A stretch of DNA of 60,741 nt, from the IMG/VR virus record IMGVR_UViG_3300031576_000045, positions 1 to 60,741 of that record; one strand, written 5' to 3'. Below are positions 1 to 60,741 of the stretch, one piece after another. Position numbers and translations under genes: made by a program. The notes under the pieces were generated by a model. The model was not told where the DNA came from. It was given only the letters and a program-made list of their open reading frames with translations, and did no database searches. The stretch comes from a virus. Lineage: Duplodnaviria > Caudoviricetes. Each line of letters begins with the position of its first letter. Within the stretch, counting starts at the first letter, position 1.

Positions 1-107
1 TGGGCGCTCGGCGCGAAGATGGGCGACCGGAAGGCCATCACGATCGGCGACGTCATCGACGTGCTCGGGCAGTTCGCCGGCACGCTGGATCGCCGGGTCG
101 ACGCGCG
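1..107 (+). repeat. Exact copy of 56517-56623 (left anchor of variable cassette)
   Basis: Base-by-base identity up to first mismatch at 108, then progressive divergence. Confidence 0.95.
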
Positions 108-207
108 TCCGGTCGAGGTCATGCTGGGGCGCCTGCTCGTCGACGGCTGGAAGGAGTTCAAGTCGGTCGGGATCGACGGCGAGACGGAAGACGGGGAGGA
201 GGCGTAG
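1..207 (+). CDS. 3' end of DUF932-like protein (variant of 55347-56723), partial
   Basis: MGDRKAITIGDVIDVLGQFAGTLDRRVDARPVEVMLGRLLVDGWKEF identical to the C-terminus of 55347-56723; different last residues. Confidence 0.9.
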   Translation, partial: WALGAKMGDRKAITIGDVIDVLGQFAGTLDRRVDARPVEVMLGRLLVDGWKEFKSVGIDGETEDGEEA

Positions 208-209
208 TC

Positions 210-530
210 GTGGCGACCGTCACGATCACGCTGAAGTTCGTCGGCGCGGATCACTCCCGCGCCGTCGACGTCGTCGGGCACATGCTCGACGTCGGCACTC
301 TGCAGGACGCGATCTCCGAGGCGGCGCGCGATCTCGGGTACGCGACATCGATCGAGTCGACGACCGCCGATGCCGCCGACGTCGCTGGCCTGGCGATCTC
401 CGCAGTTCTCGATGCCGCGCTGTTCCTCGCCGAGATGAGTCACGCGCCGCACATGCGCCGCGAGCACGGCGCCCGGATCGAACGGTATAGCGAGCAGCTG
501 CTGAAGTTCCTGAAGGAGATCGGGCGATGA
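210..530 (+). CDS. hypothetical protein
   Basis: GGAGG upstream, GC3-biased codons, ATGA overlap with next gene. Confidence 0.75.
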   Translation: MATVTITLKFVGADHSRAVDVVGHMLDVGTLQDAISEAARDLGYATSIESTTADAADVAGLAISAVLDAALFLAEMSHAPHMRREHGARIERYSEQLLKFLKEIGR

Positions 531-1486
531 CGTTCCCGCGAACCTACTGGGGCACGCGCACGCCGGCCGGGTGCGAAGTACGCGTGACCGGCGACGGTCC
601 CGAGTACTTGCTGCCGACGTACTCGAACGTGCGCGACCACTCGCACGACTTCGAGTGGGGCTACAACGGATCGGGCCCGGCGCAGCTCGCGCTCGCGCTA
701 CTCTCCGATGCGTTCGGCGACGAGTCGGAGATCCCCGCGCGGTACTACCAGCGGTTCAAGGCCGACGTCGTCGCTGGCCTCGACCGCGCGTCGTGGGTCC
801 TGCAGCAGCGCACCGTGCTCGACCACGGGAACAGCTACCACCTAGAGCAGATCGAGCAGATCGACTCGACCGCGACCAAGCGCGCCGACTCTCTTCGGAA
901 GGCGCGCGCCGCACGCCGCGACCGGGCCGAACGCCGGAAGAAGCTCCGCGAGGAGCTCGTCTACTGCATCGCACCGCACGGCGAGCCACTCGACGGCACG
1001 TACTACACGCTCCACGCGCTGCACGGCGGGACGAAGAAGTATTCGCACCTCGTGACGACCGCGGGCGCGGTGAACCCGAAGCTGAAGAAGAAGATCTGCG
1101 ACGACTGCCGCGCGGTGCTGCTTGCGTGGAAGACGTTCGGACCCAACAAGCCGCTGACGTATCGCCGGCTGAACACGTGGCACACGGAGGAGTCGATCAT
1201 GGAAGCGGAGACGAAGACGCGGCGCGAGGTGGTGCTGGAGAAGGCGATCGGCGTCCTGAACAAGCCCACGACCCGATGCGAGAAGAAGTCGATCGCCATG
1301 GACTTCCTGATCGGCCTGCTGGCCGACGAGACCGCGCGGCGGAAGGGGCGGGCCGACGTCGTCTCGACGGTGATCGACGGCGCACGGTACGTCACCGACC
1401 ACGTCAAGGCGCGGAAGGCACTGCACCTGGAGCTGGTGAAGCTAGGACTCCCGCCCGAGGTGATCGCGGTCTTGACTGGCGCGTGA
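527..1486 (+). CDS. DUF6166-domain protein fused to a C-terminal domain homologous to 56723-56971
   Basis: HSHDFEWGYNGSGPAQLALALL motif; C-terminal AETKTRREV...RKALHLELVKLGLP. Confidence 0.75.
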   Translation: MTFPRTYWGTRTPAGCEVRVTGDGPEYLLPTYSNVRDHSHDFEWGYNGSGPAQLALALLSDAFGDESEIPARYYQRFKADVVAGLDRASWVLQQRTVLDHGNSYHLEQIEQIDSTATKRADSLRKARAARRDRAERRKKLREELVYCIAPHGEPLDGTYYTLHALHGGTKKYSHLVTTAGAVNPKLKKKICDDCRAVLLAWKTFGPNKPLTYRRLNTWHTEESIMEAETKTRREVVLEKAIGVLNKPTTRCEKKSIAMDFLIGLLADETARRKGRADVVSTVIDGARYVTDHVKARKALHLELVKLGLPPEVIAVLTGA

Positions 1487-1564
1487 GTGCGCCGGGTCGG
1501 GACGCGGATCCGTACCGCGTCCTGCGCCCGCTTCACTCACTCGAAGCACAACGGGAGAACGACG

Positions 1565-2524
1565 ATGACGAACGAGAAGACGAAGGCAGTCGCCGCGGTC
1601 GTGGCGCACCTCGAGAAGCAGTACGGCAAGGGCATCATCCAGCAGCTGGGCACGCCGTCTGAGCAGCAGGTGGCGGTGATCCCGACCGGCAGCGTCGGAC
1701 TCGACCGCGCGCTCGGGTGCGGCGGGTGGCCGCGCGGCCGGGTCGTGGAGATCTTCGGGCCGCAGGCGGGCGGGAAGACGACGCTCGCGCTCCACGCGGT
1801 CGCGCAGTGCCAGGCGCTCGGCGGCGTCGCCTCGTTCATCGACGCTGACCATGAGCTAGACATGGCGTACGCGCGCCGCGTCGGCGTGCGCGTCGAAGAC
1901 CTGCTCGTCTCGCAACCCGACACGGGCGATCAGTCGCTCGACGTCTGCGAGAGCCTCGTGCGGTCTGGCGCGATCGACCTGATCGTCGTCGACTCCGTGC
2001 AGTCGCTCGTGCCGCGATCGGAACTCGAAGGTGACGAGACGGTCGAAGGCATTCACGCACGTCTCATGTCGCAGGCACTGCGGAAGCTGACCGCCGCGAC
2101 GTCGCGGTCTGGCACGGTGATCATCTTCCTGAACGCGCGCACGCCCGGAGAGCAGATGACGGGGGGCAACTCGCTGAAGTTCTACTCGTCGGTGCGCGTG
2201 GAGCTCGGCCGCGTCGGCAACCTGAAGGACGGCGACGCGGTTGTCGGGTCGCGCGTCGGCCTCAAGGTCGTGAAGAACAAATGCGCGCCGCCGTTCGCGG
2301 TCGCCACGTTCGATCTCACGTATGACCGCGGCGTGCACCGCGAGGCCGAAGTGATCGATCTCGGCGTCGACTGCGGCCTGATCGAGAAGACCGGGTCGCA
2401 CTACGTGCTCGCCGGTGAGCGCATCGGGCAGGGGCGGGAGCGCGCGATCGAGTGGCTACGCGAGCGGCCGGCAGTGACCGAGGAGCTGGCGCAGAAGATT
2501 CTCGCGACCCCGGTGAAGCCGTGA
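1565..2524 (+). CDS. recA: RecA-like protein, divergent at catalytic and DNA-binding positions
   Basis: GRVVEIFGPQAGGKTT (Walker A), LIVVDSV (Walker B), ARLMSQALRKL, GGNSLKFYSSVR, VVKNKCAPPF, IGQGRE; start after GGGAGAACGACG motif. Confidence 0.95.
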   Translation: MTNEKTKAVAAVVAHLEKQYGKGIIQQLGTPSEQQVAVIPTGSVGLDRALGCGGWPRGRVVEIFGPQAGGKTTLALHAVAQCQALGGVASFIDADHELDMAYARRVGVRVEDLLVSQPDTGDQSLDVCESLVRSGAIDLIVVDSVQSLVPRSELEGDETVEGIHARLMSQALRKLTAATSRSGTVIIFLNARTPGEQMTGGNSLKFYSSVRVELGRVGNLKDGDAVVGSRVGLKVVKNKCAPPFAVATFDLTYDRGVHREAEVIDLGVDCGLIEKTGSHYVLAGERIGQGRERAIEWLRERPAVTEELAQKILATPVKP

Positions 2525-2913
2525 CCTACGCCGACTGGATCGCCGCGTTCGTCGCGCGGCACCGCGGGTTCGTCCGCGGCAAGTGCGACGCCGCGACGAC
2601 GGAGATGGTCGCCGCGTTCCCCGAGCTGCGCCGCGCCGCTGGGTTTGCTCACGTCTCGTGGGGTCGCGATCAACACTGGTGGTGCGTCGCGCCCGACGGC
2701 CTGATCGTCGACCCGACCGCGGCGCAGTTCGGCCCGGCCGGCACGCCGATCTGGTACGAAGAACTCGACTTGAACGACCCGGCGACGCGGGCCCGCGTGC
2801 CGACGGGGAAGTGCATGGACTGCGGCGGCGAGGTCTACGGCAGCGCGACGTTCTGCAGCGACGCCTGCGAGAAGGCGACGCGCGAGTACCACGCGGGGGT
2901 TTCGCTCCGATGA
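2521..2913 (+). CDS. Papain/transglutaminase-like protein (Cys-His-Asp) with C-terminal Zn ribbon
   Basis: GKC...HWWC...IVDPTAAQF triad pattern; CMDC...CSDAC. Confidence 0.55.
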   Translation: MTYADWIAAFVARHRGFVRGKCDAATTEMVAAFPELRRAAGFAHVSWGRDQHWWCVAPDGLIVDPTAAQFGPAGTPIWYEELDLNDPATRARVPTGKCMDCGGEVYGSATFCSDACEKATREYHAGVSLR

Positions 2914-3185
2914 AGAACTACGACGCGATTATCGTGCGGAAGCACGGCGTGCGCATCAAGGCGGGCACGGCGCGAGAGAACCGCGACGGGTCGGTCGAGA
3001 TCCACCTCGACGTGCTGCCGGTCGAGGGCGTGCTGAAGCTAGAGGTTCGCGACGCGACCCCGCCGAAGACATGGCACGTCGGCGACGATGTGTGCCCGTA
3101 CTGCGGCGCGATCGGCTGCAAGCTGCGCGCGGCCGAGACTCCGCACGGCACGGCGCTGCACGAGAAGCAGAAGGGAGGCAGGTAG
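2910..3185 (+). CDS. small beta-rich protein with Zn ribbon
   Basis: KAGTARENRDGSVEIHLDVLP; CPYC; ATGA overlap. Confidence 0.65.
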   Translation: MKNYDAIIVRKHGVRIKAGTARENRDGSVEIHLDVLPVEGVLKLEVRDATPPKTWHVGDDVCPYCGAIGCKLRAAETPHGTALHEKQKGGR

Positions 3186-3187
3186 TC

Positions 3188-3721
3188 ATGGGCTACGTCA
3201 TCGCGTACGTGAAGCCGAAGAACGGCGACCTGTCGGTCGCTCCGATCGGCTGGGCGACCCGGCGCGCGGCGCTCGGCGACTCGTCGATCGTCGGCCGCGG
3301 GTGGCCGGACTTCGAGGCGATGCTCGCGAAGATCGGCTTCGAGGTGAAACTCGGTGCCGTGCTGCCGAACGCGAAGGACTGGCCGTACACGTGCGTCGCG
3401 TACACGTCGCGCCGCAAAGATGGGCAGGCCGCAGTGGTTCGTCGATCTACCGTTTCCCGTGCCGTCGAAAAGGAGAACACACATGAGCAGGTCGCTGAAG
3501 CCGTTGTCGGTCGAACAGATGCACGATCAGCGGACGCGGACGACGGTCGAGATCATGTTCGACAGGAACGACAAGGTCTTCTTCGGCGTCGTCGAGCACG
3601 CTCGGATCTCGGCGCCGGCGATCGGCGAGCTGCGCGACGCGGTGAAGGCCGCACTCGCGAAGTTGCAGAAGGTCGCATGGTCGCGCGTGATCGAGCTCAG
3701 CGTCTCGAAGTCGGACCATAA
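3188..3721 (+). CDS. hypothetical protein (3' end uncertain, overlaps next gene)
   Basis: GGAGG RBS then ATG; coding-like codon usage over first ~80 codons. Confidence 0.5.
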   Translation: MGYVIAYVKPKNGDLSVAPIGWATRRAALGDSSIVGRGWPDFEAMLAKIGFEVKLGAVLPNAKDWPYTCVAYTSRRKDGQAAVVRRSTVSRAVEKENTHEQVAEAVVGRTDARSADADDGRDHVRQERQGLLRRRRARSDLGAGDRRAARRGEGRTREVAEGRMVARDRAQRLEVGP

Positions 3722-4139
3722 CAAGTGGGGGCAATCGGGGCACATCGCACGCCTGCAGGTTGAGCTCGACGTCTCGTTCTCGCGGTTCGAGGTCGGGAAG
3801 ACGTCGGCCGGCCTGTACCTCAAGCGCCCGTTCACCGAAGACCTTCACGACTCGTGGCGCGACTCCGTCGAGAACGACCCGCTGCGGTACTCGAGCACCG
3901 ACTTCGACGGCAACCCAAAGAAGGGCGACAAGGTGAACCGCATCCCGTACTCCGAGGCGACGTGGGTCGCGCTGAACGGCGTGAAAACCGCGATCGAGGC
4001 GGCGTATGAGAAGCTCGAACCGCTGTTCGACGCCAAGGACGGCGGGAAGAAGCTGCTCGCGTTGACCGACGTCCGGCTGCTGCCGGCGTCGACCGACGTC
4101 GTCGACGCGGTGCCGGCGAAGAAGGGAGCGCGCCGATGA
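3483..4139 (+). CDS. hypothetical protein
   Basis: AGGAGAACACACATG start; strong codon bias. Confidence 0.8.
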   Translation: MSRSLKPLSVEQMHDQRTRTTVEIMFDRNDKVFFGVVEHARISAPAIGELRDAVKAALAKLQKVAWSRVIELSVSKSDHNKWGQSGHIARLQVELDVSFSRFEVGKTSAGLYLKRPFTEDLHDSWRDSVENDPLRYSSTDFDGNPKKGDKVNRIPYSEATWVALNGVKTAIEAAYEKLEPLFDAKDGGKKLLALTDVRLLPASTDVVDAVPAKKGARR

Positions 4140-4843
4140 CGAAGACGAACGTCGACGAGATCCTGAAGGTCAAGGTCATGTCGCCTCCGTTCCGGTGCCC
4201 GTGCGGCTTCGAGCGCGCGGCGACGTCGCCGCTCGGGGCGATGACTCCGCACGAGCCGATCAGCTCGGACACCCGTGAGCAGTGTCCGAAGTGCGGCCGG
4301 TACCTCACCCGAGAGGAGTCACGGGCTAAGACCGGCACGTGCTCGTGCGAGAAGTGCCGGCAGCTCTGCAACGGGCGCCCCGGTCTCTTCGCGCCGACAG
4401 AGGTCGAGCCGGCCGCGGCCGAGTTCGGGCTGACGTTGGAGGAGTTCTTCGAGCGGCACCTGACGATCAACTGGTGGACGGACGATCCCGACGCCGGAGA
4501 CCTGGACGGGTGGGATCACGTCTGCCCGGGCTGGAACCCGAACGTGATCATGGAGCCGTTCCTGCCGCCGAGACCGCGGCCGTACTCCGGACCGTCGACC
4601 GTCGGCCGGCGCTGCACGAACGATGAGGGCCGCACGAAGGGGCCGTGCTCTCTGCTCGGGCCCGACGGGTGCCGGTTGTCGTTCGACCGACGCCCCGAGG
4701 AGTGCCGGCGCGCGTACGGGTGCAACCCCGACCCGGCATCGCGCGGCCTGGCGCTGCACGGCGACGTCGCGAAGAAGTGGAAGACGCCCGAGGGTCTCGC
4801 GTTGCTGGCTCGACTCGCGAAGTACAACGTGCAGGAGGACTGA
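4136..4843 (+). CDS. YkgJ-like Cys-cluster (putative Fe-S/Zn) protein
   Basis: CSCEKCRQLC...CSLLGPDGCRLSFDRRPEEC pattern. Confidence 0.65.
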   Translation: MTKTNVDEILKVKVMSPPFRCPCGFERAATSPLGAMTPHEPISSDTREQCPKCGRYLTREESRAKTGTCSCEKCRQLCNGRPGLFAPTEVEPAAAEFGLTLEEFFERHLTINWWTDDPDAGDLDGWDHVCPGWNPNVIMEPFLPPRPRPYSGPSTVGRRCTNDEGRTKGPCSLLGPDGCRLSFDRRPEECRRAYGCNPDPASRGLALHGDVAKKWKTPEGLALLARLAKYNVQED

Positions 4844-4845
4844 CC

Positions 4846-5427
4846 ATGGCGAAGAACAAGCGGAAGAAGCGCGGCTCGTCGTGGCGGGCGTCGAACGACC
4901 ACCACACGAAGCACCGGAAGAAGCTCGACGAGACCCCGGTGAAGCCAGGGGATCACGCCTTCATCGTCGCGCCGTCGTCCGCGGCGCGGCCGATGATCGA
5001 GCCTCTCAAGCGCGTCGTCGCAGTCGATCCTGCTTGGCCGGGTGGCGACGAGTCGGTGACCGCCATCATCGAAGACGGGAAGATCGTCGAGCTGTCCGCG
5101 TCCGACGCGCTGCGCGCGATGCCGCCGACGTCGCCGCCGTGGAACACGCGATACCTCGAGTACGCACGAGCGCACGGGACGTCGTCGCCGACGGCGATGC
5201 TGGCGCGGGATGAGCAGAAGTACCCAGGCGGCCGCATGGCCGGGTTCATCCTGTGGATCGGCCGGCGCTGGGAAGACTGGCGATGGAAGAACGGGCGCAA
5301 CGCGAACGACCCGCTGACGCAGGCCGATCAGGACTCGTTCGACGCGTGGCTGAAGGACTTCGTCGACGCCGTCGACCCGAACAAGATCGTCGCTCCGCCG
5401 CCGCCGAAGATCGCGGGGCCGTCATGA
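4846..5427 (+). CDS. hypothetical protein, C-terminal domain shared with 59242-59712
   Basis: PWNTRYLEYAR...PGGRMAGFILWIG...FDAWLK. Confidence 0.8.
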   Translation: MAKNKRKKRGSSWRASNDHHTKHRKKLDETPVKPGDHAFIVAPSSAARPMIEPLKRVVAVDPAWPGGDESVTAIIEDGKIVELSASDALRAMPPTSPPWNTRYLEYARAHGTSSPTAMLARDEQKYPGGRMAGFILWIGRRWEDWRWKNGRNANDPLTQADQDSFDAWLKDFVDAVDPNKIVAPPPPKIAGPS

Positions 5428-5654
5428 ACGTCTGGGTCAGCAGGTACCGGAACCGCAGCACCCGAACGACCATCCTTCACGCGTTCGGAGAGGTCGACGC
5501 CGGCCCGGCGCAGGAGTTCAGCTTCTGCGGTCGGGTCGCCGTCGTGAAAACCGAGCGCACCAAGGGCGAGACGTACCCGGCCGCGAAGTTCGGCTCCAGC
5601 GTCGACCACTGCATCAGCTGCGAGCGCACGGTGCGCCGTCGGGGGCTGCGGTGA
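5424..5654 (+). CDS. small Zn-binding protein (counterpart of 59960-60225)
   Basis: HAFG..FCG..HCISCERTVRRRGLR. Confidence 0.75.
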   Translation: MNVWVSRYRNRSTRTTILHAFGEVDAGPAQEFSFCGRVAVVKTERTKGETYPAAKFGSSVDHCISCERTVRRRGLR

Positions 5655-6037
5655 AGCCCGGCGAGCTGCACAAGGTGCACGCGGCGCACGACCGCAAGGC
5701 GAAGTCCCTGCGCGTCGACGTCGGCGACGTCGCGTGGCGCGGCGAGTCCGGCGCGCACGCCGTCAAGGCCGCCATGGCGCTACGTCTCGCGGTCTGCTGG
5801 AACGTCTGCGAGGGCATCCAGACCGACAAGCTCGAGGCCGGCGTGCTGCTGGACTACTACGTCGCGGTCGACCGACTGATCGCCGCCGTCGACGAGCCGC
5901 AAGGTCGACTCTTCCACAGCGCGGAGAAGGTGCTTGAGCTGATGCGCCTCGCGGCGCGGGTGAAGGAAGCGCAGCGACGGATCGGCGTCGAGCACTTCGA
6001 GTGCCTCGCGTGCGACGCGAAGAAGGAGACCGCGTGA
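5651..6037 (+). CDS. hypothetical protein (125/128 aa identical to 60222-60608)
   Basis: Direct comparison of the two translations. Confidence 0.85.
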   Translation: MKPGELHKVHAAHDRKAKSLRVDVGDVAWRGESGAHAVKAAMALRLAVCWNVCEGIQTDKLEAGVLLDYYVAVDRLIAAVDEPQGRLFHSAEKVLELMRLAARVKEAQRRIGVEHFECLACDAKKETA

Positions 6038-6288
6038 AACCCGTCGGGGTCCGAACCGAGGTCGACGGGAAGATCGTCGTCGAGTGGCACGCGCCGCCGA
6101 TCGGCGGGCCCGATTACCACACACTGTGTTGCGTCGACGCCGACGACCCGGTGACCGGGACGCACGGGACCGTCGATCCGAGGAAGGCCCAGAAGATCAC
6201 CTGCGCTCAGTGCCATCGCGTGTGGTCGGGCGTGCTGGGGCTGCACCTGAAGCCGGAGGACTTCGACCACAAGGTCGTGTTGCGGTAG
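6034..6288 (+). CDS. small Zn-binding protein (counterpart of 59709-59963)
   Basis: VKPVGVRTEVDGKIVVEWH...HTLC...ITCAQC. Confidence 0.8.
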   Translation: MKPVGVRTEVDGKIVVEWHAPPIGGPDYHTLCCVDADDPVTGTHGTVDPRKAQKITCAQCHRVWSGVLGLHLKPEDFDHKVVLR

Positions 6289-6310
6289 GACTGGAGACGG
6301 GAGAACGACG

Positions 6311-6517
6311 ATGAAGAGAGACGACCTGACCGCGCTGCGCAACGGGCTGCTGCGCATGCACTACGAGCCGCCGACCAGCGGGTTGACGAAGTGGACGCTG
6401 CAGCTCATCCGCGACCTGGAGGGAGAAGTCAGAATCCACTGGGAGAAGTCGAAGGGCGCCTACGACCGCGGGTTCACCGAGGGCCGCGCCTTCGCGAGAA
6501 AGCCGGCCCGTCGATGA
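6311..6517 (+). CDS. hypothetical protein
   Basis: Preceded by GGGAGAACGACG motif. Confidence 0.8.
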   Translation: MKRDDLTALRNGLLRMHYEPPTSGLTKWTLQLIRDLEGEVRIHWEKSKGAYDRGFTEGRAFARKPARR

Positions 6518-7149
6518 GCCTGCAGCCGAAGCCGATCATCATGTCGACGCCGATGGTGCTGTCGCTGAACGACGACGCGAAGACGCAGACCCGGCGCACG
6601 TCTGGCCTGGAAGGGTTCTCGCGCGCGGCCGTCGTCGCCGGGTATGAGACTAAGGGCCGCGACTTCTTCGCGCGGATCACGCAGCCAGACCGACGCGGGG
6701 ACCCGTGGGAGGCGATGGTCAAGTGCCGTTACGGCGGACCGGGCGGGCAGCTCTACGTACGCGAGGGCGTGCGGCGGAAGCCGGCCGACCCGAATGATCG
6801 CGGCTGCTGCGCCGAGTACATCGCCGACCGGGCGCCCGCGCCGTGCGACACGTGGGGCTGGAAGAACCCGGCGCTGCCAGCGATCCACATGCCCTCGGGC
6901 ATGTGCCGGCACCGGTTGGAGCTGATCGAGATCAGAATCGAGCGCGTGCAGTCGATCTCCGAGTCCGACGCGCGCGCCGAGGGAATCCGCTCCAGCGGGC
7001 CGGGCGTGTTCTTCTGGCCTGGCGCAGACCGGAACTACGCGACGGCGGTCGCCGCGTACATGCACGGGTGGGTCTGGCTCAACGGTCAAGGCTCGTGGGA
7101 CCTGAACCCGCTCGTCTGGGTCCTCTCGTTCAAGCAGGTGTTGCGGTGA
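6514..7149 (+). CDS. phage ASCH/PUA-like protein
   Basis: PMV...KTQTRR, LYVRE, PAIHMP, IERVQSISESDARAEG, SWDLNPLVWVLSF. Confidence 0.85.
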   Translation: MSLQPKPIIMSTPMVLSLNDDAKTQTRRTSGLEGFSRAAVVAGYETKGRDFFARITQPDRRGDPWEAMVKCRYGGPGGQLYVREGVRRKPADPNDRGCCAEYIADRAPAPCDTWGWKNPALPAIHMPSGMCRHRLELIEIRIERVQSISESDARAEGIRSSGPGVFFWPGADRNYATAVAAYMHGWVWLNGQGSWDLNPLVWVLSFKQVLR

Positions 7150-7680
7150 CGGAGACCGAGGTCATTCGCATGCTGCGCGAGGCGCTGATCGAGGTCTCGC
7201 GCGTCGAGCAGCGAGACGTACGGAACGACAAGCCGTGGACGATCCACGACGGCGACAGCTACGCCGACCTGGTGCGCTCAGAGGAATCGCGCAAGGCACT
7301 GGAACGCGGCCGTCGACGCGATCGCGGAGTCGGCCAAACCGGCGACGTCCGAGCTGGCCGACAAGCTCCACCTGACGAACGTGGTCCTCGATGAGCTCAT
7401 GCGCACCGGCGCCGTCGAGGTCAGCAAGCTCGCGCGCACGATCGCGGCGAAGATCCGTCACCCGAACGTCGACCTCTACGCGTTCTTCCGGTCCGGAGAG
7501 CCGATCCCGATCGTGCTGCAGTCGCCGAACGTCGTCTCGCTCGCCCACGTGGTGAGCATGGAGACTCAGCTAAACGTCAGCGGCATGATGGTGCGAATCG
7601 AGCTCCGTGTCTTCGATCGAGACCTGCGCGAGGCGACCTCGGGCTTGATCGGCCCGCCAGAGACCGGGGATCAGAGATGA
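7146..7680 (+). pseudogene. hypothetical gene with apparent frameshift near 7295
   Basis: Coding-like frame VTETEVIRML... switches to WNAAVDAIAESAK..., continuous with ORF 7381-7680. Confidence 0.5.
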
Positions 7681-7837
7681 GCCCGCTGACCCGAATCACC
7701 CAAGCCGCGGTCGAGGTCGACGTTCGGGACGGCGACTTCATGGCGCTTCAGGAACACATGCGCATGTGCCGCCACTGCCGGGCGCTGCTCGACCGCGGCT
7801 CGACTCGTGGAGCAGTTCATGCGCAAGGGAGACTCGT

Positions 7838-8365
7838 ATGCCGATGTTCGGAACGACGCTGTACGACGAGACCGGAAGGCCGATGGGGATCGCCTGCCAC
7901 CGGGGGCGTAGGAGCGCCGGCCGCTGCAGCGTCTGCGCGGTGCCGCGCTCGGAGCTGGAGTGCGACGGCTGCGACAAGGCGCTATGCAAGACGTGCGCTG
8001 TATCGCCGCGCGCCGGTCTCGACTTCTGCCAGACGTGCTTCGACCCGGCGTGGAAGCGCTGGCTCGGGATGCAGCCGAGCTCGGCCGCGGCCATGTCGCG
8101 CGAGAGGCGGCGCGCCGAGTTCCGCGCGTGGGCCCGGAAGGCGTGCGACGTCTTCCTCTCGCTGGTGAAGCTCAGCCCGACGTCGGAGGCGGACGCGCGG
8201 TCGAAACGGGCGATGGGGTTGGGCCTGTCTCCGCACGCGCTGTGGAAGCAGGCGGGCGGCGTCATCGTCGACGGCGTCGTCACGGTCGAGGCCGACCGAC
8301 AGAAGTACACCGCGCTGCTGGTCGAGCATGGGTTCCTCGTACCGAAGAAGGAGACCACGCCGTGA
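7838..8365 (+). CDS. Cys-rich Zn-finger protein
   Basis: CSVC...CDGCDKALCKTC...DFCQTC. Confidence 0.75.
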   Translation: MPMFGTTLYDETGRPMGIACHRGRRSAGRCSVCAVPRSELECDGCDKALCKTCAVSPRAGLDFCQTCFDPAWKRWLGMQPSSAAAMSRERRRAEFRAWARKACDVFLSLVKLSPTSEADARSKRAMGLGLSPHALWKQAGGVIVDGVVTVEADRQKYTALLVEHGFLVPKKETTP

Positions 8366-8661
8366 TTCTCACTCTGGACATGGACGACTTGTCGATCCCG
8401 CTCCCGTGCGGCTGCCGCGTAACCGACCTCAAGGTCTTCATCGACGGCCGAGAGACGCCCCGCGTCTTTCGTATAGAGGCACACCGCCGCTCGACGCTCG
8501 AGAAGGCGCACCAGTCGGCAAGACGCTGGACCATCTACCGGTACGCCGAGAACGAGAAGCACGGGATCATCGTGCACAACGGCGAGCCGCTGCTGTTCGT
8601 CACCGTGACCTGCAAGCCGGTGGAGCTGCGGTGCAAGCACCACCCGGAGCGCACGCCGTGA
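8362..8661 (+). CDS. hypothetical protein
   Basis: AAGGAG RBS, GTGA overlap. Confidence 0.65.
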   Translation: MILTLDMDDLSIPLPCGCRVTDLKVFIDGRETPRVFRIEAHRRSTLEKAHQSARRWTIYRYAENEKHGIIVHNGEPLLFVTVTCKPVELRCKHHPERTP

Positions 8662-8885
8662 CACCCATCGACCTGCGCAAGCTGGTGAACTCTGCCGAGC
8701 GCGCCTCGTGGGCGCTCCACCGTCTCGCCGCGGCTGCCGAGGCCATCGTTCTTCGCGGTTACGGCTCAGTCGGGACGCCTGAGAAACCGTGCGCGCGGTG
8801 CGGCTCCATGCTGCAGAGGTACGGCTCTACGCCCGGCGTCTGTCTCGCATGCGGCCTGGTCGAGAACGCTGCGCCGGTCGAGTGA
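8658..8885 (+). CDS. small Zn-ribbon protein
   Basis: CARC...CLAC; last gene of the + strand operon. Confidence 0.6.
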   Translation: MTPIDLRKLVNSAERASWALHRLAAAAEAIVLRGYGSVGTPEKPCARCGSMLQRYGSTPGVCLACGLVENAAPVE

Positions 8886-8888
8886 CCA

Positions 8889-9329
8889 TCACCGCGGCAG
8901 CCAACGCGCCGCGGTCCAGCCGACGTACCCGCCGAGCGCAAGGCCGACCACCAGCGCGATCGCCGAGAAGAGTAGCGACGTCGTTCCGAGCGGCGGGGGC
9001 GCGACCTCGAGCTGCTTGCGCCGCTCGTCGCAGGTGACCAGCAGACACGCCTGACGCGCGGCCCGCTGCGGCGGGAGACGCCACGAACCGTCGGCGTCCT
9101 GCGTCGCCGGCTGCGTCGGGTCGTTCGCCGGGCACTGCGCGTAGAGCGCGTCCCCGTAACGCCCGGCGTCGGGCGCGCCGCCGTCGAACTCGAGGGCCCC
9201 GGCGTCAGGAGCCTCGCTCAACCGCTCGAAAGTATGAGCCGACCCGCGGGCCGCCTGCGGCAGGAGCGCGGCGAGCACCACGGCGGCGATCGCTCGCCCT
9301 GCGCCCGTTTTGGCGACCTGGCTGGGCAT
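8889..9329 (-). CDS. exported, C-terminally membrane-anchored lysis protein (spanin-like topology)
   Basis: N-terminal signal-like segment, PDAG repeats, Cys residues, C-terminal TM; last gene of lysis cassette. Confidence 0.55.
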   Translation of the reverse strand: MPSQVAKTGAGRAIAAVVLAALLPQAARGSAHTFERLSEAPDAGALEFDGGAPDAGRYGDALYAQCPANDPTQPATQDADGSWRLPPQRAARQACLLVTCDERRKQLEVAPPPLGTTSLLFSAIALVVGLALGGYVGWTAARWLPR

Positions 9330-9339
9330 TACGGGGCGT

Positions 9340-10014
9340 TCAGCCGTTCAGCGTCGGGCCTGGGTCCTTCGCCGCTGCCACCCCTGCAGCCTGAGCCGGC
9401 GCCGGGTCGGGCTTGCGCGCCTTCCACCACTCGTAAACGTCCTTGCCCCAGCCGTAGAGGGCGCCGGCCAGGCCGACCACCCCGCCCGAGCCGATCGCGG
9501 TGAGACCGACGACCTCGGGCGTCAGCGCGGTCCCCGTCGCGGCGATCGCGCCGATGGACAGCGCCGAGCTCGCGAGGCCGTTCAACAGCACGCCGCCCGG
9601 CTTCGTGTCGAACAGGAAGCGCAGGCAGCTCTCGACCCAACCCACGAAGCCTTTCGCGTCGTCTGGGATCGCGTCGTGCAGCTTCTTCCCGAAGACGCGG
9701 AGCGCCAGCACCAGCAGCACCACCCCGAGGACGACCGCTGCGAACGCCTCGCCCGCCCTCACAGCGCCGCCGAACGCCTTCGCGATGACCACCAGCGCAT
9801 CGAGCATGGGGTCTCGGCCGCTTGCCTGGGGTCCCGAAACCGCGAGCGGGGCGCGTGGCGCAGAGAGGGCTGGCTCCGTGGCGTCTAGCGTCTCGTCCTG
9901 AGCGAAAGCACCCTGGGCGAGCAGCGCCGACCCGATCGCGGCGAGCAGCGCGCCCCAGGCAAACGCGCGGCGAGCTCGGCGGCGGTACATCTGGGCTTGT
10001 GCAAGCGCTTGCAT
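9340..10014 (-). CDS. multi-TM membrane protein (holin/antiholin candidate)
   Basis: Signal-like N-terminus and several hydrophobic helices, next to endolysin. Confidence 0.6.
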   Translation of the reverse strand: MQALAQAQMYRRRARRAFAWGALLAAIGSALLAQGAFAQDETLDATEPALSAPRAPLAVSGPQASGRDPMLDALVVIAKAFGGAVRAGEAFAAVVLGVVLLVLALRVFGKKLHDAIPDDAKGFVGWVESCLRFLFDTKPGGVLLNGLASSALSIGAIAATGTALTPEVVGLTAIGSGGVVGLAGALYGWGKDVYEWWKARKPDPAPAQAAGVAAAKDPGPTLNG

Positions 10015-10023
10015 GGGCGGCTC

Positions 10024-10551
10024 CTACGGGTGAGCGAAGAACGTCACCGGCAGGTTACCGAACCCCTGCGCCAGAGTCCCGTGCGCGAAGTTGGTCGAGC
10101 CCGCCTGGGCGATCCAGATACGGAGGCCCCGCTCCGTCTCTGCCTTCGGCGGCATCACGAGCGCCACGTGCCCCGGCCTACCCGGCGTGTTCTTCCAGCC
10201 GGCGACGACCGGGCATCCTGCGTCGGCGAGAGCTCGGGCGATCCACGGCTGCACCTGCGCCCATCCCGCGGCCTGCCCGCGGTGGTCGGCAAGCCAGTCG
10301 ACCATGTCGTTCGCTCGCATGCGCGGCAGCTCGACCGAGAGCATGCGCAGCCCCTCGCGCACGAAGAAGTTGCAGAACGTCTCGTCCACGTCATCGCCGG
10401 TCACGTCGCGCCTCGCGTAGCGTCGCTGCACCGCGAGGAAGTCGGCCGCGGCATGGAGCGCACCTGGGCTCCGCGTCTCAGGCTTGCTGAGTACCGGCAC
10501 CTGGACTTCGGTCGCCAGGTCCACGTCGAGCTGCATCACGCCTTCGTTCAC
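10024..10551 (-). CDS. endolysin, CHAP/NlpC-type Cys-His amidase/peptidase
   Basis: TFCNFFV...ANDM..WL...GHVALV...AQAG; position in lysis cassette. Confidence 0.75.
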   Translation of the reverse strand: MNEGVMQLDVDLATEVQVPVLSKPETRSPGALHAAADFLAVQRRYARRDVTGDDVDETFCNFFVREGLRMLSVELPRMRANDMVDWLADHRGQAAGWAQVQPWIARALADAGCPVVAGWKNTPGRPGHVALVMPPKAETERGLRIWIAQAGSTNFAHGTLAQGFGNLPVTFFAHP

Positions 10552-11024
10552 GGCTGGCCTCCGTCACGAGATGGCGGTGTCGGCGGCGGCGGCAGCGGTT
10601 TCTGCAGCCTGGGACTCGGCCGGTTCGTGAGGATGACCTCCTGCAACGCGCGGGCGTACTCGCGCTGGTCGACGCGCGCGTCGTAGACCTCGGTGCGGAG
10701 CTGCCCGGTCTGCTGCTCGTTGGAGGTGACCCTAGCCTCGAGACCCTTGAGCCCAGCGTCGATCACCGCGACGGCCTTCAGCTGGTCGCGCACCTCCTCG
10801 CGCGCCTGAGCTCGCGCCTCGGTTCGCACCAGGGACGCGGCGGCGACGATGCCGGCGAAGCCGCCGCCGCCCAGGAACAAGCCCACGGCGGCGACGATGG
10901 CGCGGGTGACGTTCGTCGAGTGACGCATCTCTCCGATGGTGACGGCCTGGCCGGGGTCGGTCTTCTCCTCGGGAATACCGGGGACCTCGAGCTTCGCTTC
11001 CTTGGGCGGGTCGACGTCCGGCAC
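10548..11024 (-). CDS. single-TM coiled-coil protein (holin or i-spanin-like)
   Basis: TM AIVAAVGLFLGGGGFAGIVAAA, then coiled coil and Pro-rich tail. Confidence 0.6.
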   Translation of the reverse strand: MPDVDPPKEAKLEVPGIPEEKTDPGQAVTIGEMRHSTNVTRAIVAAVGLFLGGGGFAGIVAAASLVRTEARAQAREEVRDQLKAVAVIDAGLKGLEARVTSNEQQTGQLRTEVYDARVDQREYARALQEVILTNRPSPRLQKPLPPPPTPPSRDGGQP

Positions 11025-11057
11025 GCGCGCAAGGGTAGCCGTCCGCCGACGGACTCG

Positions 11058-12758
11058 CTAGCCCCCGGCGCGGAGCCGCTTGAGTGCTAGCACCGTGTCC
11101 GTGCCGCCCACGACCTGGTTCACGCCCGCGCCCGCGGAGTGGTTGACGACGACGGTCAGTAGGTCGCCGACGACGAGCTGCTGGTTCGTGTGCTTGAGGT
11201 GCAGCCAGGCGTTGCCGGCTGCCGGTACGGCCTGCACCTCGCCCACGGCGATTTGCGCCCCGTTGCGGTAGAGGAACAGGCTTACGGTGACGTTTGGGAG
11301 CCCGGTCTGGAACTGCAGGTCGGCGGAGACCTCGTAGACGCCAGCCGCGTTCACGGTGAAGACGCCCGTCGCCGGGTTGTACTGCGCCCCCGAGTCGAGC
11401 TGCTCGTTGTCGAAGACGATCACCGTCGGGACGTTGGGGCCCGGGATGACCTGGACGACGCTTCGAGTGGCGCGCACGAGGAAGGTGTCGAGCGTCGTGT
11501 CCTGCTTCGGCCCGATGCCCGGCCTGACCTCCGACTCCATCCATCGATCTCGGTAACCGCCGCCCGACTGGCGCCCGGTCCACTCCGTCGAGTGCTGCTT
11601 GCCCGAGACCCGGTGCTTGATGCCGTAGGCCACGATCTTGATCGCCTGATCGAACGTCACGCCGTCCTTCTCGATCTCGATCGTGTCGCCCAGCATCGCC
11701 GGGTAAAACATCGGCGTTACGAGCGAGACGTACGAACGCGGCTGCGACAGGTCGTCCCGGATCGCGTCGGCCATGCGCTGCGCCTCGACCGCCGTATCGA
11801 TCCCCGACGTCGCTGCTTCCCCCACCTCCATGAACCGCACGCCATACAGGTTCTGCGACGTCACGTCCTGCGCTAGCACGGTGAGCCGGCGACGCAGCCC
11901 GGTCTTCTCCGTGAAGGCGACCTGGATTCTGTTCCGAAGGTCCTCGAGCGAGTAGCGCTGCTGCGAGACGGAGAAGTAGGCGTCGCGCCGCCAGACCTTG
12001 TTCGGCGTCACCGCGGGCGTGCGCGGCGGCAACCACAAAGCGAGGCCGATGACCCCGAAGCCCTCGCTCCAGCGGTACCGCACGTCGAAGCCGATCTGAG
12101 CGGCGAGGCGACGGATCGCCTCGAGCGTCGACATGCGGTCCTGCACGAACTGCCGGATGACCCACCCTGGGACCGCCTCGTCGAAGAAGAACGGCACGAC
12201 GTCGGGCGCCGTCATGTTGTCGATCAGGATCTGAAGCATGACCAGGTCGACCTGGATACCGGCCGCCGTGCTGTAGATGCGCTTGTCGACCTCGATGAAC
12301 CGGTCAAGGACCTTCCCGCCCAGGTCGCGCGCGGTGACCTTCACCTCGTTGTCGTCGGCGGCCCCCCAATCCACCTCAAGAACGTGGCCCTCGAAGATGG
12401 TCACCCAGCGCGCAGGCCCGCCGTCGGAAGCGCTCACCGCGGCGTCGAGGAAGATGCGCCGGCCGATATCCAGGATCCGCCCGAACGCTCCAGCGGCGGT
12501 GCGGTTGAGCCGGCTGTCCTGCAGCGGGGCGATCGACAGGTTCCAGTGCGCGCGCGTGAGCACCACCTCCGCGACGGCGGTCGGCTGGTCCATGTGCTCG
12601 CTCCACTCGACCGAGACCACCCAGTTCAGGTTCGAGCCCACCGGCAGGTTCGCGTAGTCGCGCAGCACGTCGTCGGCGTCGGCGATGCGCACGCGGACGT
12701 GCGCGTTGTAGCCGAGCTTCTCGAAGACCGTCTGCTCGATGCTGTTGAGCGCGCGCAC
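11058..12758 (-). CDS. tail tip/hub (Tal-like) protein with C-terminal C1q-like domain
   Basis: Follows Dit-like gene; SQNLYGVRFMEV; C-terminal IVFDNEQLDSGAQYNPATGVFTVNAAGVYEV. Confidence 0.8.
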   Translation of the reverse strand: MRALNSIEQTVFEKLGYNAHVRVRIADADDVLRDYANLPVGSNLNWVVSVEWSEHMDQPTAVAEVVLTRAHWNLSIAPLQDSRLNRTAAGAFGRILDIGRRIFLDAAVSASDGGPARWVTIFEGHVLEVDWGAADDNEVKVTARDLGGKVLDRFIEVDKRIYSTAAGIQVDLVMLQILIDNMTAPDVVPFFFDEAVPGWVIRQFVQDRMSTLEAIRRLAAQIGFDVRYRWSEGFGVIGLALWLPPRTPAVTPNKVWRRDAYFSVSQQRYSLEDLRNRIQVAFTEKTGLRRRLTVLAQDVTSQNLYGVRFMEVGEAATSGIDTAVEAQRMADAIRDDLSQPRSYVSLVTPMFYPAMLGDTIEIEKDGVTFDQAIKIVAYGIKHRVSGKQHSTEWTGRQSGGGYRDRWMESEVRPGIGPKQDTTLDTFLVRATRSVVQVIPGPNVPTVIVFDNEQLDSGAQYNPATGVFTVNAAGVYEVSADLQFQTGLPNVTVSLFLYRNGAQIAVGEVQAVPAAGNAWLHLKHTNQQLVVGDLLTVVVNHSAGAGVNQVVGGTDTVLALKRLRAGG

Positions 12759-12762
12759 GTAC

Positions 12763-14427
12763 TCAGACCTCGGTCAGAAGGATCTCGACGCTGCGGTTGT
12801 TCTGCGTGAACGTCGCGTCCATCACCGCCTGGACGAACTCGCCGCTCGGGAGCTCGCCCAGCACAATCGCCCGAGGCGGACCGCTCACGATGCCGGCGCC
12901 CTCGGCGTCGAGCCGCGGGAGGTCGGAGAAGGCGCGGCCCGAGCCGAAGACGGCGCTCACGCCCGCCGCGGTCATCGCGTACGGAACGACGACGAAATCG
13001 TCGATCAGCCCGCCGTTGAACCGGCGAAAGCTCACGTTGTGGTCGTTCCCGACGTAGATCGCGTTCGTCTTCGAGAAGTTCGGCAGCACGCCCGCGCCGC
13101 TCGCCAGCGCCTGGTTGTGCAGCACGCCGTCGACGTAGAGCTTCAGCTGGTTCAGGTCGGTGCCGAAGACCGAGTTCCTTCGGATGACCACAGCGAAGTG
13201 CTTCCACCCGTCGAACGGCCACACGAGAGCGACAGGCAGCATGGGCACCGAGCCGATTCCGCCCACGTCGTTCCCGCCAACCTCGACGATGATCTGCGAG
13301 GCGCCAATGTCGAAGGTCACCTGCACGAAGTGCCCGCGCGCCAGCATGGTCCCCGAGCCGCCGAAGTCCTGCGTGATGGTGTAGAGCGGCGCGACGAGGT
13401 CGGGGAACAAGCTCTGCCCGCGGTTCGCCCAGAACATCACCGTGAGGTCGACGGCGGTGCGAACGTCCTCGGAGATGGTGCGCCCGCTCGACAGGAAGCT
13501 CTGCACGTCCATCCGGAGGAAGCCGGTCGCGCGCGCGCCGTCGACCCACGACGTCGGTCCCTGCTGCTGCTCGACCTGCAGGGCGTCGATCAGCACCTGG
13601 ACGCCGCTGTCGGCGGTGTCCTCCAAGATCTCGAAGACCAGCGTGGGCGCTACCGCTCCGGCAAACACTGTGGAGGTCATGCGCGTCCACTTCGTCGAGC
13701 CGAACGGTTCGGGCACGAGCACGGTCTGGATCGTCCCGTTGACGCCGTTGGTGACGTCCTTCAGTTGGCACCGCACCGCGCCGCTCGCCTGCACGTAGAC
13801 CTGCGCCGAGTAGCCGACAGCGCCGGGGCCGCCGCCCGTCGTGCAGCTCGTGCCGCCGCGGACGCCGTTGACGACGGCCGACGTCGTGAAGCGCAGCACC
13901 TTCGTCCCCTGGAACGCGACCCATCGGGAGTCGAGCGTCGACGGGTCTCTCGACTCGAAGGTCGGGCAGGCGTCGATGTTGGTGAAGCCGGCCGTCGTGC
14001 CGAGCGTGTCGGTGCCGGTCCTCACGTTCTGCGCCAGCATGTTCGTGGTGCCGTTCTCGACCGCCAGCGCGCCCCCGTACTTGAGCCCCGCCTCGCCGGG
14101 CTGGGGGATGAGGTCGGTGACGCCCTTGCGGATGCTGTAGACGTTCGCAGCAGCGGGATTGAGGGGACCGAACCCCTTCAGGTCGAAGGCGTCGACGTCG
14201 AACGGGAAGTGGTGCCCGTTGCCCGCGACCAGGCCGGCGATCATCAGCGTCTGCTCGGGGTTGAGCACCGGCGTCTTGAAGGTCCACACCCGCTTGACGC
14301 TGGTGCGCGTGGTGCGGAGCGAGCCGTCCATCGTGCGCTGCCGAGAGCCGTGCTCCTCGAACCCGTATGCGGCGGAGCCGTCCTCGACGGGGATCGCGAT
14401 GTTGTTGAGCTTCAGGAAGTCGGCCAC
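12763..14427 (-). CDS. distal tail (Dit-like) protein with inserted CBM and LamG-like domains
   Basis: RTMDGSLR..KRVWTFKT; IDALQVEQ..PTSWVDG; WKHFAVV..LYVDG..IYVG..FNGGLIDD. Confidence 0.75.
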   Translation of the reverse strand: MADFLKLNNIAIPVEDGSAAYGFEEHGSRQRTMDGSLRTTRTSVKRVWTFKTPVLNPEQTLMIAGLVAGNGHHFPFDVDAFDLKGFGPLNPAAANVYSIRKGVTDLIPQPGEAGLKYGGALAVENGTTNMLAQNVRTGTDTLGTTAGFTNIDACPTFESRDPSTLDSRWVAFQGTKVLRFTTSAVVNGVRGGTSCTTGGGPGAVGYSAQVYVQASGAVRCQLKDVTNGVNGTIQTVLVPEPFGSTKWTRMTSTVFAGAVAPTLVFEILEDTADSGVQVLIDALQVEQQQGPTSWVDGARATGFLRMDVQSFLSSGRTISEDVRTAVDLTVMFWANRGQSLFPDLVAPLYTITQDFGGSGTMLARGHFVQVTFDIGASQIIVEVGGNDVGGIGSVPMLPVALVWPFDGWKHFAVVIRRNSVFGTDLNQLKLYVDGVLHNQALASGAGVLPNFSKTNAIYVGNDHNVSFRRFNGGLIDDFVVVPYAMTAAGVSAVFGSGRAFSDLPRLDAEGAGIVSGPPRAIVLGELPSGEFVQAVMDATFTQNNRSVEILLTEV

Positions 14428-14431
14428 GAGC

Positions 14432-16468
14432 TCAGCCCCCGACCCACTGCGGCGCTGCGGCCACCGACGCGCCGGTGCGGAGGAAGCTCTCGCGCTGCAC
14501 GGTGCGGCGGAGCTCCGCCCAGAAAGCCTTCGGGTCGCTCGCGACGATCGTCACGTGCTCGATCGTGACGCCGCCGCCGCCCATCGCGCCGAGAGGGACG
14601 ATCGCCTCGGGCCCGCCTTCGCCGACCATCGCGAGCGTGGGCTTCGTGACGATGCCGCCGTGCTGGAATCCCGGGATGCCGAGCTCGCGCTTGAGCTCGA
14701 ACTTGCTCATCTCGGGGTCCATCGCCGCGAACCGAGACGCCATGACCTTGAACCCGGTCGGGACGTTCGTCAGGGACTCCGTCGCCGCTTGCGCTGCCTT
14801 CGTCAGGTCCTCGTGGGCCTTAGTGTTCTCGTCGATCGCGTCGGTGTTCGGCGGCAGCTCGGAGATGAGCCCCTCGTTCTTCACCGTCTCAGCGCGGTTC
14901 GCCGCAGCGCCCGCGACCTCGGCGTTCGATCGGAAACCCTGGCCCTTGATTGCATTCTCGATGCGCTCGCCGAGCGTGCCCACGAAAGCGCCGAACTCGT
15001 CGAACCGGCTCGTGAGCCAGCCGATCGCCTTGTCCAGCTCCTTGAACATCTCATCGAAGCTCGCGGTGACGGCCTCGATGAGCGCGCCGAACAGCTGGAG
15101 CGGCACGAGGAGGAGCTGAAGAATCGGGATGATGATCTTCAGCGGAAAGGTGAGCAGCTTCATGAAGCCGCCGAGAGACCTGACGAGCCAGGAGACGGTC
15201 GAGAGCGGCTCAGCGAGAGACTTCAGGAGCGGAGCGAAGCCCTTGAGGATCTCTCCGATCATTTCCAGCGGTCCCGCCAAGGTGGAGAAGAGCGCGTCGA
15301 ACGCCGGCTTGGACGACTCGAAGAGGCTTGCGAGCCCGCCCACGAGAGGCTCGAGCACGCCGAGCAGGCCATCGAGGACGCCGTTGATGAACGCGATGAT
15401 CTCCCCGAAGCCTTCCGTCTCCGAGATGAGCTGTACGATGACGGCGATCAGCGCGCCCCAAACGCCGCCGACCTCGGCGCCCTGCTGCGCGGCCTGCACG
15501 AGCTGGTTGAGTCTGGGGACTGCTTGAAGCACCGAGCCACCGAACGCGGCCATCGCGCCGCTAGCCGCCCTGATGCTCTCGACCATCTCCAGCGCGCCCT
15601 CGGCCATGATCAGCGGCGGCTCGGAGAGAGACTCTTTGTACTGCACGATGAACTGCTCCCAGTCCGAGGTGGGGTCCCAGTCCTCCGCCTCGTCCGAGAG
15701 CCGGGCGACGGAGTTCGCGGCGTCGTCCGCCGCCTTCTCCAGCCGGCGCATCTCCGCCTCGGCCGCGCCGCCGCCGCCCTTCGCCTTCATCGACCCGGTG
15801 AAGTTCTCTCCCTTCGTGGTCATCAACGTCTCGACCTGGCCGAGCGTGCGTTTGACGATCTTCTCGACGTCGAGGAAGTTCTCCTTCATCGCGTCGGCCG
15901 CCCCGGCGAAGTCGCCGGAGAGCACGGAGACGATCGCGGACGCCACGGCGCCGATCGACTTCCCGACCGCGTCGAACACTCCGATGATGACCGCGCCGAC
16001 CGAGCCGAGCACGCGGAACACGCCGGCGATGAAGTTCCCGGCGTCCTTGAACGCGTTGGCCGCGTCCTTCGAGTTCAGGAATTCCTTCGTCAGCTTGTCG
16101 AGGATCGGCGCCAGCTGACTCGCCGCCTGCGCGCCGACGCGGGCGAACGCCTCGTGGAGCGCCTCGACGTTCCCGACGAACTTCTTCATCGGTCCGCTGC
16201 CCGCCGCGGCCGCCTGCTTGGCGCTGTCGAAGATGAACCCGCCGAGCTCCTGGATCGCGTGGGCGAACATCTTCACGGCCTTCACCGCGAAGGCGGCGTT
16301 CGCCTTCTGGCCGATATCCCCCAGGCTCTTGCCCGCCTCCTCCGCGGCCTCCGCGGTTCCGCCGAGAGTCTCCTCGAGAGCCTCGATGCGGTCGCTCAGT
16401 TCCTGCAACGAGTCCGCGGCGCCGGAGTCGTCCGCGTCGATCTCGAAGCTCAGAGTCCCGAGTGCCAT
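14432..16468 (-). CDS. tail tape measure protein
   Basis: Ala/Gly-rich helical; C-terminal PGFQHGGIVTKPTLAMVGEGGPEAIVPL; follows chaperone pair. Confidence 0.9.
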   Translation of the reverse strand: MALGTLSFEIDADDSGAADSLQELSDRIEALEETLGGTAEAAEEAGKSLGDIGQKANAAFAVKAVKMFAHAIQELGGFIFDSAKQAAAAGSGPMKKFVGNVEALHEAFARVGAQAASQLAPILDKLTKEFLNSKDAANAFKDAGNFIAGVFRVLGSVGAVIIGVFDAVGKSIGAVASAIVSVLSGDFAGAADAMKENFLDVEKIVKRTLGQVETLMTTKGENFTGSMKAKGGGGAAEAEMRRLEKAADDAANSVARLSDEAEDWDPTSDWEQFIVQYKESLSEPPLIMAEGALEMVESIRAASGAMAAFGGSVLQAVPRLNQLVQAAQQGAEVGGVWGALIAVIVQLISETEGFGEIIAFINGVLDGLLGVLEPLVGGLASLFESSKPAFDALFSTLAGPLEMIGEILKGFAPLLKSLAEPLSTVSWLVRSLGGFMKLLTFPLKIIIPILQLLLVPLQLFGALIEAVTASFDEMFKELDKAIGWLTSRFDEFGAFVGTLGERIENAIKGQGFRSNAEVAGAAANRAETVKNEGLISELPPNTDAIDENTKAHEDLTKAAQAATESLTNVPTGFKVMASRFAAMDPEMSKFELKRELGIPGFQHGGIVTKPTLAMVGEGGPEAIVPLGAMGGGGVTIEHVTIVASDPKAFWAELRRTVQRESFLRTGASVAAAPQWVGG

Positions 16469-16471
16469 CGG

Positions 16472-17085
16472 TCAGCGTCGTCCCTTCTTCACCCGCGCGT
16501 CTGCTACCGCCTTGTCGTGGGTTTTCTTCTTCAGCTCGTAGTCTAGCCTGAAGTATTCGGCCCACTCCGCGAACTCGTCGACCGAGAGCCCTTCCTCGAG
16601 CTCGTGCACCGTGCGCTTGAGCTTCAGGGCGAGGAAGTGGAGGAACTGCCGCTCTGGGTCGAGTCGGATTTTTTTTCGACGTCCACCTGCTTGACGTTGA
16701 TGAGCTCCATCGCGGCCGAGACGAGCTTGTCGATGCCGCCGCCCGCGAGCTGATCGGAGAGCGTCTGGTAGTCGACGTCGTTGAAGACGCGAACGTCGGT
16801 CTCGGGGAAGTACGTGCACGCGATCACCGAGACGATCTGCATCTTGCCCAGGTCGAAGTTCACCTGGACCTTCTTCGTGGGCTTGCCGTTGCGGTGCCCG
16901 CCCTCGGTCTCGTCGGTCTCGGCCGCGGTGATCTGTGCCGATCGGTAGATGGCGTTCCGAGTCCCGAGCGTCGGCTGCCGCACCTCGAGCTCGAAGCCGT
17001 TGTGGGCGACGCGAACCGCTCGAGCCTTAGGGCTCGTCAGAAACGCGGTGCGCGCCTGAATCTGTTCTGGGGTCATCTGCACCAT
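16472..17085 (-). CDS. tail assembly chaperone gpGT (-1 frameshift product)
   Basis: Slippery GAA AAA AAA TCC (8 T at 16669-16676 on +); -1 frame reads KKIRLDPERQFLHFLAL... up to TMP. Confidence 0.85.
16624..17085 (-). CDS. tail assembly chaperone gpG
   Basis: Upstream of TMP, ends shortly after the A8 run; GGGAGAACGACC start motif. Confidence 0.85.
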   Translation of the reverse strand: MVQMTPEQIQARTAFLTSPKARAVRVAHNGFELEVRQPTLGTRNAIYRSAQITAAETDETEGGHRNGKPTKKVQVNFDLGKMQIVSVIACTYFPETDVRVFNDVDYQTLSDQLAGGGIDKLVSAAMELINVKQVDVEKKSDSTQSGSSSTSSP

Positions 17086-17375
17086 GCGGTCGTTCTCCCG
17101 TGCTGCGAGGTCGGACGAATAGAGCAGGCGCGCGCGCGGGCGTCTACCACGCACACTTCAGGCGAGCTCGAGCCAGCCCACCTCGGTCAGCTCGCGCGCG
17201 GGCACGATCGAAGGGTGCTTGAGCCTCAGCCCTCGCCAGGTGCGCGCAGTTCAGTGCGCGCGCGAAGCGCTGGGCGAAGCACGTCAAACGCTCAAGAATG
17301 CGCGGCGCCTGAAATCGATCGGTTTCGCATTTCGAGGGGGAGCGGGCAGTCAGGCGGGCAGCGTAAAAGCGCACC

Positions 17376-17657
17376 ATGCCATGTACCGCCGATCCTCCCG
17401 ACCTCACCCTCGCCGCGGTGCTCCGTGGCGCTCGACACCACGCACAGCTCTCGCAGACGGTCGCCTCAGTCCGCGCCGGGCTTTCACTCGCCACGCTCCG
17501 GCGCGCCGAGCTGTACGGCGCCGCCCGCGCCCGCACGCTTGCGGCGCTCGCGCGTGTCTATGGCGTGAGCGTCGACGACCTGCGAGGCCGGCGTGCGCCC
17601 GACCGCGGCGTTCAGGTGCCGCTGATGGGCAGCACCGAGAGCGAGCCGACGCGATGA
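17376..17657 (+). CDS. XRE-family helix-turn-helix regulator, antisense to tail operon
   Basis: LRGARHHAQLSQTVASVRAGLSLATLRRAE...LAALARVYGVSVDDL. Confidence 0.75.
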   Translation: MPCTADPPDLTLAAVLRGARHHAQLSQTVASVRAGLSLATLRRAELYGAARARTLAALARVYGVSVDDLRGRRAPDRGVQVPLMGSTESEPTR

Positions 17658-17878
17658 GCGCCGCGTGGTCGGTGAGCCAGTCGGTCGGATGCCCGCGGTT
17701 CGCACGGTGAGCCTCGCAGACGCCTATGCCGGCGATGTCGATCTCCGACACCCGGCCGCCGCGCTCGGCGTACAGCCGCAGCACCGGTTGCCAGCGCGCT
17801 TCCTCGTCGCACTGCATGCCCGTGTCGACACAGCCGCACTTCATGGAGCCTCGAGCTGCTCGGGTGCAAGCGCTGACA

Positions 17879-18007
17879 CTACCGCGCCGACAAGTACGCC
17901 GCCCACTCGACGACCTCGAGATCGGCGAGCGCCTCGACTGTGGCCCACTCGAGGTTGAGCCGAAGAACCAGGAAAGCACGCACCAGCCGCAGGCGCTCGG
18001 GACTCAT
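17879..18007 (-). CDS. 42-aa protein resembling the gpT extension
   Basis: MSPERLRLVRAFLVLRLNLEWATVEALADLEVVEWAAYLSAR; ATGA overlap with 18004-18669. Confidence 0.5.
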   Translation of the reverse strand: MSPERLRLVRAFLVLRLNLEWATVEALADLEVVEWAAYLSAR

Positions 18008-18669
18008 GGCGGGCCCAATCGGAACGACGCGAAGCCGGGCAGGCTCTGCCGCGGCGGCGTGCACTGCCAGTTGAGCGTCGCGTTGACGAGGTCGGCCACG
18101 GCGGTCGCCACCTCCTGGGAATCGAAGGTGACCCAGCCGCGCCAGAAGTCGGTCTGCCCGCCTGGGTTGACCTCCAGCACCTTGCGCGTCGCCGACGAGA
18201 ACAGGTCGTAGAGGCGCAGCACGCCGCCGCCCGGGTCGAGGTCGTCGAGCAGCGCCTTGAGGTGGGAGATCGAACCGTTCGCGTCCTTCAGGAGCGCGAG
18301 GCGCGTGCGGTTGGGGTTTGCCTTGAAGACCGTCGTGTCGGCGAGGTCGCGCATCATGCTGACGGTGAAGTCGCGCGATTCGATCACATCGACCGTCGGG
18401 AGGAAGTTGCCCGAGATCGTCACCACGGCCAACGGCACCAAGGGCGCGTCGAAGGTGACCTTGCCGAAGAGGAAGTCGAAGCTCCACGTGCCGACGACCG
18501 GGACGGCGTTCACCTTCACGATGATCGGCGCGTCCGGGTCGACGATGCGGCGCGCGGCGTTGGTGATCTGGTACACGAGATCTGGCACGAGGTTCGTCGT
18601 CGCCTCGTCGACCATCGCGGTCGGCGTGCCGGTGATCTTGACTGTGCTGTTGTAGCCCGCGCTGGGCAT
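18004..18669 (-). CDS. second tail-tube-like protein with inserted domain
   Basis: C-half RDLADTTVF..RTRLALLKD aligns with RDLLDVTAF..KRKLAALRD of 18689-19105. Confidence 0.65.
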   Translation of the reverse strand: MPSAGYNSTVKITGTPTAMVDEATTNLVPDLVYQITNAARRIVDPDAPIIVKVNAVPVVGTWSFDFLFGKVTFDAPLVPLAVVTISGNFLPTVDVIESRDFTVSMMRDLADTTVFKANPNRTRLALLKDANGSISHLKALLDDLDPGGGVLRLYDLFSSATRKVLEVNPGGQTDFWRGWVTFDSQEVATAVADLVNATLNWQCTPPRQSLPGFASFRLGPP

Positions 18670-18688
18670 GCCTCACCTCGAGAGAGGG

Positions 18689-19105
18689 TCAGACCGCGAC
18701 CGGGAGCCCGTTGCCCTGCATGGTGGCCGACCATTCGATCTTGCCGTCGACGGCGGTCGAGATCTCGCTGCTCTCGACCTTCGTCGCCACCTTGAAGCCC
18801 TGCAGACCGACCGCCGCGGTCGGGTCGAACTTGATGCGCACGAAGAGGTTCGCGCCGTCGTCGAAGCGGTCGCGGATGCGCTTCTGGCCGTTCGCGTCGG
18901 CCGACTCGTAGTCCCCGCTCACGGAGACCGTCACGTCGCGCAGCGCGGCGAGCTTACGCTTGGCGTCGTCCGCGTCGTTGAACGCCGTCACGTCGAGCAG
19001 GTCGCGGTTCGGCCCGAAGCTGACGTTGTTCAGCCCGTCGACCTCGCTGTAGGCGATGTCGTCGTTGCTCACCTCGACGACGATGGGATGGCCGGCTAGT
19101 GGCAT
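18689..19105 (-). CDS. major tail tube protein
   Basis: Size and position; DVTAF..LRDVTVSVSGDY..GQ..VDGKIEWSATMQGNG; strong GGAGG. Confidence 0.85.
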   Translation of the reverse strand: MPLAGHPIVVEVSNDDIAYSEVDGLNNVSFGPNRDLLDVTAFNDADDAKRKLAALRDVTVSVSGDYESADANGQKRIRDRFDDGANLFVRIKFDPTAAVGLQGFKVATKVESSEISTAVDGKIEWSATMQGNGLPVAV

Positions 19106-19144
19106 AGGCGTGCTTCCTCCTGGCCTGTCACCGTAGCACCAGAG

Positions 19145-19573
19145 CTACTGCTTGAACCACAGCGTAGCGTTCACGCTCCACTCGTCGTGCTCAGTGTCGT
19201 CTTTGCCAAGGTAGAGCGGTTCGCTGTTCAGAACCTTGCAGGCGACGTAGCCGGCGATCGTGGCCAGGTGCAGCTTGTCTCGGACCTGCAGCGCCTTCGT
19301 CTGGCCAGCGCCGAACTTCTCTGGCTCGGACCGAACGCGGACCTGCACGTTGACCTGGTAGAAGCTCGCGCTGCCGGCGCCGACCCGGAAGTATGGCTGC
19401 GGCGGGGGGCCGCCCGTGGCGAGCACGAAGACAGCGGCGTGCGGCACGACGTTCGACGCCGGGCGCACGGGCCCGCGGAAGATGGTCGCGCCGGCCGCGT
19501 TGAAGACGCCCAGCGAAGGCGCCGGCGCGGCGGCGGCGAGAAGCGTCGCGACGTCGAGGTCGGATTCTGGCAT
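19145..19573 (-). CDS. tail terminator / minor capsid-type completion protein
   Basis: TGGPPP..VQVRVRS..PLYLGKDDTEHDEWSVN; synteny. Confidence 0.75.
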   Translation of the reverse strand: MPESDLDVATLLAAAAPAPSLGVFNAAGATIFRGPVRPASNVVPHAAVFVLATGGPPPQPYFRVGAGSASFYQVNVQVRVRSEPEKFGAGQTKALQVRDKLHLATIAGYVACKVLNSEPLYLGKDDTEHDEWSVNATLWFKQ

Positions 19574-19575
19574 GG

Positions 19576-19992
19576 CTACTCCGGCTCCTGGTTGTGCGGC
19601 CCGGCCTGTGGCTCGCTCGGATCCTCGAAGCCGGAGGCGAGCTCTTCTTCGACGATGCCGCGCACGTCGACGGAGTTGATCGCGTTCTCGAGGAACTTCG
19701 CCTCGCCGACCTCGTGCCGGAACTCCGTGCGCTCGTGCTGGATGAGCGCGTACTGAGCCGCCGCGCCTCCGAAGCCGACCTCGACCCGCGGGCTCTGTGG
19801 GTCGGGCAGGGTGACGTAGCCACTGGCGCGCAGCACGCCGGTGTCGATCGGCGCGCGCTGCTTCGCGTCGGTCATGACCGCGTTCCCCGCGGCGTATAGT
19901 GCGCGCGCGGTCGCCTGCCCGATGGTGGCGCGCGCCTCCTTGAGTGCGGCGCGGAGCTGCTTCGCGCCCTTCAGTCGTACCCGGGCCGGCAT
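19576..19992 (-). CDS. HK97 gp10-like neck protein
   Basis: AKQRAPIDTGVLRASG..YALIQHE..AKFLENA. Confidence 0.85.
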   Translation of the reverse strand: MPARVRLKGAKQLRAALKEARATIGQATARALYAAGNAVMTDAKQRAPIDTGVLRASGYVTLPDPQSPRVEVGFGGAAAQYALIQHERTEFRHEVGEAKFLENAINSVDVRGIVEEELASGFEDPSEPQAGPHNQEPE

Positions 19993-20002
19993 AACCAGCA
20001 GG

Positions 20003-20329
20003 CTAGACGATCGTCTCGTAGTGGTCGATCACGCCCCGCTCGTCGGGCAGCTCCTGAACGCTGCGCGGCGTGCGCGCCAGCGTCGCCTCGGTCGGGGAGT
20101 CGCCCGGCAGCCACACGCGGTCGGTGATCCGGATCTGCTCCTCGGTCACGATGCGCTTGCGCGAGAGTCGCTCCTCACCCTCGGGCCGGTCCTCCGTCTC
20201 CTGGTCGTCCTCGACGCGGGCCATGAACGGCTGCGGCGAGCCGAACGACGGGTCACCGAACGAGTCGACCGCCGAGAGCTGCGCGACCCAGATCCGTTGA
20301 CGGCAGGTCTTCCTAAGCTGCGGGTCCAC
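20003..20329 (-). CDS. head closure protein
   Basis: Size, synteny, DSFGDPSF motif. Confidence 0.7.
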   Translation of the reverse strand: MDPQLRKTCRQRIWVAQLSAVDSFGDPSFGSPQPFMARVEDDQETEDRPEGEERLSRKRIVTEEQIRITDRVWLPGDSPTEATLARTPRSVQELPDERGVIDHYETIV

Positions 20330-21295
20330 TCACTCCTCCCACCACGGGCGCACGGCTTGGTCGTCGTTGCCCGGCAGGTCATCTTGCCCGCGGTTGAACG
20401 ACGGCTGGACCGCGTTCGTGTCGTTCGCCAGCTCCTGCTTGCCGCTCTTGGTGATCCCACCGACGAACATCTCTGCGCCGACGAGGGAGGCCGACTTCGC
20501 CTCGAGCTCGGTCGCCATCTCGAGGTACGCCTTCGCGCGCTGCGACGCGCTGACCGACAGAGACAGGTTCGTGAAGTCGGCCTGGCGCGAGAACTTCGCG
20601 GCGATCGCCCGGCAGCACGCAGCCGCCGCGAGGTAGATGTTGTCCGACTGCTCGGAGAGGAAGAAGGCGATCTCGTCGTCGAGCAGCAGCCGGTCGTTCG
20701 GGTCCGTGTCGCCGATCAGCAGGCGGACCTTGCTGATCGCGTCCGCCAGGTCGGCGTCGTAGTTCCACTCCGTCTCCGCGCTGAAGCTCCCGTCGAACGA
20801 CGACGGTTCGGCTCCCGCCGCCGCGGTCAGCACGTAGACCGCTCCGCCCGCGTCGAGGTCGGCCTGCGACGGGCTCACCGCGAAAAGGTGGTTCGCTAGC
20901 AGCGGCACCACGGCGGGCGGTGCCCTGGGCACGCCGGCGTTGCTGACGTACGCGCCGGCGCCGACGAAGCTCGGCAGCCCCGCCCCGTTGAAGAGCGTGG
21001 TGTCAGGGTTGAGGAAGTTGAACGACGCGAACGGCACGACACCCTGTGCGTTCACCGTGCCGTTCACGTAACGCGGCGACGCGGCGGCGCCGTTGTCGAC
21101 GAGGTAGGCGACGCCCAGCCCGGCGTGCGCGGCCGACGGCGCGAAGCCGAACAGCCCGTTCCCGAGGTTCACGATCCCCGGCTGCGGAGTCAGGTCGAGA
21201 CCGGTGCGGTCGCAGAACTTCAGGAACGCGGGCACCGCACCCGGCAGCGGGTCGCCGAGACCGTCGAAGACGCGCCAGGTGGTGAACTCGGCCAT
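20330..21295 (-). CDS. head-tail adaptor with ~180-aa N-terminal extension
   Basis: C-terminal KVRLLIGDTDPNDRLLLDDEIAFFL..AAAACCRAIAAKF. Confidence 0.75.
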   Translation of the reverse strand: MAEFTTWRVFDGLGDPLPGAVPAFLKFCDRTGLDLTPQPGIVNLGNGLFGFAPSAAHAGLGVAYLVDNGAAASPRYVNGTVNAQGVVPFASFNFLNPDTTLFNGAGLPSFVGAGAYVSNAGVPRAPPAVVPLLANHLFAVSPSQADLDAGGAVYVLTAAAGAEPSSFDGSFSAETEWNYDADLADAISKVRLLIGDTDPNDRLLLDDEIAFFLSEQSDNIYLAAAACCRAIAAKFSRQADFTNLSLSVSASQRAKAYLEMATELEAKSASLVGAEMFVGGITKSGKQELANDTNAVQPSFNRGQDDLPGNDDQAVRPWWEE

Positions 21296-21304
21296 GCGGC
21301 GAGA

Positions 21305-22837
21305 CTACCTTGCGCAGGCCTTCGAGTAGTATCCGGCCGCCGCGGTCGCGACGCACGAATTGGTGGTCACCCCGGCGAAGGTCGACGTGACGGGGACGAT
21401 GGACGCCGGGTCGAGGCTGATCTCCGTCGGGGCGGTGAGCGTCACGCTGGCCTTCGTGTAGCCGAGCATCGCTCCGAATGATGCCTCGACCCCGGTCGTG
21501 AGCGCAGAGCCACTCAAGGCGCCGGTGAAGTTCAGCACCCCGAGCCCACGAATCTGGATCGCGGTCGAGCAGCCCGAGATATCGATGCCACCCGAGGACG
21601 CGAGCGTACCGAACGCAGGCATATCGGTGGAGGCCGACAGGCCCAGGCGAAGCCCCGCGCCGCCCGCCGCGGCACAGGACAACCGACTATTTGTGAAGAC
21701 GTGAAACGGAGAAGCGTTCGAGCTGATCAGCAAGGCGGTCTGGCTGCCCCGGAACTCGCTCGCCGTGATGCTGAAGACGAAGGCGCTGCCGCCTGAGCCG
21801 TTGTTGAGCGAGAGGACCGGGTTGGTGCCAGCGCCTTGTCGGAAGAGACTGTTCGCAGACGAGACTTTGCCCTGGAAGAAAGAAACTGCCGAGTTCGTGG
21901 AGGTGGGCTGATTGATGTGACACTTGGTGAAGGCAACGTCCCCGCCGACCCCGCCTAGGCCCCCGACCGCCACTGCGCCGCCGCCCGACGCGATCGACTG
22001 GACGACCTGAACGTTGGTGAAGACGACGCCGCTCGAGTCGTCGATGCTGATGCCGAACCCAGCGTCGATCTCCAAGCGCAGGTTGCGGAAGAGGATCTGC
22101 TGACGTCTCGAGTCGAGGCTGTTGCCGTACGAGAGGATCGTTCCTCGGGTTGATGCCAAAGAGATCGGCGTTCCTGGCGGCACCATCACCGAGTTGAAGA
22201 CGGTCGCCGGGTCCTGGATCGTGAACGTCGTCGACGCCGTGGGCGCCCCCCAGGGTCCTACGACCGTGATCGTGTCGACCGTGTTTGAGCTCACCACGAA
22301 CTGCGCGTTGGTCGGAGAGGCCGTCGTGATGAATCGACCGGTGAGGTCGTTCGCCGTCCAGCCAGCGCCGGTGAGGACTAACGTTCCGAACGTCGAACCT
22401 GATCCGGCGGTGCCGCTCGTAGCGGTGCCGGTCGCCGGTCCGCTGGCGAGCGTGCTCGTGGTCAGCACGCCGTCGATCAGGATCCCGCCTGGTCCCGAGA
22501 CGTCGCCCAAGAACCCGGTCACCAAGATGCCGTTGTACACGCCAGCGTCGATGCTCAGGGTCGCCGGTTGCTTCAGCATCTTGGGCACCTTGTTGATCGC
22601 CGCCTGGGGCTGTCGGCACGGCCCGTCGCTGCCGCCGTCGGTGAACGGGGCCGTGCACGCGTTCGTGTCGAGCCCGCGCACGTCGACGTACCAAATGGGC
22701 GAGCCGCCGTCGGCCAACGCGACGGTGGTGCGCACCACGTTCTGAGGCGGCGCCGGCGTCGGGCCCGAGCCGGCGAGGCTGGGCAGCGCCAGGTAGACCG
22801 ACAGCAGAGCGAGGAGCAGCGGCAGCGACTTCTTCAT
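21305..22837 (-). CDS. signal-peptide-bearing pectin-lyase-like beta-helix protein
   Basis: MKKSLPLLLALLSVYLALPSLA; WYVDVRGLDTN..PCRQPQAAINKVP..IDAGVY; Ser/Thr/Gly-rich beta repeats. Confidence 0.65.
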   Translation of the reverse strand: MKKSLPLLLALLSVYLALPSLAGSGPTPAPPQNVVRTTVALADGGSPIWYVDVRGLDTNACTAPFTDGGSDGPCRQPQAAINKVPKMLKQPATLSIDAGVYNGILVTGFLGDVSGPGGILIDGVLTTSTLASGPATGTATSGTAGSGSTFGTLVLTGAGWTANDLTGRFITTASPTNAQFVVSSNTVDTITVVGPWGAPTASTTFTIQDPATVFNSVMVPPGTPISLASTRGTILSYGNSLDSRRQQILFRNLRLEIDAGFGISIDDSSGVVFTNVQVVQSIASGGGAVAVGGLGGVGGDVAFTKCHINQPTSTNSAVSFFQGKVSSANSLFRQGAGTNPVLSLNNGSGGSAFVFSITASEFRGSQTALLISSNASPFHVFTNSRLSCAAAGGAGLRLGLSASTDMPAFGTLASSGGIDISGCSTAIQIRGLGVLNFTGALSGSALTTGVEASFGAMLGYTKASVTLTAPTEISLDPASIVPVTSTFAGVTTNSCVATAAAGYYSKACAR

Positions 22838-23097
22838 GGGCGGTCTCCGATCATTCGGGCGTGGGGGAAGGCCGGTCGTCCGCCTGCTCCCCAGTTCCAG
22901 CCCGCGCGGGCGTCGTGTCCGTTTCCGCGCCTACCGTCACCGACGCCGTGCACTGCGTCGGACTGCCGTCGTGTTGCCCCGCTCTCGCGACCCGTTCACC
23001 CGGAGAGCACTTCAGGGCGCGTGGGAGTTCGTATCGGCTGCGAGCATTCGACCCGCTTCGCTGAACTAGCCAGGCCCGCCGACGGGCCGTCTCGAGC

Positions 23098-23319
23098 TCA
23101 CTTCTGCTTCGCGGGCTTCGGCGGGTGACCGGCCGCGGCGGCGACCACCTCGGCCGGCACCGGCTCGGAGTCGCCGAGCTTGAGCACGGTCTTGTCTTCG
23201 AGCAGCGCCTTCAAGTTCGACCACTTCTCGGCCAGCTCAGAGGGGATCGCATCGCCGGGGTTCCAGTAGTGCGTGGAGCCCGGGATCGTGACGACCTTTC
23301 CAGCGACGTAGCGAGACAT
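23098..23319 (-). CDS. small post-capsid protein
   Basis: GGGAGAACGAACGCATG start; MSRYVAGKVVTIPGSTHYWNPGD. Confidence 0.7.
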   Translation of the reverse strand: MSRYVAGKVVTIPGSTHYWNPGDAIPSELAEKWSNLKALLEDKTVLKLGDSEPVPAEVVAAAAGHPPKPAKQK

Positions 23320-23367
23320 GCGTTCGTTCTCCCGTTGGGGTGACGCCGGGGACCGTAGCACGAACGA

Positions 23368-23407
23368 CAAGGCCCCCGTCGACCAGCATCGATCGACGGG
23401 GGCCTTG
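23368..23407. terminator. 15-bp stem hairpin downstream of major capsid gene
   Basis: CAAGGCCCCCGTCGA / TCGACGGGGGCCTTG. Confidence 0.7.
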
Positions 23408-23448
23408 CTCTTTGCGTGCTATGAGCGAATTTTATCCTGTGACTGCCG

Positions 23449-24429
23449 TTACGCAACGGCCGACGCGAAGAACGTTCCGCAGTCGTTCGCGACGAGCTTC
23501 TGGTCCCACGCCATCTCGCCCTCGATGCGGTCCGACTCGAGGTGCTCCATGCGGAACCTCTTGATGCGGACGCCCGCGGCGCCGGCGCCCAGCATGCCGG
23601 TCCACGCGAACGTGTACCCGCCCGACGGCTGCATCAGCGACGGCGTCGGGTTCGAGTAGACGAGCAGCGCCGCCTTCGAGTTCACCGCGTACGCCATCAC
23701 CGCCGCCGCGCCTTCGGCAGCCGTGTTGTTCGTCGAGCGTGCGACGAGGACGCGATCGACGTCGAAGACCGACGCCAGGATCTCGGGGTTCACGTTGCCC
23801 CGCTGCGTGAACTTGATCCGGTCGAGGATGTCCGGGTTGTCGCACAGCGACGCGTAGGTGCGCGCCCCGAGCACCATCACGTTCGGCTTCTTGCCGGTGG
23901 CCTCGGTGATGCGCGTGACCTCTCCGCGGACCACGCTGGCCGGCTTCGACACCGCGTCGTTCCACTGCAGGAACTGGTTCGCGCCCGGCGCCGCCGCGAC
24001 GCCCGTGAGGTCCAGGCCCCAGATCCCCGTCGTGAAGTACGACGTCGCCCACGCCTTGTCCTTCCGGATGAGCAGGATCTGCGTGACGTACTCCGTCGCG
24101 TCTCGGTCGGGGTTCAGCGCCGCGTCCGAGTTCGATCGCACCTGGTCGTCGACGTCCTTGTGGAACGCGGTGACCGGCGCGAAGTAGTTCGGCGTGTTGT
24201 CGAGCGCGAACCCGCCGCCCGCCGACTCCGTGCTCGGGGCGCGGATCTTCGCGTCGTCGCGGAAGAAGTCGGCCTTCGAGTAGACGAAGTACCGGTCGCT
24301 CTGCTTCTGGACCGGAACCATCGGGAAGACCTTGTCCGCGATGTAGTTCTCTGCGGCCTGGATGTAGGCGACCGACACGTTCGTCAACGGCGCGTTGACG
24401 TGGACGTCGCTGGCAGTGGGCTTCGACAT
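23449..24429 (-). CDS. major capsid protein
   Basis: HVNAPLTNVSVAY..IADKVFPMVPVQKQSDRY..KPNVMVLG..PSGGYTFAW. Confidence 0.92.
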   Translation of the reverse strand: MSKPTASDVHVNAPLTNVSVAYIQAAENYIADKVFPMVPVQKQSDRYFVYSKADFFRDDAKIRAPSTESAGGGFALDNTPNYFAPVTAFHKDVDDQVRSNSDAALNPDRDATEYVTQILLIRKDKAWATSYFTTGIWGLDLTGVAAAPGANQFLQWNDAVSKPASVVRGEVTRITEATGKKPNVMVLGARTYASLCDNPDILDRIKFTQRGNVNPEILASVFDVDRVLVARSTNNTAAEGAAAVMAYAVNSKAALLVYSNPTPSLMQPSGGYTFAWTGMLGAGAAGVRIKRFRMEHLESDRIEGEMAWDQKLVANDCGTFFASAVA

Positions 24430-24515
24430 GTTCGGTGCTCCTCGAGAGGTGCTGCGTGACGTGGGCCCGCGCGGCTGTCTCTACTCCGCGCGGGGAGAAG
24501 GTTGGGTGGAGGCGG

Positions 24516-24890
24516 TTAGCTCGCGGCCAGGTGGCTGATCTGCACCAGCATCGAGCCGATCTGCGTGTCGGCGCCCGGGTTCTCCAGGATCACGCCGAGG
24601 GTGTTCGACAGCGCGGCCGGCGCCTTGGCCTTGCCGTTCGCGTCCGACGACACGACCGTCCCGGGCGCGAGCGCCGCCGACCCGACGATCTTCGACCGCC
24701 CGTCGACCATGATCTCGGCCGCCTTGCCCAGCGCGTCGGGCTTGTTCTGCAGCACGCCGATGGCGCGCTCGTCGGCGCCGCACAGCGCGGCCCGACCGTT
24801 CGCGTCGACCTTGATGGCCTTGTACTGGTGCGTCGACAGGTCGGCCGCCGCCTCCAGGGTGATCTGCTTGCCAGGATCGTCAGACGCCAT
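24516..24890 (-). CDS. capsid decoration/cement protein (DUF2190-like)
   Basis: AAADLS..AIGVLQNKP..VSSDANGKA. Confidence 0.8.
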   Translation of the reverse strand: MASDDPGKQITLEAAADLSTHQYKAIKVDANGRAALCGADERAIGVLQNKPDALGKAAEIMVDGRSKIVGSAALAPGTVVSSDANGKAKAPAALSNTLGVILENPGADTQIGSMLVQISHLAAS

Positions 24891-24997
24891 GGGCGCTACC
24901 TCCGTACTGCGTCAAAGGGTGGGTGCTGCGGTGCTGCGTGGACTTCGAGTGGGTGGCCGCGCTCGCACTCCGCGCGGCCCGTTCGTGGTGAGTCGGC

Positions 24998-25978
24998 CTA
25001 CGACCGCGCGGTCTTCTGCTCGGCCTCGTAGGCGTCGTACAGCTTCGGGTTGAGCTCCATCGCCTTCGCGATCGCCGCGGGCTCGGTGAGCTTGGGGTCG
25101 GCCTTGCGCAGCTCGGCCGCGGCCTTCTGGATCTCCCCCCACGCCGTCGTCTCCGTGCCGCCGACGTTCGCGTGCCCTCGCTCCTTCAGCAGCGAGTCGA
25201 CGGTCTTCAGCTTCTCGTTCGCCGACTCGAGCATCTTCTCGACCTTCGCGGCCAGCTCGGGGTTCGCGTCGTGGAGCGCCTTGAGCACCGGGCCGATCTC
25301 GGCCGCCTTCGTCGGCAGCGACGAGAGCTTCTCCGCCTTGGAGAGGAACTCCTTCTCGAGCCGCGCGTCGCGCTCGGCCTTGACCTGCTTCTCCAGCTCG
25401 ACGCGCGCCTTCGAGTCGACCTCCGCCTGCTTCTTCAGCGAGGCGAGCTCGGCGTTCGCTTCCGCCGCCGCCTTCTCCGCCTTCGCGATCTGCGCCTTCG
25501 TGGCGTCGTCGAACTTCGCGACGGGGGTCTCGTTCTTCTGCGGTTCGGTCGGCATGGGCTCCTCGGGGTAGGGCGCCGGCGAGTCTGCCTGAACAGCGGG
25601 CTCGTTGTCAGCACCCATGGGCGCGGCCGGCGAGATCAGGTCGATCAGGTCGTCCGGCGACTCGACGCCGCACGCCTCCATCACCGCCTGCAGCATGCCC
25701 TCGGGCAGGTCGGCGCGGGCCGCGGCCAGGATCCCGAGAGACGAGAGCACCGCCTGGCGCGCCGGCTCGGAGAGCTCCTCGAGCGCCTTCGCGAGACGCT
25801 CCGGCGTCTGGCCGGGCTTGATGCGGGCGAGCAGCTTCGAGAGCGAGTCCTTCTGCGCCTTCGTCATCTTCGTCTTCATCTTCTTCTCCTGTTTGCGAAG
25901 CGCGAAGCGCTTCCGGTTGGCACCGCGGTCTACGAGGCTCACTTCGACCGTGTCGATCTCGCTGAGCTTGCTGGTCAC
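24998..25978 (-). CDS. capsid scaffolding protein
   Basis: N-terminal EVSLVDRGAN, long Lys/Glu/Ala coiled coil, C-terminal AIAKAMELNPKLYDAY. Confidence 0.8.
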   Translation of the reverse strand: MTSKLSEIDTVEVSLVDRGANRKRFALRKQEKKMKTKMTKAQKDSLSKLLARIKPGQTPERLAKALEELSEPARQAVLSSLGILAAARADLPEGMLQAVMEACGVESPDDLIDLISPAAPMGADNEPAVQADSPAPYPEEPMPTEPQKNETPVAKFDDATKAQIAKAEKAAAEANAELASLKKQAEVDSKARVELEKQVKAERDARLEKEFLSKAEKLSSLPTKAAEIGPVLKALHDANPELAAKVEKMLESANEKLKTVDSLLKERGHANVGGTETTAWGEIQKAAAELRKADPKLTEPAAIAKAMELNPKLYDAYEAEQKTARS

Positions 25979-26715
25979 GACGTCGGCGCCTCGATGGTCA
26001 GAACTTCCACCTCGGGCATTGGCACCCTCTCAATCTCCGTCCGAACCCCGAACCCGCCGATGCTGTAGGCCCCAAGCTCACCGGACAGTACCTTCGCCCA
26101 AGCCGTAGGATCAAGAACGCGAACGCCCAGCACCCACGCGCCCGAGTGGATCAGGTCGTTCCCGAACTGCATCTTCCAGATCCGGTGCGGCCGCCCGTCG
26201 ACCGCCGCGGCGTAGTCGTCCGGCGTCGGGTACCAGAACACGAAGGACTCGACGACGACCGCGGAGAGGTCGACCTGGTGCTGGAGCCGGACCCGCCGCG
26301 CACGCTCCATGTAGCCGTGCGCGGTCAGCTCCACCTCGCGCGGCGAGATCCAGTCGTCGTGCGCGTCGACGATGTACGGATCAAGGACGACGCCGTAGAC
26401 GATCTGCCTCTCGCGATCGAGCTTCGCGATCGACGTCTCACGCTTACCGCCCCGGCCCGGGAAGCGTCGCGTTTTCGTCAACGAATCCGATCTCTTCGTC
26501 GCAGGTCGCTCGGCGCCGTAGACCATCTTCGTCTTCCCGCCGTGGCCGTGCACCTCGAGCATGGCCTCGACGCTGGCGAAGACCGTCGTCCCAGGTGTCG
26601 CCGTGAGCCACCGGAGCACGCACGTCCCGTCGTCGAAGACGACGCCCTGCGCGACGTTGCCGGTCCCGCTGACGCCCGTCTCGTCGACGACGCGGTTGAG
26701 CGTGAACGTCTTCAC
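25975..26715 (-). CDS. XkdF-like prohead serine protease with fused N-terminal domain
   Basis: ERQIVYGVVLDPYIVDAHDD..GAWVLG..WAKVLSGELGAYSIGG. Confidence 0.85.
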   Translation of the reverse strand: MKTFTLNRVVDETGVSGTGNVAQGVVFDDGTCVLRWLTATPGTTVFASVEAMLEVHGHGGKTKMVYGAERPATKRSDSLTKTRRFPGRGGKRETSIAKLDRERQIVYGVVLDPYIVDAHDDWISPREVELTAHGYMERARRVRLQHQVDLSAVVVESFVFWYPTPDDYAAAVDGRPHRIWKMQFGNDLIHSGAWVLGVRVLDPTAWAKVLSGELGAYSIGGFGVRTEIERVPMPEVEVLTIEAPTS

Positions 26716-26718
26716 GCC

Positions 26719-26952
26719 TCAGTCCTCGGGGTCGTCTGGGAGCGCGGCGCGCACCGCGCAGTCCTTCGCTTCCAGCAGCTTCCGCATCGCCGCGGTGCGT
26801 TCGGCGCTGGCCGGGGTCGACTCGAGGATGTGTTCGGCGAGGTCTCGGAACGGCCTCGACCGCGACTGCAGGTGCTCGGGCAGGTGCCGGTACCTGAAGT
26901 ACGAGAACAGCTTCCGCGACGCGGGGTCGAGAGATTTGACGTCGATCGGCAT
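26719..26952 (-). CDS. small helical-hairpin protein, possibly Acb2/Tad1-like
   Basis: FRYRHLPEHLQ..PF..LA..PASAERTAAMRKLLEAKDCAVRA. Confidence 0.6.
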   Translation of the reverse strand: MPIDVKSLDPASRKLFSYFRYRHLPEHLQSRSRPFRDLAEHILESTPASAERTAAMRKLLEAKDCAVRAALPDDPED

Positions 26953-27005
26953 GGCGTCGACCGTAGCACGGGCGAAACGATGCGTCGTTGAGCTAGCGTC
27001 GTCGC

Positions 27006-27476
27006 GTGCCGCCTCCGACCTGGCCGTTCTCCCCGCGCGTTCTCGACCGCACCAACCTCGGGGCTCAGAACACGAACAGCACGACGGGCGTCGACCTGTG
27101 GGGCGGCGGGGCGACCAAGAGCCTCGGGCACGGCGAGGGGATGGTGCTCATCTACGGGCACCTGCTGTGCCTGCACACCCTCGTCACTGGGCGCGCTGAC
27201 TTCCAGCTCCAGGTCTCGGAGGACGGAGTCGTCTGGACGCCGGGCGATCCGACGGTGCCGGCCCGATGGTTCACCAAGAGCCTCGCAGTCACCAACGCCC
27301 TGCTGTTGCTCGTGCACCCCGTCGATCTGCTGTTCGTCTACGACAAGAACCAGCACCGCGAGGGGTTCGCGCGCATCCGATGGAAGACCAACGGCGGCGT
27401 GCTCAGCCTGGCCGCCGACACGGCCGACGGGTTCGCCAGCACGATCCGAGCGCTGAAGTTCCCGACCTGGGAGTAG
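27006..27476 (+). CDS. hypothetical beta-sandwich-like protein, antisense within head operon
   Basis: Fills the gap exactly between minus-strand genes; strong codon bias. Confidence 0.75.
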   Translation: MPPPTWPFSPRVLDRTNLGAQNTNSTTGVDLWGGGATKSLGHGEGMVLIYGHLLCLHTLVTGRADFQLQVSEDGVVWTPGDPTVPARWFTKSLAVTNALLLLVHPVDLLFVYDKNQHREGFARIRWKTNGGVLSLAADTADGFASTIRALKFPTWE

Positions 27477-27479
27477 CTG

Positions 27480-28421
27480 CTACGGCCGGACCAGGCCGAC
27501 CGTGCACCGGCAGTTTGGGTGCGCGGGTGGGCGCGCGAACGACTCGCCGAGCACGCCCGACCTGAAGTCCTCGTCGACGGGGACCGGGTCCGAGTCGCCG
27601 AGCTCGTTGCAGATCGGACACGTGCGCGAAGATCCGTCGGCGTGGATCCATCGTTTCTTCATCCCGCCCGGCAGCAGCCCTTCTCGTTCGGCCTGGCGCC
27701 ACGAGTCGAGCGTGCCCTGGTTCGACGCGGTCATGGTCTCCGTGCGAGCGATCGTCTCGGCCCGGTACGCGGTGAGCCGGTCGGCGTACGCGCGCGCCGC
27801 GGACTCGATCGCGTCGTCGTCGCTGCCGGCGTCGGCCATGGTGCGGATCTGCCGCTCGACCGCGCGCGACAACCGGTCGTCGAGGCCCAGCGTCTCGCGC
27901 AGCGCGCGGGCCGTCGTGCGCACGGGGACGCCTTCGACGAAGCCGCGCTCGATCGCGTCGCGGATGCGCTGCCGCGCGGCGCCGGTGATGCCGGACACGA
28001 GAGCAGCGCCGCGGCGACGCACGAAGTCCTCGCTGTACGGGTTTCGGAGGTCGAACCGGCCGGTGATGACCTTCACGACGATGGTCGGCTCGGTCGTGCG
28101 GACCAGCGTCGCATCGGGCTCGTTCGTGTGCGGCGACCGGTCCAACCGGCGAAGCTCTGCGTCACCAGCCTCTGCGAGCTTCGCCCGGATCGCTTCTTCG
28201 AGAGCCTCGGAGAGCTCGCCTTCGACGGTGCGCCACCTGGCGTCGGTCGCGTACGGCATCCAGTTCCGCAGCGCGATCGCGCGCTCGAGGTGCTCGACCG
28301 GGAACAGCTCGCGCATGCGCGCCGCGGCCAGCAGCGTCGCGGACTGGAACGCGCGGGTGAAGTCGTCCGTCGGCCGGGCCGCGGCGAGCTCGGCCTCCTT
28401 GTTCACCGCGCGGAACGTCAC
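27480..28421 (-). CDS. MuF/SPP1 gp7-like minor head protein
   Basis: RAETIARTE..KKRW..RTCPIC..PPAHPNCRC. Confidence 0.9.
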   Translation of the reverse strand: MTFRAVNKEAELAAARPTDDFTRAFQSATLLAAARMRELFPVEHLERAIALRNWMPYATDARWRTVEGELSEALEEAIRAKLAEAGDAELRRLDRSPHTNEPDATLVRTTEPTIVVKVITGRFDLRNPYSEDFVRRRGAALVSGITGAARQRIRDAIERGFVEGVPVRTTARALRETLGLDDRLSRAVERQIRTMADAGSDDDAIESAARAYADRLTAYRAETIARTETMTASNQGTLDSWRQAEREGLLPGGMKKRWIHADGSSRTCPICNELGDSDPVPVDEDFRSGVLGESFARPPAHPNCRCTVGLVRP

Positions 28422-28424
28422 GGC

Positions 28425-29942
28425 CTACTCCTCCGCGGCGGGCCCGACCGTCGGCGGCCTGTTCGGCTTGGGCGGCTCGGGTGGTGCGGCCGTCGACGTC
28501 GCCGGCCTCGGCTTCTCCGGGGGCGGCGCGTTCGGGACGGCGCGCGCCGGCTCGGGGACGTCGGACTTCTGCGGCAGCTTCAGCATCTCGCGCAGCTTCC
28601 GCTCGATGGCGTCGTCGGGCACAAGCACACCGGCGCCGACGAGGTTGTTGATCGCCGTGGCGACGGCGTCCAGGTCCGGCGTCTCGAGGTCGCCGTACAC
28701 GAGCGACGGGTACTCGTCCGCCGTGTACCCGTTCAGCCCCATCAGTCGAGGGATCAGGTACCGGTTCACCGTCGACGCGATGTTCTCCATGTGACCGCCC
28801 AGCGCGGTCGAGAAGAGCGTCGTCTTCGTCGATGCGAGCGAGTAGCTGCCGACCTGCTGCGTCCCGAGGAAGATGAACTCCGCCAGCATGGTCATGGCGA
28901 TGCGCTGCTCGTGCCGCGTGACCACGCCCGACGTGTCGATCGACCTCCGGCCGGGCGACGCGATCAGCGCGAGCTCGTACCCGGTGTGCTCGCCCTTCGG
29001 GGTCATCTTCGCAGGGAAGACGATCCCCTCTCTCTCGTCGCGTCGGATCTGCTGCACCAGCGTCTGGTACAGCTGCCGCAGCTGCTTCTGCTGCGGCGTC
29101 GCCGACGGAGACATGATCTCCGGTGGCACGTACGCGACGGGCAGGCCGGTCAGGTCGCGCTCGATGCCGATCGCCTCGATCTCTTCGATCCGCTTCGCGA
29201 AGTGCCACGGGCGGTACGCATTGCGGAGACACGACCGGCCTTCCGGGTTGTTCTTCCGCGACGTCGTGCGGAACAGCAGCGCGCGCTGCAGCGGGATCAG
29301 GACCGTCGTCTGGCCAGACCACGGGTCCTGCTGCCACATGCCCAGCACGGTCCCTTCGTTGTCGAACTCCCACCGGTCGAGCGTGTCCTGCGATCGGATC
29401 GACAGCTTGCGCAGGCCGACGCGCCCGTCGGTGAAGCGCGACCGGTAGCGCGCGTCGTCGCCGGGCCCGCGGCGCAGCTTGTAGACGATCTCGAAGAAGC
29501 TCCACCCGAACGGCAGCATGGACAGCACCTCGGCGACGAACTCGTCCCAGGTGTGGCTCATGTCCTCGATGCACTCCTCGAAGAACTTCGCCGCCTCCTT
29601 CTGCCGCGGCGTCTCGCCCTGCGGTTCGACGCGCCACTCGACCTGACGCAGCAGCATCTCGATCACGTACAGCACCGCGCCGACGATCGGGCTGTTGTCG
29701 CTCATCTCGCGGTACACGCGCGCGGCGCGGCGGCCGGAGAGCTTGACTAGCAGTTCCTCGTCGACGTACCCGCCCGTGCGCCGCAGGCCGGTCGTGCCGA
29801 TGGGGACGTCCATCGGGAGCTTGCTCGCGGCCTCGAGCTCGGACGGCGGCGCAGAGTCGGTCGCCGGCGTCGACTGCGGAAGCTGAGCGGCGGGTTCGGG
29901 TTCGGCCTTCTCGAACCACGACGTCGGGTCGTACCAAGCCAT
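28425..29942 (-). CDS. portal protein (DUF935-like)
   Basis: MLPFGWSFFEIVYK..NNPEGRSCLRNAYRPW..IERDLTGLP..GSYSLA. Confidence 0.92.
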   Translation of the reverse strand: MAWYDPTSWFEKAEPEPAAQLPQSTPATDSAPPSELEAASKLPMDVPIGTTGLRRTGGYVDEELLVKLSGRRAARVYREMSDNSPIVGAVLYVIEMLLRQVEWRVEPQGETPRQKEAAKFFEECIEDMSHTWDEFVAEVLSMLPFGWSFFEIVYKLRRGPGDDARYRSRFTDGRVGLRKLSIRSQDTLDRWEFDNEGTVLGMWQQDPWSGQTTVLIPLQRALLFRTTSRKNNPEGRSCLRNAYRPWHFAKRIEEIEAIGIERDLTGLPVAYVPPEIMSPSATPQQKQLRQLYQTLVQQIRRDEREGIVFPAKMTPKGEHTGYELALIASPGRRSIDTSGVVTRHEQRIAMTMLAEFIFLGTQQVGSYSLASTKTTLFSTALGGHMENIASTVNRYLIPRLMGLNGYTADEYPSLVYGDLETPDLDAVATAINNLVGAGVLVPDDAIERKLREMLKLPQKSDVPEPARAVPNAPPPEKPRPATSTAAPPEPPKPNRPPTVGPAAEE

Positions 29943-29945
29943 CGG

Positions 29946-30179
29946 TCAGCCTCCGAAGAGAACCAGCAGGAACAGCGCGGTCACGAACGAGCCGAGGACG
30001 ACGCCGATGGTGAACGACGCCAGCGTCGACGGCCGCTCGAACGAGGTTGGGTGCAGCCAACCGCACTTGTTGCAGAACTGATCCGCCAGGTACTGGCACT
30101 CGCGCCCGTCGCGTGGGCGCAGGTGCCGGGTGCCGACGAGGACGGAGAAGCCGTGCATTCGCGCAACGTACCTCGTCAT
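29946..30179 (-). CDS. small membrane protein with Zn knuckle
   Basis: FCNKCG and C-terminal TM; ATGA overlap with terL. Confidence 0.55.
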   Translation of the reverse strand: MTRYVARMHGFSVLVGTRHLRPRDGRECQYLADQFCNKCGWLHPTSFERPSTLASFTIGVVLGSFVTALFLLVLFGG

Positions 30180-31720
30180 GAAGTCCACGGCGACTCGCGC
30201 GTGCCTTCGAGGTCTGGCTCTGCAGACGGCGCCGGCCCGTCGCCGTGCTCCTCGAGCAGCCACGCGTAGCCGCCCGACGCGGCGTCGGCCTGGTCCTTGT
30301 AGCCCTTGGGCAGCTGCACCAGCTCGTTCACGAAGTCGCGGTTCCATGCGCCGCGCACAAGGTACAGCGCGCCGAAGCGCGCGATGCCGGCGAGCGGGCG
30401 CCACATCTCTTCCTTGCTGCCGGTCTTGTGGTGCTCGTGCACGTCCCACCCGCGCAGGGTGCGCACCGCGTACCCGCGGACGACGGCCTTCCCCGAGCTG
30501 CCGGGCTCGCGCTCGATCGCCACCGGGACCTCCTTCCCGTCGGTCTCGGCCGTCGCGCGCACGAACAGCTCGACGTCGCCGGGCTCAAGTCGCGCGCGCA
30601 CGGCGTCGGCGATGATGACTCGCATCGCGCCGGCCTCGTCGAACCACAGCCCGACCTTCACGCCGGCAGACCACGCCGGGTCCTTACCCTCGTTCTCCTC
30701 GAGCTCGGGGTCCGTGCCGGCGAGGTCCCAGTAGCGCACCCACTGCACGTCGGCCGGCTCTTCTTCCAGGAACCGCGCGAACCACTCGCGCTTGAAGATC
30801 TTGCCCGACGGCTGCGCGTCCCAGTCGCCCTCGGCGTACCAGGCGTACTCGACCGGGTCGAGCTGCGCGAGGTTGAGCAGGTACCCGCGCCGGTCGAGCG
30901 ACGGGTTGTCGTCGGCGAACGCGGGCACGAAGTGCGCGCCCTGCGCGACGACGCCGAGCTTCCGGGCGATCTCCTTCACCTGCTCGGACGGCGGCGACTG
31001 GAAGACCGGGAGACCGACGCGGCTCCCCTTGCGCCATCCCTTGTACGGGTGCCCGGTCCCGAGCTGCGCGGCGTGCTCGACGAAGCGCGCCTTCACCCAC
31101 TCGTGGCCGACGCCGCCCGGGTTCGTGTTCGCGCGCATCCGCGTCGGGATCTTCGCGTCGGTGCTGCGCAGGCGGGAGAACAGGAAGACGTAGTCCCCCT
31201 CGTCCCACTCCGTCAGCTCCTCGACACCGATGAACTGGTAGGCCGGGCCCTTCCACTTGTCGCGGTCCTTCGTGAACTTCAGGTGGCCGAACGAGATCGT
31301 CGCGCCGGGATTCGAGTCGTACGTCGGGAACCTGAACCCCAGCAGCCCGGCGTCCCACTGCGCGGCCGTGCCGGCGAACCACTTCTTCGCGCGGTCGAGG
31401 ATCGCGTCGGCCTTGAACAGGTCGGTCTCGCTGCGCCGGAGGATCAGCGCCGAGTACGTCGGTCGGTCGACGTACTGCAGCCCGGCCAGCAGCAGTGCGT
31501 CCGACTTCCCGCCGCCCGCGGCTCCGCCGTACAGGCACTCCTGCGCGTCGAGCTCAAGGAACGTCCGCTGCTTTGGGTGCGGTGAGTGGGGGCTGTACGG
31601 CTTCACCGCCACCCGGAGCGTCTCGTCCGCCCGGTCGCGACGGATCTCCATCAGCTTCAGCGCCGCTCTTTCCGCCAGCGAGGGCATGTAGCGCGCGCTC
31701 GTAGCCTTGTATGTCGTCAC
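30176..31720 (-). CDS. terL: terminase large subunit
   Basis: LYGGAAGGGKS, IGVEELTE, ANTNPGG, RYWDLA, DQADA. Confidence 0.95.
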   Translation of the reverse strand: MTTYKATSARYMPSLAERAALKLMEIRRDRADETLRVAVKPYSPHSPHPKQRTFLELDAQECLYGGAAGGGKSDALLLAGLQYVDRPTYSALILRRSETDLFKADAILDRAKKWFAGTAAQWDAGLLGFRFPTYDSNPGATISFGHLKFTKDRDKWKGPAYQFIGVEELTEWDEGDYVFLFSRLRSTDAKIPTRMRANTNPGGVGHEWVKARFVEHAAQLGTGHPYKGWRKGSRVGLPVFQSPPSEQVKEIARKLGVVAQGAHFVPAFADDNPSLDRRGYLLNLAQLDPVEYAWYAEGDWDAQPSGKIFKREWFARFLEEEPADVQWVRYWDLAGTDPELEENEGKDPAWSAGVKVGLWFDEAGAMRVIIADAVRARLEPGDVELFVRATAETDGKEVPVAIEREPGSSGKAVVRGYAVRTLRGWDVHEHHKTGSKEEMWRPLAGIARFGALYLVRGAWNRDFVNELVQLPKGYKDQADAASGGYAWLLEEHGDGPAPSAEPDLEGTRESPWTS

Positions 31721-32234
31721 CGAACGCCTCCTTCAGCCGGTCCAGAGCGCCGTCGAACTCTCCGGCGATGTGCAGTCGGACCTGCGGCACGAACTCCTCG
31801 GGGTCCGTGATCGCCCCGAGCGCCTGAGCTGCGCGCCAGTCGCCCGGCTTCTTCGCGGTCCCCTGCGCCGCGCGTCTGATCTGCAGCTTCAGCAGCGTTC
31901 GACGTCGCGCGCCGGCCCCCTCTATCAGCCGGGCGAACAGGACATAGACGCCGGGGTCGTCGGCCTGGGCCAGCTTGCCCGCGCGGCCCTTCTCGAGCCA
32001 CTGCTGCCCGGTGTCGTACACGACGCCGGACGTGAGGCACGCGTCCTTGAACGACGCGGAGTTCGCCACGCGGTCGGCGATCTCCTGCGCGATGGCGGCG
32101 GTCAGGGCGGTACGCCGGCCCGGCATCGTCGGGGGCAGCGGCCCCTGAGCGGGAGCTGCCGCAGCCGGCGCCGGCCGGACTCGCCGGAGCTTCCGCCGCC
32201 GCGGGTGCTTCTTCTTCGTCGTTCTCCGCGCCAC
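31554..32234 (-). CDS. terminase small subunit candidate
   Basis: Upstream of and overlapping terL; HTH-like GRRTALT..WLEKG..DWRAA. Confidence 0.7.
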   Translation of the reverse strand: MARRTTKKKHPRRRKLRRVRPAPAAAAPAQGPLPPTMPGRRTALTAAIAQEIADRVANSASFKDACLTSGVVYDTGQQWLEKGRAGKLAQADDPGVYVLFARLIEGAGARRRTLLKLQIRRAAQGTAKKPGDWRAAQALGAITDPEEFVPQVRLHIAGEFDGALDRLKEAFGDDIQGYERALHALAGGKSGAEADGDPSRPGGRDAPGGGEAVQPPLTAPKAADVP

Positions 32235-32272
32235 GCGGTCAGACTACCTCGGCCGGAGTAGAGGGGAGAATC

Positions 32273-32476
32273 TCACGTCGACTTCGCGCCGGGATTCTCC
32301 CCGGCAGACGGGCGTGAGTAGACGAGCAGCGGAGCGTGCCACGCCTGGCGTTCCCATCCCCACCGACGGCGGGCCCAGAACCCGGCGCACCCGCCCTCGC
32401 GGTACGGGCTCATGCACCAGGCGCGGGCGTCGACCACGAGCATCGGGCCGCCGCAGGTCGGGCATGTCCGGATCAC
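32273..32476 (-). CDS. small Zn-ribbon protein
   Basis: VIRTCPTCGGPM..WC..GC; GTGA overlap. Confidence 0.55.
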   Translation of the reverse strand: MIRTCPTCGGPMLVVDARAWCMSPYREGGCAGFWARRRWGWERQAWHAPLLVYSRPSAGENPGAKST

Positions 32477-32649
32477 TGCCTGGCGCCCTTGTGCGACTCG
32501 TGGGGGCAGGTCGCGTGCTTTCGCTGCGGCCGAGACTTCGAGGTAATCCACAGGTCGTGTCCGCAGCTGAGTTCGAGGCACCATCGCAGCTCGTTGATCG
32601 GAGACTGACGCGCGTCTCGCACCTCGACTCGGAGACCCTCGTTCGTCAC
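32473..32649 (-). CDS. small protein absent from the ORF track
   Basis: VTNEGLRVEV..WCLELSCGHDLW..TCPH; GTGA overlaps at both ends. Confidence 0.55.
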   Translation of the reverse strand: MTNEGLRVEVRDARQSPINELRWCLELSCGHDLWITSKSRPQRKHATCPHESHKGARQ

Positions 32650-32882
32650 CGCTGCACCGCGCAGTTCGCCCGGCCAGTGACGAACGCCTCGATCAGCTCG
32701 TCGTTGCGCCGCGTCGCGACCTGCATCGCCTGGAACCGCGCCACGTGGCGCTCGAGGATCACGACGCAGCGGTTAGCCGCGGCCTCCCACTCTTCGGCGT
32801 CGCGCGCCGCGTGCGCGTCGCCCACCAGGTACCCGACCAGCAGCGCAGCGGCTATCAGCATTACTGTCTTCATCGTCTTCAT
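32646..32882 (-). CDS. small exported/membrane protein
   Basis: Hydrophobic N-terminus. Confidence 0.6.
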   Translation of the reverse strand: MKTMKTVMLIAAALLVGYLVGDAHAARDAEEWEAAANRCVVILERHVARFQAMQVATRRNDELIEAFVTGRANCAVQR

Positions 32883-33040
32883 CGGCGTCTCCTCCTACGT
32901 CGCTTGGTGGGTATGGGCGCAGGAGGTGGAGCCCAACGGCGCTTGATCTCGTCACGCGCGAGCTCGCCAATGGCGGCCCCGATTACAGCAGCGGTGGCTG
33001 CGAGCAGCGCCACGCCAACTTTCTTCAGCGCCTCTTTCAC
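32879..33040 (-). CDS. small single-TM protein
   Basis: VGVALLAATAAVIGAAIG. Confidence 0.5.
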   Translation of the reverse strand: MKEALKKVGVALLAATAAVIGAAIGELARDEIKRRWAPPPAPIPTKRRRRRRR

Positions 33041-33399
33041 CGCCGTGTCCCCAAGGTCGAACCGAGTGCGCGGCGCGTGTCGACGAAGTCGAGTCGGGCG
33101 CGCGCGCGGTTCGCCGCGTCCTCGTACGCGCGCCTCGCCGGGTTGTTGAACTTCAGCTCGTCGGCGCGCGCGTCGCAGTGCGCAGCGAACCTGCGGAACC
33201 ACGTCGACGCGTCGGGGCTGTTTCGCGTCTTCGCGTAGTGGCACCGTACCGACAGCACCCAGCACGTCGCCTCAGATTCCTCCGCCTTGGCCCGGCCGAA
33301 GAAGTGATCGACCTCTCCGGGCGGGACTTTCGCGCCACAATGACATTCGCAGTGGCCGCGGCATCGAACGAGCAGCGCCTGGTGGAGAACGGCGTCCAT
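33037..33399 (-). CDS. HNH-like endonuclease (possibly packaging-associated)
   Basis: CECHCG..EVDHFFGR..LSVRCHYAKT. Confidence 0.7.
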   Translation of the reverse strand: MDAVLHQALLVRCRGHCECHCGAKVPPGEVDHFFGRAKAEESEATCWVLSVRCHYAKTRNSPDASTWFRRFAAHCDARADELKFNNPARRAYEDAANRARARLDFVDTRRALGSTLGTRR

Positions 33400-33770
33400 C
33401 AGCGCTTCACCGCCGCGCAGAGCGGCGCATGGCCGGTCATCTCTTCGCTGTCCTCGTAGCTGCACGTGCATTGCCTTGACCTCCACGCGTCGACGGCAGC
33501 GAGCACCGCGCGCTGCCCGTCGGCCGGCGTCGGTCCGAGCTCGTCCTTGAGCGCGTCGAACTGCCGCAGCTTCTTCCCGCGCATGATGCAGACGATCTCG
33601 AACCATCCCATCCCGCCTCGCGACGCGAGCTTCTCGAGATCCTGGTCGTGGTTCTCGATCGCCTGCCGCTCGAACTGTTGGATCCACGCCCACGGCACGG
33701 AGTGCGGCGGCGGCGTCTTTCGACGGTCCTCAGACAGCACCGGGAACTGTCTCTCTTGCTCGTTGCTCAC
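33399..33770 (-). CDS. hypothetical protein
   Basis: SVPWAWIQQFERQAIENHDQDLEKLASRGG. Confidence 0.7.
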   Translation of the reverse strand: MSNEQERQFPVLSEDRRKTPPPHSVPWAWIQQFERQAIENHDQDLEKLASRGGMGWFEIVCIMRGKKLRQFDALKDELGPTPADGQRAVLAAVDAWRSRQCTCSYEDSEEMTGHAPLCAAVKR

Positions 33771-34261
33771 GCGGCGTCCCGACTGCGCCCGATCAGCTTC
33801 TCGAAGAACGCGCGGGCGCGTGCCGCGTTCTTCGGTTCGTTCCACCATCGATTCAGGCCCGACGGGTGCGGCACGATCGCGAACTCCGTCTGCCGGTCGT
33901 CTCTGAATTTGAACCACTCGAACCAATCCCACGATGTCAGCGCGCCGAACGCGTCGGCGACGTTGCGGCCGACGAGCAAGACGTGCGTCCGAGACCACAC
34001 CTGAGGCTGAGTAAGCGTCGGCGTGCCGAAGAGAAGATCGCGGCCGACGTCGCGGGCGCGCGCGGCCGGCCACCTCGGGCCAGGGTACTCGTCGATCAGG
34101 TTCACCGCGTCGACGTTGCCGACGCCGGACGCCGACGAGCGCGTGACGCGCAGGCCCATCTCCCACAGCCTCTTCGCGCTGCGCTGCCGGCCGTAGAACG
34201 GCGGCCACCCGGGCGGCGTCGTGCGCGCCGGCGCCTCGCCGATCAGCAGCGGGCGCGTCAC
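33767..34261 (-). CDS. uracil-DNA-glycosylase-superfamily protein
   Basis: LLIGEAP (motif A), VLLVG, VPHPSGLNRWWN (motif B). Confidence 0.8.
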   Translation of the reverse strand: MTRPLLIGEAPARTTPPGWPPFYGRQRSAKRLWEMGLRVTRSSASGVGNVDAVNLIDEYPGPRWPAARARDVGRDLLFGTPTLTQPQVWSRTHVLLVGRNVADAFGALTSWDWFEWFKFRDDRQTEFAIVPHPSGLNRWWNEPKNAARARAFFEKLIGRSRDAA

Positions 34262-35079
34262 GTCGTCACCCGTGGAAGCGGCGAGGTCGGGATTGAGCCG
34301 CCCTCCCCGGTGGTGGTGCCACCGGGCGAGCCTTTTTCGCCGCGCTTCGGGTACGGCTGCCGTCTCTTCTCTACCATCTCTGCGAGTCTCTCGTCCTTCG
34401 GGTCCAGCAGGAAGACGTAGCGGCCCTTCGGGTTCGCGGTCTGCCGCTTCCACCCGTCGGCGAGAAGGCGCGCCTCGACCTGCTTGTTCGTCATCCCGGT
34501 GCGGCGCGCGTAGTCCGTCTGCTGGTTGAGGCTCCACAGCCGGCCCTTCGGGCTGACCCACTGCGGCCACGCGTCGCCCTTGCCGACGAAGGTCCAGTTC
34601 GTCGCCTGGTACACGGTGCCGATCTCCCCGGCGTCGGAGTCGGAGAACGCGATCGCCAGCTTCGAGCCGCGCTTCGCCTCGAGCTTCAGCGAGTAGCCGA
34701 TGAGCTTGGAATTCGTCCCGACCGGCGCCCAGTGCACGCACGCGCCGCGCACGAGGTAGGCGAGCTCGTGGTTCTCGATGCCGAACGACTTCGCCAGCGC
34801 CGGGAGCGCCTTCCCCGCTGGCGTCCAGCACGTGACGCCGGCGACGTACGGGCCGAACGAGAGGCCGTAGCACCGGTTCGTCGCGGTGCCCATGGTGCCG
34901 AGCCACTCGTACTTGAAGATGATCTGCTTCGCGACGTCGTACGCGACCGGGCCGACGCGCGCGGTCTTCAGGCTCAGGTCGACGTCCGGCGCCGGCTCGT
35001 GCTGGTGACGGTCGCGCAGCTGCTTCTGCCACGCGACGCCGCCCGACTCCTGGATGCTACGAAACGTGTGTCTCGACAC
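34258..35079 (-). CDS. mom: Mom-family (GNAT-fold) adenine modification protein
   Basis: KYEWLG..LVRGAC..NSKLIGYSLK..FSDSDAGEIGTVYQATNW..KGRYVFLL..PYPK. Confidence 0.85.
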   Translation of the reverse strand: MSRHTFRSIQESGGVAWQKQLRDRHQHEPAPDVDLSLKTARVGPVAYDVAKQIIFKYEWLGTMGTATNRCYGLSFGPYVAGVTCWTPAGKALPALAKSFGIENHELAYLVRGACVHWAPVGTNSKLIGYSLKLEAKRGSKLAIAFSDSDAGEIGTVYQATNWTFVGKGDAWPQWVSPKGRLWSLNQQTDYARRTGMTNKQVEARLLADGWKRQTANPKGRYVFLLDPKDERLAEMVEKRRQPYPKRGEKGSPGGTTTGEGGSIPTSPLPRVTT

Positions 35080-35656
35080 CTGGCACCTTCGCGATCGCCT
35101 CGACGTGGGCGCGGATCTTCTCGAACGCCGCGCGCGTGCACCTGACCTCGACGTAGACCTCGGACTCCAGAGACGGCTCGCCGGTCGGGTTCTGGTCCGG
35201 CAGCTCCAGCGAGGCGATCAGTTCGTCGACGTCGTCGCGCTCGAACCCGGTGCCGGCCAGCGCGTCGTCGCCCCACCCGGAGATCATGTCGACCAGCTCC
35301 GCGCGGTTCCAGTCGCCCTTCGCGACGAGGTTGTTGACCGCGACCAGGAACGCCTCGGCGTCGGCGTCGTTCTTCGACGACCACCCGCGCTGCACGGGGA
35401 TCAGCCACCGGTCGCCGTCGACCTCGACGCCGTCGGGCGGCGGCGCACCCTTCTTCTTCAGCGCCCCGAGCGCGTCGAGCCGACCGTGACCGCCGACGAT
35501 GCGTCCGGTTCGCTCGTCGTAGATCATCCCGTCGGCGTACCCGAACCGCGCCACCGACGCTTCGAGGTCTTCGTCGGCGTGCTTCTTCGGGTTACGCGCC
35601 GCCCGACGAATCTCGTCTAGCGGCATGTACTCCGTCCAGCGCTTCTGTTTCTTCAC
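35057..35656 (-). CDS. ParB/Srx-like N-terminal domain protein
   Basis: RNPKKH..SVARFGY..IVGGHGRLDAL..VNNL..GDW. Confidence 0.85.
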   Translation of the reverse strand: MKKQKRWTEYMPLDEIRRAARNPKKHADEDLEASVARFGYADGMIYDERTGRIVGGHGRLDALGALKKKGAPPPDGVEVDGDRWLIPVQRGWSSKNDADAEAFLVAVNNLVAKGDWNRAELVDMISGWGDDALAGTGFERDDVDELIASLELPDQNPTGEPSLESEVYVEVRCTRAAFEKIRAHVEAIAKVPGVETHVS

Positions 35657-35886
35657 TGGACCACCTCGACGTTGCGCGCGTTGACGATCTCGATCTGCTC
35701 GTACTCGCGACGGCCGTCCTTCTCGAAGACCGTCGGGGCGAAGAATACCGCGCGGTGCGGCACACCCTGATCGCGGGGGTCGAACGCGCAGACGACCGAC
35801 GGAAAGTCGTCGTCGTCGTCGACGGGCAGCTCGGCGGTGAACCGCACACCGCCCGCCGCGTTCAGGGTGACGCGCCGACCGCTCAT
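35653..35886 (-). CDS. hypothetical protein
   Basis: Overlapping start/stop codons, codon bias. Confidence 0.55.
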   Translation of the reverse strand: MSGRRVTLNAAGGVRFTAELPVDDDDDFPSVVCAFDPRDQGVPHRAVFFAPTVFEKDGRREYEQIEIVNARNVEVVQ

Positions 35887-36176
35887 GCCTCGGCCTTCGG
35901 CTTCTCTTCCTTCTCCGCCTTCTCCTTCCACGCCTTGATCGTGACCTTGTCCTCGGCGGTCAGCTTCACGTGGATCGGTGGGGCGGCCTCGGTGTCGACG
36001 TACTCCTTCACGCCGTGCTCGCGCATCGTCGCGATCAGCGACAGCTTCGTGTCGCGACGCTTAACCGCGGCGCGGGTGTGGCTGTTGATCGCGCTGCGGT
36101 GCTCGTCGGCCTTCTCGATCACCTTCTTGTGCACCTTCGCCCGCTCAGTACCAGGCACCTCGATCTGTCTCGTCAT
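35883..36176 (-). CDS. hypothetical basic protein
   Basis: Preceded by GGGAGAACGACG. Confidence 0.75.
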   Translation of the reverse strand: MTRQIEVPGTERAKVHKKVIEKADEHRSAINSHTRAAVKRRDTKLSLIATMREHGVKEYVDTEAAPPIHVKLTAEDKVTIKAWKEKAEKEEKPKAEA

Positions 36177-36218
36177 CGTCGTTCTCCCACTGCGTTCGCG
36201 CTGCGTTGGACTGCCACG

Positions 36219-37955
36219 TCAGAAGGGAATTTCATCGTCCGGAACCGCCGTCGTCGACGCCGGCTCGACGGGAGGCGTGAACCCGATCGCCGGCTTCTCC
36301 ATCGGCCACCGTTGCTTCTCGTACGCCTCGACGGCCGCGGCGAGCTTCTTCAGTCGCTGCCCATCGGGCGTTCCGTCCTTCGGGTCGAGGGCGACGAGTC
36401 GAGTCACCTCGGCGAGCGCGGCCTCGTGCTGCGCGTCGTCGATGACCGGCATCGCTCCCATGGCGAACGCGTCGACGACCGTCACCAGCTCTCCGTTCAC
36501 GGCCGGCACGGGCTTGTCGAGCTTCCAGTCGACGGGCTTGTACTTGTAGAACTTCGCGCACGTGCCGCGGTGCTTCTTCAGCGCGTCGAGGTCGGGGAAC
36601 TCGGCGTGACACGTACCGCACTCATACGTCGGCCCAGACAGAACAGAACTCGACCCGCCGTGCTGGGAGAACGACGGGCCGCCAGGAGGTGAAGCCGGCG
36701 ACTCTTCGATTCTAGGCGTGGCGGGTCGAGCTGCTGCCGGCGCAGCGTCGCCGCTGTCGGTCGGCTTCGCAAGCTCGCTGCCGGTGCCCTCCCAACCGGG
36801 CCGCGTCTTCCGCGCGAACATCTCGAGCCGCGGGCCCATCGGGCAGAGCTTGATCAGGTCTTCGTAGAAGACGTCGGGCTTCGCGGAGTGCTCGCCCACC
36901 GGGGCGCGGAACGACGTGCGCTGGATCGGGTTCCCGTGCTCTGCGCCGGTCGGGTTGTACGCGACGTCGCCGCGCACGAAGTAGATCGCGTGCTCGGTGT
37001 CTCCGCGCAGCGGGTCGCCGATGCCGCAGAAGTCCGAGCCGTCGGCCTCGGTCTTCACCCACGTGCGGATCTGCCGGGCCCGGAACCCGCGCGCCTCGAT
37101 CGACGCCTGCACGACGGCCCACGTCTTCAGGTCCAGCAGGATCGGGTTCGTCACCCAACAGACGAGCAGGCAGTTCGCCGCGGCGGGGATCGGGAACGCG
37201 CAGATCTCCTCGACCGTCATCGGTGGGTACGGTAGCGCGCCGGCCTGCGACTCGTTGCCCTCGCGCTTGTCGCCGTACGTCCACGAGTAGTCGACGGAGA
37301 TCACCGCGAACTCGCCGGGCGGCGGCTTGTACTGCTTCGCGAGCGCGAGCTGCCCGCGCTTCCGGATGCGGCGCTCGGCCTGCTTCACCGTCAGCTCACC
37401 GGCGAAGACCTGCTTCGCCAGCGCGGGGTCCGTCTTGGTGACGAACTCGGCCCGCTCGACGGTGCGCGAGGAGACCTTGTAGCCCGAGGAGTCAGAAGCG
37501 ATCTGCGCGGCGGACTTCGACGGCGCCTTCTTCGCCGGGCGCTTGCCGCTCTTGCGCTGCGTGTTCGTGTCGCGCGCGGCTTGGCGCTGACGCTCCTTCG
37601 CCTCGGCGCGCAGCATCGGCAGCAGGCGTGCGGCGACCATCGCGCGCTGCGACTCGTTCAGGTGGCGGCGGTCGACGTTCGCGCCCTTCACGAACTCAGC
37701 GACCGACTTCCTCCCGTGCTTCGTCTCCGCGTACCACTCGACCACAAGAAGCTCGGTCGTCGGCGCGAGCTTCTTCTCGGAGACGAGCTGGCGGATCGCC
37801 TCTTGTCGGTTGCGGCCGTCGAGGAGCTTCCCGTCGAGGATGACCGCGGCGAACAGCTGGCCCTGCGAGACGATGCTCTGCTTGAGAGCGTCCATCTCCG
37901 ACTGCTTCATCGGCGGCAGCGTCAGCGCTGCCCCGTGCGGCTTATAGATCCTCAT
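36219..37955 (-). CDS. ParB-like + MT-A70 methyltransferase-like + Zn finger + HigA-N-like fusion
   Basis: LLDGRNR..NVDRRHLNESQRAM; YPPMTVEEI..WVTNP..EHSAKP..RLEMFARKTRPGW; CGTC..H; HEAALAEV..GTPDG..VEAYE. Confidence 0.85.
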   Translation of the reverse strand: MRIYKPHGAALTLPPMKQSEMDALKQSIVSQGQLFAAVILDGKLLDGRNRQEAIRQLVSEKKLAPTTELLVVEWYAETKHGRKSVAEFVKGANVDRRHLNESQRAMVAARLLPMLRAEAKERQRQAARDTNTQRKSGKRPAKKAPSKSAAQIASDSSGYKVSSRTVERAEFVTKTDPALAKQVFAGELTVKQAERRIRKRGQLALAKQYKPPPGEFAVISVDYSWTYGDKREGNESQAGALPYPPMTVEEICAFPIPAAANCLLVCWVTNPILLDLKTWAVVQASIEARGFRARQIRTWVKTEADGSDFCGIGDPLRGDTEHAIYFVRGDVAYNPTGAEHGNPIQRTSFRAPVGEHSAKPDVFYEDLIKLCPMGPRLEMFARKTRPGWEGTGSELAKPTDSGDAAPAAARPATPRIEESPASPPGGPSFSQHGGSSSVLSGPTYECGTCHAEFPDLDALKKHRGTCAKFYKYKPVDWKLDKPVPAVNGELVTVVDAFAMGAMPVIDDAQHEAALAEVTRLVALDPKDGTPDGQRLKKLAAAVEAYEKQRWPMEKPAIGFTPPVEPASTTAVPDDEIPF

Positions 37956-38144
37956 CGTCGTTCTCCCGTCACAGGTGTCTCCCGTTCAGATCTCGTCGTC
38001 AAGGTCACGGCGAACCTATGACCCGCGTGTGCTTGCTGCACCTCTTGCAGATCGCGAGGGCCGGGATTACCGGGTCGCACCGCGTCTCCGCGACCCACCG
38101 GTGACCGAACAGCCAGCAGCGAAGCCTGATGTGCCATGGCGGCC

Positions 38145-38446
38145 TCACGGTAGCCGAGCCCTCACGCGACGGAGAGCGTCTCCGAGCTGCTGGCCGTCGT
38201 ACTTCGTCTGTGGGTGGTCGCTCACCTCGCCGTCGCGCTTGCGGTCGGCGGCGGCGATCTCCTCATCGACGATCGCCTTAGCGTCGACGTCGCGCGCCGA
38301 CTCGATCGCCTTCAAGAGCTTCACGATCGCTACGTCGGCCATCGACCACGCGCGACCGCCAGGCGGCGAGTAGACGCGCCGAACCTCGACGGCCAGAGAC
38401 TTGAGCATCGCAATCACTTGAGCTTGCCCTTCTGGAACTGCCCCAT
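38145..38446 (-). CDS. hypothetical protein; start-motif ORF (10 aa) out of frame with the body
   Basis: Motif-led ATG gives MGQFQKGKLK*, overlapping GTG of ORF 38145-38417. Confidence 0.5.
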
Positions 38447-38466
38447 CGTCGTTCTCCCGTGGACGG

Positions 38467-39045
38467 CTAGTAGTCGAGCACGTCGAGATCGTCCTCGCTC
38501 GGCGGGCTGTACCTCACGACTCCGCTGCTGATCGTCACCCCGGACCCCCCGCGGTGCGCTCCGACGTGGGCGACCCCGAGCGCGTCGGTCGCGTCCGTGT
38601 CGGCGTCGAAGACCATCGGCATCGGGTACGCGCGCGCGAGCACCCGCGCGACCTGCTCCTTCGATGCGTCTTTCCTGCCGGTCACGGCCTGCTTCAGGAT
38701 CTCGGGACGCACCTCGGCGAGGGTGACGCCGCGCGCGAAGCAGATCCCCTCGACGAGGCCGCGCATGCGCCCGGCCGTGTGCACGGCGATCTTGCCGTCT
38801 CGCAGCCCGAGCACCGGCGACTCTATGTAGGCGTCCTGCACGCCGAACTCGGTGAACAGCTCGGCGATCCTCACGGCCAGCTCGCGGCACCGGCGCGCGC
38901 GGTCCTCGAGCTTGCCGGCGTCGGCGTCGATCTTCGTTCGCCATGTGCCGAGCGTCTGCAGGTACGGCTGACCGCCGACCTCGCGGCGCATGACCGCGTA
39001 GCCGAACGCCGCGATCGACGGGTCGAGCCCTGCCCAGACGGTCAC
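38467..39045 (-). CDS. ruvC: RuvC-like Holliday junction resolvase
   Basis: AGLDPS, AYIES, LKQAVTGRKDASKEQV, DATDALGVA. Confidence 0.9.
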   Translation of the reverse strand: MTVWAGLDPSIAAFGYAVMRREVGGQPYLQTLGTWRTKIDADAGKLEDRARRCRELAVRIAELFTEFGVQDAYIESPVLGLRDGKIAVHTAGRMRGLVEGICFARGVTLAEVRPEILKQAVTGRKDASKEQVARVLARAYPMPMVFDADTDATDALGVAHVGAHRGGSGVTISSGVVRYSPPSEDDLDVLDY

Positions 39046-39230
39046 GAAGCCCTCTTCGCCGCGACTGCGTCGGGCCACGTGCTGTAGGGGAAGTCGTGCG
39101 GGCCGACGTGCCCGCGCTGGCGCACGAGACACCTGCAGCCCTCGCCGTCTACCTCGCGGCAGCGGCCGTCGTCGAACTGCGAGACCTTGAGGCGGATGAT
39201 GCGCACTTCGCCATCGGTGAGCCGGATCAT
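39042..39230 (-). CDS. small Cys/His protein
   Basis: C..RCLVRQRGHVGPH. Confidence 0.5.
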   Translation of the reverse strand: MIRLTDGEVRIIRLKVSQFDDGRCREVDGEGCRCLVRQRGHVGPHDFPYSTWPDAVAAKRAS

Positions 39231-39697
39231 TCGCTTTCCCTCTCCTGCGCTCTCGTTCGCAGGACGACGGGGCGACGAAGCTGGTCGATGGGCCTAGTCA
39301 GCGCATCCTCAACACTCCAGCCGGCGCGGAGCCGTGCGTTGACGGCTTCTCGACTGAAGCCAACACGCCTCGCCCACTCCGAGACGCTCAACGACAAACC
39401 GGCATGAGTGAGCAGCCGAACGGCTGAACTGTTCTCGACCTGCTGCTGAATTGTCGCCCACCGCACGTTGCCCGGCTCGTAGTTGCCGTCGTTGTCGATG
39501 CGATCGAGCGAATAGCCAGGACCCGGACGCGGCCCGATGTCTCGAAAGAAGGCCATGAAATCGTGTCGCCACTGTGGACACACGGAGATGCCTCGCCCTC
39601 CATAGCGACGGAACAGGTGATAGCTCCTTCGTTCGCAGCGGGCGATCATTGAGCCCCACGCCTGGTACTCGACCGATTTCCACATCCCATGTTTCAT
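39227..39697 (-). CDS. HNH homing-endonuclease-like protein
   Basis: WGSMIARC..YGGRGISVC..SLDRIDNDGNYEPGNVRWAT; visibly lower GC. Confidence 0.9.
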   Translation of the reverse strand: MKHGMWKSVEYQAWGSMIARCERRSYHLFRRYGGRGISVCPQWRHDFMAFFRDIGPRPGPGYSLDRIDNDGNYEPGNVRWATIQQQVENSSAVRLLTHAGLSLSVSEWARRVGFSREAVNARLRAGWSVEDALTRPIDQLRRPVVLRTRAQERESE

Positions 39698-40056
39698 CGC
39701 GCAACCGTCCTTTGCTGCCGTACCAGATTGCCCTTGCGCCGATCGCGCGCGTGGGCGCGGTGATAGGCCGTCTCACACACAGGGTCTCCGCAGTGTTTGG
39801 GCGCCTTGCGTCCAGGTTTTTCTGGCGGCAGAGGATCGAGACAGAACGGACACCGGCCGTCCGGCGTCCGGTCTCGCATGCGCTCGAGGCCCGGCGCCGT
39901 CGTCTTCCGTCGACCCTTCTTCGTGCCGAACCCGAGCTTCGCCCGGCGCATGCGCTCGGCGCGCGCCTTCCACCACAGCCGGCACTTCCGCGCGCCGCAC
40001 GTGTTCCGACGTCGGTCCGCGATGGGGCCGCCGCAATGGAGGCAGCGGTCCGTCAC
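39694..40056 (-). CDS. double Zn-finger basic protein
   Basis: CLHCGG..CGARKC; CPFC..HCGDPVC. Confidence 0.65.
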   Translation of the reverse strand: MTDRCLHCGGPIADRRRNTCGARKCRLWWKARAERMRRAKLGFGTKKGRRKTTAPGLERMRDRTPDGRCPFCLDPLPPEKPGRKAPKHCGDPVCETAYHRAHARDRRKGNLVRQQRTVAR

Positions 40057-40934
40057 GCTGCTCTCGCGATGGGGAATTCCTGGCGCTGCAGCTCGCGCGG
40101 CCAGAGCGTCGGCTCGTCGCCCTTCCCGAGGCACGAGATCGGCTTCGTGACGCCGGCGATCGTGTCGACGACGTTCGATCCCTTCTGCTTCATGAAGAAG
40201 GCGACATTCGCGTCTTCGCACTGGCGCTTGATGTTGCGCGCCCACTGCAGGTCGAACGGCCGCGCGTCCTCGGTCGCGCCCTCGTCGCTCTCGCCGCCGA
40301 CGATGACCCAGCCGACCTGCTCGAACGCCGGGTGCGACGCGAAGTCGACGTCGCTCAGCAGCGGTTCGGCGCTGATCCAGTAGAGCGCAGCGTCGACGCG
40401 CAGCAGGTGGTCGAGACGCGAGACGTACGCCTGCGACTCGACGGTCGTCCCGAGCCACACGTGCGGCCAGTCCTCGCCGGGCGGCGGGCAGTCGACGCGT
40501 TCCTTCTCGAACCCGGTCTTCAACGTCACGCCGGCCGGGATCGACGTCGGCCAGAGCCGTGCGATGTTCTCGGGGCGCTTGGTCAGCAGCTGCCAGGTGA
40601 GCGCGGGCGTCGCCCGAATGAGCGCGAACAGATCGGGCCGCACCTCGCTCCAGGTTGGGTGATCTTCGAAGACGTCGGAGAGGCTCGCGCAGAAGACGAG
40701 GTGGCGCTTCCTCAGCGCGATCGCCGCCCTGTTCCAGCGCAGGGCGTTGTTCCAGGTCGAGCGCGAGGTGCGGTAGCGCGGCGCGGTCGGGCCCCAGTGC
40801 GCCTCGCCGCCCCACCGCTTCCGCGCGTCCTGCACTTCGGCATAGCAGAGCTGGCAGCCAGGGCTGACGCGCTGGCACCCAATCACTGGATTCAGGGTGC
40901 TGTCTGTCCATGTAATGCCTGTGCTCTCTCCCAT
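40053..40934 (-). CDS. DUF5131 (phage Gp37/Gp68) radical-SAM-like protein
   Basis: ITWTDSTLNPVIGCQRVSPGCQLCYA, FCASLSDVF, LLTKRPE, SAEPLL, WVIVGGES, FFMKQ. Confidence 0.92.
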   Translation of the reverse strand: MGESTGITWTDSTLNPVIGCQRVSPGCQLCYAEVQDARKRWGGEAHWGPTAPRYRTSRSTWNNALRWNRAAIALRKRHLVFCASLSDVFEDHPTWSEVRPDLFALIRATPALTWQLLTKRPENIARLWPTSIPAGVTLKTGFEKERVDCPPPGEDWPHVWLGTTVESQAYVSRLDHLLRVDAALYWISAEPLLSDVDFASHPAFEQVGWVIVGGESDEGATEDARPFDLQWARNIKRQCEDANVAFFMKQKGSNVVDTIAGVTKPISCLGKGDEPTLWPRELQRQEFPIARAA

Positions 40935-40935
40935 T

Positions 40936-41352
40936 TTACGCAGCCCTCCGTTTCGCATTGATGCGTTTCCAGAATTCTGACCCGCGCGGAGTCCGCGCCC
41001 GGTCGTGCGCGCGGCGACACTCGCGACACAATCGATTTCCATTCGTCTTTTTGATTGTGTTCTCCGTGGTGAACTCATGTCCACGCGCGCAGTGCGTCCA
41101 CGTCGCTCTGCCATCGCGGCGGGCGTGGCACATCGTGCAGACCGACTGGACGTCATGGTGATGCTCTGCCGCGTAGCCGAGGTGGTGATCGTATTCGTGT
41201 CGGCGTTCGCCAGGACGCCACACGTGGCCGCAATCTGTACACGGCAATGTATTAGGATGCGGTCTACGCCCCGTCCTCACCTCGACGTTGACCCGTTGTC
41301 TGGCCTGGATCTTATCTCCATCGCGCGGCGGCTTCGGCTTGGGTCCGGACAT
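40936..41352 (-). CDS. HNH-like endonuclease with C-terminal Zn finger
   Basis: CTDCG..EYDHH..VCTMCH; HCARGHEFTTENT..CRECRR; lower GC. Confidence 0.8.
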   Translation of the reverse strand: MSGPKPKPPRDGDKIQARQRVNVEVRTGRRPHPNTLPCTDCGHVWRPGERRHEYDHHLGYAAEHHHDVQSVCTMCHARRDGRATWTHCARGHEFTTENTIKKTNGNRLCRECRRAHDRARTPRGSEFWKRINAKRRAA

Positions 41353-41389
41353 CAGCGTCGCTCCAGCTCGCGCTCGATCGCACTGCTTC

Positions 41390-41803
41390 TCATCGTCGTT
41401 CTCCCGTCTTCTTTGCGCGCTGGATCGCGAGCGCGAACGCGTGCTGCACCTGCTCACTTCTGCGGTCGAAGACCATCAGCCACTCTTCAAGGGTCGGCTC
41501 CGAGAAGGCTACGCGGCAGAGGCGCTGCCACTGACGCGCGCGCTCGACCGTGGTTGGCTTCTGCTCGAGAACGAACCGCGCCTCGGCCGCGTGCGCCGGG
41601 GCGATCACCGACTCGAGCACGTACCAGCCTTCCGGGTACGCACCGCACGTCAGCAGCGCGCCGTGCACGGAGAATCGGGCCACGCCTTCCTCGGACTCCC
41701 AGCACTGGCGCCCCGACGAGTCGAGACAGAAGGGCTCGTTCTCGGCTCCCGACCAACCGCAGGTCTTCATCAGGTGCAGTGCGCGCTTCAGCTCGGAGAT
41801 CAC
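41390..41803 (-). CDS. DUF6197-like protein
   Basis: GW..FSVHGAL..W..RRSEQVQHAFALAI. Confidence 0.5.
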   Translation of the reverse strand: MISELKRALHLMKTCGWSGAENEPFCLDSSGRQCWESEEGVARFSVHGALLTCGAYPEGWYVLESVIAPAHAAEARFVLEQKPTTVERARQWQRLCRVAFSEPTLEEWLMVFDRRSEQVQHAFALAIQRAKKTGERR

Positions 41804-42357
41804 TTCAGGACCTGGACCCACTTGTTCGACTGCCAGAAGTCCTCTACCGACCAGCGGTTCCCCCACGCCGGCACGAGCGAGGGCTGAGAAATCAGCCCTG
41901 GCGTGATGAAGGGCACGTTGCCGGGCCCGAACCGATGGCCGTTCGAGTCGACCCCGCGGATGACGAGCAGGGAGTCTGGCGGCCCGTCGAACTTTCGACC
42001 GAGCCGACGCAGCACGTTCCGCACCGCGATGTCTTGAATGTGCGTGCTGAACGCTTCCTGCTTGGTGTAGTCCAGACCGCTCTCGACGTTCGTCGGCGCG
42101 TTGTCGATGCACTCCCCGAACGAGCAGATGAAGTCGACCTCCAGCGGATGGGCGCTCAGCTGTCGGAGGTAGCTCTCCTCGTAGAAGACGGTGCACGCCT
42201 TCTCGAAGCTGAAGTCGAACGCGCCCGCGACCCACGCGAGACGCCACCGTCCCTCGCCGTGCTTCGCGTTGAGCTCGGCGGTCTTCGCGTCGCGGCGTCG
42301 TCCGAAGTACCCAGGCCGATGGTCGCTCCTCCAGATGCTCTCAGCCAATTCGCTCAT
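41800..42357 (-). CDS. hypothetical enzyme-like protein
   Basis: GGAGG RBS; PGYFG..YEESY..HIQDIAVR..SVEDFWQSNK. Confidence 0.75.
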   Translation of the reverse strand: MSELAESIWRSDHRPGYFGRRRDAKTAELNAKHGEGRWRLAWVAGAFDFSFEKACTVFYEESYLRQLSAHPLEVDFICSFGECIDNAPTNVESGLDYTKQEAFSTHIQDIAVRNVLRRLGRKFDGPPDSLLVIRGVDSNGHRFGPGNVPFITPGLISQPSLVPAWGNRWSVEDFWQSNKWVQVLK

Positions 42358-43970
42358 GTGCCCTCCGGCTTGGTGGTCTGCATCGCGCCCAGGTCTAGCG
42401 CCGACTGCGGTTCCGTCTTCTTCTCGTCGCCGGCCGAGTTCGCCTTGCCGTCGACGGCCAAGTCGGAGCCCTTGCGCTTCTTCCGCATCGCGTCGCGCTC
42501 GAAGCCGTCGTCGACAGACTGCTCGAGTGCCTGGTGGCGCTTGTTCCGGCGCTCCTCGGCGCGCTCGGCGTCGACGTCGATTCGACGGCCGCCGTCGGGC
42601 GCGAAGGTCCCGGCCTCGAAGTTCCTCTGGAACTCCATCGTCGGGCCGTTCGGCCACTTGGCCTCGGCGAGGTCGTTCGCCTTCGTGATCGTCGCGCGCA
42701 CCGACGAGCCCTTGGACCACAGGCCGATCACGAGCCTGGCGCGGGCGCCGGCGTCGCGGCCACCCATCATCTTGTCGGGGTCGGGCGGCAGCTCGTGACC
42801 GGGCTTCGCCCGCTCCTCAGTGTCGTGCACGAGGATGCCGACGGGGATCTCGTACCGCTCTGCGAAGTCGCGCCACGCGCGAACCGTCTCCGCGACCGCC
42901 TGCCACCACTCCATGCGCTGCCGCGGGTCGTGGTGACGGATTTCCCTCAGGTTGTCGACGTAGATCCGCTGTACGCCCTTCGTGAAGACCCAGCGCATGG
43001 CACGCCGGATGAGCTCGGAGCGGTGCACGCCGTGTCCGGAGAAGATCTCGACCCGCTTCAGCAGCTCGAAGTGCTCCTGGTCGACGCGAGCCTTCCGGTC
43101 CAGCTGCTCGGGCGTGAGCTTCCGCGACCCGACCTCACGGATCGGGATACCGAGCGCCTCTGCCTGCATCCGGTTCGTCAGCCACTTCGTGCCAGACTCC
43201 AGCCCGATGAGCCCCGTTCTACTCCAGTGGTCCGGACCGAGGTGCGCATCGAGGCGGAGCTGAGCCGGGAGCACCGTCGAGACGTAGGCGTTCTTGCCGA
43301 CGCCGGGCGCGCCCTGGATCATGAACAGGTTCTTCGGGTGCCCGCCAATCATCTCGTCGAGCACGCGGATCCCGGTCTTGTCGTAGCTGGCGATCCCCTG
43401 CTCGACGTTTCGGTCCCACGACGCGTTCAGCGCGAGCAGGTCGGCCTCCGCCGTCTCGTCGCGGGCGAAGTCCAGCGCGAGACCCGAGACGATCGTGTTC
43501 AGCGCGTCTGTGCAGTGGCCGGGCGCGAACCGCCCGCGGTCGATGAGGTCGACCTGCTGCATGAGCGCGCCTCGGATCTCTCGTGCACGGGCCTGGATCC
43601 GCACATCCTCCGCGACCTGCAGCGCCTGGTCGCGGGTGAGGACGTTCGCCTCCTGCACGTCGGTCAGCCACCGAAGGTCGGAGTCGGCGAGAAGCTGAGC
43701 ACGCTTCCCTGCGCTGACCACGGTGACCGCATTCACGCCGAGCTTCCGCTCGGATAGCCGGCGCATGATCATCCACACGACGGCGCACCGCGGCTGACTG
43801 AAGCTCGCACGGGAGAGACCGCTCGCGTCCATCAGCTCCAGCTTGTCGGGCAGCTCAAGCACGGCGCCGATCAGCTTCTCCTCGATCTCGTGCGACGGCG
43901 CCGACCGGCGCAATGGGATGACCGCGGCGGGCTGCATCGGCGCGCCCGCGTAGCCCTGGAACTCGCTCAC
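42354..43970 (-). CDS. dnaB: DnaB-like replicative helicase
   Basis: N-terminal PSHEIEEKLIGAVL, TGIRVLD, GAPGVGKN (Walker A), IYVDNL. Confidence 0.85.
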   Translation of the reverse strand: MSEFQGYAGAPMQPAAVIPLRRSAPSHEIEEKLIGAVLELPDKLELMDASGLSRASFSQPRCAVVWMIMRRLSERKLGVNAVTVVSAGKRAQLLADSDLRWLTDVQEANVLTRDQALQVAEDVRIQARAREIRGALMQQVDLIDRGRFAPGHCTDALNTIVSGLALDFARDETAEADLLALNASWDRNVEQGIASYDKTGIRVLDEMIGGHPKNLFMIQGAPGVGKNAYVSTVLPAQLRLDAHLGPDHWSRTGLIGLESGTKWLTNRMQAEALGIPIREVGSRKLTPEQLDRKARVDQEHFELLKRVEIFSGHGVHRSELIRRAMRWVFTKGVQRIYVDNLREIRHHDPRQRMEWWQAVAETVRAWRDFAERYEIPVGILVHDTEERAKPGHELPPDPDKMMGGRDAGARARLVIGLWSKGSSVRATITKANDLAEAKWPNGPTMEFQRNFEAGTFAPDGGRRIDVDAERAEERRNKRHQALEQSVDDGFERDAMRKKRKGSDLAVDGKANSAGDEKKTEPQSALDLGAMQTTKPEGT

Positions 43971-44479
43971 GGTGACGCTCCTGATGCCTCGTACGACGGG
44001 ATGTACTTCGGCCACACGCGGTCAGACACGAACGCGTTGAAGGGCCACGGCGGCTCGAGACCCGCGGCCCACTTGTCGGTGAAGAACTTGTGGAAGAAGA
44101 AGAGACGCAGCACGTCGTCGACCGACTTCACCGCCTCGCGCACCTTCGCACTGCCGCAGCTCTGGCACTCGACCAGCAGCGCGTTCGCCGCGGCGATCAC
44201 CGGCTGCATCGCGGTGTTCACGAACGCCGGCGTCGATGGCCGGTCGGGCACGAACGGGATCCCGTGCAGCTCGAACTCCTCTTCGCGGGCCTCACGGAAG
44301 AGTCGGAAGACCCGCTCGGCCTCGCTCAGCGCGCGCGGCGGGCGCGGCGGCGCCGTCGGCACGGCGGGCAGGTCTCGCTGCGCCGGCCGACCTTCTAGCA
44401 CGGCGATCTCTCGTCGGACTTCGGCGAGCTGAAGAATCATCCGCGCTTCTTTCTTCTTCAGCCGGTCGATTGTCGCCAT
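43967..44479 (-). CDS. hypothetical protein upstream of helicase (possible initiator or loader)
   Basis: Position and coupling with helicase only. Confidence 0.55.
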   Translation of the reverse strand: MATIDRLKKKEARMILQLAEVRREIAVLEGRPAQRDLPAVPTAPPRPPRALSEAERVFRLFREAREEEFELHGIPFVPDRPSTPAFVNTAMQPVIAAANALLVECQSCGSAKVREAVKSVDDVLRLFFFHKFFTDKWAAGLEPPWPFNAFVSDRVWPKYIPSYEASGASP

Positions 44480-44601
44480 TGCCGATCCGCCTTTCTTGCC
44501 TTCCTGGCGGCGACGAAGACCGCGCGTCTGCGCTCGCGCGCGCGGAACCACGCCGATCGCTTGCGTATCGCGAAGTCGATCTCTGCTTCCGTCTTCGTCA
44601 T
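44458..44601 (-). CDS. small basic protein
   Basis: GGGAGG RBS; MTKTEAEIDFAIRK. Confidence 0.55.
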   Translation of the reverse strand: MTKTEAEIDFAIRKRSAWFRARERRRAVFVAARKARKADRQWRQSTG

Positions 44602-44739
44602 GACCACCTCCCAGAGAACTGCACCCGCGGCGGCGCGTGACCGCCGCTCGCGGGTTCCGCCCGAAGGGCAGGATTCTGGAATCGAAGAACGACCGCGTCG
44701 GGTCACGCCGTTCGCGTCGGTCAACCTATGCCACGAATC

Positions 44740-44930
44740 AGTGACGCGTGCCGAGCGAGACTCGTGTCGAGCGAGTGATTACGCGCCGATCCGATCTACG
44801 GTTTTCTCCTAGTGCGTGTCTATTGATCAGGCGTGTCTCTTACGAGACACGCACTAATTGTCGAACGAATGTTTTGCGCGTCGGCGTGCTCTCTCTGGCC
44901 GCAGACCGATCTTGACACGACGTGTTTTCG
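44740..44930. promoter_or_regulatory. divergent control region with CGTGTC repeats
   Basis: 12-bp inverted repeat 44810-44821/44845-44856; TTGACA at 44912; lower GC; lies between divergent operons. Confidence 0.65.
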
Positions 44931-45307
44931 GATCGATTGCTTCGCGCGCGCGGTGACGGCATGCGTCTCCTACGGGCGTCAGGGCGCAGCGACCGGGCAG
45001 CGAATTCGTTTCGAACACTCCCCGATGAGCAGTCCCCGTCGACGACCGCTTCGCGGCGCGCGGCTTCATCGCGCGACGCGCCCAAGGCCCCGGGGCAGGG
45101 GCCGCGGGAGTGGGCCGCCGCTGTCGCGCGATCAGCGCACGATCTTGAGGGCGAAGACCTTGCGCGACGCGATGCGGCCGTGAGACAAAGGGCATCGACC
45201 ACGCCGCGTTCGCGCGCGGCTCACTGCAGTCACAGCAGATCATCGCTGGCCTCCGGCCCCGCGTGCGCGAACACGCGGCGGGCCGGGGGTTGGCCGGGAG
45301 AACGACG

Positions 45308-45739
45308 ATGGGTCTGAAGAAGAACGAGCTACACGATCTCTTCGAGCAGGTGCCGTCCCCTCTTGAGGTCAAGAATTTCTGCGCCGTCGACGGCGCGGCG
45401 TGCGTAGCGGTCCCCATGGGGGCGCTGCAGCGGCTCAACGCGTGGCTCGTCGCCGTGCGCGCGGTGCGCGTCTCCGGCCCGGTCGAGTTCCAGCTCGGGT
45501 TCAAGTGGTCCGCGGTCACCGCCGACGGAGTGCTCGGCGTCATGGTCGAGATCGGCCGCGTGCCGAAGGACGGAAAAGAGCCGGTCGGCGACACGTGGAG
45601 CGGCGTCTACTGCGACCCGAAGCGCTTCATCGAGCTGATCGGCGCGGCGATCAAAGAGTCGGAGGTCGTCTGGCCGGGCACGTTCACCATGAAGAAGGCC
45701 CCGTCGGTGTCAGACCCCGATGGTAGCAAGGTGCACTGA
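45308..45739 (+). CDS. hypothetical protein
   Basis: Preceded by GGGAGAACGACG. Confidence 0.8.
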   Translation: MGLKKNELHDLFEQVPSPLEVKNFCAVDGAACVAVPMGALQRLNAWLVAVRAVRVSGPVEFQLGFKWSAVTADGVLGVMVEIGRVPKDGKEPVGDTWSGVYCDPKRFIELIGAAIKESEVVWPGTFTMKKAPSVSDPDGSKVH

Positions 45740-45945
45740 TGGGCAGCCGCGAACGCGACGCAGCGCGCGACACCGCGCGCCGGATCTTCGACGACATGGA
45801 GCCGTCGACCAGGGCGGCGTTCCTCGATGAGCTGGTGTGGGGCTCGTTCGACTGGCGCGACTTCTTCGACGACAAGCCGTCGCCCGGCGTCGTGTCCGCG
45901 CTCGGAGACCTGATCGAGAGCTGGGAGGCGGTGGGCGCATGCTGA
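45739..45945 (+). CDS. hypothetical protein
   Basis: TGATG coupling. Confidence 0.65.
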   Translation: MGSRERDAARDTARRIFDDMEPSTRAAFLDELVWGSFDWRDFFDDKPSPGVVSALGDLIESWEAVGAC

Positions 45946-47096
45946 CCGACGAACAGAAGAAGCTCCGCACCACTGCGTTCGGTGCCTCAGAGGCGCCGAC
46001 CCTCGTGGGTGTCGGGCCGGGGAAGCTGGTCGAACTCTGGCAGGCCAAGATGGATCCGACGGCCGATCCGTTCGCCGACTGCGACCAGAACGACCTCGTG
46101 GAACTCGGCCAGGAGTACGAAGACCCCGTGTGCCACATCTACGCGAGGCGGACCGGCACCTTTCTCGCCCGTGTCGATACCCTTCGGCACCCGACTAAGC
46201 CGCTCGCGGTCGCCACGCCAGATCGCGCACGCTTCACGAGCGAGGAGGCGTTGCGCGCCGTCGCTGCGAATGGGCCGATCTCGTCCGTCGAAGCACTCGA
46301 GGCGGCGGATCGCCTGGTCGAAGCGAAGACGACGGGCAACCGCTACCGGCACGAGTACGGCCGGGCCGGTTCCGGCGTCGTACCCGAAGAGAAGTGCTTG
46401 CAGTGCGTGTGGCAGATGGGCGTAACGGGCCTGCGCGTCGTCGACTTGCCGGTGCTCTTCATGGGCGAGTGGGGGCGGCGCATCGAAGTGTTCACCGTGA
46501 TGTGGAACGAGGACCTGTTCAACTGGCTATACGAGGCCGCTGAGCGCTTCTGGACTGACCACGTCGTCACCAGGAAACCGCCACCTCCCGACGGCACCGA
46601 TCGGTACGACGAGGCGCTCGCGCGCATGTTCCCAGCCGACCGCAAGCCTCCAGCGGTGGCCGACGAAGTCGACGAGCAGCTGATGCTCGACTACGCGAAG
46701 TTCCGCGAGGTCGAGCGACGCGCGGAGCTGCTCAAGAAGAAGCTCGGCCAGCGGCTCAAGGCGCGCATCGGCGAGGCCGGCGGGCTGGTGAGCCCGACGC
46801 TCGGAAAGCTCAGCTGGACTCGGTCGAAGGACAGCACCGAGGTCGACTGGGAGAAAGCCGCGCAGGAGGCGCTGCTGCTGGCGGGCCAATGCCTCAACGC
46901 CTTCGATCACCTGCGCGACGTCGGAGAGCACCTGTCGTCAGAGAACCGCGCGCAGCTCGAGGCGCGGCTGAAGGCGATCGTCCCCGGCTCGACGAAGACG
47001 AGGTCCGGCTACCGCTCGCTCCGGCTCTACCCGAAGGGACCCGCCGCGCTGGAGCTGGCACGGCTCAACGTAGCGCTCGACGCACTGGGCGAGTGA
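45939..47096 (+). CDS. YqaJ/lambda-exonuclease family protein
   Basis: FGASE, GQEYE, ATPD, VEAKT, QCVWQMGV, FWTDHV..PPP. Confidence 0.9.
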   Translation: MLTDEQKKLRTTAFGASEAPTLVGVGPGKLVELWQAKMDPTADPFADCDQNDLVELGQEYEDPVCHIYARRTGTFLARVDTLRHPTKPLAVATPDRARFTSEEALRAVAANGPISSVEALEAADRLVEAKTTGNRYRHEYGRAGSGVVPEEKCLQCVWQMGVTGLRVVDLPVLFMGEWGRRIEVFTVMWNEDLFNWLYEAAERFWTDHVVTRKPPPPDGTDRYDEALARMFPADRKPPAVADEVDEQLMLDYAKFREVERRAELLKKKLGQRLKARIGEAGGLVSPTLGKLSWTRSKDSTEVDWEKAAQEALLLAGQCLNAFDHLRDVGEHLSSENRAQLEARLKAIVPGSTKTRSGYRSLRLYPKGPAALELARLNVALDALGE

Positions 47097-47125
47097 AGTT
47101 CAACCGCAGCACCAAGGAGAAGAAC

Positions 47126-48562
47126 ATGGGCAACGAGAAGACCGAAGAGAAGACCGAGCTGGGACCGGAGCTGACCGCGATCACCGGGACACGCACACCG
47201 CTAGCGAAGGTGGTGCCGATCGACGAGTCGCGCGTCGACCTGTTCAACCCGCGGAAGTGGGGGCGCGAAGACATCGAGGTGATCAAGAAGACCGTCTGCC
47301 CGGCCGGCATCCCCGACGCCGACTTCAAGCTCTTCATCATGAAGTGCCAGGCCAGCGGGATGAACCCGCTGCTCGGCGAGGCCTTCTGTATCAAGCGCAA
47401 CCAGAACATCGGCACCAAGGACAACCCGAAGTGGATCGAGGTCTTCCAGTTCACGCCCGGCGAGCAGGGCATGGAGGGCCGCGCCGACGACTTCCCCGAC
47501 TTCCGCGGGCTGCGCGCGGCTGCGGTCTACGAGAACGACAAGATCCTGATCGACAGCAGCGCGGGCGAGGTCAGCCACCAGTGGAACCCGGTCGACAAGA
47601 ACCGCGGCCGGCTGGTCGGCGCCTGGGCCCTCGCCTACCGCGAGGGCCGCAAGACGCCGGCCGAGTACGTGCGCCTGGAGGAGTACTTCGACATGCGCAA
47701 CCCGAAGTGGACCTCGTCGCCGGCAACGATGCTCGTCAAATGCGCCCGCGCCGCTGCGCTGCGCCGCGCCTACCCGAACACGTTCGACGGCGTCTTCGTG
47801 CGCGAGGAGATCCGCGACGACGTCGTCGACGGCGAGCTGACCGCGTCGCAGGCGGCAGACGTGAACCGGGACACGACCGACCGGCTGGCCGACCGCATGA
47901 AGCAGACGGCGAAGAAGCAGGACGAGCTCAAGACCGGCGACGCTTCCCGGGCGGGGGCGGTAAGCGTCCCGACGCAGGCATCGAAGGCGACGATCGACGT
48001 CGTCCCGACCGCGCCGCCGAAGGAGGAGAAGCCGCCGCAGCACATTCGAGTCGTCCGCGCGCGCTCCGAGCACGACCGTCTCGTCGAGGAGAAGGCGCTC
48101 GCCGCGAAGCTCGATGCGCTGGGCATCGGCTACGACGGCGAGCGACTCGCGAAGGACGACGCCTACTTCGCTGCGCTCACGGAGGAGGCAGACAAGCAGG
48201 CGAAGCGCGCGGCCGGGGCGGTGAGCGGCGGAACGATGGACCGCGCCGCCGCGGCCGGGCCGGCGCCGGTCGAGGAGAAGCTGCCGCACCAGGTCGCCGA
48301 CGAGAAGAAAGCGGCCGACGGACCGCTGATGGTCTTCGGGCCGGCCGACGTGAAGGGCAAGCCGATCAAGTCGCTCGACGGGCCGAAGCTGCTTGAGATG
48401 ATCGGCTACGGCGAGGAGAAGATCTCCCAGCTCGACGAGGCGAAGGCGAAGAAGGTCCGCGCGTGCATCGACCTCATGAAGAAGGAGATGGAGGCGCGTG
48501 ACAAGGCGCTGACCGAAGACGCGACCCCGCCCGAGCCGGGCAGCGACTTCGACGTCGACTGA
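47126..48562 (+). CDS. bet: Bet/RecT-like ssDNA annealing protein with long C-terminal extension
   Basis: FKLFIMKCQASGMNPL..LVGAWA..WTSSPATMLVKCARAAALRRAYP. Confidence 0.88.
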   Translation: MGNEKTEEKTELGPELTAITGTRTPLAKVVPIDESRVDLFNPRKWGREDIEVIKKTVCPAGIPDADFKLFIMKCQASGMNPLLGEAFCIKRNQNIGTKDNPKWIEVFQFTPGEQGMEGRADDFPDFRGLRAAAVYENDKILIDSSAGEVSHQWNPVDKNRGRLVGAWALAYREGRKTPAEYVRLEEYFDMRNPKWTSSPATMLVKCARAAALRRAYPNTFDGVFVREEIRDDVVDGELTASQAADVNRDTTDRLADRMKQTAKKQDELKTGDASRAGAVSVPTQASKATIDVVPTAPPKEEKPPQHIRVVRARSEHDRLVEEKALAAKLDALGIGYDGERLAKDDAYFAALTEEADKQAKRAAGAVSGGTMDRAAAAGPAPVEEKLPHQVADEKKAADGPLMVFGPADVKGKPIKSLDGPKLLEMIGYGEEKISQLDEAKAKKVRACIDLMKKEMEARDKALTEDATPPEPGSDFDVD

Positions 48563-48599
48563 AGGACAACGCGCGGCCCACCTGGGAATCGGTGGGTGA

Positions 48600-48652
48600 T
48601 GACGGAGCAGGTGCGGCGCTGCAGCGCCCCGGGTTCGACACCCGGTTCGTCA
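48600..48652 (+). ncRNA. tRNA-like (D-armless) structure
   Basis: TGACGGA/TTCGTCA 7-bp stem enclosing GGCGC-TGCA-GCGCC and CCGGG-TTCGACA-CCCGG. Confidence 0.4.
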
Positions 48653-48687
48653 CTGGCAGTTCACAACGCAGCACCGGGAGAACGACG

Positions 48688-48939
48688 ATGACGAACGAGA
48701 AGATCAAACCCAGGCGACGGTTCCATGTGGCGATCGTCGTCGATGGCGACACGTGGGAGGACGTCGCGCAGTCGCTCCGAGAGCTGCTGCCGCACGTCGA
48801 GGAGCACGGCCCGAAGTGCGACTCGGTGAGCGGCGGGTACTCGCGAGGGCACTTCGTGCACGTCGTCGAGGATCCGGAGATGACCAATGAGAAGTACCAA
48901 GCCGCGCTCGACGCGTACCTGGCGGAGGTGCGGTCGTGA
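48688..48939 (+). CDS. hypothetical protein
   Basis: Preceded by GGGAGAACGACG. Confidence 0.8.
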   Translation: MTNEKIKPRRRFHVAIVVDGDTWEDVAQSLRELLPHVEEHGPKCDSVSGGYSRGHFVHVVEDPEMTNEKYQAALDAYLAEVRS

Positions 48940-50228
48940 AGATCACCAAGCTCGTCGCAGAGAACGTGAAGCGCCTGCACCGTGTGGAGATCGAGCCGTC
49001 GGGCGAGCTGGTGATCGTCCGCGGCGAGAACGGGGCCGGGAAGTCGTCGATCCTCGACGCGATCAAGTACGCGATGGCGGGCAAGTCGTCGCACCCGCCG
49101 AAGGTGATCCGCGAGGGCGAGCGCCAGGCGGTGATCGAGCTGACGACCGAAGACTTCGTCGTCACGCGCCGGTGGGTCGCCGGCGCCGAGGCGACGACGA
49201 CCGAGGTCGAGGTCCGCGCCACCGACGGGACGAAGCTCCCGTCGCCGCAGAAGGTTCTCGACAAGCTGTTCGACGAGCTGGCGTTCGACGCGCTCGAGTT
49301 CGCGACGATGAAACCTGGCGAGCAGCTGGAGCTGCTGAAGAAGCTCGTCGGCGTCGACACGACGATCCTCGACCGGGAGCGAGACAAGACGTTCGCCGCG
49401 CGGACGATGGTGAAGCGAGACCTCGACGCGGTCGAAGCTCGGCTCAAGGCGATGCCGACCGACAAGCCGCCACCGGCCGTCGACGTCGGCGCGCTGCAGG
49501 TCGAGCAGCGCAAGGCGCGCGACCTGTTGTCCGAGGCGAAGGAGGCGCGCGAGAACGAGCTGGCCGCGACCGCGCGGCGCGTCGAGGACAGACGGGGCGA
49601 GGTCCGCACCGCTGAGCTGGCGCTTGAGCAGGCGAAGGCGCGGCTCCAGGAGTCGATCAAGGCCGCCGCCGCGGCCGACAACCGGGCGGACGACGCCGAA
49701 GAGAAGGCCCAGGGCGCGGTCGAGCGCGTGGCCGAGCTCGACAAGCAGATCGCCGCGGCGTCGGCGAGCGCCACGGCGAACGCGAAGTGGGCCGAGCGCA
49801 CCCGCCTCTCGGCAGAGGTCGAGATGCTGTCGAAGGATCACGCGTCGAAGACTAAGGCGATCGACGCGATCGACGAGCAGAAGACCGCGATGATCGCCGC
49901 CGCGAAGTTCCCGATCGACGGTCTCGGGTTCGGAGAGGACGGCGTCGTCTACCGGGGGCCGAACTCCCAGACCGCGCTGCCGTTCGAGCAGGCGTCCCAG
50001 GCCGAGCAGCTGCGCGTCTCCGTCGCGATCGGCGCCGCGCGGAAGCCGAAGTTCCGCGTGATGACCGTCCGAGAGGGCTCTCGACTCGACCGGAAGGGGC
50101 TCAAGCTGCTCGGAGAGCTGGCGAAGGAGCGCGACATTCAGGTCTGGCTCGAGGCGGTCGGAGAGGATGGGCCCGCGGCGGTCGTGATCGTCGACGGCGT
50201 CGTCGCGCGGCGCGAGGTGGCGGCATGA
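48936..50228 (+). CDS. SMC/Rad50-like ATPase (AAA_23-type)
   Basis: GENGAGKSSILDAI, central coiled coil, degenerate C-terminal signature/Walker B. Confidence 0.88.
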   Translation: MKITKLVAENVKRLHRVEIEPSGELVIVRGENGAGKSSILDAIKYAMAGKSSHPPKVIREGERQAVIELTTEDFVVTRRWVAGAEATTTEVEVRATDGTKLPSPQKVLDKLFDELAFDALEFATMKPGEQLELLKKLVGVDTTILDRERDKTFAARTMVKRDLDAVEARLKAMPTDKPPPAVDVGALQVEQRKARDLLSEAKEARENELAATARRVEDRRGEVRTAELALEQAKARLQESIKAAAAADNRADDAEEKAQGAVERVAELDKQIAAASASATANAKWAERTRLSAEVEMLSKDHASKTKAIDAIDEQKTAMIAAAKFPIDGLGFGEDGVVYRGPNSQTALPFEQASQAEQLRVSVAIGAARKPKFRVMTVREGSRLDRKGLKLLGELAKERDIQVWLEAVGEDGPAAVVIVDGVVARREVAA

Positions 50229-50542
50229 ACCACACGATCGGCAGAGGCGATCCTCAGCTCGACGTCGCGCGCGCGTTCCTCGACGGCAAGCGGAAGCGCG
50301 CCAGTCGCATGAGCACCGACGGCGACTCGGTGTGGAGCTGGCACACGCTGGTCGCGGTTCGTCACCGCGGGCGCATCTACGCCGTGCTCCCGCCGTCGCT
50401 GGGCGGATGGACCTTCAGCGGGTCGACGAGCCGACACCTCGGGTCGCTGCACGCGGTGCTGAAGCGTCGTCGTGCCGTGGTCTGGAAGAAGCACCCGCGC
50501 GACCTGCCCGGCGCGCCGAACGACTGGAGGACGATCCGATGA
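50225..50542 (+). CDS. hypothetical protein
   Basis: TDGDSVWSWHT..SGSTSRH. Confidence 0.7.
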   Translation: MNHTIGRGDPQLDVARAFLDGKRKRASRMSTDGDSVWSWHTLVAVRHRGRIYAVLPPSLGGWTFSGSTSRHLGSLHAVLKRRRAVVWKKHPRDLPGAPNDWRTIR

Positions 50543-50910
50543 GCCGACTCTACATGCCGCACCCTGGTCATTTCGTCGGCGCTAGAACCTGCGAGTTCCG
50601 GCTCTGTACGCACGTCATCGGCACCTCGAGCCCGATCGCGCCGCACGGCTTCATCGTCTCGACCGTCGGGGAGTGGCGGTCTCGACCGGACGTGAACGGA
50701 CTGGGACAGATCCAGGAGCTTGGCGTGGGCACCAAGGACAAGCCGGCGCTGTACGAGACCATGGTGTTCGTCGCGCGGCCGTCGAAGCGTCTCTGCTGCC
50801 CGTTCGAGGCCACCGGCGACGAGCTGGAGACCGTGCGCTACTCGACGGCCGAGGCCGCGGTCGCCGGCCATGAAGAGCTGTGCACGCGGTTCGAAAAGGA
50901 AGGAGCATGA
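50539..50910 (+). CDS. hypothetical protein
   Basis: IVSTVG..LYETMVF..RYST..A.AGH. Confidence 0.75.
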   Translation: MSRLYMPHPGHFVGARTCEFRLCTHVIGTSSPIAPHGFIVSTVGEWRSRPDVNGLGQIQELGVGTKDKPALYETMVFVARPSKRLCCPFEATGDELETVRYSTAEAAVAGHEELCTRFEKEGA

Positions 50911-52064
50911 GACCGGCCGACGTCCAGAAGTACCTCGAAGACCTTTCCGAGTCCGACATGAAGAACGAGATCGTCCGCCGCGGGTACGCCGTCGCGTGGC
51001 GTCGGTGCGACGGCTACGAGCTCGGGATGCTGCCGGGCGTCTTGTTCTGCCGGAAGGACGGGGCCCGCATCGTCCACGAGACGATCCGCGACCTGACCGC
51101 GGAGAGAACCGGCGCATGTGCCGAGGCGCAGAGAGAGCGCGACCTGGCGCGGGCAGAGGCGAAGGAGGCGAATACGCACGCGTCGATCGCCGAGAAGAAC
51201 CAGGCAGAAGCCCAACTGAAGCTGGAGAACCTGGCCGAACGCTTCCGCGCGCTGGAGACGGAGAACAACGAACGTCGCCGGCAGCTAGCCGCGGTGCGAA
51301 CCGATCGCGACAACGTTCACGTCTGGACGGCGGACGACAAGGGGGAAGACGCGAAGTCGCTGGTGTGTCCGGTCGTGATGACGGCCGACACGCTGCGGAA
51401 GCTCTTGGAGCCGTGCAACACGTGTGAGGGCGACGGATTCATCGAGGTCGGGATCGGCGCGACGAACGCCGACGGAGAACCGGAGGGCTACCGAGCCGAG
51501 CCGTGCCCGGAGTGCGACCTGGTGACGAAGCTGAGAAATCAGCTCGTGTTGTCCAAGGCTGAGGCGGTAGTCGGCGGATCTCTTCTTCTCGACGTGCAGC
51601 AAGACTGCATCAACGCAACGAAGGCCCTAAATGCGGTGACGGAGCAGCGAAACTCGCTGAACGCGCGCGTGATCGAGTTCGAAGAGAACTACGCGAGACA
51701 GGCCCCATTCATCCGCGGTGCGGTGCGCGACCGCGACAACGCGAACAAGGCACTCGCGGAAATGACGTCGGCCCGCGATGGGCTCCGCGCTGAGGTCGGA
51801 CGACTCGAAGAACGCTTGGACGATCTCGCGAAGGAGGTCGACGCGGCCTGCCGAGCGAACGACGCGCTGAAGCAAACGCTCGACGTTCTCGGGTGCAAGC
51901 AGCTGCCTGGCGGATCGTGGGTGAACGACCTAGCACTGGACAGAGAGGCCGACCTGCATGCGCTGCGCTGCGCCGTGCGGAAGGTCCACGCGTGGCGCGA
52001 GACCGGCGCGATGGTGGAGCTCGACGCGACCGAGCAGGCGGCATGGGACGCGGCCACCCACTAG
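50907..52064 (+). CDS. coiled-coil protein with DnaJ-like Zn insert
   Basis: Heptad pattern; CNTCEGDG..CPEC. Confidence 0.75.
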   Translation: MRPADVQKYLEDLSESDMKNEIVRRGYAVAWRRCDGYELGMLPGVLFCRKDGARIVHETIRDLTAERTGACAEAQRERDLARAEAKEANTHASIAEKNQAEAQLKLENLAERFRALETENNERRRQLAAVRTDRDNVHVWTADDKGEDAKSLVCPVVMTADTLRKLLEPCNTCEGDGFIEVGIGATNADGEPEGYRAEPCPECDLVTKLRNQLVLSKAEAVVGGSLLLDVQQDCINATKALNAVTEQRNSLNARVIEFEENYARQAPFIRGAVRDRDNANKALAEMTSARDGLRAEVGRLEERLDDLAKEVDAACRANDALKQTLDVLGCKQLPGGSWVNDLALDREADLHALRCAVRKVHAWRETGAMVELDATEQAAWDAATH

Positions 52065-52205
52065 TGAAGCTGCTGCAGTGGTGCCGCGAGAACGTGGCCG
52101 ACGGCCGCGTCTCGCTGTGCCGGGTCGAGGGGCAGCCGATCTGCCCTCGCCCGTGCGGCGAGTGCCTGGCCGTCGAACGCCGGGCACTCGCCGCGGAGAA
52201 AGCTC

Positions 52206-52412
52206 TCAAGCCTCGAGAGCGGCCTGACACGCCTGGCGCCACCACTCCGACGTCTTGACGCCGGCCTTCTTTGCCGCGCGCTCGACGTCGTCGCGCATGC
52301 GCTTCGACATTCGGAACGTGATCATCACGGCCGCGTCGTCTCCTCCGACCGGTGCGACGCCGCCGTCAGCGGCCGACGTCCGGCCGCGGGTCTCTTCCTT
52401 CTTCTTCGCCAT
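52206..52412 (-). CDS. ribbon-helix-helix DNA-binding protein
   Basis: MITFRMSKRMRDDVERAAKKAGVKTSEWWR. Confidence 0.75.
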   Translation of the reverse strand: MAKKKEETRGRTSAADGGVAPVGGDDAAVMITFRMSKRMRDDVERAAKKAGVKTSEWWRQACQAALEA

Positions 52413-52575
52413 GTTCTTCCTCCTTTCTCGGCCCGGCGCACCGCGCGACGTGCCGCTCGTACTGGACCGCGAACGCGTTCTGCAGCGACTTGAAGCTGAG
52501 GTTCCCGCGCATCCGGGTCTGCGCCCGGCCGCACTTCGGGCACGTCTTCGAGACGGCGATCGGCGCGGTGCTCAT
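52366..52575 (-). CDS. small Zn-finger protein
   Basis: CPKCG..HVARC. Confidence 0.55.
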   Translation of the reverse strand: MSTAPIAVSKTCPKCGRAQTRMRGNLSFKSLQNAFAVQYERHVARCAGPRKEEEHGEEEGRDPRPDVGR

Positions 52576-52850
52576 CGCGCCCTCGCTCTCTTGATCGCCG
52601 CGCGCGCGGTAGCGACCGCGGTCGAGCTGCCTGAGTCGGCGTGCAGAACCTTCACGAGTGCTTCGCACGAGGTGAGCAGCGCGTCAGCCTCTTCAGCGAA
52701 CGCCAGCAGCGCGCACGACGTGCAGACGATGGTGCCAGACTCTCCCGGCGCGGGATCGTCGCAGTAGCAGTCCCCGGCATAGTCGCGCATCGCCTCGCCG
52801 AGAGACGTCCCGCGCGCACGGAATGGCTCGTTGAACTTTCTCGGCTTCAC
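52572..52850 (-). CDS. hypothetical protein
   Basis: C-terminal ARAAIKRARA. Confidence 0.6.
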   Translation of the reverse strand: MKPRKFNEPFRARGTSLGEAMRDYAGDCYCDDPAPGESGTIVCTSCALLAFAEEADALLTSCEALVKVLHADSGSSTAVATARAAIKRARAR

Positions 52851-52872
52851 CGCGGCGTCTCTCTCGGCATGG

Positions 52873-53148
52873 TCAGTCCTCCTTCTTCGGGTTCGCTTCG
52901 GGGTTTGAGTCGTCGTCGTCCGGCGCGGCGCACGGGCCCGGCGCAGCCTTCAGCACCAGGTGCGCGTTCGTCACGTGCAGCCGGCGCTCGCTCTGCGCGG
53001 GCGGCAGCTCGACGACGATCACCGTCTCGTACGTGCCGAACGCGGTCACGTTGCGGAGCGTGTCGACGACCTCGTAGAGCGTGCCGAGCTTGAGACCCTG
53101 CAGGTTGATGAGCGACTCCACCCGGTCGCCGGGGTTGAACGTGGGCAT
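52873..53148 (-). CDS. small SH3-like protein
   Basis: MPTFNPGDRV; GGGAGAGG RBS. Confidence 0.6.
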   Translation of the reverse strand: MPTFNPGDRVESLINLQGLKLGTLYEVVDTLRNVTAFGTYETVIVVELPPAQSERRLHVTNAHLVLKAAPGPCAAPDDDDSNPEANPKKED

Positions 53149-53150
53149 GG

Positions 53151-53498
53151 TCAGACCTCTCCCTTCACCGATGAGAACTGAAACCGGTCGCGCGAGAACC
53201 ACGCGACGATGCGAGACGCGACGATCGGCACGTCGGCCGGTTCGTCGACGACGACCTTCACGAACGCCCGGAACTCGCCACCGACCGCGCCCGGGTCGCA
53301 CCCGGCCACGGTCGTCTCGATCCGCTCTCCTTCGCGGCCGAGGGTGAACGCGATCCGCGCGAGCGCGTCGGCGACGATGCCCGACGAGTCGCCGCAGATC
53401 AGGACCTGCACCGCCTCGTCGCGCCAGTGGCGCACGAAGAGCCGCGCCTTGGGGTCCGGCGCCGTCTTGGCCAATTCCTTCTTCGAGATCTGCTTCAT
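53151..53498 (-). CDS. hypothetical protein
   Basis: Codon bias, ATGA overlap. Confidence 0.65.
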   Translation of the reverse strand: MKQISKKELAKTAPDPKARLFVRHWRDEAVQVLICGDSSGIVADALARIAFTLGREGERIETTVAGCDPGAVGGEFRAFVKVVVDEPADVPIVASRIVAWFSRDRFQFSSVKGEV

Positions 53499-53989
53499 CG
53501 CGACCCCCACGCGTCGAGCATCACGCCGTTGTCGGACACCGAAGTGATCCACAATTCGGGATGAAGCGAGCGAACCTCGGCGACCGACTTAAAGCGTAGC
53601 GCCAATCCCCGTTCCTGCTTCGTCGGGTCCATCAACCACACCTCACCGGCCCAGTCACCGGCGACGGGCTTCATCAGCACTGGACCAAAGAAGCTGCGGC
53701 GCCCAGTCCGCGCGGCTTCGGAGATGGCGCGCTCCTCGGAGAGAAGGGCAGAGAGCGTCTTCAGACGGGCGGTCAGCGCGTCGATCTCGTTCTGCTTAGC
53801 GGCGAGAACGAACTCGTGTGTGGCGGTCTCCTGAGACTGGTCGGCGATACGGTTCGCGAGTTGCACGGCGGCATCGTTCTCGGCCGAACTAGCGGGGGTG
53901 ATCAACACCTCGATGCCCTCGACAGGGCGCAGACCGAGCGCGCGAGCTCCACTGGCGCGCGCACCGAACACCGTGATCTCGGGCTTCAT
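53495..53989 (-). CDS. hypothetical protein (atypical codon usage)
   Basis: GGAGGT RBS; lower GC. Confidence 0.65.
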   Translation of the reverse strand: MKPEITVFGARASGARALGLRPVEGIEVLITPASSAENDAAVQLANRIADQSQETATHEFVLAAKQNEIDALTARLKTLSALLSEERAISEAARTGRRSFFGPVLMKPVAGDWAGEVWLMDPTKQERGLALRFKSVAEVRSLHPELWITSVSDNGVMLDAWGSR

Positions 53990-54540
53990 GACGCACCTCC
54001 GACGGCGACCGCGACGAGCGCGGTGATCTGGAACAGCACGCCGTCGGGACCGCGCGCGACGCCGCCCGCGAAGTGCCGGCGCAGAACCGCCCACAGCGCG
54101 TTCTTCGCGTCGCGCGTCGCGGGGATCAGCCACTGCTTCTTCGCGGCGTCCCACCGACGGCCGGCGACGGAGTCCTTCAGGTCCGACACGAACGACATGT
54201 CGAACGGCGTCACGACCGACAGCAGGTCGCCGGCCGGGGCGATCTCCGCGACGACGAACCGGGACTCGAGCTTGTCGGCGGTGACGTCGGCGCCGAGCGC
54301 GCGGATCATCACCAGCTCCGCGGCGATCTCCGCGCCCGTCAGGGTCGCGGTCGCCAGCCGGTGCACGCGGGCGTTGACGTCGGCGCGCGCCTCCGGCGTC
54401 AGGGTCTCCGGCGCGCCGTACATGCCGCGGCAGTCGGGGCCCATGCCCGCCTCGATCGACTGCGCGTCGACGAGGGGACGGCCGCACGCGACGCAGTGGG
54501 TCGCGACGAGCTTGGTAGCGGGGGCGTTCTCGTAGCTCAT
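53986..54540 (-). CDS. DUF6011 Zn-ribbon protein with HARP-like C-terminus
   Basis: CVACGRPLVDAQSIEAGMGPDC; GRRWDAAKKQW. Confidence 0.75.
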   Translation of the reverse strand: MSYENAPATKLVATHCVACGRPLVDAQSIEAGMGPDCRGMYGAPETLTPEARADVNARVHRLATATLTGAEIAAELVMIRALGADVTADKLESRFVVAEIAPAGDLLSVVTPFDMSFVSDLKDSVAGRRWDAAKKQWLIPATRDAKNALWAVLRRHFAGGVARGPDGVLFQITALVAVAVGGAS

Positions 54541-54701
54541 GATTTCACCTCGACGACTTCGGCGAGGCGGAACACGTTGGACGGGTAGACCTCGCGCATG
54601 GCGGCGATCGCCTTCTCCGCGGAGTCGGCCTTGCGCGTGACCGGGAAGTACCAACCGCCGTCACCGATGATCTCGTACAGCTTGATACGGAACGTCTTCA
54701 T
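54537..54701 (-). CDS. small protein, first gene of leftward early operon
   Basis: AAGGAG RBS. Confidence 0.7.
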   Translation of the reverse strand: MKTFRIKLYEIIGDGGWYFPVTRKADSAEKAIAAMREVYPSNVFRLAEVVEVKS

Positions 54702-55131
54702 CGTCTCGCTCCTTCCGGGTTCGGCCCGGTACTGCCCGCGGGGTCCGTCCCCGCGTCGGTCCCGAAATGGGACTCTCATCTAGGTGTATTACGGGAATTG
54801 CGCGGGCATTTTTCCGGATTAAAACCACAGGCGCCGCCTGCACTTCGGCGCGTATTACGTAAATGCCGATACACTGGGCACATGTCGATTTTTCGTAATA
54901 CGCGCTGACGCGACGTCGTGCAGGCGCCCGGAGTCGCTGCGTTTGGAACGTCGTATTACGAGAAATCGACATTCGGTCTGTGCTGGCCCACTTAGCGTAT
55001 TACGGAAATAATGGTCTGGAAATCGCCGCGAAAATGCGCGAAGCGCCCTAGATGAGTGGGTCGTTCGCGCGACCCCGCCGCTCGGGACGAACCCGACGGA
55101 AGACCGGGACGAACCCGGAAAGGCAGTGACC
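54702..55131. promoter_or_regulatory. symmetric divergent promoter/operator region
   Basis: Five GTATTACG boxes; mirrored CCTAGATGAG; three hairpins in each leader; AT-enriched. Confidence 0.85.
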
Positions 55132-55350
55132 ATGAACGCAGCGACCGCAGCGGCCCTCGACTTCTCGACCAATATCCGCGCCCGTCTCAAGGCGAAGGGG
55201 ATCTCGGTCATCGGGGCGACGTTCGTCCCTGACGCGGACGGCTCTTTCGCGCACGGTGAGCGCGCGTACCAGCTCGACGACAACGGTACGCACAAGATCC
55301 GCAGCTTCACCGAGGTGCTCGCCATCGCCCGCGGGGAGGTGCAGTCATGA
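55132..55350 (+). CDS. small protein, first gene of rightward early operon
   Basis: Codon bias, ATGA overlap. Confidence 0.7.
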   Translation: MNAATAAALDFSTNIRARLKAKGISVIGATFVPDADGSFAHGERAYQLDDNGTHKIRSFTEVLAIARGEVQS

Positions 55351-56723
55351 CGGCGCGAATGACGGGCACGGGGTTCAACCGCGCGATGTGGGACGAGACC
55401 AGCCACGTGCTGCGCACGGCCGAGACCCGCGACGAGGGCCCGACCCTCGCCGGCCTTGATGACGAACGGGCGGCGCAGCTCGGCCGGCTCCACGAGCTGC
55501 CTTCCCTCGGCGAGGTGCTCTCGGCGTGGGCGACGCAGCGCCAGAACGACGAGTGCGAGGACTACGCCGTCGACTTCAACGACCTGCTGATGGCGGGCGA
55601 CGGGACCTTCCGTCGCATGGCCGCTCGGTTCGACGAGGAGCGCGGCCTCACGAAGTCGATGCCCGGCAACCTGCCCATGACCTACCGCGTGTTCGGCAAC
55701 GTCATTCGTCACTACTGCGCGCCGCGCCGCAACGTCGCCGCGAACCTCATCCTGCTCCCGACGTCGGCGCGCGGCCCGGGTCACGCTGCGTCGACGTCGC
55801 GGGTCGAGTCGACCATGGGCGGCGTGTGGACGGACTCGCCGCTCGCGATCGCCTACAACGCGTTCCTCGACCGGAAGAAGGCAGTCGACGCGTCGGTGAC
55901 GACCATCGACGAGTCGGCCGTGACCGAGCTCATCCTCCGAACCCGCCTCCTCAACGGGCCGCGCGTCGACGGCGAGGCCCCGACCGCTCGCAGGGTCGTC
56001 ATCGGCGCCGTCACGCCGTCGCACTGCCTGCAGAACGGCGACGACGACAAGCTGATCGCCGCGCTGTCTCTCGCGTTCGCCGGCCACGGCGAGACCGGCC
56101 GGGCCATCGCCTTCCGCGGCGTGGAGGAGTCGGAGCTGCGCGCGGTCTTCCCGGCGCTGACCGTCGAGATCCCGAACGGCGGCGCTGAGAAGTGGGTCGG
56201 CTACATCACGGCCCGGAACAGCGAGTCGGGGAAGAAGTCGTGGGCGATCTCGGCCGGCCTGTACCGGGCCGGCGACTCCGCGTCGTTCGCGTGCGAGGCG
56301 GTCGTCCGCACGGGTCGCCACGTCGGGTCGAAGGTCGCCGAGCGCATGGTCGAGGTGGCGGAGGGCGCGGCCGAGATGCTGAAGAAGCTGCTCGAGACCG
56401 TCGCGGAGCTGGCGGGCCGCACGTGGGACCGCAGCACCGACGAGTTCCTGAAGCGGATGCGCGCCGCGCTCGACGGGACGCCGCTGCACGACCCCGACAC
56501 CGCGTGCCTCATCGCGTGGGCGCTCGGCGCGAAGATGGGCGACCGGAAGGCCATCACGATCGGCGACGTCATCGACGTGCTCGGGCAGTTCGCCGGCACG
56601 CTGGATCGCCGGGTCGACGCGCGGCCGGTCGAGGTCATGCTGGGTCGCCTGCTCGTCGACGGCTGGAAAGAGTTCCGCGCCGCGGGCACCGAGAAGCTCG
56701 AAGACGGGTCGGAGGAGGGCTGA
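55347..56723 (+). CDS. DUF932/DUF945-like protein
   Basis: LRTR..IGAVTP..RNSESGKKSW.ISAGLYR..RHVG. Confidence 0.65.
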   Translation: MTARMTGTGFNRAMWDETSHVLRTAETRDEGPTLAGLDDERAAQLGRLHELPSLGEVLSAWATQRQNDECEDYAVDFNDLLMAGDGTFRRMAARFDEERGLTKSMPGNLPMTYRVFGNVIRHYCAPRRNVAANLILLPTSARGPGHAASTSRVESTMGGVWTDSPLAIAYNAFLDRKKAVDASVTTIDESAVTELILRTRLLNGPRVDGEAPTARRVVIGAVTPSHCLQNGDDDKLIAALSLAFAGHGETGRAIAFRGVEESELRAVFPALTVEIPNGGAEKWVGYITARNSESGKKSWAISAGLYRAGDSASFACEAVVRTGRHVGSKVAERMVEVAEGAAEMLKKLLETVAELAGRTWDRSTDEFLKRMRAALDGTPLHDPDTACLIAWALGAKMGDRKAITIGDVIDVLGQFAGTLDRRVDARPVEVMLGRLLVDGWKEFRAAGTEKLEDGSEEG

Positions 56724-56971
56724 TGCCCGCCGAGACGAAGACCCGGCGCGAGGTCGCCCTGGAGCGGGCGCTCATCGCGCTGCATGCGGTGAAGCATCCG
56801 CTGAAGGACGTCGCCGCGAGCATGCTGATCGGACTCATCGGCGCGGAGAGCGCGAAGCGCCGCGGTGAGGTCGCGGTGCACGACGAGGCGACGGTGCGCA
56901 AGGCGCTGCACGTGGAGCTCGTGCGGATGGGCCTGCCGAACGAGGTGATCGCAGCGCTGAAGTGGGTGTGA
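56723..56971 (+). CDS. hypothetical protein (stand-alone form of the 527-1486 C-terminus)
   Basis: MPAETKTRREV..RKALHVELVRMGLP. Confidence 0.75.
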   Translation: MPAETKTRREVALERALIALHAVKHPLKDVAASMLIGLIGAESAKRRGEVAVHDEATVRKALHVELVRMGLPNEVIAALKWV

Positions 56972-56973
56972 CC

Positions 56974-57256
56974 ATGGGTCCCGACCTCAGCAGCTACGAC
57001 GTCGTGATCGTCGCGTTCAGCGGCGGCAAGGACTCGATCGCGTGCGCGCTGCACCTGATCGAGAGCGGCGTGTCCCGCGACCGGCTCGAGCTGTGGCACC
57101 AGGACGTCGACGGAGTGGCTCCGCCGCTCGCTCTCGGCCGTCGCCCGGCGCGTCCGTCACCCCGGCAACCACCGCTACGTGTGGGCGCTGAACCGCCGCG
57201 ACTGGCGGCACCTTCCGGAGTCGCAGCCCTACCCGAAGTTCACGAAGGAGAGCTGA
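56974..57256 (+). pseudogene. deletion chimera: PAPS-reductase-like 5' end + Mom-like 3' end
   Basis: VAFSGGKDSIAC..LELWHQDVDG, then out-of-frame RRVRHPGNHRYVWAL..QPYPK*. Confidence 0.75.
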
Positions 57257-57257
57257 C

Positions 57258-57704
57258 GTGGCCGACCACTCTGCATGTCCGCACCCGTGCTCATCGTGCC
57301 CGTGGTTGATCGCGAACCACGGCAAGCCGCATCCGCACGGCTGGTACACGAAGGCGAACCGAGAGCGCCTCTGGGCGAAACTGCGCAGGGGTGACTCGAT
57401 GTCCTGCCACCCGACAGATCCGGACAACCCGGTGCCCGAGGGTCATCGGGCCGCACCAGAGGACTCGATCGTCAAGGAGTGCACCGGGGCGCTCGTTCTG
57501 CAGCAGCGCGAGGTGATGAACTTCCAGGCGGCCAAAGATCGCGGCGCCTACCGCAAGCAGCACCCGCGCGGCATGACGCTTCTGGGGCTCGCCGCAGTAA
57601 TCGAGCGCGTGATGTTCGGCGGTCTGATGGGTTCGTTGAAGATGACGAAGCCCGACCTTAACGAGCCTGTCGGCCACGACGGGCTGAACTGGGTCCAGCG
57701 ATGA
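57258..57704 (+). CDS. DUF6283-like Cys/His protein
   Basis: PCSSCPW..SCH..CTG. Confidence 0.6.
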   Translation: MADHSACPHPCSSCPWLIANHGKPHPHGWYTKANRERLWAKLRRGDSMSCHPTDPDNPVPEGHRAAPEDSIVKECTGALVLQQREVMNFQAAKDRGAYRKQHPRGMTLLGLAAVIERVMFGGLMGSLKMTKPDLNEPVGHDGLNWVQR

Positions 57705-59242
57705 GCGTCCTCCTCTCGAAGGAAGCGATCCGGCTCCTCCGCACCGTCTCGCACGACCTGGTGATCGACCTCTTCGCCGGCGGCGGCGGTACCTCGGCCG
57801 GCCTCGAAGACGCGATCAAGCGCCCCGTCGACGTCGCGCTGAACCACGACGCGGTCGCGATCGCCGTGCACGCGAAGAACCATCCGAACACGGTGCACAT
57901 TCAAGAGGACATCTGGAACGTGCGCCCGCGCGACGTCGTCGGCCGGCGGAAGGTGTGGATCCTGTGGGCCTCGCCCGACTGCAAGCACTTCAGCTCGGCG
58001 AAGGGAGCCGAGCCGCTCGACAACAAGATCCGGATGCTCGCGGAGGCGGTCGTCGACTGGGTGAGCGACCTCCTCCCCGAATTCGTGTTCCTCGAGAACG
58101 TCGTCGAGTTCCGAAAGTACGGCCCGCTCGGCGCCGACCGGCGACCGATCAAGGAGCGCGAGGGCGAGTATTTCGACCGCTTCATCGGCAAGCTGCAGCT
58201 GCTCGGCTACCGCGTCGAGTGGCGCATCCTCGACTCCAGCGAGTTCGGCGTGCCGACGAAGCGCCGCCGGTTCTACCTGGTGGCTCGCCGAGACCAGCGC
58301 CCGATCGAGTGGCCCCAGCCCACCCACGGCGCCGGGCTGCTGCCGCTCCGCGGTGCGGTCGAGTGCATCGACTGGTCGCTGCCGTGCCCGAGCATCTTCC
58401 TCACGAAGGAAGAAGCCCGCGCGCTCGCGAAGATCGACCCGCGGATCGGCAACATCAAGCGCCCGCTCGCCCCGAAGACTCTCTGGCGCGTCGCGCACGG
58501 CTTCAAGTACTTCGTGCAGGACCACCCGGACCCGTACATCAGGCCCGTCGACGGGAACCTCGAAGCGCCGTTCATGGTGCAGAGCGGCTACGGCGAGCGG
58601 CCGACGCAGCGCGCGCGGTGGCTCGACATGCACAAGCCGCTCGGCACCGTCGTGGGCTGCGGACCTCGGCACGCGCTCGTCACCGCCTTCCTCACGAAGC
58701 ACTTCGGCGACTACGGCGACCCGCGGAAGGTGAAGCACCTCAACAAGGACGTGCGCGACCCGCTCGGCACCGTCACCGCTCGCGACCACACGAGCATCAG
58801 CGCGGTGACGCTGCTCCGTCTGAACCACGACGACCACGGCGTCGACATCCGCAAACCGATGCCGACGGTGCTCGCCGGCGGCTTCCACGTCGCCCAGGTG
58901 CAGGCGTTCCTCACCGCGTACTTCGGGAGCGACGGCCAGAAGGGGAAGGGCCAGGACGTGCGCGACCCGATGCGCACGGTGACGACGAAGCCGCGCCTCG
59001 GGCTGGTCACGGTGTACGGCGACCAGTACGAGGTCGCGGACATCGGCTATCGCATGCTCAAGCCCGACCCCGAGCTGCTCCGCGCGCAGTTCGACGAGTA
59101 CGCGGAGGGCTACGACCTCTCGCCGGCTGAGACCGACGAGGAGAAGAACCGGATGGTGGGCAACTCGGTGGTGCCGAAGATGGCCAAGCTGATCGTCGAA
59201 GCGAACATCTCAACGTCGGACTCGTACAGGAGGGCAGCCTGA
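57701..59242 (+). CDS. dcm: C5-cytosine DNA methyltransferase
   Basis: DLFAGGGG (I), SPDC (IV), LENV (VI), RRRFY (VIII), GNSV (X). Confidence 0.95.
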   Translation: MSVLLSKEAIRLLRTVSHDLVIDLFAGGGGTSAGLEDAIKRPVDVALNHDAVAIAVHAKNHPNTVHIQEDIWNVRPRDVVGRRKVWILWASPDCKHFSSAKGAEPLDNKIRMLAEAVVDWVSDLLPEFVFLENVVEFRKYGPLGADRRPIKEREGEYFDRFIGKLQLLGYRVEWRILDSSEFGVPTKRRRFYLVARRDQRPIEWPQPTHGAGLLPLRGAVECIDWSLPCPSIFLTKEEARALAKIDPRIGNIKRPLAPKTLWRVAHGFKYFVQDHPDPYIRPVDGNLEAPFMVQSGYGERPTQRARWLDMHKPLGTVVGCGPRHALVTAFLTKHFGDYGDPRKVKHLNKDVRDPLGTVTARDHTSISAVTLLRLNHDDHGVDIRKPMPTVLAGGFHVAQVQAFLTAYFGSDGQKGKGQDVRDPMRTVTTKPRLGLVTVYGDQYEVADIGYRMLKPDPELLRAQFDEYAEGYDLSPAETDEEKNRMVGNSVVPKMAKLIVEANISTSDSYRRAA

Positions 59243-59712
59243 TGGGACGTGACTCACGGAAGAAGAAGGAACGGCGGCTGGGGCTTCGCGTCGGCCGACT
59301 CGGCGCGCAGCTGAAGGACGGCACGCTCGAGCTCAGGGGCCCGTTCGAGCCCGCCGAGCATCAGCAGAAGTCGACGGTGATGGTGCCGTCGGCGGCGATC
59401 AACGCCGACCGGCCGAACGCCGAGCCCTGGACCAGCCGGTACCTCGAGTACGCGAGGCACGAGGGCACGCCCGACCCGGCGGTGATGGTCCGCCGCGACG
59501 AGAACCGGTTCCCGGGCGGGAAGATGGTCGGCTTCATCCTCTGGATCGGCGCGCGCTGGGCGCAGTGGCGCGAGCTCCGCGGGCTGAAGCACGACGCGCC
59601 GCTGGCGGACACGCACCACGAGGACTTCGACGGGTGGCTCAAGACCTGGGTCGACGAGAAGACCCGGCGGATCATCATGCCGGCGCCGCAGCAGCTCGCG
59701 AGGCCGCGGTGA
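59242..59712 (+). CDS. counterpart of 4846-5427 with different N-terminus
   Basis: PWTSRYLEYAR..PGGKMVGFILWIG..FDGWLK. Confidence 0.8.
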   Translation: MGRDSRKKKERRLGLRVGRLGAQLKDGTLELRGPFEPAEHQQKSTVMVPSAAINADRPNAEPWTSRYLEYARHEGTPDPAVMVRRDENRFPGGKMVGFILWIGARWAQWRELRGLKHDAPLADTHHEDFDGWLKTWVDEKTRRIIMPAPQQLARPR

Positions 59713-59963
59713 AGCCGATCGGAGTCCGGACGGAGGTCGACGGGAAGATCGTCGTCGAGTGGCATGCGCCGCCGATCCCCGGCCCCGACTACCACACGAT
59801 GTGCTCCCTCGACGGGGACGACCCCGCGACCGGCACCCACGGGACCGTGGAGCCGAAGCCCGGTCAGAAGATCACCTGCAAGCACTGCTACCGCATGTGG
59901 CGCGGAGTCCTCGAGCTGCAGCTGAGGGCCGAGCACTTCGACCACAGGGTGGTGCTGCAATGA
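59709..59963 (+). CDS. counterpart of 6034-6288, in a different position
   Basis: VKPIGVRTEVDGKIVVEWH. Confidence 0.8.
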   Translation: MKPIGVRTEVDGKIVVEWHAPPIPGPDYHTMCSLDGDDPATGTHGTVEPKPGQKITCKHCYRMWRGVLELQLRAEHFDHRVVLQ

Positions 59964-60225
59964 ACATCTGGGTCAGCCGGTACCTGACCGCGGCACGAGG
60001 CAGAAGATCCTCCACGCCTTCGGAGAGACCGAGGCGACTGTGACGGCGAACCTTCAAAAGGTGAAGTTGCCGATCGCCGCTCAACCGAGAAGCTTCTGCG
60101 GCCGCATCGCGCTCGCGAAGTGCGAGCAGCGCAAGGGTGAGCCGTTCTCGGCCGAGAAGTTCGGCTCGCGGGTGGACCACTGCATCAGCTGCGAGCGCAC
60201 GGTGCGCCGTCGGGGGCTGCGGTGA
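59960..60225 (+). pseudogene. counterpart of 5424-5654 with 1-nt deletion near 59985
   Basis: MNIWVSRY, then shifted frame DRGTRQKILHAFGE...HCISCERTVRRRGLR. Confidence 0.7.
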
Positions 60226-60608
60226 AACCCGGCGAGCTGCACAAGGTGCACGCCGCGCACGACCGCAAGGCGAAGTCCCTGCGCGTCGACGTCGGCGACG
60301 TCGCGTGGCGCGGCGAGGCCGGCGCGCACGCGGTCAAGGCCGCCATGGCGCTGCGCCTCGCGGTCTGCTGGAACGTCTGCGAGGGCATCCCGACCGACAA
60401 GCTCGAGGCCGGCGTGCTGCTGGACTACTACGTCGCGGTCGACCGGCTGATCGCGGCCGTCGACGAGCCGCAAGGTCGACTCTTCCACAGCGCGGAGAAG
60501 GTGCTTGAGCTGATGCGACTCGCCGCGCGGGTGAAGGAGGCGCAGCGACGGATCGGCGTCGAGCACTTCGAGTGCTTGGCGTGCGACGCGAAGAAAGAAA
60601 CGCGGTAG
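60222..60608 (+). CDS. near-identical copy of 5651-6037
   Basis: 3 aa differences in 128. Confidence 0.85.
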   Translation: MKPGELHKVHAAHDRKAKSLRVDVGDVAWRGEAGAHAVKAAMALRLAVCWNVCEGIPTDKLEAGVLLDYYVAVDRLIAAVDEPQGRLFHSAEKVLELMRLAARVKEAQRRIGVEHFECLACDAKKETR

Positions 60609-60614
60609 GACTGA

Positions 60615-60741
60615 AGACGGGAGAACGACGATGAAGAGAGACGACCTGACCGCGCTGCGCAACGGGCTGCTGCGCATGCACTACGAGCCGCCGACCAGCG
60701 GGTTGACGAAGTGGACGCTGCAGCTCATCCGCGACCTGGAG
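60615..60741 (+). repeat. exact 127-bp copy of 6295-6421 (right anchor), including the start of the MKRDDL gene
   Basis: Base-by-base identity to the contig end. Confidence 0.95.

Follow-up and report, generated by a model that had tools for sequence, protein, structure and literature searches.

An uncultured tailed phage (Caudoviricetes) encodes a full-length RecA variant, derived from a myxobacterial RecA1, in which the changes are selective rather than diffuse and fall most heavily on the loops L1 and L2. The gene is found in IMG/VR record IMGVR_UViG_3300031576_000045, of which positions 1 to 60,741 were analysed; this whole stretch of 60,741 nucleotides is referred to here as the window. 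The origin of the variant, its anatomy, the selective pattern of its changes and the context of its cassette are matters of observation, and the explanation that fits them best, at a probability of about 45%, is that the protein mimics RecA without binding DNA or acting as a coprotease, and mixes with the RecA1 of the host. Such a protein would probably act via binding host RecA, and not via DNA recombination.

The gene occupies positions 1565..2524 on the + strand as an open frame of 319 amino acids. The original prediction took it for an intact, full-length RecA gene, and this holds: its product (protein label P0001) matches the Pfam families RecA (PF00154; 317.2 bits, cut-off 27, E 1.1e-94) and RecA_C (PF21096; 62.3 bits, cut-off 27), and scores 392.6 bits with NCBIfam TIGR02012, for which the cut-off is 325.3 and the nearest cellular relative, the sister protein P0002, scores 521.7. 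The three-domain RecA fold is predicted for the variant (AF2 pLDDT 89.8, pTM 0.86), and the best Foldseek match of the model is a RecA (7jy6_A; TMq 0.89, E=9e-44). Structures of M. smegmatis RecA Q196A/E/N are also among the Foldseek matches. Phage RecA, UvsX and Sak4 are likewise phage-encoded proteins with a RecA fold. However, Sak4 and RadB are core-only, whereas the variant is not, as it has an N-terminal helix as well as a RecA_C domain. It scores below the cut-offs for RadB (TIGR02237; 42.9 bits, cut-off 172.4) and for ImuA (NF033429; 53.9 bits, cut-off 150; the ordinary RecA P0002 scores 52.1). The GC3 of the gene is 0.90, similar to that of the remaining phage genes.

A host origin from a RecA of the RecA1 type had been proposed, and is borne out by a tree in which the gene nests within the Myxococcaceae RecA1-type clade. 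The group formed by the variant and nine sister sequences has an SH-like support of 0.92, and the RecA2-type paralogues of the same genomes are placed elsewhere. The host of the phage is probably a member of the Myxococcaceae. The branch leading to the variant measures 0.55 substitutions per site, 3-8x longer than those of its sisters (0.07-0.21). The variant is 63-68% identical over its full length to the cellular RecA1 proteins of the Myxococcaceae (M. xanthus MXAN_1441 type), with which it has in common the three-domain fold and a passing TIGR02012 score. Unlike them, it is encoded by a phage and is preceded by a phage start signal, and it has lost E96, Q194, R226, R243, two amino acids of L1, eight amino acids of L2 and the C-terminal tail. 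The RecA1 of M. xanthus is described as both a recombinase (strand exchange) and a LexA coprotease (PMC7029660).

All of the substitutions named in the original prediction are found when the variant is aligned to E. coli RecA chains and an enterobacterial RecA, which also provide the numbering used here. In the Walker A motif (1757..1780, + strand), GPESSGKT has become GPQAGGKT (E68Q, S69A, S70G), with K72 and T73 kept; thus the GxxxxGKT pattern is retained, as is D144 of Walker B (IVVDSV). The catalytic Glu96 is an Asp (E96D, DAEHA to DADHE; 1847..1849, +). Loop L1 has changed from EGEIGDSHMG to EGD--ETVEG, i.e., it is two amino acids shorter, with M164 replaced by Glu (remnant GDETVE, 2030..2047, +). 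In loop L2, where the variant reads LNARTPG--------EQMTGG (remnant ARTPGEQM, 2135..2158, +), Q194 is replaced by Ala and eight amino acids are deleted, including I199-P206 and hence F203. The position of the L2 gap is ambiguous, since HMMER pairs the Arg of the remnant with R196 and MAFFT does not. Conserved loop residues that are gone or substituted are G160, K198, G200, G204, P206 and T209, together with R196 under the MAFFT alignment. Outside the loops, two arginines have become glycines: R226, a site-II or groove residue (DIRR to ELGR; 2207..2209, +), and R243 (TRVKVVKNK to VGLKVVKNK; 2258..2260, +), which belongs to the basic patch K232/R243/K245 of the groove, of which K232 and K245 are kept. 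The DNA-facing surface is approximately four charge units more negative as a whole.

These are not positions at which RecA proteins commonly vary. E96 and Q194 are each 100% conserved among 195 comparator RecAs, and at the 105 near-invariant columns (at least 95% conserved in these comparators) the variant differs at 24, far more than chance would allow: among the comparators the median is 0 and the highest count is 15. ATPase activity is reported as absent in RecA-E96D (PMC6182174), and LexA, UmuD, lambda CI and DinI are described as sharing a docking site made up of F203 in L2 and K232/R243/K245 (PMC9926225). F203 and R243 are both absent from the variant, which fits an SOS-silent protomer. 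The parts that the original prediction listed as kept are, for the most part, kept: the alignment confirms K216/F217/Y218 (KFY) and K248/K250. The C-terminal domain is retained as a domain, but the protein ends ~14 residues short of its sisters, in the C-terminal tail, and the N-terminal segment is retained only in part, as 7 of its 22 confidently reconstructed sites have changed and its first residues are those of the phage start cassette.

The distribution of changes along the phage branch was compared at confidently reconstructed sites, and it is markedly uneven, as the idea of selective alteration implied. Change affects 26 of 40 sites in the L1 and L2 windows and 42 of 222 sites in the rest of the protein (Fisher p=1.3e-8), whereas residues 34-60 (0 of 19) and the C-terminal domain (3 of 35) have changed at ordinary rates; taken together, these two regions stand at 3/54 against 39/168 (p=0.003, for a split chosen post hoc). 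Expressed as fold over ordinary RecA1 divergence, L1 is at 27x, L2 at 17x, residues 61-149 at 3.4-4x and the C-terminal domain at 0.7x. This domain is the most variable part of cellular RecAs, but 17 differences are observed in the variant where 37 are expected. The replacements outside the loops (n=41) are conservative, with a mean BLOSUM62 score of +0.49 compared with -0.49 +/- 0.26 in a neutral simulation (a value reached in 0 of 2000 runs), and this extends to the 12 replacements at universally conserved sites outside the loops (mean +0.67, p=0.009). Each of the two indels preserves the frame and falls within a surface loop. Change that is focused on the loops, together with conservative replacements elsewhere, argues against plain decay.

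The setting of the gene is that of the phage. At its start lies a 15-nt motif, GGGAGAACGACGATG (1553..1567, +), which comprises a Shine-Dalgarno-like GGGAGA, a 6-nt spacer and the ATG. There are nine exact copies of this motif within the window, where shuffled sequences predict 0.02, and it was not found in the comparison loci, save one that is itself a piece of the window. With the gene that begins at 48688, the recA variant has a longer stretch of 28 nt in common, which takes in the MTNEK codons. Downstream, a gene for 130 amino acids (2521..2913, +) has a GTG start that overlaps the recA stop (GTGA); its product has no match in Pfam or PHROG. A scan of positions 1-7800 returned no promoter-like sites, and terminator-like sites at chance level.

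Both genes belong to an early accessory cassette (160..6281, +; version A), which is made up of a DUF6166 gene (527-1486), the RecA variant and seven ORFs without a family match. Version A is bounded by two repeats, 1-159 being 98% identical to 56517-56675, and 6282-6421 being 99% identical to 60602-60741. Between the second copies of these repeats lies version B (56676..60601, +), in which RecA is absent and a C-5 cytosine DNA methylase is encoded (57701-59242). The end overlaps suggest that the genome circle is closed, the record being scored 77% complete. Logan contigs cover version A at a depth of 14-17 with 0 differences, against ~100-110 at the anchors, and the contig branch that leaves at 159 runs exactly into 56676-56705, i.e., into version B, at a depth of ~95. 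Version A is thus a minority allele, at roughly 15%, in the single cave-metagenome sample that has the phage. As the RecA gene is carried by a minority allele and is absent from the nearest related phage record, it is dispensable and not obviously favoured.

The same phage has recombination genes of its own. A separate recombination system had been named in the original prediction, and profile searches recover it at 45837..48562 as a YqaJ-like exonuclease (PF09588; 45837-47096, +) and a RecT-family annealase (PF03837; 46889-48562, +); a RuvC-like gene and an SbcC-like ATPase are encoded in addition. Neither a tyrosine or serine integrase nor an S24 peptidase was found in the window (77% of the genome by the completeness score), and, lysogeny genes not being found, protection by the variant of a CI-type repressor belonging to its own phage was dropped as an explanation. 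In PADLOC, the only match was a weak P-loop match to mad8 (18.5 bits).

Homologues that share E96D and the L2 deletion had been envisaged at the outset; none was found, an absence that the original prediction had listed among the observations that would speak against it, and the variant is a singleton in all of the collections searched, known from one contig of one study. Its changes are shared by 0 of its 119 nearest homologues. Neither the L1 deletion nor the 8-amino-acid L2 deletion is present in these 119 proteins or in 22 full-length phage RecAs, all of which keep E96, Q194 and the length of L1, and 21 of which keep the length of L2. Among 5.8 billion clustered proteins, no homologue in the variant state was retrieved, whether the query was the full-length protein or its loops alone; nor was there one among the 50% representatives, and scans of IMG/VR, GTDB genomes and JGI metagenomes returned no relative with the changes. 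Of the GenBank phages, 1220 records have a RecA-like match, the best being 51% identical to the variant, and none shares its state. Two degenerate proteins among the 50% representatives were set aside: P0128 (E96S, degenerate L2) was not placed on phages and gave no relative in viral scans, and for P0264 such scans gave only ordinary RecAs (45-48% identical). IMG/VR scans with the neighbouring genes found nothing. A TerL scan found four related records, none with RecA, which is weak evidence since each of them is a fragment (6-51% complete). RecA is missing from the nearest related phage record, with a TerL 66% identical. The altered state is known from this one lineage. A search of full-text literature, with most subscription papers outside its scope, found no phage-encoded inhibitor or decoy derived from RecA.

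How could such a protein be of use to a phage? On the favoured reading, a tailed phage without recognisable lysogeny genes took a recA gene of the RecA1 type from its host and gave it a phage start signal at the 5' end. The captured copy was then remodelled, with L1 and L2 cut down, Q194 and E96 replaced and two groove arginines lost. Constraint remained at its ordinary level on the fold, the Lys and Thr of the P-loop and Walker B, on K248/K250 and the KFY relay, and on residues 34-60 as well as the C-terminal domain. The resulting protein would be expected to bind ATP and to present the subunit–subunit faces of RecA, and to be unable to hold single-stranded DNA, to turn over ATP or to offer the F203/R243 docking site to substrates of the LexA type. 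If made early in infection, it may mix with the RecA1 filaments of the host, or cap them, and such heteropolymerisation would leave the infected cell with less RecA-dependent recombination and weaker signalling of the SOS/LexA type. The phage would presumably benefit from this inhibition, its own recombination being done meanwhile by the YqaJ/RecT pair.

Modelling gives weak support to the co-polymerisation of the variant with host RecA that the original prediction put forward. The predicted complex of the variant with the host-like RecA1 (P0002) scores 0.39, the best control scoring 0.00, although this score may echo the solved RecA filaments. The individual runs gave 0.40, 0.39 and 0.02, with an agreement of at least 0% of contacts and a partner pLDDT of at least 80. 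In the calibration of this score, 58 of 80 solved complexes attained the mark, as did 2 of 110 mismatched pairs, and scores of 0.60 or below include only 7 of the 80 solved complexes and both of the mismatches that passed.

The gene may, of course, be a passenger that is being lost: a captured recA that was first inactivated, perhaps owing to harm done to the phage by a foreign RecA in its active form, and that has since been drifting, its product having little or no function. That the variant is a singleton, that the nearest related phage record is without RecA and that the cassette is a minority allele would all suit such a fate. Outside the loops, universally conserved sites have changed about as often as variable ones (12/84 against 15/76, p=0.40), which looks like broad relaxation, and the branch dN/dS is raised, at ~0.6 against 0.13-0.24 on cellular branches, although these are crude pairwise Nei-Gojobori values, made unreliable by a dS compressed by codon bias (GC3 ~0.9). 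Nor is the open frame more than a weak proof of selection, as 12-28% of simple neutral simulations are also stop-free. These same features (the singleton, the related record without RecA, the minority allele, the relaxation-like rates, the dN/dS and the weak value of the open frame), together with the changes at 7 of 22 sites of the N-terminal helix, were counted against the mimic reading. A drifting gene would not, however, be expected to change so unevenly (65% of sites in the loops, 19% elsewhere, and the post-hoc contrast within the remainder), to accept conservative replacements even at sites that are unchanged in every cellular RecA, to confine two in-frame indels to loops, to keep the phage start motif and codon usage, or to yield a confident fold prediction. 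A passenger on its way out appears unlikely.

Two further readings give the variant a function other than that of a filament-poisoning mimic. It may be a positive accessory factor, similar to a Rad51 paralogue or to RadA/Sms, that loads, stabilises or remodels the RecA filaments of the host or the RecT/YqaJ machinery, and so promotes recombination or replication of the phage. Rad51 paralogues with reduced DNA-binding loops are filament chaperones. It would be in keeping with this role that the variant retains its fold, its P-loop, the elements of its interfaces and its C-terminal domain, and that the phage has many recombination genes. Yet E96D and Q194A remove the ATP cycle that mediators normally use, the RecT/YqaJ operon is unlinked (~10 kb away on the closed map) with the gene sitting in an exchangeable cassette, and phages with version B do without the variant and dominate the sample, which makes a helper role improbable. 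To a similar degree improbable is a decoy or sponge that works off the filament, i.e., a monomer or small oligomer that uses its C-terminal domain to titrate a partner of RecA or a host factor that recognises RecA. Its target might be a mediator, a RecX/DinI-type regulator or, as in the decoy for RecA-sensing defences of the original prediction, an immune sensor that keeps watch on RecA. In its favour, the C-terminal domain is the best-kept part of the variant (3/35 sites, 0.7x) in spite of being the most variable in cellular RecAs, and the cassette alternates with one carrying an anti-restriction-type methylase, counter-defence genes being found in such loci. But there is no match to a defence-related family in PADLOC, no partner emerged, and the grip of DinI, LexA, UmuD and CI is lost with F203 and R243, so these proteins are unlikely targets of a decoy.

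The proposal that the variant is a mimic mixing with host RecA1 can be set beside several better-known systems. Dominant-negative RecA alleles such as recA56 act through mixed filaments. The positions altered in the variant are the same as those altered in laboratory mutants of RecA (E96D, Q194 or Q196 of MsRecA, L2, recA56), but here several lesions and loop deletions are combined naturally in a single phage gene. The toxicity of E96D in E. coli is reported to require DNA binding (PMC6182174), which the variant has probably lost. The ImuA of M. xanthus would offer a precedent, in a cell, for what is proposed here, as it is described as not binding DNA, binding RecA1 and inhibiting both its DNA binding and its recombinase activity (bioRxiv 10.1101/2020.12.14.422803). 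The matches between RecA and the ImuA profile are weak, in line with a RecA-like fold of ImuA. ImuA, an accessory protein of the ImuA-ImuB-DnaE2 mutasome, has a RecA-like fold; it is a distant, shorter, cellular paralogue, whereas the variant is a recent derivative of RecA1 in a phage. Modulators of RecA encoded by mobile elements or hosts, as described, include PsiB, RecX, DinI, Hex of phage 434, AriS of Listeria phage and factors of ICEBs1. They have in common with the variant the proposed dampening of RecA activity or SOS, but are not homologues of RecA, whereas the variant is made from the target itself.

Since the variant passes TIGR02012, annotation pipelines would name its gene "recombinase RecA", despite the absence of the residues that define RecA chemistry. 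It is a concrete caution to anyone who annotates phage genomes or counts the recombinases that they encode. The gene can also be seen as a natural separation-of-function experiment, in which L1, L2, E96, Q194, R226 and R243 proved removable, and residues 34-60 and the C-terminal domain are still constrained without work on DNA. At a single locus, the RecA variant alternates with a Dcm-type methylase (about 15:85 in one sample), a polymorphism through which the trade in early accessory genes within phage populations could be studied. RecA is a studied target for slowing the evolution of resistance, and if the variant is inhibitory, it may be a natural reagent to block SOS. If it poisons the RecA1 filaments of the host, it would be a virus-made dominant-negative recombinase, different in fold from the known anti-RecA proteins PsiB, RecX, DinI and Hex. 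A wider and more doubtful idea is that phages have repeatedly captured host recA and reworked it so that its product (ATP-locked, DNA-blind, unseen by LexA) poisons filaments and, during infection, stops RecA signalling and recombination in the host, or RecA-dependent immunity. Should this be true, natural dominant-negative RecAs would form a new class of counter-host proteins built from their own target, and the window would hold the cleanest full-length example.

The window is a virus record from IMG/VR (60,741 bp, G+C content 68%). It encodes a large terminase, a portal, a major head protein and a tape measure, and thus represents a tailed phage; a search of the window for tyrosine integrase, serine integrase and S24 peptidase found none. 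At 1565-2524 (+) there is an open frame of 319 codons, the product of which, P0001, is a RecA by profile and fold. It matches Pfam RecA (1.1e-94) and RecA_C, aligns with RecAs of solved structure (E about 1e-95 to 1e-107), and scores 392.6 bits with the NCBIfam RecA equivalog model, passing the cut-off of 325.3 (its nearest cellular relative scores 521.7); by the ImuA and RadB profiles it is neither. The AlphaFold2 model, based on a 55-sequence alignment, has a confident RecA fold (pLDDT 89.8, pTM 0.86), with lower confidence only near the shortened loops and the N-terminal linker, and Foldseek matches it to RecA filament protomers (7jy6_A, TMq 0.89). The gene 3′ of the RecA variant has a GTG start that overlaps the stop codon of the variant.

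The original prediction was that P0001 is a selectively altered RecA, and all the changes it named are present in both alignments (to E. coli RecA chains, and with enterobacterial RecA added for numbering). P0001 carries E96D, and its Walker A motif is GPQAGGKT (E68Q, S69A, S70G). Loop L1 is two residues shorter, with Glu at M164; Q194 is Ala; L2 is eight residues shorter, I199-P206 being absent and F203 thereby lost (the L2 gap can be placed in more than one way, such that R196 can be counted as kept or lost); R226 and R243 are both Gly. Retained are K72/T73, D144, K216/F217/Y218, R222, K232, K245, K248 and K250. The N-terminal polymerisation segment, thought to have been kept, is so in part: 7 of 22 reconstructed sites have changed and a phage start cassette supplies the first residues. 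Similarly, the C-terminal domain is kept, but the flexible tail of about 14 residues that follows it in sister proteins is missing. Judged by the residues of RecA chemistry (E96, Q194, L1 and L2), P0001 fails membership of the recombinases.

The DNA-facing segments (L1, L2 and residues 224-245) have a net charge of -3 in P0001 versus +1 in its sisters. In RecA, ATP and the high-affinity state for DNA are coupled through Q194. RecA-E96D, as reported in PMC6182174, has no ATPase activity but still binds DNA, and its toxicity is gone once DNA binding is removed. According to PMC9926225, cryo-EM identifies F203 of L2 and the basic patch K232/R243/K245 as a common dock for LexA, UmuD, lambda CI and DinI, and F203A and charge reversal at R243 impair these reactions. 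P0001 has neither F203 nor R243. Taken together, the losses at E96, Q194, the loops, F203 and R243 predict that P0001 is likely a protomer that binds ATP but does not hydrolyse it, does not grip single-stranded DNA and has no coprotease dock.

This combination is rare. A search of 5.8 billion clustered proteins gave 119 best homologues (identity 63-68%, length 341-346 amino acids; many named as RecA of Myxococcus, Corallococcus, Pyxidicoccus or Archangium), and not one has D96, the L1 deletion or the L2 deletion. P0001 was aligned with 195 comparator RecAs; of the 105 columns conserved to 95% or more, it deviates at 24, versus a median of 0 and a maximum of 15 (a viral RecA) among the comparators. 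Filtering of 39 fetched viral loci left 22 distinct full-length phage RecAs, all of which have E96, Q194 and a full-length L1; L2 is full-length in 21 and one residue short in the other. Homologues sharing E96D and the L2 deletion, for which the original prediction had suggested a search, were found neither among the 119 nor in viral, genome and metagenome scans: peptide patterns, including variant-specific stretches, recovered no closer relative (best 49% in IMG/VR, 62% in GTDB genomes, 68% in metagenomes), and with residues 145-212 as the query the best foreign match was 65 bits versus 130 bits for the self-match. The P0001 cluster has one member, from one contig. Two further RecA-like proteins whose active sites are degenerate came from the representative search: P0128 (340 amino acids; E96S and a scrambled L2, yet passing TIGR02012 with 353.5 bits) and P0264 (270 amino acids; E96D with altered L1 and L2); viral scans for their relatives gave empty or generic matches.

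Two myxobacterial metagenome-assembled genomes (one labelled Myxococcaceae, one Myxococcales) each have two full RecA genes. In a RecA tree (FastTree, LG+gamma), P0001 lies inside a clade containing one paralogue from each genome and named Myxococcus RecAs (341-345 amino acids), while the other paralogues form a separate clade. We provisionally equate the clade containing P0001 with RecA1; PMC7029660 reports that in M. xanthus RecA1 catalyses both strand exchange and the cleavage of LexA, and that RecA2 shows neither activity in vitro. The sisters of P0001 are nine metagenomic RecAs of Myxococcaceae type (support 0.92); measured from the node that joins them, the P0001 branch is 0.55 substitutions per site long, versus 0.07-0.21 for the nine sisters. 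A host-derived, myxobacterial RecA1-type origin, as originally proposed, is therefore upheld; the host is probably a member of the Myxococcaceae, with which the GC-rich window (68%) is compatible, and the phage is a probable myxophage.

The RecA variant begins with an exact copy of a 15-nt motif, GGGAGAACGACGATG, which occurs nine times at gene starts in the window (expected, 0.02): at 1553, 6299, 45296, 48676 and 60619 (+) and at 36188, 37967, 38458 and 41405 (-). Among the fetched loci compared, it is present only in L001, itself a piece of the window. The RecA variant (1565) and the gene starting at 48688 have 28 nt in common, including the MTNEK codons, and together with the motif this indicates that the phage refitted the 5′ end of the gene; a second pair, at 6311 and 60631, shares the first codons MKRDDL. 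The motif may act as a signal for translation or, alternatively, as a linker through which genes are swapped by recombination. A perfect 8-bp hairpin at 1495-1520 (GGACGCGG, a 7-nt loop, CCGCGTCC), with no T-run after it, lies in the 78-nt spacer that separates the RecA variant from the DUF6166 gene.

The ends of the contig duplicate internal sequence with 98-99% identity (1-159 and 56517-56675; 6282-6421 and 60602-60741), so the assembly passes twice through one polymorphic early locus with two contents. In version A (160-6281), the RecA variant is accompanied by the DUF6166 gene and by seven ORFs that match no family; version B (56676-60601) encodes a C-5 cytosine methylase (Dcm-type). The closed genome should therefore be about 56.5 kb with version A or 54.3 kb with version B, and the CheckV call of “linear, 77% complete” probably understates its completeness. 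The sequence occurs in one study, of a cave metagenome, and the Logan contigs of that study match version A without a single difference at a depth of 14-17, versus about 100-110 for the shared anchors and about 95-98 for the branch into version B. Thus, the RecA cassette is real (an independent assembly of probably the same reads), but it is dispensable and, at about 15%, the minority allele. Among related phage records, the nearest, whose TerL is 66% identical and whose structural genes are syntenic, has other genes here and no RecA. In the related phage record G001, the place of cassette A (L046 15475-16694) is taken by different genes, including one homologous to that for the small protein at 2910-3185 and one homologous to the gene at 57258-57704 in cassette B; the locus is therefore mosaic across relatives. 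The early cassette carrying P0001 is exchangeable.

The original prediction held that the phage has a separate Bet/YqaJ system. Its own recombination genes comprise a YqaJ-like exonuclease, a RecT annealase, an SbcC-like ATPase and a RuvC-like resolvase, and it does not need a RecA for recombination. A DNA-modification cluster at 33767-41156 (-) includes a Mom-family protein (34261-35079, -), a methyltransferase-like protein of 578 amino acids (36222-37955, -), a RuvC-like gene (38470-39132, -) and DUF5131 (40056-41156, -); counting also the Dcm-type methylase in cassette B, the phage invests heavily in DNA modification.

A gene in such a cassette might be a drifting passenger with little functional constraint left. 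In its favour, conserved sites outside the loops have changed at a rate similar to that of variable sites (12/84 versus 15/76, p=0.40), a crude three-taxon dN/dS is about 0.6 on the phage branch versus 0.13-0.24 on cellular branches (dS being compressed by codon bias), and a stop-free frame persists in 12-28% of neutral simulations, which weighs against intactness of the ORF as evidence of selection. Against it stands the distribution of the changes. Measured against the consensus of the myxobacterial RecAs and against 163 comparators that are comparably or more distant, P0001 has an excess of differences in L1 (10 observed, 4.1 expected), L2 (16, 4.4) and residues 94-100 (2, 0.4), and a deficit in the C-terminal domain (17, 37) and residues 34-60 (4, 11.5). 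At 262 sites where the ancestral state is clear from sisters and outgroup, the phage branch changed 26 of 40 in the L1/L2 windows versus 42 of 222 elsewhere (p=1.3e-8), bearing out the claim of selective change; outside the loops, a post-hoc split gives 3/54 for the C-terminal domain plus residues 34-60 versus 39/168 at the other sites (p=0.003). With ordinary RecA1 divergence as the baseline, the rate is 27x in L1, 17x in L2, 3.4-4x in the ATPase core (residues 61-149), 1.0x in residues 34-60 and 0.7x in the C-terminal domain, which inverts the usual RecA pattern of a most conserved core and variable termini. The 41 non-loop replacements are conservative (mean BLOSUM62 +0.49 versus -0.49 +/- 0.26 under simulated neutrality, reached in 0 of 2000 simulations), as are 12 at universally conserved non-loop sites (+0.67, p=0.009); since the latter sites are invariant in cellular RecAs, these changes were not carried over from a cellular donor. 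Both indels are in frame and only in surface loops. Drift is an unlikely account. As we read the pattern, the RecA fold and some surfaces stayed under constraint, while constraint on DNA binding and ATP turnover was lifted or reversed.

P0001 is real, statistically well supported and unusual: a host-derived RecA1 selectively stripped of its DNA-binding, ATPase and coprotease determinants. It is a singleton and a minority allele, and its function is inferred. The reading we favour, with a probability of about 45%, is that P0001 mixes into or caps host RecA1 filaments, inhibiting SOS and recombination. A heterodimer prediction of P0001 with host-like RecA1 scored 0.39 (runs 0.40, 0.39 and 0.02; best control 0.00), and points weakly to such a pairing. 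When the tool was calibrated, 58/80 solved complexes and 2/110 mismatched pairs reached the mark, and scores of 0.60 or less occurred in only 7 of these 80 complexes and in both passing mismatches. Run agreement was at least 0% and partner pLDDT at least 80, and a passing score could reflect solved RecA filaments memorised by the model. P0001 could instead be a positive mediator, like the Rad51 paralogues, or act off the filament as a decoy through its conserved C-terminal domain; we regard either as improbable.

Inhibition through RecA1 filaments would have a cellular analogue in the same bacteria, in that ImuA, as reported in bioRxiv 10.1101/2020.12.14.422803, does not itself bind DNA but attaches to RecA1 and inhibits it both in binding DNA and as a recombinase. 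The anti-RecA proteins known from mobile elements (PsiB, Hex, AriS and the ICEBs1 factors) differ in having folds unrelated to that of P0001, and in the full-text literature, of which coverage was incomplete, no proposal of a phage-encoded RecA derivative as an inhibitor turned up. P0001 would enter or cap host RecA1 filaments via its retained subunit faces, and a protomer without a hold on DNA or ATP cycling would interrupt both filament growth and the six-protomer dock for LexA. The result for the host would be less SOS signalling and less recombination on phage DNA.

Follow-up and report, generated by a model that had tools for sequence, protein, structure and literature searches.

Enzymes of the Mom type are described as transferring an aminoacyl group from a charged tRNA to the N6 position of adenine in double-stranded DNA, with Mom of phage Mu acting as a single enzyme (PMC13219725). 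Other phage base-modifying enzymes are reported in the company of ParB-like proteins: thymine dioxygenases are activated on double-stranded DNA by ParB homologs (PMC13229309), and CmoX, of the 5-carboxymethylcytosine (5cxmC) system CmoX/CmoA/CmoY, is accompanied by ParBc proteins (PMC12783734).

Lesion removers stand beside some enzymes whose product or side reaction makes mutagenic pyrimidine lesions, as in the pairs Dcm-Vsr and TET-TDG. In E. coli, the dcm and vsr genes overlap. The titles of PDB entries record TDG acting on 5hmU, 5fC, and 5caC, and MUG is reported to clear, in E. coli, the over-oxidised bases that phage dioxygenases produce (PMC13229309). Divergent proteins of the uracil-DNA glycosylase (UDG) fold also appear on the host side: the host-encoded Brig1, Brig2, and Brig3 excise modified bases to kill phage, with Brig2 reported to restrict phages M6 and YuA (10.1101/2025.10.29.685425) and Brig3 reported to work with a base-modifying partner (10.64898/2026.02.25.707755). 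Here we describe a locus from a high-GC, tailed, uncultured phage that brings together a Mom-family enzyme, ParB-like domains, and a small UDG-fold protein, which we call mini-UDG.

Results

Layout of the locus

The window (the whole stretch of DNA analysed, 60,741 nucleotides) had been interpreted from its letters alone as carrying a DNA-modification island at positions 33767-37955, in which ParB-like, Mom-like, and UDG-like genes overlap consecutively downstream of a ParB/MT-A70 fusion. Pfam and PHROG searches confirm the genes at these positions, all on the minus strand, and assign their families (Table 1). The gene order is the ParB-like/MT-A70 fusion, orf97, orf92, the stand-alone ParB-like gene (ParB199), the Mom-family gene, and mini-UDG, just upstream of HNH, terminase, and portal genes. 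Start and stop codons read from the sequence overlap at four successive gene pairs: the overlap is GTGA for orf92/ParB199 (35653-35656), Mom/mini-UDG (34258-34261), and mini-UDG/orf123 (33767-33770), and the ParB199 and Mom genes share 23 nt. No family match was obtained for orf97 or orf92 in Pfam or PHROG, nor for orf123 in Pfam, PHROGs, NCBIfam, the protein atlas, or 80 related loci.

Table 1. Features of the modification locus and of the alternative terminal allele.
Feature	Coordinates	Strand	Support or remark
ParB-like N-domain/MT-A70 fusion, 578 aa	36219-37955	-	Pfam MT-A70 E 8.5e-17, residues 216-394
orf97, small ORF, function unassigned	35883-36176	-	high GC3
orf92, small ORF	35653-35931	-	stop overlaps ParB199 start (GTGA)
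ParB199, stand-alone ParB-like N-domain protein, 199 aa	35057-35656	-	PHROG 620 E 2.5e-22
Mom-family (GNAT-fold) DNA adenine hypermodification enzyme, 273 aa	34258-35079	-	Pfam PF25680 E 4e-18
mini-UDG, 164 aa, PHROG 12275 family	33767-34261	-	Pfam UDG E 5e-6; PHROG 12275 E 8.9e-21
orf123, orphan ORF	33399-33770	-	start overlaps mini-UDG stop (GTGA)
DUF5131 protein	40053-41156	-	PF07505 E 7.2e-62
C5 cytosine DNA methyltransferase (Dcm), allele B only	57701-59242	+	PF00145 E 5.7e-26; PHROG 116 E 2.9e-78

The locus, which encodes at least two enzymes directed at adenine, both fused to or partnered by a ParB-like domain, is very probably a DNA-modification block of the phage. The DUF5131 gene, noted about 2 kb upstream, lies 2.1 kb from the fusion with RuvC-like and HNH genes in between. 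Its product gives a weak match to the NCBIfam family 'radical SAM mobile pair protein A' (46 bits; cut-off 355), and it is a candidate rather than an established member of the island.

An alternative terminal allele that adds Dcm had also been proposed, and self-BLAST demonstrates that this allele is real: positions 1-159 match 56517-56675 at 98%, and 6282-6421 match 60602-60741 at 99%. The anchors enclose RecA and DUF6166 in allele A (160-6281) and the C5 cytosine methylase in allele B (56676-60601). Dcm is an addition by a population variant, absent from the other allele. The relic of a second Mom gene claimed for allele B was not found, as the Pfam Mom model has one match in the record, and a Mom-family HMM and tblastn, both run to E<=10, return elsewhere only chance-level matches (best E 0.53).

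ParB-like domains accompany both adenine-directed enzymes

Pfam sees no ParB domain in the N-terminal part of the fusion, where it is detectable by profile-profile comparison only: in hhalign, the N-terminal 200 residues, represented by 128 homolog rows, match a profile of ParB199-like ORFs with a probability of 91.3 (E 9.4e-7, 85 columns). Among homologs of the fusion, the same N-domain is joined to MT-A70, N6_N4, or Dam-type catalytic domains. The protein, which is predicted to methylate adenine at N6, has DYSW rather than DPPW as catalytic motif IV, and its C-terminal extension gives a weak C2H2-like zinc-finger match.

Likewise, ParB199 has no Pfam ParB match even at E<=10. The PHROG 620 family to which it is assigned is labelled 'ParB-like partition protein', and a further match, with PHROG 498 (E 8.1e-22), concerns the N-terminal portion of a family of methyltransferases. 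Its motifs NPK...H and GGHGR align with those of 25 other ParB-like ORFs.

The Mom-family protein scores 66.3 bits against PF25680 (cut-off 27.1), and its start codon is supported by the conservation of N-terminal residues across homologs. An alignment of 32 family sequences matches phage Mu Mom with an hhalign probability of 96.9 (E 1.6e-10), although Mu is not among the organism names listed for tblastn matches at 1e-3. Equivalents of Mu R111 and S124, which are essential, and of D149 and Y159 are kept, whereas those of H58 and Y59 are replaced by Glu and Trp and that of the essential R151 by Asp. Because of this last change, the chemical product of the enzyme may not be the Mu modification. 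Unlike Mu, the window lacks a Com-like regulator and instead has a ParB-like gene ahead of Mom.

Among the 72 Mom loci with enough flanking sequence for a judgement, 12 have a ParB-like gene immediately upstream on the same strand, and these include 11 of the 18 closest Mom homologs. Six cultured Microbacterium phages have an annotated ParB-like gene adjoining a Mom-like acetyltransferase. The Mom report (PMC13219725) does not use the word 'ParB' in its main text. We suggest that ParB199 and Mom would constitute a two-gene module, in which ParB199 would load or activate Mom on duplex DNA. This role, which we judge to have an even chance of being correct, is predicted by analogy with ParB-dependent thymine dioxygenases and ParB-methylase fusions, wherein a ParB N-domain protein is likewise beside or fused with a post-replicative modifier. 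The client here differs in being a Mom-family enzyme, and the Pfam ParB model misses both domains.

Fold and pocket of mini-UDG

The UDG-superfamily branch to which mini-UDG belongs is large and mostly viral, with 3,885 representative clusters matching PHROG 12275 at E<=1e-10. The window's mini-UDG scores 27.1 bits against the Pfam UDG model (cut-off 24.3), and some GenBank phage records label a homolog 'uracil-DNA glycosylase'. Its AF2 model (pLDDT 91.6, pTM 0.88) has human TDG as the top Foldseek match (E 2.8e-5, TM 0.70). VIA-align gives Z 11.5 for both members of UDG family 2, E. coli MUG (rmsd 3.2, 142 aligned) and TDG, 11.3 for the family 4 enzyme UDGa of Thermus, and 10.8 for UdgX; no Brig chain is among the Foldseek and VIA-align matches listed.

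The invariant residues of mini-UDG are G8, A10, P11, N54, H132, P133, S134, and N141. In HMM alignments with UdgX and family 4 chains, its GEAP (motif A) aligns with GEAPG/GEQPG, N54 corresponds to the Asn in 'TNAVK', and H132 to the His of HPS (motif B). In the pocket of Thermus UDGa, the residues aligned with the mini-UDG Asn and a Phe are N80 and F54. In that enzyme, N80 is reported to bond uracil N3/O4, the change H155S at the equivalent of H132 to lower k2/Km by about three orders of magnitude, and the single change E41Q to lower it about 900-fold (PMC5387724).

In size (164 aa versus 168 aa) and in motif B, mini-UDG also resembles E. coli MUG: PHPSGLNRW aligns with PNPSGLSRV in hhalign (probability 62, E 7.4e-5), so that the loop PSGL-x-R is nearly identical. 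It differs from MUG and TDG in having Ala in place of their catalytic Asn (GINPG), His rather than Asn at the start of motif B, and, as in families 1 and 4, Asn at the position that contacts uracil N3/O4. Family 4 enzymes are about 30-40 residues longer and typically hold a 4Fe-4S cluster, which mini-UDG, having no cysteine, cannot hold. Sequence similarity to these enzymes is marginal (best UdgX chain E 0.0037; Thermus UDGa E 0.52).

Motif A is Q-A in most members of the family rather than the E-A/G of family 4 and UdgX; given the cost of E41Q, many may be slow enzymes or binders. The residue at the C5-gating position (E47/Y66 in families 4 and 1, respectively) is not conserved. The block N, G, PH[PT]SG..W.N is near-universal among the ADDT-, C5MT-, TAGT-, and amino-methylase-linked classes (77 loci and the window), and the base-contact residues are the same whether the neighboring enzyme acts on C, T, or A. 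These residues point to a uracil-type, possibly mismatch-directed enzyme, wherein mismatch specificity rests on one loop motif because structural ranking does not separate MUG/TDG from family 4.

Neighborhoods of mini-UDG in other genomes

The sequence-only reading had coupled the glycosylase to Mom. A gene-neighborhood survey found no such pairing beyond the window. Mom is present in 0/80 other viral mini-UDG loci by tblastn, in 0/50 whole records with mini-UDG searched with the Pfam Mom model (the window itself serving as positive control), and in 0/30 mini-UDG loci from genomes and metagenomes. The total for Mom is 0/110 loci other than the window, and mini-UDG is present at 0/80 Mom loci. 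The pairing is therefore not conserved, and a Mom-specific unit is not supported.

Six families of modification enzymes were then sought near mini-UDG with in-house iterated HMMs seeded on Pfam-checked members. At least one family is represented within 1 kb at 42 of the 80 viral loci and within 3 kb at 59. Among the 51 loci with full flanks, a modifier is found at 0-3 kb in 36 and at 4-7 kb in 11, and 29 modifier ORFs lie within 500 nt, versus 2-6 in each 1-kb bin between 3 and 7 kb. Among the partners are CmoX/CmoA, TAGT, the M6-type amino-acid:DNA transferase, and N6/N4 methylases; on a quick 70-row tree, the partner class switches at least 24 times.

About 14 loci have the order ParB, C5-MTase, mini-UDG, and a CmoA-like gene (TIGR00740 E 1.3e-39), and so hold published parts of the CmoX/CmoA/CmoY system, in whose main-text description neither 'glycosylase' nor 'UDG' occurs (PMC12783734). 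The window differs in having no CmoA-like gene. Phage M6 encodes the homolog gp48 1.07 kb upstream of its thymidine hypermodification genes, gp51-54. The closest relative of the window's mini-UDG (locus L004) is found with a ParB-N6_N4 methylase, not a C5 enzyme. At 21 of the 80 viral loci, no recognised modifier lies within 3 kb, and the neighbors are mixed replication and repair genes. Among genome loci (MAGs, mostly Verrucomicrobiota), 24 of 28 have none of the six enzyme families nearby, and one of these 24 (L166) has only a ParB-like gene nearby. No published account of an association between mini-UDG and DNA modification was found in the literature.

Discussion

The mini-UDG branch travels with post-replicative DNA-modification cassettes of many chemistries, and mini-UDG is not specific to Mom. 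Its pocket combines a uracil-contacting Asn and a leaving-group His as in families 1 and 4 with a closely MUG-like motif B loop. We propose that it is catalytically active and removes uracil or 5-substituted uracils, perhaps opposite G. Such an enzyme would serve in quality control of the DNA of the phage itself, where it would probably remove pyrimidines that become deaminated or mis-processed during base flipping and chemical conversion. The logic would be that of Vsr beside Dcm or TDG beside TET, and overlapping genes are a feature of the window as well. Vsr, in contrast, is an endonuclease of unrelated fold, and the adjacent modifiers here act on adenine, so the comparison is one of analogy only.

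This cleaning role, with activity and substrate predicted from residues and context, is tentative, and we give it a chance somewhat below even. The complete explanation, comprising the modification block, the ParB-Mom module, and the quality-control glycosylase, comes only slightly short of an even chance. Counting for the role is that mini-UDG appears able to work alone, given the genome loci that hold none of the six enzyme families. Counting against it are the adjacent adenine enzymes, for which there is no obvious pyrimidine by-product; the placement of Dcm, the sole enzyme for cytosine, in an alternative allele distant from the island; the pairing of the closest relative with another ParB-methylase; and the viral loci without a modifier, along with the prevalence of Q-A. 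Of the layered modification system first envisaged, the island with its ParB-like domains stands; a unit of the glycosylase with Mom is not supported, and by-product editing survives in this broader form.

The uracil-contact Asn, the catalytic His, and the existing GenBank annotation would suit a plain housekeeping UDG, a small phage enzyme for replication fidelity whose location reflects the clustering of accessory DNA-metabolism genes. Stand-alone genome copies, including the one with only a ParB-like neighbor, and viral copies lying among helicase, polymerase, ligase, and similar genes are consistent with this view. It is nonetheless unlikely, as modifier proximity is tight and decays with distance, mini-UDG sits between CmoX-like and CmoA-like genes at about 14 loci, the gene is translationally coupled to Mom in the window, and the C5-gating position is not conserved.

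Hypermodified bases are excised by host UDG-fold defence enzymes, and the phages restricted by Brig2, M6 and YuA, carry mini-UDG homologs. As part of an anti-defence island, mini-UDG might compete for or shield modified bases against Brig1/2/3-type glycosylases, or it might repair the uracil that deaminase or dCTP-deaminase defences of the host introduce. The partnership of Brig3 and the weak catalysis suggested by Q-A accord with such counter-defence. However, the same pocket occurs in phages with very different modified bases, which is hard to fit with base-specific shielding, and copies reside in MAG chromosomes with no recognised phage context, making this explanation distinctly unlikely.

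Translational coupling to a modifier and insertion inside operons of multi-step pathways raise the prospect of an accessory subunit, in which the UDG fold is a base-flipping or DNA-docking module that presents sites to modifiers with little or no excision. Among the best 150 representatives, two (P0438 and P0366) fuse mini-UDG to an N-terminal PP-loop-like domain, one of them with a weak Pfam Asn_synthase match (E 7.4e-4, 19.7 bits; cut-off 21), and CmoY, the ligase of the 5cxmC pathway, is reported to be an asparagine-synthetase homolog (PMC12783734). These fusions fit an accessory role as well as a repair role. Against the former stand the lack of a single conserved partner, the stand-alone genome copies, the invariance of the catalytic His and Asn, and the sufficiency of Mu Mom as a single enzyme, and we consider it very unlikely.

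The self versus non-self system put forward in the sequence-only reading, in which a restriction glycosylase would excise a normal base from unmarked DNA while the neighboring modifier protects the phage, is the least probable and most improbable indeed: a modifier is immediately at hand at 42/80 loci and methylation-blocked restriction glycosylases are reported in another fold (PMC10273834), but the base-contact residues do not change with a partner acting on cytosine C5, thymine derivatives, or adenine N6, the pocket fits uracil rather than A or C, the Mom pairing is unique to the window among loci examined, most genome copies have none of the six families, and in M6-type phages at most half of the thymidines are reported to be modified (PMC8989533), so that a T-directed enzyme would hit self.

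The occurrence of mini-UDG relatives beside many chemically different modification gene sets suggests that these proteins have an unrecognised helper role in DNA modification.

Results

Organization of the modification island

The DNA-modification island of the phage record consists of eight minus-strand genes that run into HNH, terminase, and portal genes. Observations made previously from the sequence only are largely confirmed. The genes for a stand-alone 199-aa ParB-like protein (ParB199), a Mom-family protein, and a 164-aa UDG-fold protein (mini-UDG) do overlap consecutively behind a fusion of a ParB-like N-terminal domain with an MT-A70 domain. As read from the sequence, ParB199 and Mom share 23 nt, and GTGA start/stop overlaps join orf92 to ParB199, Mom to mini-UDG, and mini-UDG to orf123. 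The small orf123, which is translationally coupled to mini-UDG, has no relatives detected in the searched family libraries, the protein atlas, or the 80 related viral loci described below. A DUF5131 gene lies about as far upstream as had been noted. Its product has a weak, partial likeness to the NCBIfam model "radical SAM mobile pair protein A" (46 bits, far under the cut-off), and a DUF5131 homolog is also found near the mini-UDG of another viral locus (L038).

The IMG/VR record (60,741 bp, G+C ~68%, completeness estimate 77%) is terminally redundant: on self-comparison, positions 1 to 159 match 56517 to 56675 at 98%, and 6282 to 6421 match 60602 to 60741 at 99%. Two population variants of one variable region between these anchors are both present in the assembly, and the true genome unit is probably ~56.5 kb. 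This two-allele structure explains the earlier remark that an allele B adds Dcm, which the redundant ends and the C5 cytosine methyltransferase gene bear out. The relic of a second Mom that had also been mentioned was not found in the window record. Cultured phages gave no megablast match to positions 28000 to 45000, and the best match of the TerL protein to a cultured phage is below 40% identity.

Features of the modification island and of the variable terminal region
Feature	Coordinates	Strand	Evidence and position
DUF5131 protein	40053-41156		E 7.2e-62; 2.1 kb upstream of the island, past RuvC-like and HNH genes
MT-A70 domain protein (ParB-like fusion), 578 aa	36219-37955	-	MT-A70 E 8.5e-17
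orf97		-	second in island order, after the MT-A70 fusion
orf92		-	third in island order, before ParB199
ParB199, 199 aa	35057-35656	-	PHROG 620 E 2.5e-22
Mom-family protein	34258-35079	-	PF25680 E 4e-18
mini-UDG, 164 aa	33767-34261	-	PF03167 27.1 bits (cut-off 24.3); PHROG 12275 E 8.9e-21
orf123, orphan	33399-33770	-	follows mini-UDG
Weak HNH-like ORF		-	last of the eight island genes
Allele A	160-6281		RecA and DUF6166 protein
DUF6166 protein, allele A	527-1486
RecA, allele A	1487-2524		PF00154 E 1.4e-94
Allele B	56676-60601		C5 cytosine methyltransferase
C5 cytosine methyltransferase (Dcm), allele B	57701-59242		PF00145 E 5.7e-26; PHROG 116 E 2.9e-78

Mom and mini-UDG are not a recurring pair

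The sequence-only reading treated Mom and the glycosylase as a unit, and this was not borne out by a gene-neighborhood survey. Among 80 viral mini-UDG loci fetched with a 31-sequence alignment, tblastn located Mom in none, and the Pfam Mom model found none in 50 records of these 80, the same search recovering the window Mom at 66.9 bits. Mom was likewise missing from 30 further mini-UDG loci from genomes and metagenomes. Conversely, mini-UDG was found (E ≤ 0.01) in none of 80 viral Mom loci fetched with a 32-sequence Mom alignment. Thus, no second pairing was found in either direction.

A ParB-like gene recurs upstream of Mom

The window Mom protein matches PF25680 at 66.3 bits (cut-off 27.1). 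In a profile comparison at 23% identity, its family alignment matches phage Mu Mom with a probability of 96.9 (E 1.6e-10, 203 columns), and the equivalents of Mu R111, S124, D149, and Y159 are invariant in the 32-sequence alignment. N6-carbamoylmethyl-adenine is generated by Mu Mom from Gly-tRNA, R111 and S124 are described as essential, and the R151A variant is inactive (PMC13219725). The equivalent of Mu R151 in this profile-based, 23%-identity alignment is Asp149 of the window protein, which also carries Glu and Trp in place of Mu H58 and Y59.

A ParB-like ORF is present within 3 kb in 20 of the 80 Mom loci. In 72 loci the sequence extends far enough upstream to judge adjacency, and in 12 of these the ParB-like ORF is the immediate upstream neighbor, in the same orientation as Mom; those 12 take in 11 of the 18 loci of the closest Mom homologs. 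The same arrangement of neighbors is seen in six cultured Microbacterium phages, where an annotated "ParB-like nuclease domain protein" abuts a Mom-like acetyltransferase. On double-stranded DNA, phage thymine dioxygenases are described as being activated by ParB homologs (PMC13229309), and the main text of another report places ParBc proteins beside CmoX and gives their role as unknown (PMC12783734); the word "ParB" has 0 occurrences in the main text of the Mom paper (PMC13219725). Because an upstream ParB-like gene recurs and ParB activators of modification enzymes have been published, we infer that ParB199 and Mom may constitute a two-gene module wherein ParB would load or activate Mom. A complex prediction from the Mom and ParB199 alignments scored 0.02 against a mark of 0.32, a result that counts neither for nor against this module.

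ParB-like domains and the MT-A70 fusion

The Pfam ParB domain matches neither ParB199 nor the N terminus of the fusion, even at E ≤ 10; ParB199 is matched by the ParB-like families of PHROG, and Pfam ParB_N matches two related ORFs in loci that encode a TET-associated glycosyltransferase (TAGT). The first 200 residues of the fusion form a mobile domain that, in the 120 homologs listed, is joined to MT-A70, N6_N4, or Dam-type catalytic domains. PF02195 is reported in 1 of these 120, and several are called Spo0J/ParB by their sources. The profile of this domain aligns with the ParB199-like profile (hhalign probability 91.3, E 9.4e-7), pairing LLDGRNR with IVGGHGR, and the Gly-x-x-Arg box that follows a beta-strand (GGHGR or DGRNR) is present. 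Across 26 aligned ParB-like ORFs, N22 and G56 are invariant, and GH-x-R occurs in most rows.

Mom-adjacent ParB-like proteins have in common a C-terminal V/I-E-I/V-x-C segment (within window positions 35057 to 35200 and the corresponding stretches of L087, L089, L091, L092, and L097), whereas those adjoining C5-methylase homologs end instead in a CPxCG zinc-ribbon-like motif. These differing segments may be client-specific adaptor tails.

The catalytic portion of the fusion scores 62.1 bits with the MT-A70 family model (cut-off 23.9). Its motif IV (residues 222 to 225, positions 37279 to 37290) reads D-Y-S-W where D-P-P-W is usual for the family, which keeps Asp and Trp but neither proline. 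In 60 aligned homologs, DPPW was counted 16 times, DFSW 6, and DVPW 5, with D-[FYV]-[SP]-W forms frequent, and close homologs carry DFSW, DVPW, DPAW, and similar versions. Methylase activity is predicted and plausible.

Mini-UDG genes lie close to DNA-modification genes

A wider regularity stands behind the Mom-specific interpretation. We clustered the ORFs around the 80 viral mini-UDG loci, named the clusters with Pfam or NCBIfam, and scanned iterated family HMMs over all six frames. Within ±7 kb, ParB-like genes were present in 29 of the 80 loci, C5 methylase homologs in 27, TAGT in 20, N6_N4 methylases in 15, CmoA-like SAM enzymes in 14 (TIGR00740 E 1.3e-39, under the equivalog cut-off), amino-acid:DNA transferases (ADDT) in 13, and MT-A70 in 6. 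At least one of these six enzyme families is encoded within 1 kb of mini-UDG in 42 loci and within 3 kb in 59. Pyrimidine-C5 chemistry is represented among the enzymes of 54 of these 59 linked loci, and the other 5 have amino-methylases only. The 21 loci that have no recognized modifier within 3 kb carry mixed replication and repair neighbors.

The linkage falls off with distance. Among the 51 loci with full flanks, a modifier is present at 0 to 3 kb in 36 versus 4 to 7 kb in 11, and 29 modifier ORFs lie within 500 nt compared to 2 to 6 per kb beyond 3 kb. One cluster of neighboring ORFs ("c9") was rejected as an antisense shadow of C5-methyltransferase genes in high-GC DNA.

Several layouts recur. 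In ~14 loci, the order is ParB, C5-methylase homolog, mini-UDG, and CmoA-like gene; mini-UDG sits between the last two partners in L016-L018, L032, L036, L049, L050, L055, L064-L066, and L080. ParB, the C5-methylase homolog, and the CmoA-like enzyme correspond to components described for the 5-carboxymethylcytosine pathway (PMC12783734). Other loci have TAGT directly upstream of mini-UDG. A Pfam scan of 70 neighbors from 18 of the 20 TAGT loci identified TAGT 14 times, thymidylate-synthase-like proteins twice, and a 5-hmdU kinase once, and Tet_JBP is absent among the 25 of 41 families listed. A search of 39 records with the Pfam Tet_JBP model gave no match, with no positive control responding, and is uninformative on dioxygenases in TAGT loci. 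In Pseudomonas phage M6, the mini-UDG gene (gp48) is located 1.07 kb before the hypermodification genes gp51-54.

L004 (57% UDG and 66% TerL identity), the nearest relative of the window, carries a ParB-N6_N4 methylase fusion in place of ParB and Mom, and the two are sisters on the mini-UDG tree (SH-aLRT 96). On this quick and poorly resolved tree of 70 rows, partner class changes at least 24 times, compared to a minimum possible of 5 and a shuffled mean of 39.7. Thus, partners are clustered yet have been exchanged repeatedly.

Distribution of the mini-UDG family

An HMM search across all 1.84 billion representatives returned 5,346 proteins at E ≤ 1e-3, 3,885 at E ≤ 1e-10, and 631 at E ≤ 1e-30. 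The best 150 representatives have a median length of 165 aa, and 147 of them carry PH[PT]S[GAR]. The closest protein relatives (P0002-P0010) are 52 to 66% identical to the window protein, and of these only L004 has its context in the survey. Tblastn located 45 records from cultured phages, 41 of which are Pseudomonas Yuavirus-type phages such as M6 (35-37% identity). A putative second UDG paralog ("c14") was discarded as HMM contamination, a second weak match being present in only 1 of the 80 loci.

More distant relatives were recovered from metagenomes (2 loci) and, in one strict pattern scan with one genome per species, from prokaryote genomes (28 loci, mostly Verrucomicrobiota MAGs). In 24 of these 28, the nearby genes include no member of the six modification-enzyme families; one of the 24 (L166) has only a ParB-like gene. 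The Verrucomicrobiota (Udaeobacter-type) MAGs (L167-L193) sometimes contain two mini-UDG homologs per genome, mostly with no modification genes nearby, and these copies could be chromosomal repair genes or reside in unrecognized prophages.

Two of the best 150 representatives, P0438 (413 aa) and P0366 (385 aa), have mini-UDG fused C-terminal to a domain of ~240 aa. This partner has a weak Pfam asparagine-synthase match in P0438 only and contains a Ser-x-Gly-x-Asp-Ser stretch that we take to be PP-loop-like. As a possible Rosetta-stone link, the fusions hint that mini-UDG may be a physical partner of a CmoY-like (amide) ligase.

Mini-UDG has the UDG fold and a hybrid set of motifs

An AlphaFold (AF2) model of mini-UDG (pLDDT 91.6, pTM 0.88) adopts the alpha/beta UDG fold, with a Foldseek probability of 1.00 to TDG, MUG, UdgX, and family 4. 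Human TDG ranks best (E 2.8e-5, TM 0.70), followed by MUG, UdgX, and family-4 enzymes. VIA-align gives Z scores of 11.5 for MUG (rmsd 3.2, 142 residues), 11.5 for TDG, 11.3 for the Thermus family-4 UDGa, and 10.8 for UdgX, and values across the superfamily span 10 to 11.5 over 135 to 153 residues. As modeled, the fold alone does not decide the UDG family to which the protein belongs. The best solved relative by profile is the uncharacterized Streptococcus mutans protein 3ikb (E 7.5e-5), which ranks ahead of UdgX variants. The mini-UDG model also resembles the N-terminal UDG-like domain of PDB 9qhs_A (Z 10.6), a phage family-A DNA polymerase "with modified template"; here too, a phage with modified DNA has recruited a UDG fold.

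The motifs combine features of two families. G8, A10, P11, H132, P133, and S134 do not vary among 31 sequences, and both motif A (G-x-x-P) and motif B (His/Asn-P-S) are present, the former resembling family 4 and the latter the MUG loop. In keeping with the family-4 motif A, G-E-(A/G)-P-G, mini-UDG has G-E-A-P-A. Four cysteines ligate the 4Fe-4S cluster of family-4 UDGa, whereas the mini-UDG translation has no cysteine and thus no such cluster. The MUG motif B loop reads the orphan guanine; by hhalign, PNPSGLSRV of Escherichia coli MUG aligns with PHPSGLNRW of mini-UDG, which has His rather than Asn in first place, and the catalytic Asn of the family-2 (MUG/TDG) motif G-I-N-P-G faces Ala10. 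The pocket Asn and motif B His of family 4 and UdgX align with N54 and H132, both invariant in the mini-UDG alignment; their counterparts in Thermus UDGa are N80, which bonds uracil N3/O4, and H155, the leaving-group His (PMC5387724). The position matching the C5-gating residues E47/Y66 is variable in the family. Taken together, the hybrid motif set, the lack of cysteine, and the variable C5-gate position suggest a catalytically active protein that acts on uracil-like bases and may tolerate C5 substituents.

Motif A and the pocket were compared in 77 loci plus the window, 3 of the 80 being dropped for short HMM coverage. Base-contact positions are identical across all partner classes. In most family members motif A contains Q-A, similar to the crippled E41Q form of Thermus UDGa (PMC5387724); the window protein has the natural E-A. 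Where the neighbor is an amino-methylase, MT-A70, or Mom, the second motif A residue is Glu in 7 of 8 loci and in the window, and Gln is found there in 22 of 25 C5-methylase-linked and 11 of 11 ADDT-linked loci. This split by partner may reflect lineage rather than function.

Discussion

Mini-UDG is best read as a glycosylase with a quality-control role, which would remove uracil or 5-substituted uracils formed as by-products of the base flipping and covalent catalysis that modification enzymes carry out. Such lesions could originate from deamination of C to U, or of 5-substituted C to 5-substituted U, and from over-oxidized or stalled intermediates. Several points speak against the quality-control role: the window's own neighbors act on adenine, most family members have the Q-A version of motif A that is like crippled E41Q, and the fusions hint at partnership with a CmoY-like ligase.

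A role in counter-defence is a live rival because UDG-fold enzymes with which hosts defend themselves by attacking modified bases, those of M6 among them, have been described (10.1101/2025.10.29.685425). The self versus non-self scheme offered by the sequence-only reading is not supported. Such a scheme would be restriction-like: in systems of the R.PabI type, a glycosylase paired with a cognate methylase removes a normal base that lacks methylation. The evidence against it is indirect. To recognize self by the partner's mark, the glycosylase would require a pocket that differs by partner, whereas the same uracil-type pocket accompanies C-, T-, and A-directed partners. Moreover, stand-alone copies occur in genomes with no modifier nearby, and M6-type genomes are modified only partially. 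A purely incidental housekeeping UDG is argued against by the tight, distance-dependent linkage to modifiers and by the strong bias toward partners of C5-pyrimidine chemistry.

Beyond the quality-control reading, a bolder proposal can be made, which we advance tentatively and judge likelier to fail than to hold. Mini-UDG would be a dedicated but hitherto overlooked part of post-replicative hypermodification in phages, acting either as a TDG/Vsr-like proofreader of deaminated or over-processed 5-substituted pyrimidines or as a base-flipping subunit for second-step enzymes. It would have moved repeatedly between cassettes for 5-carboxymethyl-C, glycosylated 5hmU/5hmC, aminoethyl-U, and amino-methylation, and in the window would have joined a ParB-Mom adenine module.

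The writers of phage hypermodification already catalogued include methylases, dioxygenases, transferases, ligases, and ParB-like activators. Mom, MT-A70, ParB-like domains, and Dcm are each of known kinds, and the new elements are the recurring ParB-Mom pair and the association of the mini-UDG family with modification cassettes. We found no published description of a phage-encoded UDG-fold gene in such cassettes, although an earlier mention is possible, as supplements may list the family: the main texts of PMC8989533, PMC11946847, PMC12783734, PMC13229309, PMC13219725, and the glycosyltransferase preprint mention only E. coli MUG and the unrelated aGPT-Pplase fold.

The ParB-Mom pairing carries the idea of ParB as an activator of DNA modifiers over to a tRNA-dependent enzyme. 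If mini-UDG is a proofreader, it would indicate that base rewriting has a mutagenic cost which phages bear and control, and the protein would be a viral counterpart of the Dcm-Vsr and TET-TDG systems. Should it instead act by binding or shielding, it would be relevant to Brig1-3, the recently discovered defence glycosylases of hosts. In both cases, mini-UDG is a UDG of small size that folds well, contains no cysteine, and has a hybrid set of motifs, and its substrate range could be useful for the detection of modified bases.
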